Assembly: GCA_965235115.1 (NCBI GenBank)
Contig: OZ249443.1
Coordinates: 6,882,001 to 6,946,000, forward strand
Length of the DNA: 64,000 bases
Direction: 5' to 3'
Source of the DNA: Laetmonice hystrix
Lineage: Eukaryota
Part shown: positions 1-64,000 of the stretch, piece by piece
Position numbering within the stretch: the stretch's first letter is position 1
Layout: the number at the start of each line of letters is the position of its first letter
The notes under the pieces: generated by a model
The model's database searches: none
The model's input: only the letters and a program-made list of their open reading frames with translations
Told to the model about the DNA's origin: nothing
Translations under genes and position numbers: made by a program

Positions 1-166
1 TGTCTGATCTTCTTGCTCCTTTTATAGTAAATCTGGAGATCTACCCCCGGGTAGCCTAGCCAACTTGCAACCCTTGAAATGCAGACTTTGACTTAGTCGA
101 ACATTAGCATTGTGTAGTTGATGACGCCACGAGCACGTGACGGCAACCATGTGGGAGTGGCTCCCC

Positions 167-232
167 CTAGGTGCGCACTTGGAACTTGCCAGCCTTTGTT
201 ACGTACTTCACTCCTTTGAAAGGCTTATATTT
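167..232 (-). CDS. AP3M1: AP3M terminal coding exon (KYKPFKGVKYVTKAGKFQVRT*)
   Basis: 66 nt, ttttcag| acceptor, TAG stop at 169-167; canonical mu3 C-terminus. It follows a 7.5-kb intron. Confidence 0.95.
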   Translation of the reverse strand, partial: KYKPFKGVKYVTKAGKFQVRT

Positions 233-3200
233 CTGAAAACCCAACAAGGAAGAATTTCATAAATATATTCAAATGTTTACGAGTTGCTTTAGGCTGCAGA
301 ACTCGTGACGTGATGACATATTGGTAAAAACGGTACTGAAGAGGAGAGAAAAATATTGGCCGCCTAAAGTCTAAGCATCCTAGTAAACGGAATTAATGAG
401 GAAATGCAAGATATAGGAAGGTAGGCATGCAAGCATACAGTATGAGGGCAAAAGAAAAAAACTGACCACTCTTTTACGCAGTCTATTCTGGTTTTCTAGT
501 ACTTAGCATCTAATATTGTATTAAAGTACTTAACATGAAGCTATATCTCCTATTGCATTATGAAGATATGGGTAAGACGTGTTGGAATTCCGTGTTTACG
601 GGGATCACAAAGAAGACACGACTAATAATAAGAAGATATCACTTTGCATAACGAGATATGTATGAGATCGAGAGGCATTCCATGAAAAAATAGGTCAAGG
701 TCCCCAGGCAGCATCTCAAAAGGTCAGGCCAACCGTGTCAATTAAGGTCAAGTCTGCGTTTCTGGCACTCATGCACTTTTTCTAACCCCGTTGTATCTAA
801 AAACAAGAACTGACGGTTATTCAAACACCAAGGATTTGATTAATCTATAGGTCCTTAGAGTTTATCTGTCTAATCTCTTGTTAGCGCGCCAGCCACATGT
901 AAAAGGTATTGTGTGCAGGGGAAGGGGCACAGAACTCAAATAATGATGTGCAGGGACAGAAGGCACTTTTTACAATAAAAATAATTGCACACAAATATAC
1001 AGTGACCACATGCAAGCTTCCCCTACGTTTCCAAGTTAAATTGTTTGCATTTTTTATTATAAATTTTTGGGATATACAAATATATATCATGAATTGTCCT
1101 TTGTCACAATAAATTTAAGGAAAAGACTTAAGTGCTCGGTTTAAAATCTAAACAAACCACGACTAGCATATCAACAGCATCTTAGATTCTACAGATTATG
1201 TTCCTTTTTTAAGGGGGGGGTCCTTTTCTTCATCTAAAAACTTGGCTTCATCTGATGATCTCATGCAGTCGGCCCTGCACTTGACCTGGACTGACCTAAA
1301 TATTAATAGCCAAAGAATGAGTTTGTCTTGGTTATGGGATAATCGTTTGCTGGGGGCAATCTTGGTCAGACTGGCGGTGCCATTGGTTTACGACCCGGTA
1401 CCGCCAGGCTGTAGAATCTGTTTACACCGAGTTAAAATAGAACTGGTTCCCCTTATATTTCAGCTACTCAATAAAACGTATCACTAATCCTAACTTAAAG
1501 GGTGCCAATAACCTATTATTGATATCAGGAAAAATTACCCCGGTAAGTAACGTAAAACAATTAAATAAACAATATCTCTGTCTTTGAAAATGAAAGAATT
1601 ATAACATGACTTGTCATATTCATGAAAATATCTCGCCGACCCTATGATGGCATTCAGGACCATTTAAATAAAGAATTAAGGAAAACATGTTTACTGTACT
1701 AAGAAAATAAATAAGTAACCAAGTAAACAAACAAAATATTAAACAAATGTTAAAAAATGATCCATTCATACTTACTACTTGCTTTGACAAAATGAACTCT
1801 CTAACTCTAAATTACAGAAAGGAATCCACAAAACTCCTGCCTCGCCAGTCATGGCACCTAGCAACCCCCCAGTAAAAGTCTACGAATCGCGACAACCTCA
1901 AATCTCTTTAACTAATAAAGGTTAGATTGTGGTAGTGCGTTAAGATGGGACGAGAAACCATTGATTAAGTCCTTTAATTGACTGAACGTTTTAACAGGAC
2001 TAATATTTTCCGAGATCTAGAAGGAATAAATCATGCCTAAACAAAATAAAAAAGATATTAGAAAAAAAAGAGATACTTTTTTTCCACTTCAAAGCTGCCT
2101 CATGCCTCAACACTAAAAAAATGATGTACCTCGGAATAAATAAGTAAATATTTCACAACCTCAATTTCACAATATGTCTGTTATATAGACTGGATAGCAA
2201 CAAAACCTACTGGTTACAGTCCTTTCTATTATATCAAGAGCTTAACTTAAATTGTGCAAGTCCCGTGCATGCTATAAGCCACCTCCACGACCGCAGGATA
2301 AGCCGACAATTATATATATCTACACAACAAGAAATAAAAGTATCCTTCTGGAAAGAATTTAGAAGAATCAAACAAAGGTTCCATGTACTCGTACCGACGG
2401 TCCCGTGTTGTATATTAAAGCCACATGCTACCATGTAGAACGTCCTACACCCACTGTCACTGCCATCATACGTTTCTAAACTATCAATTCAAAATAACCT
2501 TTTCATTCCGTGTGTGTACTTCTATACCCCCTGAAGCTCCGGACAAATTTGTAAACTTGGTGTTCTCCGTCAACAAATAAATGCATGCTGCTCACACTTG
2601 ATCTAATCTCAAACATATGTGGATAGGAACAGTAAAAAGCGATATTTGCATAGAAAAGAAAATTGTATGTAAAAATCAACTGTTTGAATAAATGCGAAGC
2701 GATGACAATTGTTAGAAAAGAATAAAATTATTCAAAGAAAAGGTCATGCATAAATTTGGTAATTTGAGGAGGTTCTTGGAAAGCGACCGAAAGGGTTCTG
2801 TACATAGGTCTGTGATAAACACAGGAATATGGGCCTGGATTCTGCCGCTAGGGGGCGGGGCAGTCTGGCAGGAGGATGGCAGGCTTGCACTAGTGAGATG
2901 CTGTCTAAAGGGAGATTGGAAGAGATTCCATCTAGGCATACTTCATTTTTGATAAGCGTCAAGGCCTTCGACACGCCTTTCTGATCACTGGAATCCCTGT
3001 CCTAAAAAAGGAACGTACAACATTGTGAGCGGGCCGAGCCAATTGTCATCAAGATGTGGCAAGACATAATCAAGGATACACAAAATACAAGACGGGGTTC
3101 TGACAGAGGCGCCACCTAGTGTTAACTTGGAGTACCAATGAACTGACAACAATTCCCGTTACACTTAGCTACAAGAAGAAAGGAATGTATATTGTTCGAT

Positions 3201-6200
3201 TCATACAATCAGTGTCATTAATAACGAAGACTTTCAACCTTCCTATCCTAAATTACACAATAATTTAAGCTTTAATCGTTCAACAACAAAAAACTGAACA
3301 ACCAAAACAAGTCCAACGACTGAAAACAAAGTGTCTTATAACTAAAGATCTAGACTGAATCTCTCTTCAAAATAAAGGATTCCTGAAACAGTCAAGTGTA
3401 TAACTGATGGCCCTTCGACTGGATCAATTTCTGAGGTTTGTTTAAAGGTAGTGCAGACTGACAAATCATGTGAAGCAATGAAACATCAGTGAGGGAAACA
3501 CTGAGTGCCTTACGATCTGTTCCCCTGTACATATCTCAATACTGGTAACCTGGAACCCATTCAATTCCTTGCCTACTCAACACTACGATCATCATGTATT
3601 AGGAAGAGTCCGCGTTCACTTGGGGAACATGGTGCCCTTCTCTTTTGAGATGCGGCAAAGGCTCCTTTCACTTCAGTACCACATTGGATAGCCCCATGGG
3701 AGAACTTCGCAGCAGGGTCTGCTTTCTCAAACCCTTTTGTTCAATTAGCTACGACGCCTTTCCTACTAAATATCCGCTGCCGTCAACCGTGTGCCTGATA
3801 GCTGACACTCAGGACAGTGTTTTTTTATATCTAATTTCTGGTCTCAGGTATAGATCAGACTATTCTCGGTGACAGCGGTTTGGTTGGCCATCTTTTGGTC
3901 AGCTCATGTCATTTAGGCGTTAGCTTTCCTTGGCAACAGATCAAAGTAGAACATTTTAGAGGTTGTCTGGTGGGTTCAGATCAAACATCGTGCAAAGTCT
4001 AGTTTGTTAGGGTTAAATAGTAAGCACATGTGGAATGCATTTCATGAAAGCAACATTATGGGCGACCTGAAGTTTTTAAATACCGGTATATAGTAAGTTA
4101 GTCGGAATTTCTCCTAAACCATAGCAACAAACCAGATTGAAAAAAAGAGAAAATCATTAGTTTGGCTACCTTTATGGGAGAATACTAACATTGTACCATC
4201 TGAACTCATCAAGGTAAAATCTCCTTATATCAGTGCAGCGTCCAAGTTTAAAACCAACAACGTTAAACCATCATAGGTAATGTTCAATACCCTGAGGGTC
4301 AACTGTACGCTGAGGGTCAACTGTATGCTGAGGGTCAACTGTATGCTGAGGGCCAACTGTATGCTGAGGGTCAACTTACACTGAGGGTCAACTGTATGCT
4401 GAGGGTCAACTGTACACTGAGGGTCAACTGTACACTGAGGGTCAACTGTATGCTGAGGGTCAACTGTATGCTGAGGGCCAATTGTATGCTGAGGGTCAAC
4501 TTACACTGAGGGTCAACTGTATGCTGAGGGTCAACTGTACACTGAGGGTCAACTGTACGCTGAGGGTCAACTGTACGCTGAGGGTCAACTGTATGCTGAG
4601 GGTCAACTGTATGCTGAGGGTCAATTGTATGCTGAGGGTCAACTTACACTGAGGGTCAACTGTATGCTGAGGGTCAACTGTACACTGAGGGTCACCTGTA
4701 CGCTGAGGGTCAACTGTACGCTGAGGGTCAACTGTATGCTGAGGGTCAACTGTATGCTGAGGGCCAACTGTATGCTGAGGGTCAACTTACACTGAGGGTC
4801 AACTGTATGCTGAGGGGTCAACTGTATGCTGAGGGTCAACTGTACACTGAGGGTCAACTGTACGCTGAGGGGTCAACTGTATGCTGAGGGTCAACTGTAT
4901 GCTGAGGGTCAACTTACACTGAGGGTCAACTGTATGCTGAGGGTCAACTGTATGCTGAGGGTCAACTTACACGGAGGGTCAACTTACACTGAGGGTCAAC
5001 TGTATGCTGAGGGTCAACTGTATGCTGAGGGCCAACTGTATGCTGAGGGTCAACTTACACTGAGGGTCAACTGTATGCTGAGGGGTCAACTGTATGCTGA
5101 GGGTCAACTGTACACTGAGGGTCAACTGTACGCTGAGGGGTCAACTGTATGCTGAGGGTCAACTGTATGCTGAGGGTCAACTTACACTGAGGGTCAACTG
5201 TATGCTGAGGGTCAACTGTACACTGAGGGTCAACTGTACACTGAGGGTCAACTGTATGCTGAGGGTCAACTGTATGCTGAGGGCCAATTGTATGCTGAGG
5301 GTCAACTTACACTGAGGGTCAACTGTATGCTGAGGGTCAACTGTACACTGAGGGTCAACTGTACGCTGAGGGTCAACTGTACGCTGAGGGTCAACTGTAT
5401 GCTGAGGGTCAACTGTATGCTGAGGGTCAATTGTATGCTGAGGGTCAACTTACACTGAGGGTCAACTGTATGCTGAGGGTCAACTGTACACTGAGGGTCA
5501 ACTGTACGCTGAGGGTCAACTGTACGCTGAGGGTCAACTGTATGCTGAGGGTCAACTGTATGCTGAGGGCCAACTGTATGCTGAGGGTCAACTTACACTG
5601 AGGGTCAACTGTATGCTGAGGGGTCAACTGTATGCTGAGGGTCAACTGTACACTGAGGGTCAACTGTACGCTGAGGGGTCAACTGTATGCTGAGGGTCAA
5701 CTGTATGCTGAGGGTCAACTTACACTGAGGGTCAACTGTATGCTGAGGGTCAACTGTATGCTGAGGGTCAACTTACACGGAGGGTCAACTTACACTGAGG
5801 GTCAACTGTATGCTGAGGGTCAACTGTATGCTGAGGGTCAACTGTACACGGAGGGACAACTGTACACGGAGGGGCACCCGTAGGCTATAGCTGCCTGAGT
5901 GATCCTGTATGCCGCTATCAATAAAACATTTGAAATTCCTCATGATCTCCGAGGAAGATCAAAGGAAAGTCCCATGATTATTTCAAAATTCACACGTTTT
6001 CAGCCAAACGCCGACCACTGACTGACTTCCACGGTTTTTACCCATGAAATCTTTTTTCTATTGTCCTTGATTTCTTACTTGGAACTAATTATTCTCACAA
6101 ATCAATCACTGCTTGCAGACACTATGACCTCCTTTCGAGTCTTCAAGTCCCGTTAAACACGGAACTCCAGTCCCGTTAAACACGGAACTCCAGTCCCGTT

Positions 6201-9200
6201 AAACACGGAACTCCAGTCCCGTTAAACACGGAACTCCAGTCCCGTTAAACACGGAACTCCAGTCCCGTTAAACACGGAACTCCAGTCCCGTTAAACACGG
6301 AACTCCAGTCCCGTTAAACACGGAACTCCAGTCCCGTTAAACACGGAACTCCAGTCCCGTTAAACACGGAACTCCAGTCCCGTTAAACACGGAACTCCAG
6401 TCCCGTTAAACACGGAACTCCAGTCCCGTTAAACACGGAACTCCAGTCCCGTTAAACACGGAACTCCAGTCCCGTTAAACACGGAACTCCAGTCCCGTTA
6501 AACACGGAACTCCAGTCCCGTTAAACACGGAACTCCAGTCCCGTTAAACACGGAACTCCAGTCCCGTTAAACACGGAACTCCAGTCCCGTTAAACACGGA
6601 ACTCCAGTCCCGTTAAACACGGAACTCCAGTCCCGTTAAACACGGAACTCCAGTCCCGTTAAACACGGAACTCCAGTCCCGTTAAACACGGAACTCCAGT
6701 CCCTTTAAACACGGAACTCCAGTCCCTTTAAACACGGAACTCCAGTCCCGTTAAACACGGAACTCCAGTCCCGTTAAACACGGAACTCCAGTCCCGTTAA
6801 ACACGGAACTCCAGTCCCGTTAAACACGGAACTCCAGTCCCGTTAAACACGGAACTCCAGTCCCGTTAAACACGGAACTCCAGTCCCGTTAAACACGGAA
6901 CTCCAGTCCCGTTAAACACGGAACTCCAACAGTTTTCTCAGATGACAGACTTGTATCCTAATGATACGATAAACAGTGAAGTTTTATCCTCTAAATTCTT
7001 TACACTCTATTTGAGATAATCTTTAAATACACAGCATGCCAAAATACATTAACTCTAATCTCGCAATCTGTACATTCTAGTTAGGTTACCATGACATAAC
7101 ACAAGCAAAGCACCAAAACTCTACAGATTATCGCAAGTATTCTACCAACAACAGCCGAGAACATGGTTGAGCTGTAAATTATACCAGTACCCCCAAGACG
7201 TTTGTGAAGGAAAGACATAGAGAGAAAACCCATGGAATAGACTCTTTGAAGAAAGGTTCTGTTTCTTTATTTATAATATTTTCAAATTATCATCAATTAG
7301 ACAATATCCTGGCTCACTGAACATTGCATTGTGCAATTCTGTCCTTCAATTTTAACTACCGGGTACATACCCATTATTTAATCAAATACCTTTTGGTACG
7401 TCCAGTCATAGTTGTTCATCAATCAACATACCTCCAAGATTAGCACTTTAACGGAATCTCTTATTTTTTCAGACGAGGATTCTGTCTTCACAATTTATGT
7501 GAATTTTGTCAGATGTTTCTATTACTGTTGCGTTGATCCATTCAATAAATCTACTAGGGCAACCACAATGTAACTTTTGTTTTCATTTAGTAACATCAAG
7601 AGACAAAATAAGTTAACACGGTGGGGCTTAACAAAAAAAACGATGCAACTATATTGGCCGACATAAAGGTAGTAAACTAGCCACGACACAAAGGATTAGC
7701 CCGTCAGTGAGGCGATGACCTACCTCTCCGTACATGTCCAAACGGTTAACCTTGATCCCAGACACAGCCAACTGATTGATGGTGAACGCCACCTGGTGTG
7801 TAAAAATAAACTGAGATCACCTTCTCAACAAATGTGCATCTACTTAAACTTTGTCACAAGTCTATAAGAGATGGGTAGTTCCAATTAAAAGCATTAAATC
7901 TAGTGGAGTATCTGCCTCACAACAAAGCACTGATTTGACAATCTGCGCCGAAGGCTCAAGACTCGACAGTGAATGAGGACAAGAGTTTGTCAAACTGCGG
8001 TCAGATGAACTGGACCTACTTACTGAAATGGTTGGATTGGAATCAGGAGGGGGTACTCCCGTCTGTAGGTTTATCTGTAACCAAAGTAAACAGTATCTCA
8101 CAACAAAGGTATATCACTAATATACATAATCTATGCACATCCTCTTTGTGATCAATACTTTACATAAAATAAAAACCAGAAAAAAAGGTCAATCGCAATA
8201 ATACTGGTATTAGTATCCAACTGATTTTTGGGGGATGACCTAATTTCTTATCTATATATTTCCACCTAGGTCTCACATAAATTACAAATCACTGCTTTTT
8301 CCAGTGGACACTCACCGAGCCACGGATGTTGGGTAACTTTGTTGTGTCGATCTTACCAACGTCCCATGTCATGACCTTGGCGACGGGATCAAAGGAATAC
8401 TTCCCTTGGGTCGGGGTCAAGGTCACATTGAGGACAGCCTTTGAGAAGGGGATCTCCACGACAACATTCTCCACCTGTCAATGTAAGTCAAACACCAACC
8501 ATTGTACAGTAAGAAACAATTGTACGGTAAGAAACGATTGTACAGTAAGAAACCATTGTACAGTAAGAAACCATTGTACAAGAAACCATTGTACGGTAAG
8601 AAACCATTGTACAGTAAGAAACCATTGTACATGGGACCAGGCAATGGGCCTCACAAAAACACGGGTCCTGAACGTTTGATACTCGGCTCTTCATCCAAAC
8701 TCGTCCATGATCTGATAGACATATCGACAGGCTTATCAAACTTTCAATATGTCAACTGTCACAAGACAAGGAAAATCTGTAAAACTTGGGTCAAAAACAT
8801 TATAAAATGGGTAACGGTAAAATTAGGTACCGGTATACATGCTTCTGGAGGGCTTCACCAGATATGTACCGGTAAGTTTACATACACCCTGGCAGCCCCA
8901 AATAATTTATTATCACATCGGTATTGACAACACAACCATCAAACAACTATATAATACTACTTGAGACAAGTACTGGAGTACCAACTACTATTACCTGATT
9001 GCTGGTAGTCAGTAAAGGAGAGGACTATTTAAATAAATAGTGCTTGCTGCCTGGTACACAGTACTAGTATATCCGGTACCAATCAACATTACCCACTCAC
9101 TGTTGAAAGTACAATAGGAATGGCTAGGAAGAACGTGTGTGCTATTCTAGGCTATAAGATTATACTCTTAATAGAATTTTCTTTGTCTAAGTGCGATTTA

Positions 9201-12200
9201 ACAGTGATTGTAGGAAAATTTTTACTCCAAAATATGGTAATCATGTCATCATGAACTGATAATGACATCAGGCCAGTACCAACTCCCCCCCCCCCCCCAA
9301 CCGTTCTGACATAGAGAAAGAGACCCCGATATATCAAACTCCAACCAGTAGTTAAAGTCTCAGACGGCTGCAATTTGACAACTGGATATCGGTGATGATA
9401 AACTTGGAGATCTCATATTAGAAACACGCAGTTAGTAGAATTCACATTACAGTAAATTTGTTCTAGTGTAGTGTGTCAGTGTTAATGTACCCGGTAATAC
9501 TTACATGAAATACACTACGTCTATGAAAGATTACAACACCTTAATGAAATCATAAAATCATTATACTTTACGGAGTCTTATAATCATTACTTTTTCCATG
9601 AAAGCAAACTGTTTTTATAATGCCCCAGTTTTTATAATACTGAATCCTAAATTATTGTTTGATTATTTTTGTAAAAGTCACTGAAACTGTGTTGTGTTCT
9701 GACACAAAACGAAGAAACCAAGTTGTGATGTTCTAAAACAGAGTAAAATATTTTTAAACTGGTGGTTAACACGCAGTGTTTATGGAATATTGGTGTATCA
9801 TAAACTACGAGTCAACCATGCAGCATTGTGTGTGTGTGAGGTGACTTACCAGTAGAAACCGTCTGCCACTCTACAAAGCCAGCCACAAGGTGGACACTGT
9901 TAACTTGTGTGTCATTATATTACAGCTACTCACTGCAGTCTACCACAGCAAAGATTTTACTAACAATATTGATTTCTCTTCTCTCTTTCTTTCAAAAGGT
10001 ACCGATATACTAACTGTTTTGTACAGTCGTAACAAATGAAAACATGCTTGCAATTTGTAACATTGGGGGAGGGAATGATGATGAAGAAAATGTCTGGCGT
10101 CCTGTGACTTCTGTTGGAAATAAAATGATGACTTCTAGATTCTAACTGACACACCTGTGTTCGACGTTTTCCTTGCCTTAGCTACCTTTGATTTATAAAC
10201 ACACGGTCTCCTTAACACACAGTAGTATGATAAACAAATCAATATTTCACCCAGAATGGTGACCTGCAGGCACAGTTTTTAGGCAACAGAATGTCACACA
10301 CAAAGAGTGTTCGGTTTTTTTAAATCCACGGCCCATGTAGCCACTGTACAATCACATGGAGGCTCAATCTGAGCTCATGTCCTGGTCCTGTAATTCCCAT
10401 CTGTGTTAACACACATTCCTACATTACTTACCTCATTTACATCAAGCAGAAAATTTTCTTAAACCTTTTTTTTCTTTTTTTTTTACAAAATCAGGCCAAA
10501 AACACATTTTAAGTCAGGAGTCTTCATGATATCGTAGATTGCTTGTTTTTTTAAAGACCACAGTTATCTGTTTAACTTGACTTACTGATTTTCCCATGGT
10601 TTGTTTTGGTCCCACAGTGATGTCGAGCTTGCCGCTTCCTCCATCCTTGAAGGATATACTGTGTCGCAGGTATACTGGGATTGCGACCATACTAAAACAC
10701 ACACCAGGGGGTGCCACTGTGAGATACCATATAATACGGGACTGCAGAAAAAAATGTCAATTTTATCTACCAGTTCTAAATTTACAGGACTTTCGTTCAG
10801 CATTCCACGGTTATCGAGACCTGGATATTTCTAATAAGTGTTTCACAATGAGAAGAAAAACCTACTTTTGAGATCCGATGTGGTAGGAGATGAGACGGAA
10901 GCTGCCATCAGGAGGTACAAAGGAGAGAATCCTCTCGCTCTGAAAGGTCATCAGAGGTCAGGTCAGCGATAAAGGTATCACACAGCTAACTGTTTCTCAG
11001 AACTTTTTCTTTCAAATAGATCAAACGGATTGTGCTACTGGTACGTTACCTCCCAGCGTTTGAAGCGAACACATGGATGAAAGCTGACGTCATCAAGGAG
11101 TCGGGGGTTGACAAATGACAACGTCAGGTCAGGCATCCCACTCAGTTTGATGAGACAGTCGACCTGCAGGACAGAGTTTGCATTAGAAATAAATGTATCC
11201 CCTGGTTATGTTAATGTTCTTTTCTCAATCTCAAGCAATAAATACTACCGGTACATATAAAACTAGTCATATTAACATTTGGTAGGTACAACTCACATAT
11301 CCTTGGATCTCTGCAAATACTGTTGATCCTGACTTGTCAATAATAGCATCGATTTCTTCAATGACATCAAAGTAGGCTTCATTGTTGGTATACTTCACGC
11401 CTGTTCGTCTCCATGGCACGTTGGATAGTTGACCTGTCGGTAATGTGGCACTAACTCTGAAGGAAGGGGGTGGAAAGAGTTTAACATCACATTCTAAACA
11501 TCTCAAAATGAAACACCCATGGTTTGTCTCAAGAAAAAAACTACAATACACAATCTTTAAAAATTTATGAATCCATTTTTCAACATATATTTTTTAAAGA
11601 GGAAAACTGCACTATTTAATGTAACAGAAGAACATGATGGAAATAGATATCAACTTTGAAAGTTTTAACTTCTACATACAAATACTGGTACAACTATTTA
11701 CATATCACATAAAATGAATTTAAGCATTTTCTGCTTACAATTATACCTAGCTCGTATGACATATACTCATTAGTACAATTAAACACAGTATGTACAAAAA
11801 TCTAGTGCCATTAATTATACTACAATGCTTCATGCAATTGTAGTTCAGAGATTAAATGTGAAATTCTCCATCCTTTACAGCAGATGTTGTGGGTGACCTG
11901 GCCGCTACTTCAGCACCCCACGGGTTGCATGAACTTACGATGTAGATTTTCCTGTCACTGTATCAGTGATGGTACGGAGGAGGTTGGGTGGCTTGATGAG
12001 TTCCTTCAGTATATTAGACTCAGTCGCCAGCGGGAAGCCATTGTCCAGCATCTCATCCAGCAGCTGAGTTAGCCAATCAGGACGGCAGGCAAACACACGC
12101 AATGAGAACACAAAGACAACAGGCAAAAAGTTCTCAGAACAAATTGATGTTAAAGTGGAGGTAAAACGTGAACAAGTTCCAAAATCGTCTTTATCCCTAA

Positions 12201-15200
12201 TGTTGACATCTTGATGATCGGAGCATGAGAACCAACACATACCTCGATCTGATGTCGATCGGATTTTCGTACACACTGAATTCAATCCTTTAAACATAGG
12301 ATCTTAACTGCAGCATGTTTGCTAGCAGTCAGGTGGCCATTTCATAGGTAGGAGCATTATTATTCTGTTGCATATTTTACCTCCACTTTAAAGGATTTAA
12401 AGGATTAGAAACTGTCACTCAAACTTCCAACTAAGGCCACCATCTTATATGTGACATTTAATCTTTTGAGGCCACTGAATACCAGAATTCTGGAGGCATT
12501 ACTGCCTATATAATATTTGTGCAGAAATTTAAAATTTAACTTGGTCGTAGGCCTAATCTGGTTATAAATTGTTATTCAGGACATGACTGTAATGATGGAG
12601 TCTCCATGAAGTAAAACCCAAGTGCAGATTTACAAGGGCCGTAGATAGAAGTATGGTTAACATAACAGAAGAAGAGTCACCAGTGAAGAACTGATGCAGT
12701 TCTACGCAGAGTTTGTTAGGCAAGACAAGACTTGAGGAGAATGGCTGAACTAACAAACTTCAATTTCAATCTCATGCTTTCTGTTATCATTTTTAAAGGA
12801 GAATTGTGGGACCTATGAGCAACTCAGCAAGACTAGTGGTTTCTTCTACTTCAATGCTGCAAGTCAAACTTGTACTGATGACGATGCAAGTCTACAGTTT
12901 AGTTATTGCAGCAAGGTTGTCGTTTTTAGTTAGTTATGGCAAGATCTCAACGACTGCTCTCTGGGCTAACCTCAGCAGATCCGTCAGTCAGGTATAAATC
13001 CAAATTTTTGGAGTCACAACCCTTGACAAAACATGGTGAGCTGCCAGTCGCGATCTTGAGACCTTGACATACCCCAGTAATCATCTCAAACCTGTTTTAT
13101 AACACTCCCACCAAAATGCTGGCAAATGCTGTCCCATTGTAGCTTCGTTATCTCAGGCTCAGAGGCAGAATTGCAAATAAATTGCACAGAAAAATTGAAA
13201 AATTTAAAGCATGCATGTCTTTTAAACTTTGAATTATGAGTGTACAGATGTCCACATTTGAATCATATGTATTACTTTGAACAGTATGTTCTCTCTTCAA
13301 GCTTAAGAATATTGGAGAATATAAAATTTAATTCAGCAACATAGAAGTTTGAGATGACACTGGCCAACATTTAATGGCAACGAAACACTTCTGTAATATG
13401 AACACAAATTTAATTTCTGCAAACAGTCTTGCACAGGCCTTCATAACTTACGTTTCAGACCTTCCTGTAAAGCGACTCTTCACCTTACGTATTATACTTG
13501 GTGGTCGAATAAGCTCTTTCAAAACATTAGACTCTGTGGCAAGTGGGAAGCCATTGTCCAACATCTCATCTAATATCTGGCAAAATCAATTTATATTTAC
13601 TTCGAGAGGGGTTCTCAGCTAATTTTTTATAATAGGACGGAGTGTGTAAATCTCAAGATTAATATTCATTTGCCGTATCCCAGTCCCTCCAGGTCCCCAA
13701 ATTATAATTATTTTGAGATCTCAGCACCTTTTCTCTGATCTCTGAGAACATAAATTTTGATGGGAAGAAAATGAACAAATTACCATTGAACATCAAACAA
13801 TCTCATGCCTGTAATTGCTGGGATATCAAACTGACAGCTTATGGAAGTAGTACTCACCTCATAAACAATAACATAATTCTCTTTAATTGTGGATTCTGTA
13901 CAATCAGTGAAGTAATCTTCAAATATGTCAATCACCCGATGCAGGAACTCTATCACAAACAGTGGCGGAACTAGAAATGAAAAAAAAAACATACTGGTAG
14001 AATCACGAACTCGAAACAGTGGCATTTCTTATACACCAGCCATTCAACGTAGATTTAAAAATTCCACAACAACTGAAGGGCCTCAGGAATTGATCAGTTA
14101 CCTTCCGTCATTGTGACAGCCACTACATACAGCTGATGTCGGAATATGTTGATGAGGTAGTGATGTGGAGTTGCAATAACAGGTGCAACATCTTCTGGTG
14201 ACGCAGCCTTCATGGAAAGAAAACAAATATTTTGTCTACAAAAGTCATTTTCTCCCCATCTTTCAGACTACTGTAGGCATGACCATATCTAACTTTGGTA
14301 TCTAAATAATATGCCTGCTCAAAATAAACATTTTTAGTATAATTTGATAAATTATGGGTATAAGCAGTCAGCATTACAACTAAATGAATGTTTTTCCTGC
14401 TCCCTAACGTTTTTTGGACCGCTGTTACGTTTAGATCTTATATTAGCTGCCTGACCATATCCTAAACTACTGTAAACAACTACATGGTGTTAACATTGCC
14501 CTGACTATATCATAAACTGACTGATCTTATTTACCAGCCTGACCATATCCTAAAAAACTGACTGACCAAGACACATTCTGACTGATCATTTTTAAATAAA
14601 TGATTTCTAATAAATTAATAAAATCACATTAAGTTTCATTCTAACCTTGCTCTGTGCCTCAAAGAAGTAGTCACATATAGACCGATGAATTACACTTTTC
14701 CAGTGTTTTTCCATAAATACGTCTCTGCAAAAGTGAAGACAGATTCAAAGCTCATGTGTTTTAACGGCACAGTTTCACCAAGTCAAACTGTAGCAGTCGT
14801 CCAGACCTACATAAACATGAAAATCTTATCATACATATACATGTACACCAGCCATAACCAATCTTCATGACTTTTACTATCCTGCTTGTTTCTACGAAAC
14901 ACCCAGCTACCATCCCCAGGTGCAGACCTAGGCAGGGCCCTCAACCTTAACCATGCCTTGCTGGCCCTTGGCCTCATGCCCTTTTCCCTCAACCCCTCCC
15001 AACCAGCCTATATTAGACGACTCATGCACACTACAAGATGCTACTAGTACTTTACTGAGGCCTGTATGCCACAGATATTTACATGGTACATACAATGCCC
15101 TTCTGTTAATGACAGTGTAACAGTAAAACGGGATCCATTGCATAAACTTTTCCAGAGATAATCTGTCCTGTCTGCAAAGAAATATATTACAATGATCTAA

Positions 15201-17443
15201 CTTGATTTACTTCTGACAATAGCGAAATGGGATAAGTAAACATGCCATGCTTCTCTTAGACGGTAAAAAATGAGATCAATTTTTACCCAGACTTCATACC
15301 TGCCAACATTTGGTCGACGGAATCCGGAATCATCCCAAATTGACTTTTGATACTCTCTCTATGGGCCCCTTTCTTTTATCCATCTCTCTCTCCTCCTCCT
15401 CTCCATTACTGACAGAAAGCACAACTCTGATTTACTAAACTTACCGTAATCTTCCGTGTATAAGCCGCACTTTTTTCCTCCTCAAATTAATCATAAATCA
15501 GGGGTGCGGCTTATACATGGCCACAAGCATCTGGAGACTTCTAGACTACGTCTATGTGGAGACCAAGTCATCCCTAGGTGGCGCCACCAACGCTATTATT
15601 ACACCCCTAGTGGTGGTATTGCGAATAAAGTATTAATGTTATATAGAGAGTTATAGATTTAAAGAAACATATAGAGAGAGATATAGACAGACTCACAGAG
15701 AAAGATTCTGGGCAAGATCATCATTTGAATGGGACAAAGGACAGGCATTTCTGATGGGAACTGGCCTGCTTTATGCCCACAACCCGTTAATACCCATTGT
15801 TTTACGTGTGACTCTTTGCTGACTAAGACAGTGAGATGGATTCCCAAAATAAAAGTGGGTCCTATTGTTTTCAATGCCCCGTGAAAGCAACGGCCCGTTT
15901 AACAATGGGAGGTGATGGTGGCACCGGCGTCTGGCCAACCTCTTTTCACACTATGGCCAAGCTGGTGAAACACCTAGCTGATACACGTCTCAGCATGTAG
16001 GGTTGATGGTTGGGGCCCAACTTTGCTACGACTGGCATCAGAAACGTGAATTTTTTTTTCTCTGACTTTTGCTCTAAAAACGGGGGTGCGGCTTATACAT
16101 GGCCGCGGTTTCTACACGGAAGATTACGGTAGTCTGGAGATCTAGTTATATGGCAGAGACCATAAACGATCTTTTTGCCAGTGAAATTCTGCCATGAGCG
16201 AGAGATTTAACATGTATTTGGAGGGAATCTATACTTATTCTGTAAATTTTATGATTCCGTAATATTTAGAGAGTAATCCAAAATGCGGAATACCGCATTT
16301 AAATCGGAAACATTCCGCAGAATGCGGAAGGGTTGGCAGGTATGAGACTTGTTCATATTCCTGCCCATGAGCACCTGGACCCCATTTCACACTAAGCCGG
16401 CGACATCGCCAAATGGACAGCGCAGCCCCATATAAGGTAATATGTTGCCCGTTCTAGCGACATGCCCCATTGCTTTAACGTTGGCCGCAACAGGCGACAT
16501 TTATTAAACAGGCCCCTGTCCGACTAAACACCAAAACAGACCATTTTTATCTGTAGCCAGTAGGTCGGTATATATTCCAAGGAAGGTTTCAATCAGTTTC
16601 AATATATTAGCTCGGTTTCGGTGTTTAGTCACAATCTGTGTCCACTACTGCCAAAAACAGAAAGCATGCATGGCCCCAATGCTTCGTTGTAAGGTAATGC
16701 TAATCAAGCATCAAGGTGATAAATCATGTCAACGACTTTAAGCGTGGTATAAATGGGTAACATGACACATCCGCCCGTAGCCATGTCCGCCCGGTCATGT
16801 CCGCCCCCCCGGGATGTAGCCCCTTCATCATGTCCGGCCCTCACCGCTCTGCTCAAGTGGCGCCCGGCAAGGGACACGTTACCTACGAGGTGGCTCTCAT
16901 TTGTTGGGCACTTAGCGATTACAATAGTTGATCTAGAGTTGTTGATACACTCCTCTAACTCAGTAGACTGTCCTAGTCACATTGACGGCTTTTCCCGGGA
17001 CCACGGCGGCAGGGTGGGTAGAGTCGAGTGTCTATCACAGAGGCACGGTGGGCAGGCGGGCATAGTACCGAGGGGCGGACATGACCGGGCGGACATGGCG
17101 ACGGGCGGACATGTCGTGTATAAATGTATCTATAGAAGAGTTTTTATATTAAGCCAGTTACAACCAACGCGGAATCGAATGGGCACTGACTGAAGGCGAA
17201 GCGGTTAGCCTCTCTCTCTATGTCTATGACAGTAAAGTGACGCCGCCACGCAAATGACCTCAAAATAACGTTTCATGTAGACACTTCCTTCGATCCCTTC
17301 CACAGTTACAGAGACAGTCAGTGCCAGTGGGGATGGACTGACTGAGTGGGCCGGTGGGCGGTGTCTGTCTGGACACCGAGTACAGCCACAATCTGACGTC
17401 ATACTCACCCAGACGTGTTGATTATAAACAAACTGTGAATCAT
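167..17443 (-). CDS. AP3M1: AP-3 adaptor complex mu subunit (mu3), complete spliced gene, 418 aa
   Basis: Exons joined in frame through GT-AG sites: 17409-17443, 14646-14724, 14102-14207, 13858-13970, [13452-13576 OR 11939-12063], 11297-11456, 11050-11163, 10866-10939, 10586-10691, 8316-8474, 8024-8074, 7724-7792, 167-232. Total 1257 nt = 418 aa + TAG. The translation (MIHSLFIINTSGDVFMEKHWKS...DEMLDNGFPLATESN...VPWRRTGVKYTNNEAYFDVIEEIDAIIDKSG...KYKPFKGVKYVTKAGKFQVRT*) closely matches vertebrate mu3A/mu3B as recalled. AP3M1 versus AP3M2 cannot be resolved; probably a single pro-orthologue. Confidence 0.96.
2800..3850 (+). mobile_element. Decayed non-LTR retrotransposon (LINE) reverse-transcriptase fragments
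   Basis: Short degenerate motifs in RT order: KAFDT (aag gcc ttc gac acg, 2961-2975), QQGLLSQTLLFN (about 3710-3745; cf. QGSxLSPxLFN) and LIADTQDSVFLY (about 3795-3830; cf. LFADDxxLY). Stops and frameshifts interrupt them. Confidence 0.4.
4292..5875 (+). repeat. Minisatellite, 18-bp unit CTGAGGGTCAACTGTATG (17- and 19-bp variants), with an 806-bp higher-order duplication
   Basis: Direct reading; rare variants recur at +806 (4475/5281, 4621/5427, 4971/5777). Confidence 0.97.
6146..6927 (+). repeat. Near-perfect minisatellite, 23-bp unit AGTCCCGTTAAACACGGAACTCC x34
   Basis: 782 bp / 23 = 34 units; only two adjacent units carry a G>T change (about 6700-6725). Confidence 0.98.
7724..7792 (-). 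CDS. AP3M1: AP3M coding exon 12 (VAFTINQLAVSGIKVNRLDMYGE)
   Basis: 69 nt, caccag| acceptor, GAG|gtaggt donor. Confidence 0.93.
8024..8074 (-). CDS. AP3M1: AP3M coding exon 11 (INLQTGVPPPDSNPTIS)
   Basis: 51 nt, ttacag| acceptor, TCA|gtaagt donor. Confidence 0.9.
8316..8474 (-). CDS. AP3M1: AP3M coding exon 10 (VENVVVEIPFSKAVLNVTLTPTQGKYSFDPVAKVMTWDVGKIDTTKLPNIRGS)
   Basis: 159 nt, tgacag| acceptor, TCG|gtgagt donor. Confidence 0.94.
8499..8630 (+). repeat. Minisatellite, 18-bp unit CCATTGTACAGTAAGAAA x about 7
   Basis: Direct reading; one unit is shortened by 3 bp. Confidence 0.95.
10586..10691 (-). CDS. AP3M1: AP3M coding exon 9 (MVAIPVYLRHSISFKDGGSGKLDITVGPKQTMGKS)
   Basis: 106 nt, ttttag| acceptor, TCA|gtaagt donor. 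Confidence 0.94.
10866..10939 (-). CDS. AP3M1: AP3M coding exon 8 (SERILSFVPPDGSFRLISYHIGSQ-N)
   Basis: 74 nt, tttcag| acceptor, AA|gtaggt donor; SFVPPDG motif. Confidence 0.94.
11050..11163 (-). CDS. AP3M1: AP3M coding exon 7 (VDCLIKLSGMPDLTLSFVNPRLLDDVSFHPCVRFKRWE)
   Basis: 114 nt, ctgcag| acceptor, GAG|gtaacg donor; LSGMP and FHPCV motifs of mu adaptins. Confidence 0.95.
11297..11456 (-). CDS. AP3M1: AP3M coding exon 6 (VSATLPTGQLSNVPWRRTGVKYTNNEAYFDVIEEIDAIIDKSGSTVFAEIQGY)
   Basis: 160 nt, ccttcag| acceptor, TAT|gtgagt donor; start of the mu homology domain (NEAYFDV motif). Confidence 0.95.
11939..12063 (-). CDS. AP3M1: AP3M alternative exon 5B (LLDEMLDNGFPLATESNILKELIKPPNLLRTITDTVTGKST-S)
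   Basis: 125 nt, aactcag| acceptor, TC|gtaagt donor; closer to vertebrate mu3 (LLEEMLDNGFPLATESNILKELIKPP). Confidence 0.9.
13452..13576 (-). CDS. AP3M1: AP3M alternative exon 5A (ILDEMLDNGFPLATESNVLKELIRPPSIIRKVKSRFTGRSE-T)
   Basis: 125 nt, ttttgccag| acceptor, AC|gtaagt donor, open frame. Paralogous to exon 5B with the same length and phase. Missed by the ORF track. Confidence 0.85.
13858..13970 (-). CDS. AP3M1: AP3M coding exon 4 (VPPLFVIEFLHRVIDIFEDYFTDCTESTIKENYVIVYE)
   Basis: 113 nt, ttctag| acceptor, GAG|gtgagt donor. Confidence 0.95.
14102..14207 (-). CDS. AP3M1: AP3M coding exon 3 (AASPEDVAPVIATPHHYLINIFRHQLYVVAVTMTE)
   Basis: 106 nt, aag| acceptor, G|gtaact donor; longin-domain sequence. 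Confidence 0.92.
14646..14724 (-). CDS. AP3M1: AP3M coding exon 2 (DVFMEKHWKSVIHRSICDYFFEAQSK)
   Basis: ttgcag| acceptor, AAG|gttaga donor, 79 nt, phase-compatible with neighbours. Confidence 0.93.
15295..16344. mobile_element. Non-autonomous DNA transposon, 13-bp TIR CATACCTGCCAAC and 6-bp TSD AGACTT (hAT-like, 6-bp TSD class), interrupted by a nested MITE
   Basis: catacctgccaac at 15295-15307 and gttggcaggtatg at 16332-16344; agactt directly flanks both ends (15289-15294, 16345-16350); CGGAA subterminal motifs. Confidence 0.85.
15444..16129. mobile_element. Tc1/mariner-pogo type MITE, 17-bp perfect TIR CCGTAATCTTCCGTGTA and TA TSD
   Basis: TA|ccgtaatcttccgtgtataagccgcac ... tacacggaagattacgg|TA; subterminal GGGGTGCGGCTTATACATGGCC occurs twice (about 15501 and 16083); no transposase ORF. 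Confidence 0.88.
16756..17117. mobile_element. MITE-like element with about 45-bp imperfect inverted arms built from CATGTCCGCCCG subrepeats; possible 9-bp TSD GTATAAATG (Mutator-like)
   Basis: The left arm (about 16767-16808) is the reverse complement of the right arm (about 17072-17114); gtataaatg occurs at 16747-16755 and 17118-17126. The extreme termini match poorly. Confidence 0.6.
17409..17443 (-). CDS. AP3M1: AP3M coding exon 1 (MIHSLFIINTS-G)
   Basis: ATG at 17443-17441 in context caccATG; donor GG|gtgagt; upstream cag/cag acceptor implies a non-coding 5' exon. Confidence 0.92.
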
Positions 17444-18289
17444 GGTGATCCTGCTGTATATGAACAGTCAAATAATGAATTAGTAGCCCTCCGGTAGAAA
17501 GGAAATGTAGACTATGTTCTCAACATCATCCTGCTTCAGTCTGCTCCTCCTCCTACCAGCATCGTCAGTGAGCAACTTCCGTTAAGTGACGTGTTAGATG
17601 TCGTAAAACCGACATCACTGTTTGGTTAGAGTAAAGATAATTGGAATGCCCAAATCAAGAGAGTAGTTGGGTCAGAGTATTTTTTAAAATTGCATAATGG
17701 CAATATAATTAAAAGAACCCCCCTCCCCCAGTAAAATGAAGAATCTGTCCCCGAAATGTCGTTCGACAGTTCAGAATAAATCCTCCAGGTGGCGACTTCT
17801 GTAAATTAAAACGCCCCCTTGCGTCAGAACACGGTATTATGTTCGCCAGTCTTATGAAAGCATGGTTCAGAGATTGTAATCTCTAGCTGATAGGATCATA
17901 GGTTGTCAATAGATGGTCTTGATAAGACTGGGGACCATGATCATTCGTCGCGGAACTTCTGTTATTAGGCTTAACTAATTATTCACTAGAAACTATGATT
18001 GGCAAGCAAATCCCATTTCCCAAATGGATAGCTTGTGTTAGGCCTATACTATAGGCTAGACTAGTAAATAGGCATAGGCCCTATTTATGCACAACATTTA
18101 TTCACAAATATAGGCCTAGATGTGTGTAGAGTATACCTAGAGGACGCTGTCTGTAGGCTGCCAGTGGTGTCGATGATAACTTGGTCACACGGCCTAGTAT
18201 AGTCCTGAGGGGGACACTGAGTTCCTACATGTCGTTTTTCTTTTTCTGGAGGAAAATGTTTCTGAATATTGCAATGTTCTAAAGAGGTA

Positions 18290-18390
18290 TTCAGCCACCA
18301 CCGCGTGGCGCTGCGATGTAAATATAGCCGCCTAGCGTCCAAAATTGGAACCAATGAAAAATCGTAGGATCTCTGATCTGTGGGCGGGTT
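18290..18390 (-). promoter_or_regulatory. Candidate AP3M proximal promoter
   Basis: CpG-richer patch about 900 bp upstream of the ATG with inverted CCAAT boxes (attgg 18344-18348, ccaat 18351-18355) and a GC box (gggcggg 18382-18388). The TSS was not located. Confidence 0.35.
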
Positions 18391-19199
18391 TCATTCTGTC
18401 ATAAAGGCCAAACAATTAATAGGCATGTTTTAAAACATACTACACGTACCCCCGGTATAGATATGCTGGGAGAAAACAGTGTTTGAGACAGTAACTTTCT
18501 CCACGACAAACTGCACAAACCCAGGAAACTTTTTATAAAATAATTTATTTTCATTGATGTACAATGTAATTCCAAAACTGTGAACAACAACTGATATTTG
18601 GTGCAGTGTCTGGTGCACGCTCGGCAGCACACGCACAGAACGACCACAACACCGTTAAAGTCTACAATACTTTTTTTTATCATAGTCTTTATGAAAGAAA
18701 TGTTTATCACTGTGCCTGTAACAATGCATCAGTTACCACTGAAAAAAAAATGAAGTGACTGCATGCTAACTAACTTGATAGCATTGCTGTAAACAATATG
18801 AAACTCTCAAATATTTCTTCTTTCTGCAAATGGGGGTTTCTGTAGTTGAACACCTCCTACAGGAACACAAACTGACCAGTCAACTCCCTCACCCCAAATA
18901 TTACTTCCAGTTTGGATCGACTTCGATTCGACCACAACTACCTAAATATCCGTTTTCCTAACTTGGTACAATCTAAGTACCCAGCAGGTGTCTTGATCCT
19001 TATTCCTCTACGATACCATCTCATCTAATTTTGCATTAAACAACTAAATATACGATAAAAACTTCAAAAATAGAACTAACTATTATTAATATATATTTTT
19101 CCCCTCTCCCGCCGAGACCCTTTAGTATAAATCTGGTAACTTAAAAACAGTGCGTGTCTAGTTAGTATTTGGTTCGCCTACACTATTACGCCAGGGCTG

Positions 19200-19720
19200 T
19201 GGATTTCACATACAGTGGAAGCTCGTTTTCATTGGTGCGTCGGTGCGTGGCAGACTTTTTAGTGTACTCCAGTACCGCTAGGTGTCGCATGGAGTATGTA
19301 TCTCAGACGTCCCGAACCATGAAGACCGGGCTTTCCTTCCACAGGAAATCTACATGTAGTAATACTTTGCAACCAACTCGCCTTAAATTTCTACTTCGTG
19401 CCCTTTATTTCCCATATATCTATACTACTGTACTGGAAATGTGGGTGGAACTGCCCGACCCGACCAGTTCATCCTGTGTTTACATGTATCCCTGCCTAGA
19501 TATTGCTTAATGAACTGACTTTGATTCAGCGTTGTGTACCGTCATTCACCTTGATAATACCGTTTGTATATTATCATTCCACGCCTCTCTCTTATACTGT
19601 GCAATGTACACTAAGTGCTGAAAGCTTCAAAATGTATACAGGTGCAACACCAGCTGAACTCAACACTTCAGAGCAAGTGCATGACAAGGGAAAGAACGCG
19701 TTGTCAATGTTTAATAATTG
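19200..19720 (+). mobile_element. Possible decayed LINE ORF2 C-terminal fragment
   Basis: LLRALYFPYIYTTVLEMW and FKMYTGATPAELNTSEQVH loosely resemble the post-RT region of CR1/L2-like LINEs (LYxSxxxPYxxYxxxVW; MYKxxxxxLPxxF...VH). Weak. Confidence 0.3.
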
Positions 19721-21241
19721 GCTGCTCCCCAACAGGTTTCCCCTAGCTACTGGCCCCGGTTTTTAAGCATAAGGTCGTGCTTAAAGGTTAAGCACAAACT
19801 AAAGTTTTGGAAAACCGGGCATTAGTATTACTTTATCTCATCTGCTTTACGCAGGACAATGCAATTTACCTCCACAAATCCCAATTCTGCGGCTTCTGTT
19901 TTTCTTGCCTGTCTCTGTCTTAGACTCTAAATCTACATGGGTGTGTGGCCAGTTTCTCTGACCGTTAAACACTCCATAGTCAATCAACTTTTGGGCAAGA
20001 TGATATGCACGCCATAATCTCAAACTGTTTTCCTTGCGTGCCATAATCTTTGGGCGCAGTCAGTGCTGCCACCTGGTCTTAGTCATTTGAACTTTTAGCG
20101 ACTTCCGATGCCGTTAACAACGCGTGTCTATGAAGAATTCAAAATTTATATAACAATTTTAAAAAAAACACCCATATACAATTCGAAAAGGGGAAAGGAA
20201 TATTGAAGCACGTTATCACATGTCATCGGTTCCAACCTTAATTTTCCGTCATTTTATCAGGTAAAAAAAAAGACTAAACCCCGATTCTGTGAGGAGTTCC
20301 TAGAATGTGGGGTTAGGGTGTACAGACACTCCCCACGTGACCATAAAACATATCCATGCGATTAATGGTCATGATATTAATATCAACACCAGTCCGGGAC
20401 CTAACGGGATCCACTGGTAACCTTCCACTCACCGATATGACCCTCCCCCCCCCCACCCCCCAACTTCCAACTGTTAAGTTTCCATTTATTAAAGTACCTT
20501 TACTTTTTCTCCGAAAACTCATACACCGCAGTTCACTCATCCTGCATGAATTGAACCTACACTTTCTATGTTCCTTAATCCTATGTACCGCCAATACAAC
20601 CAGGCCCACAACTCACAACTGGTACCCTCTCAATTTTGCACACTATAATTTCACCAAAGCCAAGTTCACTCTAGTCTATCCGACCAACTGAAGCGGAATT
20701 AGTTTACAATCTTGCAGTTATCAAAGACTCCAACAGATATAAACCAGCTGTTCAAGACAAAAACTAAAATAGAAATCTACACATAATGTTCTTTGAGTTG
20801 GCTTGGCGTACTCTCTATATCTTCAGAACATCTACATATGACATTTTGCATAGTATTGCGATCACTATATCCTTGATTATATAATATCTTCTGGATACCA
20901 CAGCGTACCCCTGTCACACCCCTTTCAAATATCTCTCTGCACAAGTTCATAATAAAAACACCAGCAAACTGTCAATAGTAACGATACTTGCAAACAATAA
21001 AGCTTTGCCGTTAGAGAAAAGAGGCCCGTGATAACGCATCCTAATGCTCTTTATCCCATGTAAATGGCAAGGTGGTCTTTGGACCTTTGAGGTTGAATCT
21101 GGACTGGCCACAACACAACAGCCTTGGATATTTGACTCGACCAGAGCGTTGACTATTCTGTTGTACTGTTGTGCTGCAGCACGTCAGTGTAACCGCACAA
21201 AATCACACTCTGAGCGTTAGACCGACCGACACCATACTGAT

Positions 21242-21258
21242 GCCGCCACCTAGCGGTT
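21242..21258 (-). promoter_or_regulatory. CTCF-like motif (AACCGCTAGGTGGCGGC)
   Basis: Match by eye to the CTCF core consensus CC(A/G)C(C/T)AG(G/A)(G/T)GGC(G/A); it lies between the two genes. Confidence 0.45.
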
Positions 21259-21418
21259 AAACCGCAAACTAGGATGCTCGCTGCTGGCGCAAAATACTAG
21301 AAATCAAAATGCTAGGTTTCAATGTCAAGAATGAGCACCTCCTTTGCATGCCAACTTCTACATGGGGCTGGATAGTGATGCAGACCACACTGTTGCGGCT
21401 GTCTTGACCAGACTGGCC

Positions 21419-22186
21419 CTACGTCGTCCTTGGCCTGCGTCCCCTCCCTCGCCGGGCCCCCCGTGTGCCACGTTTGGCCCGCACTGTTTTAACTGGCACC
21501 ACTTCTACAACCTCTTCATCGTCAGTCGTGTCTGACTTCTCTAAATCTTCCTTGTCGTCAACATGTCCGTCTGTCGCCCCATTACTCGCTGCAATCTCTG
21601 TGATTACAGAGTCGTCACCGTTATTTATCGGTGTAGGTTCAGATGCCAGCGACTTGACGTCCGTGATGGCAAACGGGAGTGACTCCGCGTCCAAGCCGTC
21701 AGTGGCGCCCTCTGGTGTATCCTCCACAACGCCGTTTAGGGTCTCGCCCTGGGGGGAACTTGTATCATCATCAACATCCGTAGGCTCCGCAGTTTCTTTC
21801 AACGCGTTCGCCTTCTCTTCCTTGCACTGGACATCGCTCGGCTTGTCCTCCGGCTCAACTTTCGCTTTACACCTGCGGCTGACGTCAGCTGTTGCCTTGG
21901 CAACCTTCGCTAAGGTACTGACAACGCGTCGCGTCATCTTCTTGGGTTCGACAACAATGGTGTCGTCATCAGACTTACTGTGGTTGTCAGTTTCAGTCTT
22001 GATGTCGGCTGTTAGCTCAACAGCAGGTTTTATGTCTATGTCACAGTTTCGTTGGTCGGTATTATATACTTGTCTTGTAGAGGAAACCTTCGGTTTGTGC
22101 ATGGAGATAGACGGGGGCCCGCTGTCCAGGAGACTCTCCGTAGCGTTTGCTATACTCCTTTCTAAGTCCAGCTTCTCAACGGCTTT
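21419..22186 (-). CDS. CIZ1: CIZ1-like terminal exon: acidic low-complexity region with Arg/Gly-rich tail (...RAKRGTRGARRGRGRRPRTT*)
   Basis: 768 nt after a gtttcag| acceptor; lies in the 282-aa ORF 21419-22267, whose first 27 codons are intronic. Confidence 0.83.
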   Translation of the reverse strand, partial: KAVEKLDLERSIANATESLLDSGPPSISMHKPKVSSTRQVYNTDQRNCDIDIKPAVELTADIKTETDNHSKSDDDTIVVEPKKMTRRVVSTLAKVAKATADVSRRCKAKVEPEDKPSDVQCKEEKANALKETAEPTDVDDDTSSPQGETLNGVVEDTPEGATDGLDAESLPFAITDVKSLASEPTPINNGDDSVITEIAASNGATDGHVDDKEDLEKSDTTDDEEVVEVVPVKTVRAKRGTRGARRGRGRRPRTT

Positions 22187-25100
22187 CTGAAACAACACAA
22201 CAGTCAACACTTTAATCACACAATCACACGGAAATGGGTCTACTCTTCGAGTCTGTACTTCACCCATTACAAAATATCTTTGTTTAATACTTTAATTGCG
22301 AGTTCGGAACTCTTTCTTCCCCTTTCTCTCTTTTTCTTTCTTTCTGCCCCTTGAGGCCTAAATAGGTTCTTTATTATTTGGTGCGGGGTTGATGCTACAT
22401 CTGTAAAGCTTCATCCTGGACAGGTAGTACTACCTAGTAAGCATATAAGCGGTTAAAAATTACACTCTGTCGTGTTACACCAAAATGAAAGGGCGTTTTC
22501 CCATAAAACCTCTGCTTTCCCTAGAAACCCAAAACCTCAAAAACTGCCTCCTCCCTCCGGCTGTCAGTCAGAATGCCTAGAACAGATTAGAATCTACACT
22601 CCCTGTAAGTTGAAGCTGGAAGGTTAGGGAAACCCTACACGATCGCGGGGTTAGAAACCGGTCACAGTAAGCGTAAGTGATCAGAACTTGGATGTCGATA
22701 CAGCCTACCTACGGCTCGTGGTCAGGGAGCGAGCTTGCCAAGGGATTTAGTTCGAATCTACGGCGATTTGTTATCCCTACAAGGTATTCAAAGTTGACCT
22801 TAATCCTTATACTAAAAGCTCCAGGTCCTCTAGTCCGACAGCCCAATAGCTCCACCGTCCACTTTGGCCTAAAACCAAGTATAACCAGCACTAAACCTAA
22901 CCTTAACTCCAACTATAGGGATTGGGCTATCGGACTGTCGGACTAACAGTCCCTCCACAAACTAACAGGAAGGCAAGGAACATTCCTCTTTTGCCAGGAC
23001 CTCTTTTTGAGAACTGAGGTTAGGGTTAATCTCGCTGTGCAAATCAGTGGTCTGACCTAGGCTACTTGTTCTTGAGCTAATTGGTGACCCGTTGGTGTTG
23101 GTAGGTGTGGTTGTACGCAAGTTAACTTGTAAAGCTAAAAACATGGACGTGCTGCAGCATGCATTGAGTACCCCTCAATGAGGAAAGGCGGCTGGTGTCT
23201 AGGGACGGCCGACTTTCTGGAAAATAGTCTATTTCTCTTGATTTAGTGATAAACATTTTTGAAGGAGGCCAACACTTCCTACCAAAAACTAAACACACAA
23301 TTCCAAACAAAAGGAAAAGGATAAAATTGTAACAGAGTGAAACAATTGTATTCGAAACCATTATCGGATAACTTCATTAACAAATAAAATGCGCTAAAAC
23401 TTACTGCATATCTGTTATAGTGCGGGCGAGTCTGGCAGTGACTCACGCACGCTGCGTACTCGTTGTGGAAGAACTCTCGGCAGAGTCTACAGAAGAAACC
23501 TGACACCTGGATCACATATCCCTGACCTGAAATACAAAACGCGTATCAATATGAAATCATCAACGGGAAACTAATGCAATAGCCTAGTCCTGTTTTAACA
23601 AATAAAAAGAATATTCTTAAGTCGGATTCATAGGTTTAAATACTTTATAGTAATGATATGAAATAGTTGAAGAATTTCCTACTCACCTACTGCCGTTTCA
23701 GAATCGTAGTCAGGTAAAACTTTGATGTCCGCCATGTCGTCTGTCGACCCGTCAGCCTCCTCGGCCGAACCGTCCCTCTCCGGAATGTTCTTGACTGAGC
23801 TGACCTGGGGTGGAGTGACCTTGTTTGGAGTGACCTTGGTCGGAGTGACCTTGGTCGGAGTGACCTTGGTCGGAGTGACCTTGGCTGGAGAGATCCTCTT
23901 TGGCTGCACCTTAGGTGTCGAAGCCTTGTTTGGACTGACCCTGGCCGGTAGAACCTTAGTGGGTGTGACTTTAGCGGGGGAATCCTTAGTTGACTTGACC
24001 TTGGCTGGCTTGGCCTTGGGCAGCTCCTCTTTCTGGAGGTCAGTCTCCTCAGTGGCTGACTGTGGGGTGTTAAGTAACAGATTAAACTTATTATTAATAT
24101 ACGTAATAGAAACGTATAAAGGTACTACTCCACGGTACTGCTCTCAGGCAGACACAGGTACGATTACTAATGTCATCGTGATAAAGGAAGAGTAAAAGGG
24201 ATCGTTCAATTTATCTGATAAAATATGTTACACTAAGTCCCAAAACGAGTTGTCGAGGGTACTGACCTCTATGGTTATGAGTAGCCCTGTCTCCGCCTGC
24301 TGGACCTCGTCCATTCTGATCGGCGGCTGCTGCTGCTGCTGCTGCTCCTCCTCCTGCTGCAGCTGCTGCTGCTGCATCTGCTGCTGCTGATGGGACCGAG
24401 CCTCGGGTGGTGGACCCCCGGTCTGCTGGTCCTTGGTGGACCGGCGACCTTCCACTTCCCCGACATCCGGCTGTAACAATACATATAGGTTACTCCGGTA
24501 CCTGGGGCACGGAGCTGGGAGGGTGTGTATGTGGGGGGTGGGGGTGGGGGGGTAGGGGGTTTGGTGGCAGATTTCTAGTATGTTTGATGGTAGTTGACAT
24601 GGTGTGCTGCATTCTGCCCCTGAATGTGGGAGCTCCGGTACCCTGGTATCTGCTTAATGGAGAACCCCCCCCCCCCCCCTCCCGCCGATAATTTTCTATA
24701 ACTTCATAAAATGCCCTTTTCAATTCCCTCCGAACAATTCACAACAGAACTTGTTAAAGCATTTCTTCCAGTTGCCTTCTGGGCGGGTGGGTTTATTGTT
24801 GATTTCGAGTTGCATACACACAGGGATTGGAAACATGTTCAATTTATCAGCTCTTCTGCCTGGCTAACTCCTGACCAAAACGTTTGTCGTTATCTTGGCC
24901 AACAACTCGGGCAGGCCTCCCTGTCCGCCTCCCTGTCCGATAAGACCTCCTGTTTTCTGCCCCATGCGCCATCTAGTGGCCACTAGGGATTAGCCCCGAG
25001 CGTACAACCCTGCCGGCTCATTGATCAAGGGACAACTTTTCCTGAGGGACAGTCAAGGTTAGGGCAAGGACACAGCGACGAACAACGCCATCTTTTACCT

Positions 25101-28100
25101 AACGCAGGTAGGGACCTTTTTAAAAAAAGGTCTCAGAATGAGTAAAACGTAAAACTACAATAAAGATTACACAATTTACTTTTAGAATGAGCATATAATT
25201 TTAGTCATAGTGTCACATAATCTTTCAATGTGAAAATTATAACAGTAAACTCTTTTCTCTATTGATAACGCTAACATAGATTACACAAATCGTAGCGAAA
25301 GTATTTATCTGATAAAAGTTATGCGAATTCAATACTAGGTACAAGTGGAACCACCGCACAAAAAGAAAGGAAAAGATTGAAAGAAAAGGTAGACGGTCAA
25401 AGCTTACCTCATCTCCATCATCCTGATATATACCCGTTGCGTCCACCGTAACCAGTTCCTCAAAACTATCGGGAAAACTTTCAGCATCATCGTCATCTTC
25501 GTCACGCTCCACTGACCCCGTCTGTTCCTGTTTCCGCAACTCCTCCTTTTTCTGATAAGTAAAATAAAAGAACGAGCTATATATAGAAACTTCACTGACT
25601 CTGAAGGTCATCGGTGGCAGTATATTTTAAAGGATATAAAGGATGCGTGTTTATTTTATCAATATAGTTACTGCTACTTTGTGCTTTCAGAATAACAAAT
25701 TGACAATTATTAAGTACTTGATGGCGTTGCCCCCAGCATGCCGAATGTCTGAATGTAACTGCATGATGAATCTTAGCCAGTGAAATCCAACCAACCAACC
25801 AAAACTTAGTTATGTCACTAGATCAATGAACCCTTATCGTCCAATACAATGGTGGAGAAACGTTCCCATTGCCACTAACTGATACGTGGAACTAGGTGGG
25901 CAATAATATATTTTTACACCCTTGTAATCCGCACTAGTGAACCCATTGTCATGCTCAGTCTAGTGGCATATTTTCTAGACATACGACACAAAGCCAGAAG
26001 CAACTTTGTCAGGTCATTAGCTGCATCAAGCCCGACCAACAACCAGTAATTTCAATAGTCGACTCATCGTGAGTTCTACTAATTGTTACTTAAGGTTAAT
26101 AATCTGGCCGAGATTGATATCTGGCTCTTCCCGACTACCTCTGAGACAGGTTAACAAACTATAAAATACTATAAACACACTCATAATAACTCACTCTCAA
26201 CGTAACACTAAGAAAACGTACTAAACTAAATCTCCCGCTGATATGGTTTACATAATTCTCAAACAAAGAACCAAATTAATAATGATGTTATAGAACATCT
26301 GCTTTATCAGACGTGTCGGCTTGACAGGAGTTGGTACTACAATAGTGATGCTACTATCGCTATCTATAATCTAGAGAAAACGCCATGCTACATCAACTGA
26401 TGTTTGGAATATGCCACACCACGTGGTGGACGCTGGGATATGGCCCCGACATGGCGAACGGTGACAGACTCAACATGACAAACCGGCTCAGGTAATGGCT
26501 GTAATGGTACAGGTGAACATCGTGCAAGGATATGGTAATGACATGGTAGAGTTTGATGGTGGAGATGGAGCCACCGCCGGAAATGTGCAAGAATTAAAGT
26601 TTGGTGCGAGAAATGTGATGAACGTACAGCTGGAATTGTGAAGAATTTGACGCCGAGTATGTGATAGAGCAAAAGCTGGAAATGTGCAAGAGATGTTGGA
26701 AATGGGATACAGCTAAAGATGGAAATATGGAGGAGTTAGAAGAAATATGGACATGTGTAACAGGATAAGTTGTCACTGGGGAGGTGAGGATCGCAATTGT
26801 GGGAGAAAAATGGTCAGAATGATGCTGAGAGTTAGCTGTTTCATAACCAAGGTCAGAGTGATGCTGAGAGTAAGCTGTTTCATAACCAAGGTCAGAATGA
26901 TGCTGAGAGTTAGCTGTTTCATAACCAAGGTCAGAGTGATGCTGAGAGTAAGCTGTTTCATAACCAAGGTCAGAATAATGCTGAGAGTAAGCTGTTTCAT
27001 AACCAAGGTCAGAGTGATGCTGAGAGTAAGCTGTTTCATAACCAAGGTCAGAATAATGCTGAGAGTAAGCTGTTTCATAACCAGGGTCAGAATGATGTTG
27101 AGAGTTAGCTGTTTCATAACCAAGGTCAGAGTGATGCTGAGAGTAAGCTGTTTCATAACCAGGGTCAGAATGATGTTGAGAGTTAGCTGTTTCATAACCA
27201 GGGTCAGAATGATGCTGAGAGTAAGCTGTTTCATAACCAAGGTCAGAATTATGCTGAGAGAAAGCCGTTTCATAACCAGGGTCAGAATGATGTTGAGAGT
27301 TAGCTGTTTCATAACCAGGGTCAGAATGATGCTGAGAGTAAGCTGTTTCATAACCAAGGTCAGAGTGATGCTGAGAGTAAGCTGTTTCATAACCAAGGTC
27401 ACAATGATGCTGAGAGTAAGCTGTTTCATAACCAGGGTCAGAATGATGTTGAGAGTTAGCTGTTTCATAACCAAGGTCAGAATGATGCTGAGAGTAAGCT
27501 GTTTCATAACCAAGGTCAGAATGTTGTTGAGAGTAAACTGTTTCATAACCAGGGTCAGAGTGATGCTGAGAGTAAGCTGTTTCATAACCAGGGCTAATAT
27601 GATTTTAAGAGTGGAACATCTCATTATGAAGCGTTCGAATGAAGCGTTTTGAATAATGGGTCATGATTGCAGATGTGACAAAATCCGATAACATTACGTC
27701 AAATTTACAAAAACAGAAGTAAAGAATTCTGTCTCTCATTGCGGTCCATGAAACAATATACTTGCTGAAGATGAATGATGAATGGGTGATTGAATGATGA
27801 TTGATGAAATGACATGACTGGAGATTCTGATGCCCACAAACCTGCTTATGTGCGTCTGTCTTACAGTGTGCCACAAAGGTCTTGGGCGAGCGGAAACTCA
27901 TGCTGCACAACATACAGCGCGGACGCTCAGTCAATTTGTTATGCTGTGAGAAAACAAAAGAATTGGGCAGAGCTATAACCGATCCATTGGAACTGTGTAT
28001 ACATTCTACTGGTCCAGTTGAGCAGTAGAGGTTTGCTCCGGGGGGGGGGGGGGGCGGCGGGGGGGGGGCAGTGGAAAACGTTGTGGCGTCCTCTTGTTTC

Positions 28101-31100
28101 TGAAACCGTTCCTTTCCTAAATCACAACACATATTGGCTACCATGGCGACGGAATGACAGGCAAAAATGCCCTTCAAAAGAATTTTGCCTTTGCATGATG
28201 AAACATGTTAGCATTTTAGACTTTTCTTATAATGCCTGTATTTAATAATGGTCAAACATTGTTGTTTCAATCGTCATGGTACCCAGACTGTCGGGTAGGT
28301 TGGTGTTTAAAAGAGGCGGATAAAATGAAAAAAATTAGAGGTTAAGAAAAAAAGATAGGAAAAAGATACCTTTTTGTGAGGCTCACTGTCTATATGTCTG
28401 ACATATTCGTGATATTGGTTGAAGCTGCCGGTCTTACACAGTTTGCAGCCGCGCTTGGTTAGCCTCTCCTTACGCTGAAGACAAAAGGCACGTGGAAAGG
28501 TGTTACTGGGTGGCAGCAGGCAACAATTTATTTTTAGGAGAGAGCAGAGATGAAACAGACGATTAGTGGGGATAGCTGGACGAGTTGTCGTTATTTCCAG
28601 TCATAACCTGTCAGTTTGGCCAATAAACGCGACAAGAACGTTGATATGGCACAGAGTCGTATGACGGCGTCTGGCCGCCTGACGTCATCATGGTCCTGGT
28701 AACAGTGCCAAGGTGAAGGTCGTCTATCAATACAAGGATTTACCAATCAACGACGCTCTCTGGGAAACATTCCAGACGGATAGACAAGACAGACGGACAG
28801 ACAGACAGACGACAGACATATCGATGTTAGTCGATGTGTACATGGTTAACATGAAGCATTTGTGGAAAGTGTTACCTATCTCACAGATCAGCACGTGTAC
28901 AACATACAATTCTTTGACGTTACGTCGCCTCTTGGTCTGGTGGCATAACTAGGTCTACAATTTATACATGAGGGAAAAAAAGACCATTCAGATGATATGA
29001 CAGTCGAGAAGAGAGAGCCATTAGGAGCAAAAATACTGGAAGCGTTGCTTGTGAATAACATACAAAAACCCAGTAATGGTCGTGATATCAGACTGTCCGG
29101 TCTGAGAGTCGCCTCAGTTGTAGCACAGTTCGACACCCTTATCAGAAACACTACAGTTCGGCGTCTGTTATCAATGAGAAAGAGAAACAGTTTGGCAGAA
29201 CTTGAAGAAAAACTAAAGATATGGTGAACTGAGAGGTCCTAAGTTATTGAGGTTGTTATCATTGTGTGGTTGTAGTTAACTTTGTTGCTGAAATGAACCT
29301 CATCATGGCTTGACAACTTCTCCACAGCAAAATGACATCTTGCCGAAAGACAAGGAAAAGGAGATTCGTCCTAATTGCAATGTCAAGAACGCAGAAGTAG
29401 AGCGTGTGTAGTAGTAGTAGCGATTGATGGCGGGTTATATTTCAAGTATCAAATAAGTTGTCCATATATCTCTTAGCTTACGTTCTCTCGTGCGATAGCA
29501 GCCTGGCATGCTGAAGTCAAAGACTCATGAATAATCTTGGAGAGATAATGAAATCAGAATCTCCTCCCGATTGCCTAAACTGCCGAAGTCAAATCTGCTT
29601 CCTGTCCTCTGCTCCTTTGCACAATGGACAACGGTTGAAAATTGCGGAGAACTGGCCAAAACTTTAACTCTGTAGGCGAAAGTCTTAACTTCCCCTACGC
29701 AAGCACCCTCTTATAATAAGTGTTTCAAGTACATGTATATCCAATCGTGTCTGGTTACAAAACTTTGGTCTCAGCACCGTCCTACGTTAAAACATTCATT
29801 CTACGAAAACATAACCAAGGTCCCAAAGTCATGGTGTGACACGTCATATACATCATCGACAATGCATTATTTATGAAACCAACGTCCGCTGAAAACCCCG
29901 TGCTTTTTGTTCACACTCAAGTGTGCTTACTTAGGAAAAACAGGGACACGAGATGCTAACTTTATGTGACGTTTGCGTGACACAGAAAACGGAGACATAG
30001 TATGTTGCATTGAAAATGAAGTCCTATCGCACCTTATACACACCCTGTTCGGCACTTGGAGGCGGTGAGTGCAAAGAGCGCTGCTTCAGAGACCGTGAGA
30101 CTTCAGGAAAGTCTCGCCATGTCTGCCTACTTGAGGGCGCTGCAAATAAAGTGTCACCTTTCTGTGGGTGGTAATTTACATTGGCAGCAACTGTCACTTG
30201 TGGTGTGAGCAATCTACATGGATATCTAACGCTTACACTGCCGTCAGAAAACGGGTGTGACTCGGCATGTGTGGCTGACGCTCAGAGCCGCGGCACCAAA
30301 TTGAATTTTGGCTCGGGGTATCTTATATAGAAAGTGCATTACAATGGATGCAATTGCTGTGGCGACTGTTGCCATGGTACCCATGACCTTTTCTGACCAT
30401 CGATGTGGATGTAAAGTGCGTTACTGACGTGATGCTTTGGAAGTCACCGCTAAATATCAACACACCACAAAGGTGTATTAACAAAGTTTAAGTCACTAGA
30501 AACTCTGTTATCTAGTCCATAACCAAAAGTGGACAAGGCCGAGATTAGTCGACTTCCAAACCTCAAAATTGAAATGCGTTCTCTGGGCCGACTCCACTAT
30601 CGGATCCCCTTCCAGACCAAAATAAAATCTCCTCCCTGCTTGCCAACAGTTTCCCAACCTTGAGATGAACCAGCCCATATATAATGGCTGAATGGAATCC
30701 GGGCCTCTGACAAGGCACTAATTTACCCGATATATACATTTGTCCTTGCACCTCATTCTGCCAAGCACATCCCTCTTTGTCTTGTTTTGCCCCTTTATAC
30801 TTGGCAAGGTCACCCAGTAATCGTGCCTGCTCAGCGTCACTAGCTTGGATTCGGCGCAGGCTCTGGTGGCTAACCGCGGTAAATTTGTGATCTATTATAT
30901 CCGATCCAAGTCGAGGCCGCCTCCATGATGAAGCCTCACGGGAAACGGCGACTGACCAATCAGTGCTTATGATAATAACTATGGTGTGGTCAATGTCACA
31001 CATTAATCATGGCCGTAAGGGGCTATCCAGTTTCATTACCATATTTCAATCATGGTGGTGCATGGTGGTGGTGGTGGTGGGGGGGGGGGGTGAGGGAACG

Positions 31101-34100
31101 CTGCTACCCCACCCCCCACATCCGGCCTTCAATCCATCCACATTACACAACGGGTGACGGTAGAAATCAGTAGTTGTGGGGGCAGCGATTCGGTTACTAC
31201 CACAATAAAAGTCAAGCGCTCATTGGCAGGCAACCAATCTCCGTGCTAAGTAGAATTTCCGAGAAAGTTCGCCTGGATACGCATGTACTGCAGCAGACTA
31301 AACCTTCAGCCTCCATGTTTGTTAGTGTCTAAACTCAAGGGCGTACTCCACTAAGGTGTCCGCAATCCTAGTTTAGTGATGCACTAAGCAGATCTGGTGT
31401 TTGTATTTGTTTTTCAGTCACCTTCAGTTACAGCCCACCATTCCCCAGATAACATTTTTAAAACAACGTAACCCGTCATGTCCTTTAGATTAGACCCTCA
31501 AAATCAATGTTCACTGTCCAGTAATCTATTCTTCATTATTTTGATTACAATTGTTCACTTTAATATTATCAGTACATACGCCAAAATCACTGCTTTCACG
31601 GATGGCAGGCCTCCACTCAGTTGCTGCTCTGTCCTGACACTGACAATACTTAAATTAAATAAAACAAACAGTATATTAACAACTCACTTATAGCTTTCAA
31701 AACTCAGGTATAGCTTTCATTTTTATCACAGTATTCGATTTCCATTTAACTCAGCAAGAGGATCCTCCAGGTGTGGCTAAAATACTAGACATGATACATC
31801 AATTAATATTTTAATTTGAACAGCCTGTCACTTTGCCCCTCATTACTCATGGGGTTAGATTTTTATCTGTCGCAATCCTACTTCATCATCATCACCTAAA
31901 ATATCAAACAATTGTCTGGGAAAACGCTGGAGCAAAAAGAGGCCGGAAAAAAGTCAAGATAATAATTATGGGGGAGCGTAAATCGTCGGGATTATAAAAC
32001 TGGGCCGCTGGTGTCCTCGTCTCTGGATATCCTCTATACAGGACTGTCCTCTGTACTTTACACTGTACACCCACAGGATACTGCATTCTGTGAGCGATGT
32101 TCCTGGCTCAGCTCAGACAAACGATCCATTCACAATGTGGAGAAAAAGACAAGGCTGACAGTCAGGAAACAGGGGCATGGCTTCAGGTCCCTAATTATTT
32201 TTTTTTAAACTGACAGCATAACCAGCTTAGACGAATGCAAAGCTTAGGTTTATTAAATAATCTGAAATATAACAAATAACATGCAGTGTTTTTAATAATG
32301 TCACTCCATATAAAAACTGTAAAACAGCAAAATTCATCGTGGGAAAGACTAGCTTTACACATTTAATACAGAACTCGTTACAGTAAAACTTACTCATTAA
32401 CCTGGTAGATCCAGAGCACAAAATGGATAACCAAATATCATTCCTGTATTAAATATGTCACAAACTTCGCCATGTTACAAGGTTTTGCCTCATCAAAGGA
32501 TACTGTATTACACAGTTAATATAATCAGTTTAATATCATATTGTTTACTTACTCGGTGTTCTTGTCCACGCCTATGTGTGATGAACGATCCCACGAACTT
32601 TTTATCACAAATTCGGCAGTGATCCTCCCTGAAAACACAGCAAAATACATTCTCTATTTCAGTAAAGGATTTCTGTTTTATTCTCGTTCGGTCCAAACAT
32701 AACCTGTTGTCCCTTTCCCTTCACGTCGAGTGGGTAACGTAATTGGTACAGTTCCCAGCCATGTACTATCTGTCAGTTTCAAGTTAAAAACGTCCCCACC
32801 TGTGGCTGCAGGTCATCAGTTATGTCTGCAGGTCTCCACTTCTTGCCGCAGGTCGCCACGACTCTGGATTGCGTTCTAACACCCAGAGATTATACCACCC
32901 CTATATGACCATTAACCCCCTCCGCTTTCCCAGTGTTCTCCCAACCAATGACAGACACCCTGGGGCTCGTGCCCGTGGCAGACAACTTTAGGACAATCGG
33001 GGGTTAGGTGCCAGCGACGCCGACTCTACAGTAGTGGGCTGGGTCGGCCCACGAAATGCTGCGTCACGTTTCTAATTAATGCACAGCCACACTTCTAGTT
33101 TTATTGGAAACAGAACATTTCCCTGGAAGGTCGGCCGTGTCCCGGGCCTTCAGCCGCTACACCAGCTTTGATGTTTCCACCACAATAGTCTTTCTCACAG
33201 CGACTGATATTGGCTAGGAAAGGCGGAGTTTCATTTTAACACCCATGTCTATAATAACCTCAGGAAATCATTCCTTCCAACCCAAGGTCTGCCTCTTCAT
33301 TCTGTCTACAGACATTTTCTCCCTTCTTGCTCCCCTGTCTTCTAATACCAAGTCGGCATCTCATCAGTTACCTATTGCTAATGATAACGCCAGACATCCT
33401 TAGATCTCAATGCCCTATAGCTACTCCTTTCGTAAAATGGCAAAGGATCCCGTACATGCCGCTCAGAGACCCAGGAATGTCTACAGAACAGAGTGGTATG
33501 AATGATAAATGACCTCGATAGCCAGCTCACCTGCACGTCCCCCTCCCCACCTTTACCCCAAAAAACTTAAATGTGGCAATTATGAACAAAAAGTGTCTGA
33601 GAATGTCTGGTATGGGCCACTTAAGGTGATCCGACAACTTTACGGGTCCAGTTGTTTATAACCTTAACATAACTACATGCCTAACACGAGGATGGAGAAG
33701 GCGGTATTGGGGTTGGAGGAGTCACCTAAGGTGACCTTGGCAGTGGGGTCTACCCATCCCCCGCCGAGATGGTGGGAAATACTCACGGAACCGATTCCAT
33801 TAATGATCTCCTGGAGGCGATTTCTACGGTCACCTCCAAGTTGTGAGTGTGACCTGATGATACCGGTACGAGTACTACATTACACCCCCCACCCCACCCC
33901 TAAACCCCACCCCTAACCCCGTCCTACAGTGATCTCCCACTCTCTCCCCACCGTCCCTTCCACCCATCAGTCTGTGAGGATGATACGCCCCGTCTGAAGG
34001 TGATCCTATGTCATTCCCTCTCTCTCATCGCCTACATCCGACAGCAGCTTCCACTCTCATTCTCTCCATCGTTTTCTTGTCTCATAAACTGTCTGGCTTA

Positions 34101-37100
34101 CATCAAAACCTTGCCGCATTGAAATGCTGTTATCTTCAAGGTTTCAAAATATTACCAAATTATGAATCAAACGCTGAAATAAATATTCCTATTTTCTCGG
34201 ACAAAACATGGCCGTCCCTGAATGAGAGATGAGGGGGTGTATTACAATAACAGTAAGACAGACAGGACCGTCTTCCACCGCGTAATTTAATATTCCGAGT
34301 TAACAAAAGTTGCAGCAGAACACTAAAATAGGTACATGTAATCAGACGTGATTACCTCTCCCTTTTCTCACATCTCCTGAGGTATTACAAATGTAACAAT
34401 CATAATATAACATTCAAAACCTTGTCCTTCTATAGTTACTGCAGCAAGACGTCAAGGATAACCTGACACTTCAAGTAAACCCTCCAAACTCCCCTATACA
34501 GTACCAACTTTATGAAGAGATAAATTGTTGAATTCCAAGAAAACTATCAACCCCCTCCTCTTCCTACTCCCCGGACGTCATCCCGACATTATATGCATAC
34601 TTTCTTCATCAAACACATCCTGACCCGTCAGTGGCTGAACTCCTTTATAATTCGCGGTCAGTCAGCGTCCAGACTCTCGTATCATTCTGGGCAACTGCCG
34701 TATCAGTCTGGGCAAATGCCGTATCATTCCCATCCATGTTTCTTCATAATGAGCGGGGACCGCTGACATTGTTAAACTAATCGCCTTCTCCCGCGGACAG
34801 GATTGCTTTATAAGTAAGACAATAATTATTCTTGAGAAACGTTGGGGCGGGGGGGGGGGCAGACAACACCCCCCCCCCCCTCCCCTGTCTGTATGATAAG
34901 ATAAGTGTTAGCAGTAGAACCCCAGGAGAATATATAATTGATATTTGCCCACTCTTAAATATCACTAGGGGCAGGTGTATGTTGCTGTGGAGGTGTGTAA
35001 TAAAGATGTATCTGGCGACGTGTACCATCAGTGACCATCCTCTAACTGCTGCCACAACCCACAACACTGTGATACACATCAACTTGACTGACTACAAGTA
35101 CCATCACCGACCATCCCCTAACTGCTGCCACAACCCACAACACTGTGATACACATCAACTTGACTGACTACAAGTACCATCACCGACCATCCCCTAACTG
35201 CTGCCACAACCCACAACACTGTGATACACATCAACTTGACTGACTACAAGTACCATCACCGACCATCCCCTAACTGCTGCCACAACCCACAACACTGTGA
35301 CACACATCAACTTGACTGACTACAAGTACCATCACCGACCATCCCCTAACTACTGCCACAACCCACAACACTGTGATACACATCAACTTGACTGACTACA
35401 AGTACCATCACCGACCATCCCCTAACTGCTGCCACAACCCACAACACTGTGATACACATCAACTTGACTGACTACAAGTACCATCACCGACCATCCTGTA
35501 ACTGCTGCCACAACCCACAACACTGTGATACATCAACTTGACTGACTACAAGTACCATCACCGACCATCCCCTAACTGCTGCCACAACCCACAACACTGT
35601 GATACACATCAACTTGACTGACTACAAGTACCATCACCGACCATCCCCTAACTGCTGCCACAACCCACAACACTGTGATACACATCAACTTGACTGACTA
35701 CAAGTACCATCACCGACCATCCCCTAACTGCTGCCACAACCCACAACACTGTGATACATCAACTTGACTGACTACAAGTACCATCACCGACCATCCCCTA
35801 ACTACTGCCACAACCCACAACACTGTGATACACATCAACTTGACTGACTACAAGTACCATCACCGACCATCCCCTAACTGCTGCCACAACCCACAACACT
35901 GTGATACACATCAACTTGACTGACTACAAGTACCATCACTGACCATCCCCTAACTGCTGCCACAACCCACAACACTGCGATACACATCAACTTGACTGAC
36001 TACAAGTACCATCACCGACCATCCTCCAACTGCTGCCACAACCCACAACACTGTGATACACATCAACTTGACTGACTACAATTACCATCACCGACCATCC
36101 CCTAACTGCTGCCACAACCCACAACACTGTGATACATCAACTTGACTGACTACAAGTACCATCACCGACCATCCTATAACTGCTGCCACTGATACAGTGG
36201 AATCTTATCTTCCAGTCTTTGAGTAGTTCTATTCCTAGAGTACTACTCTTGCGATAACACTTTTAGCTGATGCATCTTTTATCAAATGCCGAAACTGAGC
36301 AAGAAATAATTAGCAATGGTGAACTCAGTGAGACCGATAAAACGTGGATCTCGAACACCCCAAGAAAGTAAGCGAAACACTGGATGCTTCTAATTACACA
36401 GGCCCGTAGTCTAAACGGGCAGACAGCCACTTTTTCGTGCAAAGAAGTATCTGTACAGCAATTATATTTTCTTGTCAGTTTTCAATGGAAGCTCTGGTTG
36501 TAGGCCTTCTATTTTCACCCAAAAAGTCCATTTCTTATAAAAAATATTCACTCCATCAAAAAAGGCCATNNNNNNNNNNNNNNNNNNNNNNNNNNNNNNN
36601 NNNNNNNNNNNNNNNNNNNNNNNNNNNNNNNNNNNNNNNNNNNNNNNNNNNNNNNNNNNNNNNNNNNNNNNNNNNNNNNNNNNNNNNNNNNNNNNNNNNN
36701 NNNNNNNNNNNNNNNNNNNNNNNNNNNNNNNNNNNNNNNNNNNNNNNNNNNNNNNNNNNNNNNNNNNNNNNNNNNNNNNNNNNNNNNNNNNNNNNNNNNN
36801 NNNNNNNNNNNNNNNNNNNNNNNNNNNNNNNNNNNNNNNNNNNNNNNNNNNNNNNNNNNNNNNNNNNNNNNNNNNNNNNNNNNNNNNNNNNNNNNNNNNN
36901 NNNNNNNNNNNNNNNNNNNNNNNNNNNNNNNNNNNNNNNNNNNNNNNNNNNNNNNNNNNNNNNNNNNNNNNNNNNNNNNNNNNNNNNNNNNNNNNNNNNN
37001 NNNNNNNNNNNNNNNNNNNNNNNNNNNNNNNNNNNNNNNNNNNNNNNNNNNNNNNNNNNNNNNNNNNNNNNNNNNNNNNNNNNNNNNNNNNNNNNNNNNN

Positions 37101-40100
37101 NNNNNNNNNNNACCGGGAGCACAGAGCTAACGGGCCAATCTCCCACCAGTCTGGCTTCCACGAACATATCTGATATGTCTATCGCCATGAAAAATACCAC
37201 ATTGGGTAGTCAGTTTATCATGGGGCACCACGGCTGCCCTTGCCCGGGTTGAAGGACCGTTATTTCTGTGGTATCCACCACCCCCCCTCCCCCATTGATA
37301 AATTCATGTTGCTATCTTACTCGCATCAGGATCAGCCCACTGTATTCTTTGCCTTTGAAGTTGGCACAGAAAAGCTTATCAGGGATAGAGTTATTCCTGC
37401 CCTATCAGGCTAAGTTAGACGGATCGCTGGGATACGGCTCTTGGAAGAGATGCCTGCAATGTTTTTAATGGATGTTATGACACCGTATGACGTCAGTTAC
37501 CGACCCCAACAATTGGTGCAGGAGAGAAATACTTTACATGACGGATCAGCAGCAGATGGAGCTGCAGATGGGCGCAGCAGATGGAGACTTGCCCCATGTT
37601 GGCGGGGTGGTGGTGATCCTGGAATACGATCATTTATCTCTCGCTCAACTTTTATCTCATGTCTACCGAGAATAGAGCAACGACTTGGACGAAAATAACA
37701 CTTGTTTTTCCAGTGCCTCTAGTAATCATTCTGTCAAGAAACGTGGAAAAATCGGATTTCATGATGGAACAAATCAGGAGTCTATGGGAGAAAAAACCAG
37801 ACCTGAGACTGACCCAGGGGAGAAATGTTCATCCCTGTGGTCGATTTACCCCAGTGACTAACAGGCAGTCTGACAGACACGGGTTCCAGCGACTTTATGT
37901 TCGTGAAAGCTGGCGAAGATTAAATTCTTCGTATCGAGTATCAATCTGACAACAGTACGGTACGGCAGCCTCCGAGCGCACCGTGTGACGGACATAACGA
38001 GGTTAGCTTGTCGTTTCGAGATATGACATACGATAATGCCGGGAGGATAAAAAGAAATCTGTCTGCTGCGCAGCGTTAATACCCGCCGTGCCCGTGGGCC
38101 CTTCTTCTATCATCAACCAGCCTTTTATGATCTATAACATCGGCGTATATGAGGCGGCGAGCGAAACAACGGCTAGACAGTGGTGAAACAAAGTGATGAC
38201 TGCTGAGGAACAAATAGATGGTGGCTGGGAAACCGAGAGATGGTGGCTGGGAAACCGAGAGATGGTGGCTGAGAAACCGAGAGATGGTCGCGGAGAAACC
38301 GAGAGATGGTGGCTGAGAAACCGAGAGATGGTGGCTGAGAAACCAAGATGGTGGCTGAGAAACCAAGAGATGGTACCTGGGAAACCAAGAGATGGTGGCT
38401 GAGAAACCGAGAGATGGTGGCTGAGAAACCGAGAGATGGTGGCTGAGAAACCGAGAGATGGTGGCTGAGAAACCGAGAGATGGTGGCTGAGAAACCGAGA
38501 GATGGTGGCTGAGAAACCGAGAGATGGTGGCTGAGAAACCGAGAGATGGTGGCTGAGAAACCAAGAGATGGTGGCTGAGAAACCAAGAGATGGTGGCTGA
38601 GAAATAAAGAGCTGGTGCAATGGCACCAAGGCCTCAATAAAACCTCCCGTAGTAGGTAAAAACCTACATGCACATCTTATGTCCTTATATAATTCAAGCT
38701 CTACTACACGTACATGGATCCCTTCTCCGGACCACGATCTGATCACGGCTCAGGTACACACCCAGGAACCTTTCCACTCTGTCACGATACATTCTGATCA
38801 AGACATATCAAACTGGTCTAAACGGGCCGGGACAGTGGGAGACGGCCTCGAGCTGCCCTCTCGACCATCACTGACTATTGGTAACCGACATCGGTCACAG
38901 TGGTCACACGGTCGCATGGCAACAGTCACATACAACCATGTCGATGACGGGGGCAGTGAACCTGGGGTGGGGCCCCGATATTTGTCTTGATCTCACACCC
39001 CTACTCCCAACCCACACAGGGGGTGGGGTGGGGGTTAAAGGCACCGACTGGAAATCTCTAAACCACAGCCAGGGTGTTTTCGGATACACAGGATCGTAAA
39101 TCCCCGCCTGTCATGGCTTAAAATATAAATACACTACTCTTCACGATAGAAGGGCATGACCGTGGGCATCAAAGTCCAACTCTGGTTTCACCTGGGCTGC
39201 ACCAAGAGGTGACCTTGTGGTCTTGAATAACACCAGAATGGATTCTCAAACCTTTGTGTGTGTTACTGGAGCTCACAAAACGCCACCCATGTCTGAGTAA
39301 ACATGAACAGGAACACCAATTAACCCAAACCTCAACCTTCCCTATAAACTGACCCATACTTCATACTCTACTCTCACTGGGTCAATATTCATCCACTTTT
39401 ACATGTGGATCTGTATAAAACCTCCGGACTTGCAATTGTTCAGACTACAGATGTTATACAAGTTATCCCCACGACATAAGAATGCAGACCAAATCATAAA
39501 CAATATCAGTTGGATGAAGGCCAACATTCCCCTAGCAGGATATGCCAATCTAATTCCCCGTGCTGGTATCTTCCTCCGTCAGACCCCATGAAGTGATGAA
39601 CTCGGTGAAGCTGAGGGCAACTTGTGGAAGAACACGCTTCAAGATTGCCAATCAGGGGGTCGGGGTCAGAGAATTCCTGTCTATTATAAATCTGTGCACT
39701 GTTTTGTCGTAATTGGTAGACCTCAACTGAGGGCAGGAACGCAGGCAAGCTCCAGGATTCGGTTTATCACTACCTATCTGATTGTCTGTCTAACAGGCGC
39801 CAGCGTTCGCCTGGGCCTGGCTCGGTCAGCAGGTTTGGGGGGGGGGAGGGTCAACCGGCGTTCCGGTGAGACGTCGTCTTCGGTACATGTCGCCGATAAG
39901 AGAAAACAAGCCCGTCCTACCCTGGGAAAACAACACCTTATGAGAGCACAGGTCATGCTTATCAAAAATTGATATTCACTTTTTATCTCGCATGACAGAA
40001 ATTACGGCATTCACTTTCCGAATGTAATTTCAGCCAAGTCCCATCTGGGGTTTGTGAAGTTTAGTCTCACTCGGTTATCTAAGCGGCGCACTCCACCTTT

Positions 40101-43100
40101 TTAAACAGACAATAGGAAACAGTGTTTTGTTGTTTACTTTTTCAATTAAAGCCTTGTGTTCGGGAAAGCCTTTTTCCTTTTTCTATTCAAATCTTCGACA
40201 GTTGTGTACAGTTACATAAGTCTTTATCGCCCTCTATTGTCTTAAATACAAAGCAGCACTGTGAAAACGACTGTACATGTACACCATGCAGGTTGTTTTT
40301 GCTTTGTCACAGTTATCGACCAACCATTGCCTCTGTGTCTCTTCAAACACTAGTTATTATAATGGCATTTGCCATTTGTCAGCTGAGGTTGAATGTGATC
40401 AATGACTGAGCCTTGAAATCTCTGTCAGTGTGACACATCATTGAATAGGTCACTAATGTGACAAATCGTAGATTCATACCCCAGCATTTCGCTGGTCACC
40501 TGCTATAATCCCAGGCAGGGGTTGCCCTTCCAGAGCCAAGCGAAAACGGTTTCTCCGGACCAATCTACTCCTTACTGGAGTCCACTGGGCCTGCATCCAT
40601 TGACTCAACAGGCCTGCGTACCGTGACGTTCAAACCTGCCACTGTCAAGACGGCAGACATTTCGGGAAACCAGGAGCCTAACGACCCCAGGCCCCGTTCG
40701 TAAAAACTTAAGATCTTGCTTCAGCTTAAGCTTAAGGCTTCTGACTGACTGGTCTAAGCAGACCAGCCAATCAGCGTTAAGCAAGAACGTAAGTTTAGAA
40801 GCCGAGAAGACGTTGTGAGAAGCATTGATTCTCGATCCTGTGACCCCTGAGAGTGCCATAGACTGCCGGATGAGTGCCTACCACCATTCAGTCATAAATT
40901 CACACGCTCACCCAGCGACCCACTGATGTCAGCATGACAATTAGCCGGAGCATGATTTGTAATTACATTGTACCAGGGCCTGCAAGCCGCTGGAAGCCAG
41001 TGCGACCAGAAGATACTGACGATGTCAACGACTGGGTCTCACAACTTATTTTTACCAGGTCAACTTCTAATCATATTATCCGACTGTAGCTCGTATGGTC
41101 CCAAGCCATTTAACTGTATCTGAAAGCCATACAAATCTTTGGTCGCATTTTCTGGGTAATTCGTATTCCCAGGCCATTTAGAGTCCCACGGACAGGATTT
41201 CCATCCAATGATCTACGTCCCGGTTTGAATTTTCACGTTGTATTTTACACACTGAACAGAAATCTTTCCTCAGGTTACGTGAATTATGGAGCGGATGTGG
41301 TGGTTGTAATCAGTAACACTATCCAAGTGGTTCTCAAACTAAATCAGGAGCAAACAGAACTGAATATCTCTAACCGAATGAACAGATTCAAGGCTTTTTA
41401 CTCCTCTAGATGACGCTGAACGCAAACTTCATAAAGTTTATCAAATATTTTTTAACAAATATAATCTTCAGATGCCCACAACTGACTACTCCCATTATTC
41501 TGGTTCAGCAGAGGGAGCGAAGCACTGGGTCTTACTAAGGTCAACCCTGACCTTAATTTGACCTTTTACACGACGAACCACGGGACCCAATTATGGTCCT
41601 CATCCCTCTCGTCAGCCGCTGGCCGCGGCTGTGGGACCAGTTTCTTCGACATTAACTATTCAGTGTTCAAACGGACCGGTGTAATTTTATTGCAGTGCTG
41701 GTGAGCAAAGGTTGTCTTCTACCTGTAGCACTGTGAAACCTGAAACCTCATCAACGGTTTTGCCCGTCTCACTGTAGCTCTCTGTATTAGCATTAAGTCT
41801 GCCAGGTAATTCAAGAATTAATATTTGAAAAAAAAAGGTTATAGGGATTCTTTAAAAAAACAAATACTGGCTAAACAAAGGCATAAACAAAACGGTAACA
41901 AAGGCGACCCTGACATTGTCAGCACAGTTATTGTCCGAACTCAGGCTTGAGAATCTTCCTTTGTAAGATTTAACTGACAACCACCTGCGACCTTCGCCAT
42001 TTTAGCAGTCTCACAAGTCCCAGTCTAATTACAGTGAACCCTAGTTTAATGTGCCTTAATCAATAATAGATGAGAAAACAAAGGCTGCACCAATTACTGG
42101 CGGGACACTTGTCTACAATGGGCGAGACAACAAAGAACATCTTGTCACCTCAAAAAGGTCAAGTTCAAGAAGACAAACTTAATTAATAGTTCTCATTTCT
42201 CTGTCCAGGTGGCTCTACTTCTGAGTGAGCGCCTACAGATCCGACGTCCGGACTGCATCCTGTTTACAGCAGCAATAATGCCAAGAAATTCTAGATTTCA
42301 CCAAAGTCCTTGACTGATCCTGGCAATGTTGGACACCTCAAGGAGGGTCGCCAAAGGGGACCTTCGGTTATTTGCCCACTTCCGGCATTGGAAAGCGAAC
42401 ACAATACTCCTGATCCAGTATCACCTGGCTGTCCCAATTCCTACCATTCAGCCTAGAGACTGAGAGACAGTGCCGCTGACACTGCTGGGATTGATATCAA
42501 ACTATTCAGTACATTGTGTAAACGTCAGTAAAGCCCACCCATTGTCCTCTAACTAGGTATATACCAACAATAAGAGACGTATGTCTGGAGCTATACAGAC
42601 AACTCATCCGATTTGTCTTTCTCTCAAATAATACGTCTATTACATTTCCTGCCATCGCCTCTCTATTTGTCTTTCACCCTCAGCTGTATGTTGGTGTATA
42701 CTTATACAAATTTGTACCAGACGTTAAAGAGAAACATGCCAATATACTAAGGGCCCACTTTCTGCCACGCTCTTACGTCCCACCCCCAAGACCTGATTGG
42801 CTGGACTGTCCGAGGTTGGCCTGTCAATCAGTTCCCACCCAGACTGACCTACTGGAGTCTAAAGTTTCCAATAAGATGACAAATAAACTTTGCTGTTGTT
42901 CCGTCTGAACGCCAGTTTCTTTCTCCGCTAAATACAACACCAAGACGAGATCGTCTGAAATGACTGTTCTTTGGTTATAACAATTACTAGCCACATTTCA
43001 AATTATCTTTCAGGCATATTCAGTTACTGCTATTCTCACAGGGGATATTTTATTAAGCGCACACCTCGTTGAGGTGTTGTGTTTTTAAAACCCCCGTTCC

Positions 43101-46100
43101 GAGTACCTACTTGTCTCGACCCTCGATACGCCGCAGATGTTCCTCCGCCCTCATCCTGGCCAGCTGTTGATCCGTGCGCTGCAGATGGAGGTTCCGGATC
43201 GAATCCATGCGGGCCTGATGCCGTGTACTCCGCATGTGGGACTCGAAGTGCTGCAATGGTCAACAAATATTTAAACCATTAGCATCTTGTCTAAATAGTC
43301 AACGGTTAGGTGGAATTAGCTTTGTGCTACTGAAAGTCTACACTCGAATTATGCATATATACAGAAAGTAATCTAATATCTGAACGATGGCAGGATGCTT
43401 CGACAATAATAGCTTTTTTAGGATACATTAAATGCAATATCCTGCCCATCTTTAAATGCCTTAATGGTCTGAAGTAGAATTTCAGGTAGAATCATTTGAA
43501 TGCAGCTTCAATCTAACATCATAGCTTCACTCCAATAAAGTACAACGCGTTATTGATATTAAGGTTGAATATGATACGAATAAGGAGTAAATATGGGCTT
43601 CCCTCGTCACCTGAACCACGTGTCTGCTACACGTTTTACTTAAGTATTCCATTTCCGGGAACAATACAGCCATATCCGGGCATTAAGACTCCGACTGCAT
43701 TTTTTACTGTGTGATTTGGCGCTTCGCGTATATTCAACATTCAAGATTTAATTCCCTATTGAAAGTTGTTGGCGCCGATGCCAAAGTACTGGCTGCTTTT
43801 GTTCCCAAAGGAAATATAAAGTGGCTCTATTGTTAGACAAAAGACTAAAATCTTGCTGCTGCAGATCCCCTCTGCGAACTAACTAATCCATAATGCAAAT
43901 CAGCCGACCACGCAGGAGTTAAGCCTTTAATGTGTTTGAGATGCAGCATTAAGGCCGATTTAGATAATCCCATCTCGAGACCTACCTGGTGATCAGTATC
44001 ATATATCGCGGCCGTTATTGTGTAGCGTTAGATGGACATACAGCTGGTCGGTCTCCAATCATAACATTTCAACCAACATCCCGAAATTAAAAATTTCGTA
44101 ATCGACCTGTACTTTTTGGTTATATTTAATTCACCTAATGGGGCATGACTCTGGTTCTCTGCCTGTACCCGAGTCCCCTTGTTGAATTACATGGTGGGGA
44201 TGGCGCAGGCTATAGGCCTACCGTCTGCTTAATGTAGCGTCTATAATGTTGTACTTGTGTAGTAGTCTGCCAAAGGCTCATCCAGTTATTGGCACAATAT
44301 ACGTTCTGTTCAATTACCAATATTGGGTAAGTCAATGAGCATTCAAAACACTATGTGTGAAAACAAGTCTAATATGTGCATCTCCCTTCTCTTCAGCCTC
44401 CAATAATACACATCTAAAGGGTTGCAATAAAAGTCTGGATGACATCCACAATGCCACATTACAGGCCCAACAGTGCTCCTGTTATTGCTACAACCCATCG
44501 TCCCCCATGCCACATCACAGGCCTCACAGCCCCTCACAATACCATGAAAAGCCGCCACTCCAAACCCCCCTCAGTTGCTCTTCAGAGTTCTGGTCCATTT
44601 TTCTGCCTCTCCATTTCCTTTCGATCCTGTCCCCGTTTCCCCACGTACGCCCAGAATCTTGGGCGGTAATTTCCTCCAAGATTTTGTTATAATTTCCTCG
44701 CCAATCTCTCCTTATTTCCTTCTGTCACGTGTCTGCTGTCAAGTGTTTTTTCCTCTCCCTCCCTGGCCTTTCCTCGTGGATGACGTTCGGAGAATGTGTC
44801 AGGACCAGGATGTCGGCCTGATGGCGCCCCCTAGCGTTCAAATTTATTACCCTCTCAGCATTCAGTGGAGGATAATGTTAGGTTCGACGTTCTGTCACCA
44901 GAGTGGCCAGGACATCCAAGGCTGATACACGGGGGATGTTGGTACTCGGTGTATTTCACAGTCAGCCTATTCAACCATCTTAGAACTACCGCCTCACTCG
45001 AGCAGTAAGGTTGGCTAGACTAAACCGTGGAAACATGTAATGTACAGACATCTCACAAAGATGAAAAAGACTGTGATTTTCGAGAAGGGCTCGGTGAAAT
45101 CGGCTCACCCGGTCCGCGGCCCCTGGCACAGTGCCCTGGTCGGCACTGATGTGTTCATTTTAATGGTCTTTCCCTTCACTTCCAAGTCGGTGACGAGCCG
45201 ATTGCAAGGACCATGGTCCTTCTTTGTGAAACCCTCGACTAGGTAATAGCATCAAAGGCTTGGCTCACTCTGGAGTTGACCTTAACCTTACTCCCCATCT
45301 CCTACCCTTTCTTCAGCTTTACACGTCCAGGATTTTCTACATCGCCCACGTCAGCTGGTCTGGGAAGGCTCGTCAATGGTGGAGGGTGGTTTTCTATAGA
45401 TTAAACAAACTCGCATGTGTGCAGTCTGTATACATGTGTTTGTCAAGCCTTCTTAAGCTGGCCTTCCTACCTTCATGAGTGACCTTCCTGGACAGATTGA
45501 CGGCTAACTGACGGCTGCTCAGGCCGACAATTAACGACTGCAGTGTAAGCAAGTCAGGCCGCTCGTCAAACCAGCCGCTCTCACCTGCTATTTCTCTCCC
45601 TCACGACAAAACTTCCAAGAACAGATATTATTTCAACCTGTCTGAAGAGGAGCAGACACTTTTCAAACAATCTCCTGTAGAAGTGTGAAGACCAGCTCCG
45701 AGCGCCCCAAGTCCCACTGTCTCATCGCTAAAAGCTGTAATCATGACGATACACAACTCTCCCGAACACAAAGATCTGTAAGGCCGCCAGTTTATTATAC
45801 ACAAGCCGATGTCAACCGCCAATACTTGACGCCGCTGTAACTTGTAAGGACCTCTATTCCGGTTTAGCGTTGCCTTTGACCTTCCATTATGACACAGCTA
45901 AGTAGGTGCAAACAAAATTACTTCAATGTGACAGCACCCCGCCACAAATTATACATCGATGCAGTAACCTAGATGGGCGGGCCATAAACCTGTCGGCAAG
46001 AGAACTCCCCCCGGCTCCTAATGCTTTAGAAAAGGCTTGAGTGAAAATCCCTGACCTTTTTACACAAAGGGGCGCAGCTGACGACCTGCTCAGATCAAGC

Positions 46101-47906
46101 TCACTTCTGTTACTGTTGCCGGGGTTCCCGTTGCCATCCGTCCCCGGTAGCAGGTCCCTTATTCCCCCCTGCACCCGGTGGCAGGTCCCCGCTCCATCTC
46201 GTCCCCACGGCTTCGCCTTGTCATGTTGCCATCAACTTGACAGATTAAAATGACACGGGGGATTGCGCAGGGAGATGTTAATAAATTACGGTTCTGAAGC
46301 TCACATGTCGAGGTGCCATGGATGGGCCAGCAACATGTCGAGTCATCATTTTCTTGTTTCAGCTCTTGCACATAGAGTGCAAAATGTCCATTAGAAAATC
46401 AGATTTCAAACCGGATTCTCACAGGTTGTATCAAATTGGACGTTTTCACAGGATTATGAATTCGCTTAATAAGCAGTCTAATTGATCAAGCCTGTCTCGT
46501 GAAGAAAGGCCGCAGCTCAGATTGGCTATCCGTATTCTTGTACAACGTTTATCAATGACAAATAAGTTCGGATGATAACAGGATGATCACGATCCCTATA
46601 TCTCTGCAGGTGGTGATGACAGAATAAAACGGCAGGCGCCTAGTTAAGGAAACGTGCAATCTCCTAATCCAAAGCATATCAGGCTTTGCTAATGTGTCCT
46701 ACTCCTTTAACAATAATCTACATGTCATTCAAATCCATTCAAATCAATAATCTATAAGTTACAAAATCCACACGAATAGAACCAAGTCGCATAGATGCCT
46801 TTGTTTGCTTGCAGCGTTCAAACCTTAAGTAAATTACGGCGTACGAGTATAGGAGGGCCTTGGGCTAGGAAAACTTCAAGAATGGTGGTTAAAGGTTTGT
46901 ATTCTGAGAAACACGCGGTAGAAATGGAACTGACCGCTACGATATACTTTCGACTCCGCTGTGTCCATTTGCCTGCCGAGATTAGCAGTCAGCACAGTTC
47001 CAGTCAACATCCCAATAGAGAAATAATTTGACACCAGGCATACCTGTCGGAGCCGGGTATACCCTGGCCATTTACTGACTAATCCCAAATAATCAGACCT
47101 TATTAAATCTGTCAGTCTGTTTTCCTCTACCTCCTCCTGGCTCGACGCTCATGCCACTCATCATCTGTTCGCGACACCTCATGAAGGTTCTTCATACGCT
47201 CTTCGTTTCTTCAAACGCTCTTCGTTTGCTAAACTTAACCCAGAAAGTGGACTATTCCACCATCGCTTCCAAACGCGTATCTGGGACACTGGTCGTGGAT
47301 CCCAAGTCGCCCGTCTTTGAAATCCATTAAAAATGACAGTGGGCAAACGAGGCAGTTTGAGCCATTTGTGCCGCGTCGTTCATCGTCATGGTAACCTGAG
47401 GAATAGGGGGCAATCTGGAGCAGACGAGCACGTTCCTGTTAGTTAATCACTCTGTCGCTCGACACGTGACCTGGCCGGCGGATGGCGACCCCATGTCGCT
47501 GATGTTCGCTTACAAAACGATCTCCGCCAAAGAAGACGACATTCTGTGAACGGATTTTAACAAAGCCCGCCTGGGGCTGGAGGACGCACAGTTAGACCCC
47601 CCCCCCCCCCCCGCCCCCCGCGCGGCGGCGCTAAAGCCCAGACGTTGAACGCGAAGACTCGCAAAAGAAATGGCGCAACTTCAAAAAGTCTACATTCTTG
47701 GAAAAACAAAGCAGCACTCTTGTTTGGCCTTTAATGCTCAATCATTGTCATCTTACCTGAAGGCTCTTACAGTCGACCGAACAGGCATGGCACGTGAACT
47801 TCTGAGCGCTGTCCCTGTCCTTACCCCCACTGGACGCCGAACCTACTGACGTTACTGACGTCACCGAATCACGTCGCGGTTGTGGCTCCGCCTCGTGGCG
47901 TTTTGC
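21419..47906 (-). CDS. CIZ1: CIZ1-like matrin/U1-type zinc-finger nuclear-matrix protein, 5'-partial (692 aa recovered)
   Basis: Phase-compatible exons 47757-47906, 43111-43250, 32553-32628, 27842-27943, 25408-25551, 24267-24470, 23687-24059, 23405-23526, 21419-22186 (2079 nt = 692 aa + stop). Motif order matches vertebrate CIZ1 as recalled: ZF1 FTCHACSVDCKSLQHFESHMRSTRH; ZF2 HCRICDKKFVGSFITHRRGQEH; ZF3 RPRCMLCSMSFRSPKTFVAHCKTDAH; acidic ELVTVDATG; then PDYDSETAVGQGYVIQVSGFFCRLCREFFHN...HCQTRPH (matrin finger). No start codon exon was found. Confidence 0.8.
22831..22945. mobile_element. 115-bp hairpin MITE-like element with a telomere-like internal motif
   Basis: Arms tagtccgacagcccaatagc (22831-22850) and gctatcggactgtcggacta (22926-22945) are 18/20 complementary; the interior contains aaacctaaccttaac. 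Confidence 0.6.
23405..23526 (-). CDS. CIZ1: CIZ1-like C-terminal matrin-type zinc finger exon (QGYVIQVSGFFCRLCREFFHNEYAACVSHCQTRPHYNRYA)
   Basis: 122 nt, atttcag| acceptor, GCA|gtaagt donor; GFxCxxC...HC...H matrin signature. Confidence 0.9.
23687..24059 (-). CDS. CIZ1: CIZ1-like (S/T)PxK-repeat exon ending in PDYDSETAV-G
   Basis: 373 nt, cccacag| acceptor, G|gtgagt donor. Confidence 0.87.
23812..23889 (-). repeat. Coding 15-bp tandem repeat (AAGGTCACTCCGACC) encoding KVTPT/KVTPN x5
   Basis: ggagtgacc recurs at 23812, 23827, 23842, 23857 and 23872. Confidence 0.92.
24267..24470 (-). CDS. CIZ1: CIZ1-like polyglutamine exon (PDVGEVEG...HQQQQMQQQQLQQEEEQQQQQQPPIR...ITIE)
   Basis: 204 nt, gttacag| acceptor, GAG|gtcagt donor; symmetric phase 0; CAG-rich open frame. 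The 3' boundary is less certain. Confidence 0.7.
24966..24986. promoter_or_regulatory. CTCF-like motif (TGGCCACTAGATGGCGC on minus) overlapping a perfect 14-bp palindrome CTAGTGGCCACTAG
   Basis: Sequence gcgccatctagtggccactag; strong match by eye to the CTCF consensus. Confidence 0.5.
25408..25551 (-). CDS. CIZ1: CIZ1-like acidic-domain exon (KKEELRKQ...DEDDDDAESFPDSFEELVTVDATGIYQDDGDE)
   Basis: 144 nt, ttatcag| acceptor, GAG|gtaagc donor; the TVDA motif resembles the CIZ1/matrin-family F(I/V)TVDAVG. Confidence 0.87.
26812..27593 (+). repeat. Intronic minisatellite, 39-bp unit GGTCAGAATGATGCTGAGAGTTAGCTGTTTCATAACCAA x about 20
   Basis: Direct reading; it explains the 13-aa periodic pseudo-ORFs 26747-27652 and 26773-27624. 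Confidence 0.97.
27842..27943 (-). CDS. CIZ1: CIZ1-like exon, ZF3 (HNKLTERPRCMLCSMSFRSPKTFVAHCKTDAHKQ)
   Basis: 102 nt, tctcacag| acceptor, CAG|gtttgt donor. Confidence 0.88.
32553..32628 (-). CDS. CIZ1: CIZ1-like exon, ZF2 (EDHCRICDKKFVGSFITHRRGQEHR)
   Basis: 76 nt, ttttcag| acceptor, CGA|gtaagt donor. Confidence 0.88.
35022..36189 (+). repeat. Intronic tandem repeat, 76-bp unit (74-bp variants) x about 15
   Basis: ccatcaccgacc recurs at 35101, 35177 and onward; unit CCATCACCGACCATCCCCTAACTGCTGCCACAACCCACAACACTGTGATACACATCAACTTGACTGACTACAAGTA. Confidence 0.97.
36570..37110. other. Assembly gap (541 N)
   Basis: Run of N. Confidence 1.
38216..38604 (+). repeat. Intronic minisatellite, 22-bp unit GAGATGGTGGCTGAGAAACCGA x about 17
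   Basis: Direct reading; it explains the three SLGFSATISRFLSHHLSVSQPP pseudo-ORFs. Confidence 0.96.
43111..43250 (-). CDS. CIZ1: CIZ1-like exon, second half of ZF1 plus helix (HFESHMRSTRHQARMDSIRNLHLQRTDQQLARMRAEEHLRRIEGRD-K)
   Basis: 140 nt, ttgcag| acceptor, AA|gtaggt donor; supplies the two His ligands of ZF1. This frame is not in the ORF track. Confidence 0.88.
47757..47906 (-). CDS. CIZ1: CIZ1-like exon, first half of ZF1 (AKRHEAEP...KFTCHACSVDCKSLQ)
   Basis: 150 nt, gtttcag| acceptor, CAG|gtaaga donor. Confidence 0.85.
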
Positions 47907-50900
47907 CTGAAACACACAGCAATAGCAATAACGTAAATGCCAAGCAATAAGACGCGTACAAATCTCCGTTAGGTACATAATCAATTAGGAAAATAAAACA
48001 GACGGGGAAACATTTTTTCATACAGATAGAATATATATATAGGCCTATATAGCAATAGATACAGAAATATATCTTTCAATAACGCCATCCACAAATCTGA
48101 AATAATAATGCAATTCGAACGGTAGATTAAAATGGCTGCTGAAAATATGGATTAAAAAAACGATGTCCAATAGATATTAAAGTTCTGACACTGACGAATT
48201 TCCATCATCATCACACACACTGCCTCAAATAATCTAACATGTGAAAGTGACCCACAACATTTCTCTCACACTCAGCTTGTCACCTTCCGTTCACGGCGCG
48301 CCTACTTGACAGGCACGTCGATTTGTATCGCTGACAAAAAGACACGTTGCTAATTAAGGATTGACATTTAATTTACGGGTCGTTCCAGGAGAGTGTAGAA
48401 GATGTCGAGAGCACCTGTCTCTGGGTAAAGTGTGCTCACGACTGGCGTCCTATAAAAGTATGTCATGTGTCTCCGTTTCCAGTCGAATGCCGACAGGACA
48501 GGCTGACCTTTGGGTATAGAGGGACAGGCCCTTTCTAGTCTGAGGGAAACATATTTGCGACAAATGGACCCCCGCTTATGTTAAATATAAGTATTAAACC
48601 AATAGCAATCAAGAGGAAGTATCATAGACCTAGGTTAATTTAGAGCGATTTGTCCTTGACACAGGGCAATGACCTCAAACACTGATCAAACCGGGGATTA
48701 TAACGGAGGCAGACAGAGTTGTGACCTTACAAATGTCATAATGTTTCTCGGAGAGAAATGATTGCCTTAAACTGATTAAAAGTTACGACCTATTTCCGAT
48801 GTTCATGGTCCTTCCTGTAAACCAGAATAAAGACTTCTGATGGTTTCAACTGACCAGTAGAGTACTCCTCTAACAGCTAACCTGACTACACCATTTGCCA
48901 CAAGAAGCACAGGAAGGATCGATTTGGACTCGGTCCCAGTGAAAAGACCATTTTGATCAATGCGACTCCCACCAGAACATGATCGAATCGAGCCCTGGTC
49001 CATTCGGGTGAAAGTCAATTAGATTAGGGCCGTATGGTGCGGGGCGGTGAAACGGCCTGGCACCAGGGACTGGACCTCTGCCAGGTGAGGTGTTCCCACC
49101 CTGCTCAGACAGCGAGCGTCGGGACTGGTGGTCGCTGTCCACTACAGTCACCTCAGGGGGTTGTGTGTGTGTGTGTGTGTGTAGTCAGTGGACTGGACTG
49201 GGTTTGGTCAGACTCTTGTCCAACAAGTAAAAGACCACTCTCACCGACTTCCAACCACTGCAGAAACGCCAAGTGAACACTAACACAAAATAACGCTCTG
49301 CTAATCTCCAGGTTAGAAGGTTAGAACAGTTAACATACGGCCTTTTTTAAACAGCCTCGACCCGTCGTAATATCACCCACCTGAACTTTACTGACCCCTA
49401 AAAACTAATATCGTGATTGATTACATACACAAGGTAAGTTGAGACATCAGTGTCTCCTACATTAGTCATCATGATAAAAGGATATAATAAAACAGTAATT
49501 CATATTGAGATATTATTACATGCACTTCTTTAGCGTGTTTGCTATATATTGACTGGCATTATACGTATATATAAGTGGCATATATTATAATATACCTAAC
49601 AGCATTGGGAAAACTATAGATGATCACACCACGTCCATACCCCTCCCTTTAGGGCTTTCCGTTGCATTTTTGACTTAACATACTGCTCTGGGCAGACTAA
49701 ATAGTTGCCCGTTTTGAGTCCACGGTTTTACTTGTAAGTAGTATATGGAATTGTAGGTAAAGGAGCAGGTGCTGCCATCGCCCCATGACAACATCGCTGG
49801 CACATAAAACGATCGGCTCACCGATTCTCGATGATCTGCCGGTACGAGCCTGTTCTGACACAGAGCAGACCTCGCCGTGTTTGTCCCTGGCTCCCTCTGG
49901 TGGCAGTCTCCCAATACTAACCGACGCTAATGACCACGTGACCTTCCTACAGCGCCCTCTTGTGTTTATCGACACGTCAGCATGAACACGTCACCCGTCG
50001 ATGTTCTGTTATGTGTGTGCCTACTCCTACATGTCGTTTGTCTGCTCACTCGGAAAGAATATGGGGGGGGGGGGGGTTAGGTAGGGGGTGGTAGGGGCAG
50101 GGTATGACAGGCGTCTCCGTGCAGTATGCCTAGGCACACAACTACATCGACCGGCCGCTCGCCATGTCCCATTTGTCTATCATCTCGCGCGCCCGGATGT
50201 CGTGTTTACGGTGCCATGTTAGGCGGGTAACATGTACCAGCCGCTGTCCTGGGCCATGTCATGGGAACCGACACCTGCCCCCCCCCCCCACCCCTCCTTG
50301 TTTACCCTCCTGTACCCTCACGCCGCCCCCTGTATTGGCCATCATGTCAGCCGCGCCCTTGTACTGACTGACAAGCGTCACATCAGAGGGTATGCTGTAA
50401 CATGGCATGGCTCAACGCTCCTGACACTGAACGTTACACCACTGATCACAATATCCAGACATCGTTTAGAATACAGAAGTTTACATTGATAGGCATTACG
50501 ATTTCTTTTACAAGGACAATAGCCTCGCTTAAAGCCGTTCCTATACACGTGGTCACTGAGTCATAGCTACAGAAATACGTAATACGGTTAGAAACTTTCT
50601 GACTCTGTCTCCTGCATGTGTTGTGGGAAGCTGTGCTAATGATTCCGTATGACGTTTTGGCGGTAACATTTGATTATCGCGCGGTTAGCTTTAAATGTCT
50701 GTAGGTAGAAGAAATGTGTGTATATGCCATCCAATAATCCGATATCTGGGATTACGTGCCACCGTCTGATCCATTGGGTGGGTGAGTTATAAACGTCCAT
50801 ATCCTATACCAACAGTCGCCTCCCTGATATAGACATAACCTCTGGTGGCTACTCTACACCATGCCAGCGCAAACCTCGCTGTTTGTGGTAGACGGCCAAA

Positions 50901-53900
50901 CGATGGTAGTTCAATACACCTCACACGGAACACTACCTCCGTGTGGGCTCTGTGAGAGAAACCTCCAACCATACCTGACATGTAAAACGGTTTGTGTCAC
51001 AGTTTAACTGTCCCAGACAATAGGTATGTGTTAGCACGGCGGAGGATGGTGACAGGGTGTATGTACACTGTCAGTTTGTCACCACAACGGCTGCTGTCAA
51101 CCGACTGTCAGCCAGTGTCAAGATTGCAGGAGCGCAGACGAACGCTGCTGTTGACCGACCCGATGTGTTCCGACAATTGGATAACATACGATAGCCAGCA
51201 GAACCCGATCTGCCACGGGCAAGCACTTTCTGTAATCTACCGCTTGTCAAATATCGACGGACTCCAAAAGCGACAACAAAACCAAGCACACTCAATGAGA
51301 TCCATACAGGTCAACAAGTCTTTCTTGTCCATTCGGTGAATATCAGGTCATCAATTAATGGCATTCACCGAGTCCAATGGCATCTCCGAGGTCATAAACG
51401 TATCAGCTAAAATCAACGGGATTTTATGTAGCGCAAGGGCATATATTAAATGGTTGTGCGTCAGTTCCGGGCTGCCAGAGACAACCACAATAGGCCTACT
51501 TCAAGTCATCCCAGAGATACGTACCATCCCAACGAATTGTATTCCAATTAATCACTAGTAAACCCTGCATTCAAAATGTGCCAAGGGATATCCCTGAAAA
51601 TACATCAAGGTCGGATCTGCTCATGGAATCGGATGTTGAATTGAGAATATTGGACACGATGATAGATTGTTCAAGTATCAAATTTATAAATTTTCATTCT
51701 CTGAAGGTCTCAATAAATCTAACTGGACTCAGAGAACTGTCACGCGAACATACTAAGAATAATCAATATTTCGCTGAAATGGGAAAAGTAGTGAATCCTT
51801 CTGTGAGTATAATTCTGTATGAAGTTCTGCGAGTTATGTTTAAGTAGTATAACAAATGTAGGATACAGCCGCATGAAAATGTGGCGTATTCCAGGCGTGG
51901 GTTTTTGAATGCCATTTAAAGAAACACCAGAACTGACAGGAATTGCTGTCTGCACGGGCAGCTGCCTTCGACTGTTTTACTATAAAAGTCACCATGTAAC
52001 ACTGTGACTACAACTGGTATTCTTAAATAATCCACAAGAAAACTGCACGTAGGCGATTTCAACGATTTCAACTGAGTGCCTGGCTTGTTTGGCGCTTGCA
52101 CTAATCCTGACGATTAACTCAGATACTGAAAATTGCTACACCTGGGTCCTGCACAAATACCGCCGCTCAATGTATTTAATTCTACATTCGGGGTTCTATT
52201 TGAATACAGTCTGGTTCCCAAGTAATAACTCTCCTCCGTTTCCCACCTGCATTACGTCAAACTCTCATCGTGCAGACTGAACCCCATTCACCATGACAGA
52301 GATTTGATATTATCATCCCAGGTTGGGCATCTCTCCGTCCTACAGATATAGGACAATCAGATCAGATCGACTGTACTGCCAAACCTGAACACTGGAGGGA
52401 ATCTAACAATGTGCCGTCTCCGTCCTTGACTGACATTTTGTGTTAAGACGACTCGCCCGCCAACAGATCCACCAGGGATCATCTTCTCCACACTCTGCTC
52501 CATTATTCACTGATCGTATCGTCATACATAATAAGTACGACCACAGTAACTGGAGGACCTCCCCTTCCTACCCGTCCCACAACTCCCGCTCACCAATCCC
52601 ACTTTTGTTTGGTCGTGGCTTGCGACTATCAATCTCAACCCGGGAAGACACCCCTCCCCTTCCTCCTCCTCCTCCCCACACAACGCTCTTCCATAACCAC
52701 AGTCCGCCAAGGATCTAAACTTTCCCCATCAATCACCACAGCAGGCACCACTGTGCTGAGATGATCCTATACCGATGTCCCCACCGACCCCCCTCGGCTA
52801 CACCCAGCGCCGTCTGGCGCCAGATCCACCAACCAATCTCCTGTGTATCTCACAAAAGGAAGCAATCATCTTGCTGATGGAGTCTGTGAGTCGGGCTCAG
52901 ATGACGAGGTGACAGTCGTCCCCGGTCGGCGGACGGTGACCGGTGACAGCCTCACGGAAAGGCGTCCCTGACAAAACAGCAGACACTGCAGGTGACATGT
53001 CAATTCACTTTGTCCACTTCCTATCTGGTAGCTGGCACTTCGCTTTGTTAATGACGTCAAGGCAAATGCAAGAATGTCAAATGACAAAAAAATGTAACAG
53101 GATGATATATAAACGGACAGTTTTGGTAATTTTATCTCCGGGATTAGGTAACGCCGAAAGCTTATGGGGCTTAAAGCCACAATGGGAGTATATATAGACG
53201 AGATACGATACCTTTCACCCATAGCTATGCGGTGTATTTATAAATATGATGATCATGCACTCGCCTATATGTGAGAATAATGAAATAGTAGGACTCCGAT
53301 TTAGGACTGCCGTTGACCCGCATTCCTCGGACTTGAATTAATAGATAAATATTTCTTTATCATCCTATCCCTAATCCTTACCATAACCCTAATCCATTTG
53401 TATTTTCTTAATTATACTGTCTTATACCACGAAGTTGATGACCACGAAGTTGAAATCCCCCCCCCCCCCCAAATCCAGCAGACTTGCAGGAAACCTTGAT
53501 GACATTGTTCGATCACTGTTAAACGGGCCACAAGTCCTGTTTATGTTCATTTTTACAAGTCTGTGCCGTCCACCAACTCCTCCACATGAACTAATGACCT
53601 CTGCTGTGTCCTTGTTGACTCGATGCGTCTTCAAGAAGAAACGTATTCCATGGCATCTATCACTGTACTTGTACATGCAGCCCTCGTCCCGCCAACTGGC
53701 TTTCTCATCCAATAACGAAACTAATACCCTCATTGCATGCATGCGCGGCGGGCGGGAATGCCTCATGTGCATGCGTTCCCACACCTGCCAAGCACGTCAT
53801 TCAGTGGCTGCCAGACCACCACCGTACATTCATCAGCGGCTTGCATGTCAACCCCCACCTCTCCTCCTTACCCACACCCCTCTCCAGCCCAGGGGAGGTC

Positions 53901-56900
53901 GTCCCCCCCCTTACCCACACCCCAGAAATGAGCACTCCCGAGTCGAGGCGTTGCTCATTTTCCTATTCAACCCATCACCTGACGACCTGTTGACCCCCGT
54001 CACCGATGTACCTGGCTTGGTGTTGACTTTACATCTACCAATGGCAAAGCTACACAGTATATAGCTTTGGCGCTCGCAAACTCAGCTACAAAACAAAAAC
54101 AAACAAAAAACAGAAATACACAGAGCTACACTGCGGTATGTTGTTGTGGTTGGAGTCTCCCTCGAGGTGTCTGAGTCAACTGGCTGTGTACCGACAGTAT
54201 GTCTGAGTTATCATCACGAGTAACGCGTGGAATGACGACAGACGCTATTTGTGTACATCTGCTGAAATAACACGTCACGAGGTGGCTGGCTACATCAACT
54301 CAATCATGCTTTCCAAATGATCGTCCTCCAGGCCTAGGGCACCGCCCCCGTCCTCCATGATGAACTCAGGTATTGGAGTATCCGGCAGAATCAGGTACTG
54401 AAATTTTAGTAACGTTGTACATATCTAAGGTGACCTAGGTGCTGCCCCACCATTAGGAAAATCCCCATTTTGATTCAGAACGCCCCCCGTTGTGATTTCC
54501 GTTAAAGACACCGATCTGATGATCGGAACACGACACCTGCCCTTCCAGCTACATTCACATTGTAATCAGTATCAAATGACTGTGTGACAAATTTAATGAC
54601 GCTCTCACCTACGTCAGGTTTATGTATCCGGGATGTGGCACAATGACTCGGCGTCCATGTCAATTAGGGTAACCAGCCAGCAGGTTGGTGTGCTGAGTGA
54701 CTATGGTAATTGGAATAGCAGGCTGAAATGTTACTTCTAATTGAGATAATTACTGCCAGAAGCTACAAGTTTGTTTCTATTAGAACGTCTGTTACATAGA
54801 ATGGAAACTAAATACTTGCTCCAACCACTGTCCCTATTAATTAGGCCACCATCTAACACGTTGCTTGGGTCTTTGTCCACGTATAATTCGATTAATTGGG
54901 GTAACAGCTGCTGCTTCTCTTATAAAAGTGAGATGTCAGTGAGATAAATATAGAAGTAAAGCTCTCTATCAGTGTCCATGTCAATGGGTTAGTAATTACA
55001 AAGTAACTCTATCAGTGCCCATGTTAATGCGATAATTATTATAATTTAACTACCAATCAACGTCTAGGTCCACAGGATAATGTTCATAACTCTCTTATCG
55101 CTTCCTCTTCTCAAACAGAAATGGCTTTTGACCGGTCTAAATGATACTCCTAATAGAGTCGAAACATAACTGTATATCAAATAGAGATTTTATCATGGGA
55201 ATGCCAAAATAAAACCGAGAACTACGCATTAGTTTTAATGAGTGTAACATCTGCGCTAAGGCTTCTAACTAAACCCTCAGTTTTAATTAGTGTAACAGCT
55301 AGAGCCCTGTGCTATTTTTAGAACCAAAAGTCCAGTTGTATTAATCAGCAATAAGATATGATTATCTATGTTATTTTTCTACCCATTTTATATGGAACGA
55401 AGCTTTGGAGAAATTATTTCTGAAGATAGTGATAGAACCCAGTGCCATGAATCATTTCAGTTTTGGTTAATTAACCACAATTAGTTAGCGTACTGAATGC
55501 TTGCTTTGGGAAAAAGACGTTCTGAACCGGACTTATTGGGCATGATTGTCAGATAAACTCAAAGATCCACCTGCCGAGCTTTTAGATCCATTACCATCTG
55601 ACAAAGACTTATAAACACTTTCAAAGCTTCCATCCACAGAACCAAAGCACAGATTAAGGACCTTTGCCTGAATAAGGACATAAAATGGAAAGCTCTGTTT
55701 CATGACGATATTCTGTGAAAACGTATTAGTTGTCAATCAAGAGCTGTGAAACTTCCGGCAGATTACGAACAAATGTGGTGTGCGGTGTCTGCTATCACTA
55801 ACAAAAACACAGGTCGACTTTGTGTTTCTATCTGCATTACCGTCGATTACTTCACGGAAACCCGGGGTATTACCAGAATAAACACTTTCTAAATTGAATT
55901 AATCTGTTTGATGGCATTACCAGCAAAAGTACGCTTTGAGCTTGAGTGAGACAGCAGAATCATTTCAAAATCCGTGATTTCCCTCTAGAAGTCTAGGAAT
56001 TTTATTTGTTCAGCGATAGTATCAATAGCAAATAGCAATATGGAACGTAGTCTCTTAAAAGAGGTGGCAGGCTGTCTCTGAGCTAGCCAGGCTGTTTCCT
56101 GGTATATGAGTAACATTATTTGGGATAGAATGACTCCATCTATTCGCCAGTAACCGAATGGTTGACTATTATTTTTCCAGTTATTCACCGACTCTGGCCG
56201 GCTGGGCCCGGTAAACCACCGTGTGCTATGAGTTGGCCTAATGGCCCACGTGTGGACAGGAGCCTTTATTGGCGCTCACCGCTCAGTGTGGCGGGCTGGG
56301 AGACGTATACTCCGACCAGGCCATCCGTTCTCGGGTCCTGCCAGCTGACACGCCCAACTCATTACCGTTACCAGCGCCGACAACGGACCGTTGGGGGGGG
56401 GGGGGGGGGGGGGTCAGCCGCCCTCCCCCGGGGCGCCAAACGGTATTACCTGTGGTCACCGGCCGTGCACTGACAACCCCACCGCCATTCATGCAATGAC
56501 CACCATTCAGCTTGACCACCACTCTGGCTTGACCACCATGCAGCTTGACCACGGGGAATCCTGCCACCACGACATCCTGACCATTTCCATAAGCTCCGTA
56601 TCCGATTTGGTATTTTTATTCAATTCTCCGTATCTGTCAATTACTCCCGTTCCTCTTCCATGAGGTAAACCTGTTCTTCATGGAATGTAATGAAGCGAAC
56701 TCGGCCTGCACAAGGCCATTGTGGCGGCTGTCCCCCGATGGCACGTCTCCAGCTGGACTGGCAGACCGCCAGCTGGACCCTGTGACGACAGTTGGAAACA
56801 ACAACCCTGAAGACATAATGACTAAGCCGTCCGTCCGGCTTACACCGACCAGCCAACTCACAGGGCTCCAGGCTCGGGTCTTAAAATAGGTAGAGCAATG

Positions 56901-59900
56901 GTAAACATTTTGTAATCGGGGCAGGTACAATCTCGTGCTGCATGTCAGCCATGCATTGCCTCTACTTCTAAACCAGTCCAGTAACAGTCTACTCGTTCAG
57001 ACCTCAAGGCCTCAGATAGGCTTACATGCTTGAAAAACTGCATTCACTTGAGCAAATGTACCTTCTTGGTGACCTTCTGGACTACCATCAAATGATAATA
57101 CATATATAAACGTATCGCACTTTTGCCAGAATGCAAAGGTTCCCTTCCTCTGCTTGCATTACTGCACCTCCCAGTGCTATGATCACTCATTTCATGCATT
57201 TAATTGGTCGAAGGAAAATTTAATAATGGACCCCAAATGCTTTGTTAATAGGCGAATAATTAGGGCGTTTTGGATCTTCTGTTCTTCTATTTTTGTCATT
57301 GACGGTTACTTTGTTCCTATTATTACCACTGCTGCGCAAAACTAAGGCACGTTATTGCCACATCACTGTTGATCGCCCCAAGTGATAACTCAATTAACTC
57401 TTGCTTTTACCTCAATAACTGAAGCTATTTCTTTCATATCTCAGACATAATAACATTATAAAGTAAACATTAAAGGTGGAAGAAAGCAATGTGCCTCAGG
57501 GCACATGAAATTGTGCTGGCCAATCACATGCCCGTACTCTGATTGACGGGACTGGTTGGCCTATCAAGGCAAAGATAAGAAATGTCAAGCACCAGGCCTG
57601 GATTTCATGTCGCATTTCGCGTCAGCTTTATAGCACCTGGTCCCGCACGCTGAGAGTGCCAGCTTCGCCGGACGAGGTAGTTGGTGGGGTGGGCGGGGGT
57701 GTGGGAGGCCAAGGGGAGGGGGAGGGTGGCGGTAATGCCCTGATTAAGGGGGATCACCGGGCGGTGGGGGGCAGCCAGTGCCATCAGTCAAAAGGCGGAT
57801 CACCACCTGCTGGTGAATCAGGTGCAGATTTCCTGCTGGAATTTCATGTTCGTCTTGGGAGTCTACAGGATGTCGGGGCGCAGTCCGTCTGCAACTTTAT
57901 TTCCAGAGCCAGCCTGAGGAATGCCGCCATGTCCTAGGTTTGACCTTCCTACAGTAACGGACATACGCGGCTGGCGAGGATTTGTGGCGATAAATGCTTC
58001 CAACCACTCTTGATCATATTCAAAGCCGGAATAGATGCTTTACATTTCTTCATGCCTTTGATAAGGGGGCCTATTTTTTTCTGGAATCAAAAGGGGAATA
58101 ACAACAATGATAAAAAACAAAATCCCATCTAATGTCATTTAGATTAGAAGTAACCTGATACAGGTTCCATAGATGTCAAATCACGACAGTAGGTAACTAA
58201 AAGATATGACAAGTTGGAAAATTTGGATCTTCTGATAATGGTGCAGATATTGAAAATGCAATATTTGTAAAATACCATTAAGTCGTTTCTGTTTAGTTGC
58301 TATCAGTCAAGGCATCACTGTAGCCACTGACTGCCCAACACTTCCAGGATGTTCGAGATATTTTGGGGTACGCTATAATCAAAATTGCCTAAAGGTCTTC
58401 TAAGATATTGGTAAGTCATGGCGTGTATAATATTCAGTGAAGTATGACCAACTTATCGAGTCAAACGAGAATCGTTTATTTAAAACTCTCTGAGGGGTCT
58501 CCGTAAGAAAAATTCCACAACGTTCAGCAAAGGTCATGGTGATAGGCCCCACACCGAGAATGTCGGTCAGTGAAACGCTCTTCAACCTGCAAGTCCGGGC
58601 TATATTTCCATCTCCAACTCATTCCCCTGACCTGACACTTGGGTCACTGGAGAAATCACTAATAGCGTCTCAAATAATATGACTACGCATAGAAGATGAG
58701 TCCCTGAGTCAAGGGGCTTTGAAAGGTCAGCACACAGCTAGGTGCTATTAATGTACAATGTATTTAACTTCTGATCTTCTGTTTGTCATCACAACTATGG
58801 GGATGGCGGACGTAAAAGTGGAATACCATCTACATGTTAGGGACCGGAGGGGACCCCATGTAGTCTGACGGCAAAGGTGGGGTGGTTATTCTAGGCAATC
58901 AGAAATAAAACTGACGAGCTGTTTGGGCAGGCTCCATTAGGCTGACTGACACCTGGCGTTGACCCCATCTTTGTGGCTGTAATGGGTAGTGAAGCAGCAA
59001 TACCCACTATACTTTTGCCCTTTTCCTTTACCTTCAAGATTAGACAGGCGTGATGATACAACTGGGCAAAGGAAAAAACCGGGCCGGGGTAAGCCTCACT
59101 ACCAAAAAAAATAAATAAAAAATACACACACAAAAATCTTGTTTGGTATTGTTTTCATTTGGTGTATGTGTGGTATAACTCATCTCTCCAGTATATGTGA
59201 AGTCAAGATTTTGAAGGAGAGAGAACATAGCCCCCCCGCGGCTCACACAACCTGTCAGCCGCCGGTTCGACCTCCAGCGAGGCATCCTGACATTCACAGC
59301 GCCTGACTACAGACAGAACACCCCACTATGTACTTCACTACTCGAGATGCCTTTCCGAATAGATATGATTTGTAATACACTAAGTTAAAAAATGCTATTG
59401 GTACTTGAATGTTATTGAATATTGAATGTTGGTATTTTAATGACCTTTTTATTCATCCTATGGTGACTCCAACAGCCATGTACGACCCCCTTGCGATATT
59501 TGAATAGGGTTTTGTTAGATTCTAGTTGCACGTTATGCTTGCTGAACTAGTGTCATCAATTCTTCTCTCCAACGCTAAATAGAAGCCGAGGGACAAGAAA
59601 ATCAGTTTGTAGGGCAAAATAATCAAAATAGGTGGCCATCTGTCTCCAATGTGGGTCCCTGAAGGAACAGCCGTCACTCGAGATTCTCGACGTCAAATTC
59701 CCAACCATAACTCTATATCTGCGTCATGATGAATATTTCATGCCATCCCCAGTGGTGCTAACATTGAAGTACGAGCCATAAATCTTAACACCGGAACTAG
59801 ACAAGTCGGGACTTATCGCAGACGTGTTCAGTAGACTTGCCATTACATATTAATACATGTATTAGTACGTAAGACATTGGCCTACACATCCAGCTGTAGA

Positions 59901-60498
59901 TGGTCTCACCAGGTTACAGACATTCCACCTGTACATGACCTATGTCACCTTGATCCTCCTGCCCAACATCCAAGCCATCCCTTCTCTCCCTACCAGACTC
60001 TTACATCACATGCAATCCTACAATCCAATACGGCTTTATCCATCCCACCTGTGCGCTCCCTCCCCCCTCCGGCTGCCATCGCCTCGTCTCTCACCTGTAG
60101 ACTGGAGAACGTGTGTACTTAGTTTACCCAAAACACCTGGGAGGAAAATGGTGGACGGGTTGGTTGGGCCTCCTCTCCATCTGTTTACCATTCTGTCACC
60201 CTTTCTGATGTCTAGGAAGTACGTCTGTGACCAGAACAAAGCGACTGCAGTTTTCTCTTTCCGCGAAGTCGATGGAGAAGCCCGACAAAAATAAGCCACT
60301 CCAAACCTCTCTAAATTTAGGCGTTGTTTGTTGCCCACAAAAACACTACAGAACATGTTGTTTTACTTATCCTTGATCATCAAACAAAAATTGAGGTCTC
60401 CCCCCAAAAAACAAAGGTCGGCATTTTTCATGTCCATAAAACCTAGCTAATGCTTTGTGTTTTCTTTTTGCCGAGTGCCACCCCGTTCTTAGACGACG

Positions 60499-60534
60499 TG
60501 ACGTCAGAGCAGACCGTGTTGTAGCCTTGGCAAC
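60499..60534. promoter_or_regulatory. Clustered CRE (TGACGTCA) and RFX X-box-like (GTAGCCTTGGCAAC) motifs
   Basis: Perfect CRE palindrome at 60499-60506; 12/14 match to GTTGCCATGGCAAC at 60521-60534. Confidence 0.3.
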
Positions 60535-63500
60535 ATCCTGCAGACACTGTTAGGATGTACTTACTGAGTTATAAATGGATATTCACAAAGTTTGCTGGGA
60601 TACCAGTCTGTCTGGTATCACCGCCAAACGGTATGGACATTTGGTATCCATTGCTACAAACCCTCGCCACGCTCCGTTTTTGGAGAATCGAGTATGTTAA
60701 ATGTCTATCATGCAAGCCAACCATGAATCACGACACAACTAAAGTGAAATGGCCTCGATAATGTATTTGTAGCTCGACTTTTTACGGATGTGGTTTTAGT
60801 GTCGCTAGTAGTTTCCTCGCTATGACCTTGTATGTTGGGGAAGCGTCAACTCCTAATCCAAGTCCCAATCCCGGAGGCGCTAGTGGCTGCCTGGAGATGG
60901 GGTTGGCCAAATGGGTAAAAAATCAATTCACATTGTTGTACCGGCAAAAATCGTAGTGTGGGAATGGGGGCGAATCAAATACATTTCTAAGCTTTCTCTG
61001 GAAAAAATATTTCTAACAACCTGGAAATGTGAATTTCCCTGGAGTTAACTCAATTCTGCAACAGTACGACACAACGCAGAAGGCGGTTTCTTCCCCCACT
61101 GGCTGACCATTCTGCAGCTGCGATCATCTGTAAATACCATGTCAATACAATATCGGCTCCGGCAGAGCCTATTTTTGTTGATTTTTTAAAAATAATTCTT
61201 AAAAATGCTGAGAAGAAGCTATGCTCTTCGTTTTTAAGTGTGGATGCCGATCCTCGGATAAGTTCGACGCATCCTGTATCCCGTCTCGTCCGTGAAAACC
61301 CCTTTCCGCCCAGGTTCCACGGTACAGCGTGGTCCCACGGAGGGACAATAGAATCTGGACCGGAGTGCAAGGCCCTGCTAAGTGCTGCTCATCATGATAC
61401 AGTTAACTTTTCACTTACCACAGCCTCCGTTAACACGGCGGCTAATGGTCTATTCCCAAGCTTCCCTCAGGTTGTTCATTTCTCACTTCCGACCCTTCCA
61501 GCAGGTACTTTGCACTAAATCTAGTAGCCACACCACGGGTTTTATTCTACATTAGTTAAGACAATAAAGGCACCAGCAACCACGCACCTCCGTTTAACGG
61601 TTTAAAAGTCTCATCTGAAGAGCATATGGTCGGAATTAATTTTATCTCACAATTTCAGCGGGGTATTAAAGCTACATGACGAACAAGTTGTAGATATAGG
61701 GCATACTTGAGTCTCCACGTTAGAACTGCCTTTATCATGAGAGGGTGTGATTGCCAGATGAGAAACATAACTATCCATGTCAACAAACGGCCTCACCAAA
61801 ATGAAGAAGGCTCAGTTCGACGCCATAAACAGCTGATTTCCTAGGTTTCCTTTAAGAGCTCGGAGTGTTAAAAATTTTACAAACCGCTCACAACATGTTC
61901 TGCTATCTCCTAATGTGAAGTCAAGATGCGCGCGTGCCAACACAGTGACCTGTAACAGTACGGAAGGAAATATTTATTTCTACATTTAGCAAAAACAAAT
62001 GAGTCCATATGGTGTAACTCTGCTGTCCAACAACCCCGGATGGATAACATCTGGCCTCACTAAACCCACTCTAAACATGCTTGATTGGCCAGAGCTTTTT
62101 AACCAATGAGAGTACCGACAATCATTTGGTGCTGAGTCGACGTGTAAACAAGTCATCATGACGGCCATCCTGGCTGCCTGCCTTTCTCTACTCGATTATA
62201 TCTGTCAGCAGTTCTCTGGTAACCAGAGCCCTGTTAAAAATACTGCCAGTGTGTGGAGGCTGAGACAGTCGGGGTGCGAGAAAACGGACTGTTTACGACA
62301 CCATCGACAGCAGTCTCGGGCAGAATGGCGAGCAGTCTCGGGCAGAATGGCAGCGTGCCGCATCACAAAGCCACATGTAAACTGAGACCACGGACGACGG
62401 GTGGCAGTGGCTTCACAATCGGTCACATTTCAAAGCCTATGGCAATAATACCTGGGGTATTGGTTTCCCTGACACTTGATACCTAAACTGTGACACCTCA
62501 TGTGGTATCAGATCGGCCAAACTGATCCATCAAAGGCTTGAACCGAGTCAGAGATCATTAAAATATATTCCTGGCGTTTTTGATGAAATACTTACATCAG
62601 AAACCTGGTTCAATTTATCAGCTGATCCGCAACCCGAACTTGGAATAATGTCTTGCAACCATAGGATTTTTTGTAATATTTAAATGATATGATTTTTATT
62701 TCGGTTCTGTGTTTTGCACAGCCCACCCAGATGCCGTGTGCATGGCTCACAGGATCGACAGAACTGGGCCTGTATTATGTCCGGCAGTATTGGTAATGTT
62801 GGCCTGTATATGGTGTGAGGGGTCAGCAATGTTTAAAATCTGTGGTATGGCCTGTAATATCTGCTAAAACTATATACCGGGTTGGCTGCAGAAAGATCTA
62901 TTAAATTTTAAGAGACGGACAGACTGTAGAATCGGAACACTTGTAAATGACAGCAACCCGCGGTTGATGTAAGAAAAATAGAAAGAGGAAAACCATGTGG
63001 AGAAAACGGATCCCTTTTTTTGTAAAACCACTTTCTCTAATTTCTACAACTATGTTACTATAAAGTACAATGTCAGTTCAAGCCTGACAAAATCTCTCAA
63101 TATCAAGAAGACTTCCAACTCTGTTCCCACCCTCACCAGGCCAGACCCGGCCTGTCGTGTTGATCTATTCCTGCCAACCTCTGTCAACCCTCAGCCGTAC
63201 AGGATGTCCAGCTACTTTACCATTCTCTCCCGCCCGGAAACACTTCTGACCTTACACGGCCGCCCTCCCTCACGGTGCTACAGAGGGTCTGCCAGTGCAA
63301 TCCATCATCTCCAACCACGGAATATGGTTTGCACGGATAACAAAACCGCTGGAAGCCAGGTCTATGAGGCAATGTTTATCATCATCAATCAACTGGGCTG
63401 AACATGGCTCAGTGTAAAATACACCACTGCTAATGGATTTATTTGGCTGTCATCAAGGACCAAACGGCCCACACTTATCAGGTCCAATGAGTGGTCGCAG

Positions 63501-64000
63501 TGCTGAGTGGTTGTTGTATGGAGCCTCACTGCCCACTCTTACCGGGACGTGGCCGGCTTGCGAGATCTACTTGTCGAGGTGTTAACGAACTGCGTGAGGG
63601 TCATGAAAGCGGGACCTGGCAAGTGGTTGGTTAATTGTGTGCTGGTAACTTGGTTCTTGTTCATGTCCTCCTTGGTGAACAGGGTGGTATGGTTCACTCC
63701 GCTCCCAATGTAACCATACGTTAATTATCACAGTAACAAATCTAGGTTACAAAACACCGAGTTCTGTTGTTTCGCCTCTCTCCCCAACCCATCCATCAAC
63801 TCACATGATCTCCTCCATGCTAGCAAGCCATAACCCTGGGACAACCATCTCTCTTTTAACGTCAGCCAAATCTCAGAAAATGTATAGCCACAATATTATC
63901 TGAAGGTCAAGGTACTCCAGACAATCCGACACAATGTCCACTCCAAGCTGAAGGCACCCCAGACTAATGCCACTCTCCAAGCTCAGGCTACACCAGACCA

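What the first reader, a model, noticed from the sequence alone, without database searches (positions are those of the whole stretch)
11939..13576. Tandemly duplicated, mutually exclusive exon pair in the AP-3 mu gene
Seen: two paralogous exons of exactly 125 nt, with the same phase (0 in, 2 out) and intact AG/GTAAGT sites, 1388 bp apart. In their first 26 codons 23 residues are identical while 12 of those codons differ synonymously, which indicates long purifying selection on both copies. Including both shifts the frame to a TGA about 19 codons into 5B. Skipping both gives AGT TAG immediately in exon 6. Only one-or-the-other yields the 418-aa protein. Established: vertebrates make ubiquitous mu3A and neuronal mu3B from two genes. 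Inference: this animal may make two AP-3 mu isoforms from one gene by mutually exclusive splicing, a convergent route to AP-3 specialisation. I do not recall this being described, but could not search.
Basis: partly seen in the sequence, partly recalled or inferred. Interest (0 to 1): 0.88.

Follow-up and report, generated by a model that had tools for sequence, protein, structure and literature searches.

The report
Either-or exon pair in AP-3 mu
The only AP-3 mu (vesicle-coat adaptor) gene of this annelid-like worm carries two old, still-coding versions of one exon, and each mRNA can use only one. The choice swaps the protein's short membrane-inserting helix between an uncharged and a strongly positive version, and a related vent worm makes an mRNA with the second version.

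Summary
Exons 5A (13576-13452) and 5B (12063-11939), on the minus strand, are both 125 nt, with AG/GTAAGT sites and the same phase. Using both, or neither, gives an early stop. Using either one gives a 418-aa AP-3 mu. This is the genome's only AP-3 mu gene.

The pair is old. The same A-then-B layout occurs in Capitella teleta, Paralvinella palmiformis and four unnamed worm contigs. A always keeps its splice sites and phase (125, 128 or 131 nt).

A fully spliced 1,962-nt mRNA contig from an alvinellid joins exon 4 to A to exon 6 without B. Between two alvinellids, dN/dS of A is about 0.13-0.16, so A is translated and under selection. No RNA data exist for the window's own species.

Exon 5 encodes residues 112-153. 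That includes the mu3(139-148) amphipathic helix that two cryo-EM studies place in the membrane. B gives LLRTITDTVT (net 0) and A gives IIRKVKSRFT (net +4). The likely effect, which is inferred, is two AP-3 forms with different membrane binding.

I found no paper describing this, and public gene models miss or garble A. The scan has noted similar exon pairs in other genes of this genome, but not this one.

The parts
167..17443 (-). AP-3 complex mu subunit gene, coding part. It has 13 coding exon positions: 17443-17409, 14724-14646, 14207-14102, 13970-13858, then 13576-13452 or 12063-11939, then 11456-11297, 11163-11050, 10939-10866, 10691-10586, 8474-8316, 8074-8024, 7792-7724 and 232-167.
   Evidence: Exons were found by tblastn with Capitella AP-3 mu (P0365) and joined at GT-AG sites. 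Both isoforms are 418 aa. The B form is 362/418 identical to Capitella P0365. It is the only AP-3 mu locus in the genome.
13858..13970 (-). Constitutive exon 4. It ends on a codon boundary (...VIVYE).
13452..13576 (-). Exon 5A, the fast-evolving alternative copy. It is 125 nt with an AG acceptor, a weak pyrimidine tract and a GTAAGT donor.
   Evidence: Orthologues occur in L001, L003, L004, L018, Paralvinella (L008) and Capitella (L009). The orthologous exon is present in the spliced mRNA contig L012.
13466..13495 (-). Codons for residues 139-148 in the A form, IIRKVKSRFT. This is a cationic (+4) version of the mu3 linker amphipathic helix.
   Evidence: Helix position is taken from PMC13178560 and from the AlphaFold2 models.
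12064..13451 (-). The 1388-nt intron between 5A and 5B. It is long enough to be spliced out, so it gives no steric block. It contains a high-copy repeat at about 12150-12430 with 17-nt perfect terminal inverted repeats.
11939..12063 (-). Exon 5B, the canonical copy. It is 125 nt with a good pyrimidine tract and a GTAAGT donor. It is 90-100% identical in protein to exon 5 of other annelids and of oysters.
   Evidence: It is the form found in all other assembled worm transcripts.
11953..11982 (-). Codons for residues 139-148 in the B form, LLRTITDTVT. This is an uncharged, Thr-rich version of the same helix.
11297..11456 (-). Constitutive exon 6. It starts with the last base of the split codon. 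Its in-frame TAG at codon 2 is exposed if both copies of exon 5 are skipped.

Best explanation
This is a real, ancient pair of mutually exclusive exons, made by tandem duplication of exon 5 in the single AP-3 mu gene of an annelid-type worm. Each mRNA must contain exactly one copy. Both copies are 2 mod 3 in length, so including both or neither shifts the frame into an early stop, and such mRNAs would be unproductive. 5B is the canonical, probably default exon. 5A has the weaker acceptor and is probably a regulated alternative.

The exon encodes the last helices of the N-terminal longin-like domain, which are nearly the same in A and B. It also encodes the first half of the linker to the mu-homology domain. 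That half contains the amphipathic helix mu3(139-148), which inserts into the membrane in human AP-3 coats.

The switch keeps the hydrophobic face of that helix (positions 139, 140, 143, 147). It changes the polar face from Thr/Asp-rich and uncharged (B) to Lys/Arg-rich (A: +4 here, +2 to +4 in relatives).

Shown: the anatomy, the frame logic, the conservation, the selection on A, and an A-only mRNA in a relative. Inferred: that this species splices in 5A; that the two AP-3 forms differ in how strongly, or to which acidic lipids, they bind and bend membranes; and that the choice is cell-type regulated.
For: The same A-upstream-of-B pair occurs in L001/L017, L003, L004 and L018 (metagenome-derived worm contigs), in Paralvinella palmiformis (L008) and in Capitella teleta (L009). 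In all of these, A keeps AG...GT sites. Its length changes only by whole codons (125, 125, 125, 125, 128, 128, 131 nt).

Synonymous sites between these taxa are saturated. A still keeps 54-76% protein identity, while B keeps 90-100%. In a tree of exon-5 peptides, all A copies sit on one side of a 99/97-supported branch, apart from B copies and outgroups.

P0366/L012 is a 1,962-nt Logan contig with an uninterrupted 419-aa ORF. It matches the 12 exons of the Paralvinella gene one by one (78-95% nt identity). It uses A (L008 12214-12341) and not B. Between that mRNA and Paralvinella, dN/dS is 0.13-0.16 for A (dS about 1), against 0.001-0.045 for the rest of the gene.

A acceptors have poorer pyrimidine tracts than B acceptors (mean 0.52 against 0.68, n=6 pairs, one-sided Wilcoxon p=0.03).

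Pfam places the N-terminal domain at 1-128 and the MHD at 166-418. AlphaFold2 puts the only linker helix at 139-148 (B form) and 140-147 (A form). [quoted passage not shown] PMC11185636 shows that this helix binds membranes as a fusion protein. Helix charge is +2 to +4 in all seven A copies and 0 in all B copies, with similar hydrophobic moments.
Against: There are no RNA data for the window's own species. Two run searches found only three DNA runs of one sample.

Only one A-form transcript was found in the whole protein collection, against more than ten B-form transcripts from other worms. A is therefore a minor or restricted isoform, or is hidden inside 90% clusters.

A evolves much faster than the rest of the gene. 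A group of worm-like metagenome contigs has exon 4 followed by a single exon 5 and no A copy, so A is dispensable in some lineages.

The AlphaFold2 models have pLDDT below 50 across the linker. The functional difference between the helices is untested. I found no conserved RNA structure or other cis element that would enforce the choice.
Confidence: 0.8

Rival explanations
1. 5A is an unused relic. It is a duplicated exon that is no longer spliced into mRNA in this species and is slowly decaying.
For: No RNA evidence exists for this species. A evolves fast. It has a weaker acceptor. It appears to be absent in one group of worm contigs.
Against: In this species the frame is open, the AG and GTAAGT sites are intact, and the length is exactly 125 nt. 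In the first 26 codons, 12 synonymous changes stand against only 3 replacements. Across taxa with saturated synonymous sites, A has no stops and only codon-sized length changes. dN/dS is 0.13-0.16. A relative uses it in mRNA.
Confidence: 0.08
2. 5A works mainly as a poison exon. Including it together with 5B shifts the frame and sends the mRNA to decay, which tunes AP-3 mu dosage rather than making a second protein.
For: Double inclusion gives a TGA 19 codons into 5B, far upstream of the last exon junction. The A-B intron is 112-1630 nt, long enough to be spliced, so double inclusion is physically possible.
Against: A poison exon needs no conserved peptide. Yet A keeps its reading frame, codon-sized indels, an invariant first half, a conserved hydrophobic pattern and the K-x-K motif in the helix, with dN/dS well below 1. 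The one A-containing mRNA found is A-only with a full 419-aa ORF. The two roles are not exclusive.
Confidence: 0.06
3. The A copies arose by independent, recurrent duplications of exon 5 in different worm lineages. In that case the pair in this window would be young and lineage-specific.
For: Owenia fusiformis has a second copy in the opposite order: the canonical copy first and a divergent copy 1.25 kb downstream. That copy groups with canonical exons, not with A. Fast-evolving copies can attract each other in a 41-residue tree.
Against: All A copies lie upstream of B. They share derived residues (Lys at positions 31 and 33 of the exon in the six aligned copies, with Capitella not aligned; loss of the TxTDTVT motif in all seven). 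They form one side of a 99/97 branch. Within this window, A and B differ at 12 of 23 conserved codons synonymously, so the pair is old.
Confidence: 0.05
4. The pair is an assembly artefact or a collapsed haplotig.
For: None beyond the general possibility. No single short-read contig spans both exons.
Against: The two contigs have equal single-copy depth and overlap at 12320-12337. The break lies at a high-copy repeat. The copies differ at 35% of nucleotides. The same arrangement occurs in six or more other genomes.
Confidence: 0.01

Closest known systems
Mutually exclusive exons derived from tandem exon duplication, also called tandem duplicated exon substitutions (surveys: PMC5740500, PMC8373072, PMC9741552, PMC9013439)
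   Same: Two adjacent homologous exons have equal length and phase. Both are under purifying selection and are old. They give isoforms that are identical except for one homologous segment. Both-in or both-out breaks the frame.
   Different: I did not find this gene, AP-3 mu, mentioned as such a case in any paper I could search. The pair is confined to part of the annelids. One copy evolves far faster than the other.
Vertebrate AP3M1 (mu3A, ubiquitous) and AP3M2 (mu3B, neuronal) paralogues
   Same: Both give two versions of the AP-3 medium subunit in one organism.
   Different: The vertebrate versions come from two genes that differ along the whole protein and have almost the same linker helix (ILRSVVNSIT against ILRTVVNTIT). 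Here there is one gene, and the only difference is residues 112-153, mainly the charge of the helix.
The mu3 linker amphipathic helix of human AP-3, residues 139-148 (PMC11185636; PMC13178560)
   Same: Both exon versions keep the position, length and hydrophobic periodicity of the helix. AlphaFold2 predicts the helix at 139-148 or 140-147 in the worm proteins.
   Different: The human helix has net charge +1. The worm B helix is 0 and Thr-rich. The worm A helix is +2 to +4. No natural isoform variation of this helix has been described in those papers.
Phospho-regulated mu-linker helices of AP-1 and AP-2, as contrasted with AP-3 in PMC11185636
   Same: A short helix in the linker between the N-terminal domain and the MHD acts as a regulatory element.
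   Different: [quoted passage not shown] Here the variation is made by splicing, and the AP-3 helix faces the membrane. Whether the Thr-rich B helix is phosphorylated is unknown.
Owenia fusiformis AP-3 mu linker variants (public models CAH1786571.1 and CAH1786572.1)
   Same: Alternative splicing diversifies the same linker of the same protein in another annelid.
   Different: Owenia uses two alternative micro-exons after exon 5. It also has an unannotated second exon-5 copy downstream of the canonical one, not an upstream A-type exon.

Membership tests
Mutually exclusive exon pair from tandem exon duplication | Neighbouring exons of one gene are homologous to each other | tested here: met
   27/41 residues and 81/125 nt are identical. 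The exons are adjacent and on the same strand.
Mutually exclusive exon pair from tandem exon duplication | Same length class and phase, with usable splice sites on both copies | tested here: met
   Both are 125 nt, enter in phase 0, and have AG and GTAAGT. Orthologues of A are 125, 128 or 131 nt with AG/GT.
Mutually exclusive exon pair from tandem exon duplication | Only one-or-the-other gives an open reading frame | tested here: met
   A+B gives a TGA 19 codons into B. Neither gives a TAG at codon 2 of exon 6. Either alone gives 418 aa.
Mutually exclusive exon pair from tandem exon duplication | Mature mRNAs contain exactly one copy (in this species) | not testable with these tools
   No RNA run holds this locus. 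Only three DNA runs of one sample were found.
Mutually exclusive exon pair from tandem exon duplication | Mature mRNAs contain exactly one copy (in relatives) | tested here: met
   The A-only full-length mRNA contig L012/P0366 from an alvinellid is spliced at all 12 junctions. B-only full-length transcripts come from other worms (P0262, P0263, P0266, P0268, P0269 and others). A-form and B-form mRNAs were not seen in the same species.
Mutually exclusive exon pair from tandem exon duplication | Both copies are conserved under purifying selection | tested here: met
   For B, dN is 0.01-0.11 with saturated dS. For A, dN/dS is 0.13-0.16 between two alvinellids, and the frame stays open in all seven A copies.
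AP-3 complex medium (mu) subunit | N-terminal longin-like domain (PF01217) plus C-terminal mu-homology domain (PF00928), and closest similarity to AP-3 mu rather than AP-1, AP-2 or AP-4 mu | tested here: met
   The window's B isoform is 362/418 identical to Capitella P0365. P0365 has PF01217 at 1-127 and PF00928 at 166-417. It matches human AP-3 mu-1 chains at E=1.7e-221, against 6e-52 for AP-1 mu.
Two-gene mu3A/mu3B system of vertebrates | Two separate AP-3 mu genes | tested here: not met
   A six-frame search of the whole 627-Mb genome finds AP-3 mu exons only in this window. The other hits are 30-53% identical mu-like genes.
Mutually exclusive exons enforced by steric hindrance (intron too short to splice) | The intron between the two copies is below the minimal spliceable length | tested here: not met
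   The A-B intron is 1388 nt here and 112-1630 nt in relatives.
Mutually exclusive exons enforced by incompatible U2/U12 splice sites | One flanking intron has U12-type sites | tested here: not met
   All donors around A and B are GTAAGT or GTGAGT, and all acceptors are AG.
Mutually exclusive exons enforced by competing RNA structures (docking and selector sites) | Conserved intronic complementary elements, one of which pairs alternatively with sites next to each copy | tested here: inconclusive
   The inverted-repeat scan of 11457-13857 gave only short, imperfect pairs and the ends of a repeat element. Introns of the relatives are too diverged to test for conservation.

The most novel reading that the evidence does not exclude
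Part of the annelids evolved a splice switch that exchanges the membrane-inserting amphipathic helix of AP-3. It swaps an uncharged, Thr-rich helix for a Lys/Arg-rich one. This would give two AP-3 coats with different affinity for acidic or phosphoinositide-rich membranes, or different tubulating power. The cationic form would be switched on in particular cells, perhaps through the GCAUG elements seen about 160-270 nt downstream of exon A in four of six species. That would be natural isoform-level tuning of a coat's own membrane-bending element, a form of regulation not described for any AP complex.
Probability: 0.35. Interest if true: 0.75.

Novelty: new member of a known kind. Interest (0 to 1): 0.62.

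Why it matters
How AP-3 is regulated is an open question, because the complex is constitutively open (PMC11185636). Its mu3 linker helix was recognised as a membrane-inserting element only in 2024-2026. A conserved natural switch that changes just the polar face of that helix is a ready-made experiment. The two 10-residue versions can be compared directly in the published liposome and tubulation assays.

For genome annotation, this shows that public annelid models miss the A exon (Capitella) or fuse both copies into a wrong protein (Paralvinella). For evolution, it adds a case where alternative splicing in one gene does a job that vertebrates are usually said to do with two genes, although it acts at a different place in the protein.

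Tried and rejected
- **RNA for this species.** Two run searches, one with the 2.8-kb region and one with exon 4 to 5A, found only three DNA runs of one sample. I used the single read-laying run on those runs, and it could only confirm the assembly.
- **A-form transcripts in protein collections.** The 50%-cluster library searched with the 5A peptide gave only genomic read-through fragments (P0001, P0093, P0120). A region search with P0001 gave no further A forms. A region search with the Paralvinella A exon gave the single mRNA P0366. Isoforms are over 90% identical, so they hide inside clusters. The clusters I could open held only B forms.
- **Steric hindrance and U12 incompatibility as the exclusion mechanism.** Both are rejected on intron lengths and splice-site sequences.
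- **Competing RNA structure.** Nothing convincing was found.
- **Molluscs.** The oyster gene has a single exon 5, and its introns 4 and 5 are about 150 and 290 nt, which leaves no room for a second copy. Oyster isoforms X1 and X2 differ at one residue elsewhere. The Lineus isoforms differ near the C terminus, not in exon 5. The Lineus genomic locus was not retrievable.
- **A second duplicated exon in the window.** Exon 8 is duplicated in L001 but is absent here and in the other loci.
- **Organism names.** I could not get names for L001, L003, L004, L012 and L018. The accession numbers occur in no searchable paper.
- **Residue numbers for the helix.** The numbers are not in PMC11185636. I took them from PMC13178560.


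Full report
**1. Observation**

- Exon 5A is 13576-13452 and exon 5B is 12063-11939. Both are 125 nt, preceded by AG and followed by GTAAGT, and separated by 1388 nt.
- Both start on a codon boundary after exon 4 (which ends at 13858) and end two bases into a codon that exon 6 (from 11456) completes.
- The peptides share 27 of 41 residues. In the first 26 codons, 23 residues are identical and 12 of those codons differ synonymously.
- Joining A and B runs into a TGA 19 codons into B. Joining exon 4 directly to exon 6 gives Ser-stop.

I rebuilt the whole gene with a Capitella AP-3 mu protein as guide. It has thirteen coding exon positions between 17443 and 167, all GT-AG, and gives 418 residues with either copy.

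**2. Not an artefact, and a single gene**

Short-read contigs of two DNA runs lie on 11300-12337 and 12320-14100 at 58x and 60x. They break only at a repeat that reaches a depth of thousands. The two copies are therefore linked, single-copy sequence.

A six-frame search of the whole 627-Mb genome finds AP-3 mu exons only in this window. The other mu-like matches are 30-53% identical.

**3. Conservation**

A search of 1.84 billion cluster representatives with the 5A peptide gave three fragments whose tails resemble A rather than B. Their contigs, and further loci reached through named proteins, show the same layout of exon 4, A-type exon, B-type exon, exon 6 in:
- three unnamed worm contigs, L001/L002, L003 and L004;
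- Paralvinella palmiformis, L008;
- Capitella teleta, L009;
- one more metagenome contig, L018.

In every case A has an AG acceptor and a GT donor. Its length is 125, 128 or 131 nt, so length has changed only by whole codons and the phase is kept.

Synonymous sites between these taxa are saturated. B nevertheless stays 90-100% identical in protein and A stays 54-76% identical.

In a maximum-likelihood tree of the exon peptides, all seven A copies fall on one side of a branch with 99/97 support. The other side holds all B copies, both Owenia copies and the single exons of molluscs, a nemertean, arthropods and a vertebrate. With only 41 columns and fast-evolving A copies this is suggestive, not proof. 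The shared position upstream of B and shared derived residues point the same way, to one duplication before these lineages split.

The pair is not universal:
- The oyster has one copy and no room for another.
- Owenia has a second copy, but downstream of the canonical one and of canonical type.
- A set of worm-like metagenome contigs has exon 4 followed by one exon 5 and no trace of A.

**4. Is A used?**

There are no RNA runs for this species.

A region-restricted search with the Paralvinella A exon found P0366, a 419-residue protein on a 1,962-nt Logan contig, L012. Its ORF is uninterrupted. It matches the twelve exons of the 17.5-kb Paralvinella gene one after another at 78-95% nucleotide identity. 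The stretch between exons 4 and 6 matches the A exon, not B. It is therefore a mature mRNA (or a copy of one) of another alvinellid that contains A alone.

Between that mRNA and Paralvinella, dN/dS of the A exon is 0.13 (NG86) to 0.16 (LWL85) at a dS of about 1. The upstream exons give 0.03-0.045 and the downstream exons 0.001-0.01. A is therefore translated and constrained, though far less tightly than the rest of the protein.

All other assembled worm transcripts and gene models carry B. A acceptors have poorer pyrimidine tracts than B acceptors (0.52 against 0.68, six pairs, p=0.03). B thus looks like the default exon and A like a regulated one.

**5. How exclusivity is secured**

The A-B intron is 112-1630 nt and all sites are U2-type. 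This rules out steric hindrance and U2/U12 incompatibility. An inverted-repeat scan found no convincing competing structure.

What is certain is the frame rule: transcripts with both or neither exon carry early stops, so only single-inclusion mRNAs can make AP-3 mu. That such transcripts are removed by nonsense-mediated decay follows from general knowledge and was not tested.

**6. What the switch changes**

Pfam places the N-terminal domain at 1-128 and the mu-homology domain at 166-418. Exon 5 (residues 112-153) therefore covers the end of the N-terminal domain and the first half of the linker.

PMC11185636 reports that the mu3 linker contains an amphipathic helix lying in membrane density, and that it binds bilayers as a fusion protein. 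[quoted passage not shown] Worm and human proteins align without gaps up to residue 150. AlphaFold2 predicts the only linker helix at 139-148 in a B-form protein and 140-147 in the A-form protein, at low confidence.

The helix is therefore encoded entirely in the variable part of the exon: IIRKVKSRFT in A (13495-13466) and LLRTITDTVT in B (11982-11953). Across species:
- The hydrophobic positions are kept and the hydrophobic moments are similar.
- Net charge is +2 to +4 in all A copies and 0 in all B copies.
- B has four Ser/Thr residues in the helix and A has zero to two.

The best-supported mechanism is a splice switch between a neutral and a cationic version of AP-3's membrane-inserting helix. 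The switch itself is shown. Its effect on membrane binding is inferred.

**7. Comparison and novelty**

This is a textbook tandem-duplication exon pair in kind. As an instance I found no description of it. Full-text searches combined mutually exclusive exons with AP-3, AP3M1/AP3M2, Capitella or annelid, and mu3 isoforms, and none returned a paper on it.

Public models do not record it either. Capitella's model uses B only. The Paralvinella model strings A, a spurious 17-residue bridge and B into a 436-residue protein.

The analogy with vertebrate mu3A/mu3B is loose, because those paralogues have almost the same helix.

Earlier notes of this scan list similar exon pairs in other genes of this genome and call it annelid-like. 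That agrees with the closest relatives found here, but none of those notes concerns this locus.

**8. Verdict**

I rate it a new member of a known kind. Interest is moderately high because the switch targets a newly recognised functional element of AP-3.

Noticed in passing
window 12150-12430 (inside the 5A-5B intron): A high-copy interspersed repeat. Contig depth rises from about 60x to 3,500-12,000x here and the short-read contigs break. It is flanked by a perfect 17-nt inverted repeat (12150-12166 / 12375-12391), which looks like a MITE.
   Followed up: partly
L001 7306-7386 and 7671-7751: In this unnamed worm contig, exon 8 of AP-3 mu is also duplicated in tandem (FQSEKVLSFIPPDGAFSV... and ...SERILSFVPPDGNFRV...). 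This may be a second either-or pair. It is absent from the window and from L004, L005, L008, L009, L010 and L011.
   Followed up: partly
L010 (Owenia fusiformis) 5047-5171, 6425-6549, about 8236-8274 and about 10472-10516: Owenia has a canonical exon 5 followed by an unannotated, intact second copy (125 nt, AG/GTAAGT). Two alternative micro-exons, used in the two public models, insert 12-14 residues into the same linker. The mu3 linker seems to be a hot spot for splice variation in annelids.
   Followed up: partly
L008 (Paralvinella palmiformis, model KAK2140150.1 = P0258): The public gene model fuses the A exon, a spurious 17-residue bridge and the B exon, and it drops part of exon 6. The result is a wrong 436-aa protein.
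   Followed up: yes
introns downstream of the A exon: window about 13214 (position +238), L001 +210, L003 +216, L004 +162 to +271: GCAUG, the core of the Rbfox-type splicing-enhancer motif, lies 160-270 nt downstream of exon A in four of six species. It is also found downstream of B in several. I noticed this post hoc and the statistics are weak, so it is only a lead.
   Followed up: partly
G000:C21:5736847-5738094 (locus L013), outside the window: An intronless 431-codon open frame, 30% identical to AP-3 mu along its full length. It is probably another adaptor mu subunit, or a retrocopy of one.
   Followed up: no
window 232-7724: The last intron of the gene is about 7.5 kb, far longer than the others. 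I did not examine its content.
   Followed up: no
window 8480-8740 (intron between the exons at 10586 and 8474): A short tandem repeat gives long repetitive ORFs on both strands (for example NHCTVRNHCTVRN...). It is probably a minisatellite.
   Followed up: no
window 11931 and 13980: The reads' contigs differ from the assembly by G>A at 11931 (intron, 8 nt after the 5B donor) and by one base fewer in the T run at 13980 (intron 3). Both changes are non-coding.
   Followed up: no

Follow-up and report, generated by a model that had tools for sequence, protein, structure and literature searches.

Linker Helices and Exon Pairs in Described Systems

Vertebrates have two mu3 paralogs, the ubiquitous AP3M1 and the neuronal AP3M2, and hence two AP-3 complexes per organism. 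The annelid gene described here would likewise provide two mu3 proteins. In vertebrates, however, the whole gene was duplicated, whereas in annelids exon choice alters only about 16-20 residues. The helix cores of the vertebrate-type mu3 proteins, TILRSVVNSIT and TILRTVVNTIT (which we take to represent mu3A and mu3B), both have a charge of +1. There is thus no charge difference between them, unlike in the annelid pair.

In human mu3, residues 139-148 of the linker form a membrane-inserting amphipathic helix, as set out in the parts of two cryo-EM/ET papers that deal with it (PMC13178560, PMC11670113). The density of mu3(139-148) projects into the bilayer (PMC13178560). Fused to mGreenLantern, the mu3 linker helix attaches to supported bilayers, from which Triton but not 1 M salt removes it (PMC11670113). 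The equivalent helices of AP-1 and AP-2 are not in the membrane but pack against the beta subunit (PMC11670113), and those of mu1 and mu2 are subject to control by phosphorylation (PMC11670113; Begley et al. PNAS 2024). The descriptions of the helix in PMC11670113 and PMC13178560 do not refer to splice variation. The first-pass annotation of the DNA analyzed here had pointed to the helix of human AP-3 and the phospho-regulation of the mu2 linker. Both points hold, the latter being stated for the linker helices of mu1 and mu2 together (PMC11670113).

Tandem-duplicated mutually exclusive exons in animal genes have been reviewed (PMC9013439, PMC9741552). The annelid pair resembles these in that the homologous exons are neighbors and match in length and phase, the length is not a multiple of three, the origin is ancient, and a conservative copy is paired with a faster-diverging one. 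We found no paper that names AP3M as a case of mutually exclusive exons.

The AP3M Gene of Laetmonice hystrix and Its Duplicated Exon 5

The window, which is the whole stretch of 64,000 nt that was analyzed (contig OZ249443.1, positions 6,882,001 to 6,946,000), carries on its minus strand a gene for the mu subunit of the AP-3 complex (AP3M; 167..17443, from start to stop codon). Its coding sequence is spread over 13 exon positions, exon 5 is there in two copies, and the splice sites are AG/GT. Translation of the exon map yields 418 aa from either spliced form (4-5A-6 or 4-5B-6). These forms have 73% sequence identity to mammalian AP3M1, 87-90% over the full length to the annelid protein P0176 and 83-87% to P0296 from Capitella. 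The AP3M architecture (about 418 aa, with a longin-type N-terminal region, PF01217, and a C-terminal mu homology domain, PF00928) was assigned via these annotated relatives. P0176 is annotated with both families, as is the Capitella product, where PF01217 is weak. When exon 5B was used as a query, the only PDB matches were AP-3 mu-1 chains (E 6.5e-15). Judged by its sequence, the gene product is mu3 rather than mu1, mu2 or mu4. The Laetmonice hystrix genome has one AP3M locus, and its remaining mu-like loci are distant. An intronless ORF on contig C21, considered as a second AP3M gene, codes for AP-1 mu1 instead.

Exon 4 (13858..13970, minus strand, as are all features below) is constitutive and ends in phase 0 (...VIVYE). 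It is followed by exon 5A (13452..13576), the upstream copy, which is derived and fast-evolving and has orthologs in eight other annelid genomes or contigs. An intron of 1388 nt (12064..13451), which contains a MITE-like high-copy element at 12150-12391, separates it from exon 5B (11939..12063), the downstream copy of ancestral type, the protein sequence of which is identical to that of the Capitella B exon. Exon 6 (11297..11456) is again constitutive, and its first base completes the split codon, resulting in Thr after 5A and Ser after 5B. The translations are ILDEMLDNGFPLATESNVLKELIRPP-SIIRKVKSRFTGRSE(T) for 5A and LLDEMLDNGFPLATESNILKELIKPP-NLLRTITDTVTGKST(S) for 5B. The interval 11939-13498 of the first-pass annotation runs from the last base of 5B to the first codon after the PP motif in 5A.

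Each copy has 125 nt, an AG acceptor and a GTAAGT donor, and leads from phase 0 to phase 2. When 5A and 5B are included together, or when both are skipped, a frameshift and early stop codons result. Because the exons are interchangeable in length and phase, and because double inclusion or skipping destroys the frame, the layout is that of a mutually exclusive pair. A scan for inverted repeats, which might form competing RNA structures for exon choice, returned only the terminal repeats of the MITE and weak AT-rich pairs. These were judged unconvincing and were rejected as structures for exon choice.

An alvinellid transcript contig (L089, protein P0204), which has UTRs, joins A directly to exon 6. 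B-only mRNAs were found in relatives (e.g., L067), and no single species yielded both forms. Three Laetmonice hystrix runs contain exon 5A, but they represent one sample, that of the assembly itself, and are genomic DNA, with contigs that continue through introns (positions 10500-12083 are devoid of contigs, a gap of no evidential value). For Laetmonice hystrix, we infer the use of 5A from its relatives and from selection on the exon. In public annotation, A and B are merged in the Paralvinella gene model, and the models of other annelids contain one or the other arbitrarily.

Two Helices with a Common Hydrophobic Face

The exon is homologous to residues 112-151 of human AP3M1 (HMMER alignment to 9c58_M and 9rtw_M), and human residues 139-148 align exactly with its diverged part. 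Overall, 5A and 5B have 65% nucleotide identity. This is unevenly distributed (58/78 upstream of the PP motif vs 23/47 downstream), so that the divergence is indeed concentrated where the first-pass annotation had placed it. The helix core of 5A, SIIRKVKSRFT (13466..13498), corresponds to human mu3 residues 138-148. That of 5B, NLLRTITDTVT (11953..11985), has four Thr. The net charges of +4 (5A) and +1 (5B) that had been given are correct over the 16 residues after PP. Over the 11-residue helix core, they are +4 and 0.

Hydrophobic moments were computed with the Fauchere-Pliska scale at 100 degrees per residue. In this helical-wheel check, which had been proposed beforehand, both peptides are amphipathic (5A 0.544, 5B 0.637; human mu3A 0.571), and the moment has its maximum near 90-100 degrees per residue. 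The arrangement of 5B is near-optimal, as only 3 of 5000 shuffles reach its moment. That of 5A is moderately better than shuffled, with 529 of 5000 (about 10%) reaching it. In both copies, hydrophobic positions 2, 3, 6 and 10 cluster on the same side of the helix, no more than about 65 degrees away from the moment direction. The basic residues K5, K7 and R9 of 5A are at the polar-apolar interface, about 80-120 degrees from the moment direction, while R4 is at about 140 degrees. The geometry thus supports the earlier description of one hydrophobic face with two distinct polar faces, and so does the comparison of nine annelid genomes or contigs, in which B is always net 0 and A always more cationic.

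The human AP3M1 helix (PMC11670113; Sci Adv 2026, PMC13178560) belongs to the same family (73% identity), is found at the same place after PP, uses the same hydrophobic positions (I/L, L/I, V/I, I/V/F) and has a similar moment (0.57 vs 0.54 and 0.64 in the annelid). The human gene, however, has one helix version with a core charge of +1, whereas the annelid gene has two by exon choice, with charges of 0 and +4.

Conservation of the TG motif is found in both copies of the window but does not extend to annelids in general. Of the nine other A copies (eight genomic and one mRNA), six lack the Thr, and in those of L003 and Capitella the Gly is gone as well. Across 52 mu3 proteins, conservation reaches at least 90% at the equivalent of human T148 and is complete at G149. 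Structure prediction had also been suggested in the first-pass annotation. AlphaFold2 with a 52-sequence alignment, run on natural A-type and B-type relatives in place of the window's own isoforms, returned a helix at 139-147 for the former and at 139-148 for the latter, with a pLDDT of only about 43-50.

Ser/Thr and cationic polar faces of amphipathic helices select different vesicles (PMC3135411). When compared with the ALPS-type and alpha-synuclein-type helices described there, the polar face of B is Ser/Thr-rich and uncharged, and A has interfacial Lys/Arg. The annelid helices have about 10-11 residues, which makes them much shorter than ALPS motifs or synuclein, and they act inside a large multivalent coat. 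The resemblance is used as a working analogy, not as an assignment to these classes.

Distribution and Evolution of the Exon Pair

An exhaustive search of representative proteins returned three A-type proteins (P0001, P0093 and P0120), which led to the loci compared here. A search of word-indexed proteins with the 5A peptide gave 23 short matches, with no A-type sequence among them. The A-then-B pair is intact, with splice sites present and frame-preserving lengths, in L001, L003, L004, L010, Paralvinella, Capitella, Ridgeia and Dimorphilus. The core charge of B is 0 in 9/9 copies, and the exon is almost invariant. The core charge of A ranges from +1 to +4 in 10/10 sequences (mean +2.8). In Ridgeia (+1) the cationic shift is small, and the A exon of Capitella is very divergent. 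Almost every A copy has K5, and most have K7. The cationic shift is kept in all annelids with the pair even though the A sequence drifts. Across annelids, the mean hydrophobic moment is 0.51 for A and 0.64 for B, with 1.9 and 3.9 Ser/Thr in the core, respectively.

The two exons differ strongly in their rate of change. Between annelids, the tail after PP has 31% identity for A vs 88% for B, and the first half of the exon, which codes for the end of the longin domain, has a pairwise identity of 67% for A vs 96% for B. For the A exon, pN is 0.12-0.21 and pS is 0.58-0.98 (pN/pS about 0.13-0.25), with a dN/dS of about 0.13 for the closest pair. When 5A from Laetmonice hystrix is compared to that of L001 and L010, non-synonymous change is far below synonymous change. 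These values indicate that the A exon evolves fast yet is under purifying selection.

Among about 110 metazoan cluster representatives with a readable linker, the core charge is 0 or +1. In annotated proteins of other phyla, no A-type sequence was found in octopus (up to 12 isoforms), oysters, mussels, other molluscs and a nemertean. B is the ancestral lophotrochozoan form, with a net-neutral core, a Thr-rich polar face and an almost invariant sequence. In metagenome contigs that we label clitellate-like from sequence signatures only, including L005, exons 4, 5 and 6 are present with a single exon 5 in between, which is of type B. The A exon has probably been lost in this lineage.

A phylogeny built from the exon peptides fits a single A/B split (support 72/85, recovered in 66% of bootstraps). 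Its 41 columns are not enough, however, and the A copy of Ridgeia has no stable place in it. That A is always the upstream exon argues more strongly for one origin. The exon pair is old, having persisted in annelids over hundreds of millions of years. We consider it a real, old splice switch on the amphipathic helix of AP-3, which is apparently undescribed.

Proposed Function and Alternatives

With moderate confidence, we propose that a mutually exclusive exon pair in the sole AP-3 mu gene tunes the membrane engagement of AP-3 by offering either a cationic or a neutral helix. A plausible mechanism can be outlined. AP-3 with mu3-A would be pulled more strongly to anionic endosomal lipids by electrostatics and would rely less on hydrophobic insertion. 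AP-3 with mu3-B would behave like the canonical helix, weakly charged and Ser/Thr-faced, and would depend more on lipid packing or curvature. The mu3-B helix could, in addition, be switched off by Thr phosphorylation. Tissue- or stage-dependent exon choice would thereby adjust both the sites at which AP-3 engages and deforms membranes and the strength with which it does so. As the first-pass annotation had supposed, the isoforms might thus differ in lipid or curvature preference, in kinase control and in compartment. The resistance of the human helix to 1 M salt counts against an electrostatic reading, as electrostatics may matter little for insertion. The proposal is also weakened by the unexceptional moment of 5A relative to shuffles, the lower mean moment of A than of B, the small charge shift in Ridgeia, the strong divergence of the Capitella A exon and the low pLDDT of the helices predicted for relatives.

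Kinase control, rather than lipid affinity, might be the main difference between the isoforms. In B, T5, T7, T9 and T11 would be putative phosphorylation sites, comparable to Thr156 of mu2, through which the helix could be released or blocked, and A, which has Lys/Arg at three of these positions and often is devoid of T11, would escape. The higher Ser/Thr content of the B core (3.9 vs 1.9) is consistent with this, as is the fact that six of the nine other A exons have lost T11, a position (T148) otherwise conserved to at least 90% in mu3. The phospho-regulation of the mu1 and mu2 linker helices described in PMC11670113 also fits, but these helices pack on beta subunits and not on the membrane, so that the analogy is loose. 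As 5A of the window also retains its TG motif, we consider this explanation unlikely. The switched face might also work via protein contacts, with the linker docking on beta3, delta, ARF1 or cargo tails in the assembled lattice. Such contacts would be in line with the packing of the AP-1 and AP-2 linker helices against the beta subunit and with the first half of the exon being more variable in A (67% vs 96%) as well. Two independent structures, however, put the human helix in the plane of the bilayer, the isolated helix binds membranes, and the descriptions of the helix in PMC13178560 and PMC11670113 mention no partner contact; this makes a protein-directed role very improbable.

It might also be that the isoforms are biochemically interchangeable and that the pair is kept by partitioned expression (neutral subfunctionalization of splicing control), the charge being tolerated drift on a solvent-exposed face. 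A tail with 31% identity in A vs 88% in B is expected of a weakly constrained surface, and the spread of A charges from +1 to +4 and the apparent loss of A in the clitellate-like contigs point the same way. Drift is, however, difficult to reconcile with an A exon that nine lineages have preserved in an intact, spliceable and in-frame state, at a pN/pS of about 0.13-0.25, with a charge change in the same direction in all ten A sequences, and with K5 in nearly all and K7 in most A copies. We thus regard interchangeability as quite unlikely. That 5A is an unused relic in this genome, with 5B alone being spliced, would agree with the genomic origin of the Laetmonice hystrix runs that contain 5A. 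We rate this as extremely improbable in view of the open frame of 5A, its consensus acceptor, its GTAAGT donor and its length of exactly 125 nt, the low non-synonymous change relative to L001 and L010, and the A-type mRNA from an alvinellid.

A more far-reaching version of the proposed tuning of AP-3 by helix charge is that annelids have two AP-3 coats with opposite helix chemistries. One would carry a neutral, Thr-faced and phospho-switchable packing sensor, the other a cationic helix that seeks anionic lipids. The coats would serve different compartments or cell types (e.g., neuronal vs general lysosome-related traffic), would date back to before the split of Dinophiliformia, Capitellidae, Siboglinidae and Terebellida, and would parallel mu3A and mu3B of vertebrates. 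It is tempting to speculate in this direction, but we rate this extended version as doubtful.

Significance

The mu3 amphipathic helix was recognized only in 2024-2026 and is proposed to contribute to clathrin-independent membrane bending by AP-3. In annelids, nature has already set up an experiment on this helix, with two versions that have a common hydrophobic face and differing polar faces in an otherwise identical protein and that have long been under selection. The exon pair supplies ready peptide pairs for lipid and curvature assays, and it corrects public gene models of annelid AP3M. In tractable annelids, it is an exon-level genetic handle on the question of whether the helix determines where AP-3 works. 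If annelids do have two AP-3 coats with opposite helix chemistries, specificity would be mapped onto the amphipathic helix itself.

The AP-3 mu gene and its two fifth exons

The window carries a complete AP-3 mu gene on the minus strand (ATG at 17443, stop at 167). It was mapped to 13 coding exon positions, all of which have AG acceptors and GT donors. The fifth position has two occupants, exon 5A (13576-13452) and exon 5B (12063-11939), which are separated by a 1388-nt intron. Both exons, on the minus strand, are 125 nt long; each begins in phase 0, and its last two bases open a split codon. With either of them, the predicted product has 418 aa, which is the length of human AP3M1. Splice products containing both exons, or neither, are predicted to be frameshifted and to run into immediate stops. 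This is one gene with two mutually incompatible exon choices. The predicted product shows 73% identity to mammalian AP3M1 and 87-90% to annelid AP3M proteins.

Searching all six frames of the complete 627-Mb assembly turned up no other AP3M locus. A second candidate, a full-length, mu-like intronless ORF on another chromosome (G000:C21:5736847-5738094, corresponding to L094:142-1407, minus strand; 422 aa), is AP-1 mu1 rather than AP3M (full-length match, PDB E-value 6e-222). This intron-free AP1M, in contrast to the 13-intron AP3M of the same genome, may be a retrogene or the sole AP1M copy.

The 5A-5B intron contains a MITE-like element (12150-12391) whose ends, 12150-12166 and 12375-12391, are perfect 17-nt inverted repeats (TTAAAGTGGAGGTAAAA). 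It is a very high-copy repeat, because genomic contigs pile up to a depth of about 10,000-fold at 12228-12371. The last intron spans ca. 7.5 kb (233-7723) and contains a long tandem repeat, especially at ca. 4200-5960, with frames reading VDPQHTVDPQ... and LTLSIQLTLS.... Outside the gene, an open frame of 290 aa (21422-22291, minus strand) is acidic, rich in Ser/Thr and basic at its C-terminus (RGRGRRPRTT); it probably represents a large exon belonging to a neighbouring gene. A run of 542 N (36570-37111) is an assembly gap or masked.

Helix chemistry

Retranslation gave the same 5A and 5B peptides as the first-pass annotation. The two indeed diverge mainly downstream of the PP motif (identical at 58 of 78 bases before it and at 23 of 47 after it), and the net charges over 16 residues (+4 for 5A, +1 for 5B) were reproduced. 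In the 11-residue core that follows the motif, the charge is +4 for 5A (SIIRKVKSRFT) and 0 for 5B (NLLRTITDTVT). On a 100-degree helical wheel, the hydrophobic residues at positions 2, 3, 6 and 10 of both copies share one face and lie no more than about 65 degrees from the direction of the moment. K7 and R9 of 5A (at about +/-80 degrees), K5 (-122 degrees) and R4 (+138 degrees) occupy interfacial positions, at which 5B has T7, T9, T5 and R4; D8 of 5B is directed away from the hydrophobic face. The hydrophobic moments are 0.544 (5A), 0.637 (5B) and 0.571 (human). That of 5B was reached by only 3 of 5000 shuffles, a near-best arrangement of its residues, and that of 5A by 529 of 5000, which is only moderately above random. 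Mean hydrophobicity is 0.25 for the A helix versus 0.46 for the B helix.

Exon 5 aligns with residues 112-151 of human AP3M1 in cryo-EM entries, and core positions 2-11 correspond to human residues 139-148. In a tomography study (Science Advances 2026, PMC13178560), density of the mu3(139-148) amphipathic helix projects into the bilayer. An earlier study (PNAS 2024, PMC11670113) describes in-plane density modelled as the mu3 linker helix, and binding of the isolated human helix to supported bilayers that resists 1 M salt and is reversed by detergent. Judged by position, the exon 5 segment is the counterpart of this membrane helix, as had been proposed. The two exons give different polar faces to a helix which, in the human complex, lies in the membrane. 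AlphaFold2 predicted a helix in natural relatives of both types, at 139-147 in an alvinellid A-type protein (P0204) and 139-148 in an annelid B-type protein (P0176), but with low confidence (pLDDT about 43-50), which might be expected of a helix that forms on membranes.

The exon pair in other annelids

When the 5A peptide was used as query in an exhaustive search without a profile, three fragments emerged whose basic tail resembles that of 5A. Further loci came from the contigs of these fragments, a scan of metagenome contigs and annotated annelid loci. The A copy lies upstream of the B copy in eight further genomes or contigs: the annelid-like contigs L001 (same sequence as L002 and L009), L003, L004 and L010, and the species Paralvinella palmiformis, Capitella teleta, Ridgeia piscesae and Dimorphilus gyrociliatus. 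All A and B exons are flanked by an AG acceptor and a GT donor, and their lengths preserve the frame (B always 125 nt; A 125, 128 or 131 nt). Pairwise identity of the tails is 88% among B copies versus 31% among A copies. The core charge is 0 in all nine B copies versus +1 to +4 in all ten A copies (mean +2.8). Nearly all A copies have K5 and the hydrophobic pattern, and most have K7. The change is conserved in its direction: a neutral, Thr-rich face becomes cationic. Among roughly 110 metazoan cluster representatives with a readable linker, the core charge is 0 or +1.

The window has a single copy of exon 8 (10939-10866), which lies where the mu homology domain starts (SE[KR].LSF.PPDG...); this exon, too, is tandemly duplicated in some annelid-like contigs (L001:7306-7401 and 7677-7748; L010:2787-2864 and 3618-3689; L083:1783-1890).

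The public gene models disagree. Those of Ridgeia (L092) and Dimorphilus (L093) use A, that of Capitella (L091) uses B, and the 436-aa model of P. palmiformis (L090) runs through A, the intron and B. The isoform pair is absent from the annotation of these four records, and no mention of alternative exons in AP3M was found in the papers searched.

A 41-residue peptide tree is weakly resolved but compatible with one A/B split, with B beside single-copy outgroups. The constant A-upstream order speaks more strongly for one old duplication. Annotated proteins of many molluscs (twelve octopus isoforms, oysters, mussels) and of a nemertean have only B-type sequence. In contigs linked to the leech Helobdella by a shared protein junction signature, exons 4, 5 and 6 are present with a single exon 5, which suggests that the A exon was lost in clitellates. 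This distribution places the origin of the pair no later than the last ancestor shared by Dinophiliformia and the sampled sedentary annelids.

Possible roles of the two helices

The first-pass interpretation holds in its structural part (same hydrophobic face, different polar face), which is strengthened by conservation. Its functional part, different membrane preference or kinase regulation of the isoforms, is a hypothesis. From its lower hydrophobicity and interfacial Lys/Arg, we infer that the A helix would rely more on anionic lipids. In contrast, packing defects or curvature would matter more for the B helix, whose Ser/Thr face is uncharged and which could be silenced by phosphorylation. 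Helices of cationic and of Ser/Thr-face chemistry pick different vesicles (PMC3135411). We consider this lipid-based, electrostatic explanation the most likely one, though about evenly balanced between right and wrong; binding of the human helix is salt-resistant and the charge shift in Ridgeia is small, which calls for caution.

The B core has 3.9 Ser/Thr residues versus 1.9 in A; that kinases are central to the difference is unlikely. Rather less likely is a neutral partitioning between A and B. Amino acids change about three times as fast in A as in B; non-synonymous divergence among A copies is 0.12-0.21 versus 0.58-0.98 for synonymous divergence, the closest A pair has a dN/dS of about 0.13, and the A copy is, by these sequence comparisons, free of decay. 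It is improbable that the switched face serves protein contacts. That 5A is out of use in this genome is highly improbable. The sequencing runs of this species are genomic, and the transcript evidence comes from relatives. Several proteins derived from transcripts have B only, as does one metatranscriptome contig; a 1962-nt alvinellid transcript contig with UTRs and an unbroken CDS, whose N-terminal part is 96% identical to Paralvinella, joins the A exon straight to exon 6.

Mutually exclusive exon pairs of this kind are known, and here the pair falls on the recently described amphipathic helix of AP-3. The comparative evidence for the A/B pair across annelids is new, and a functional difference between the A and B helices is a good hypothesis.
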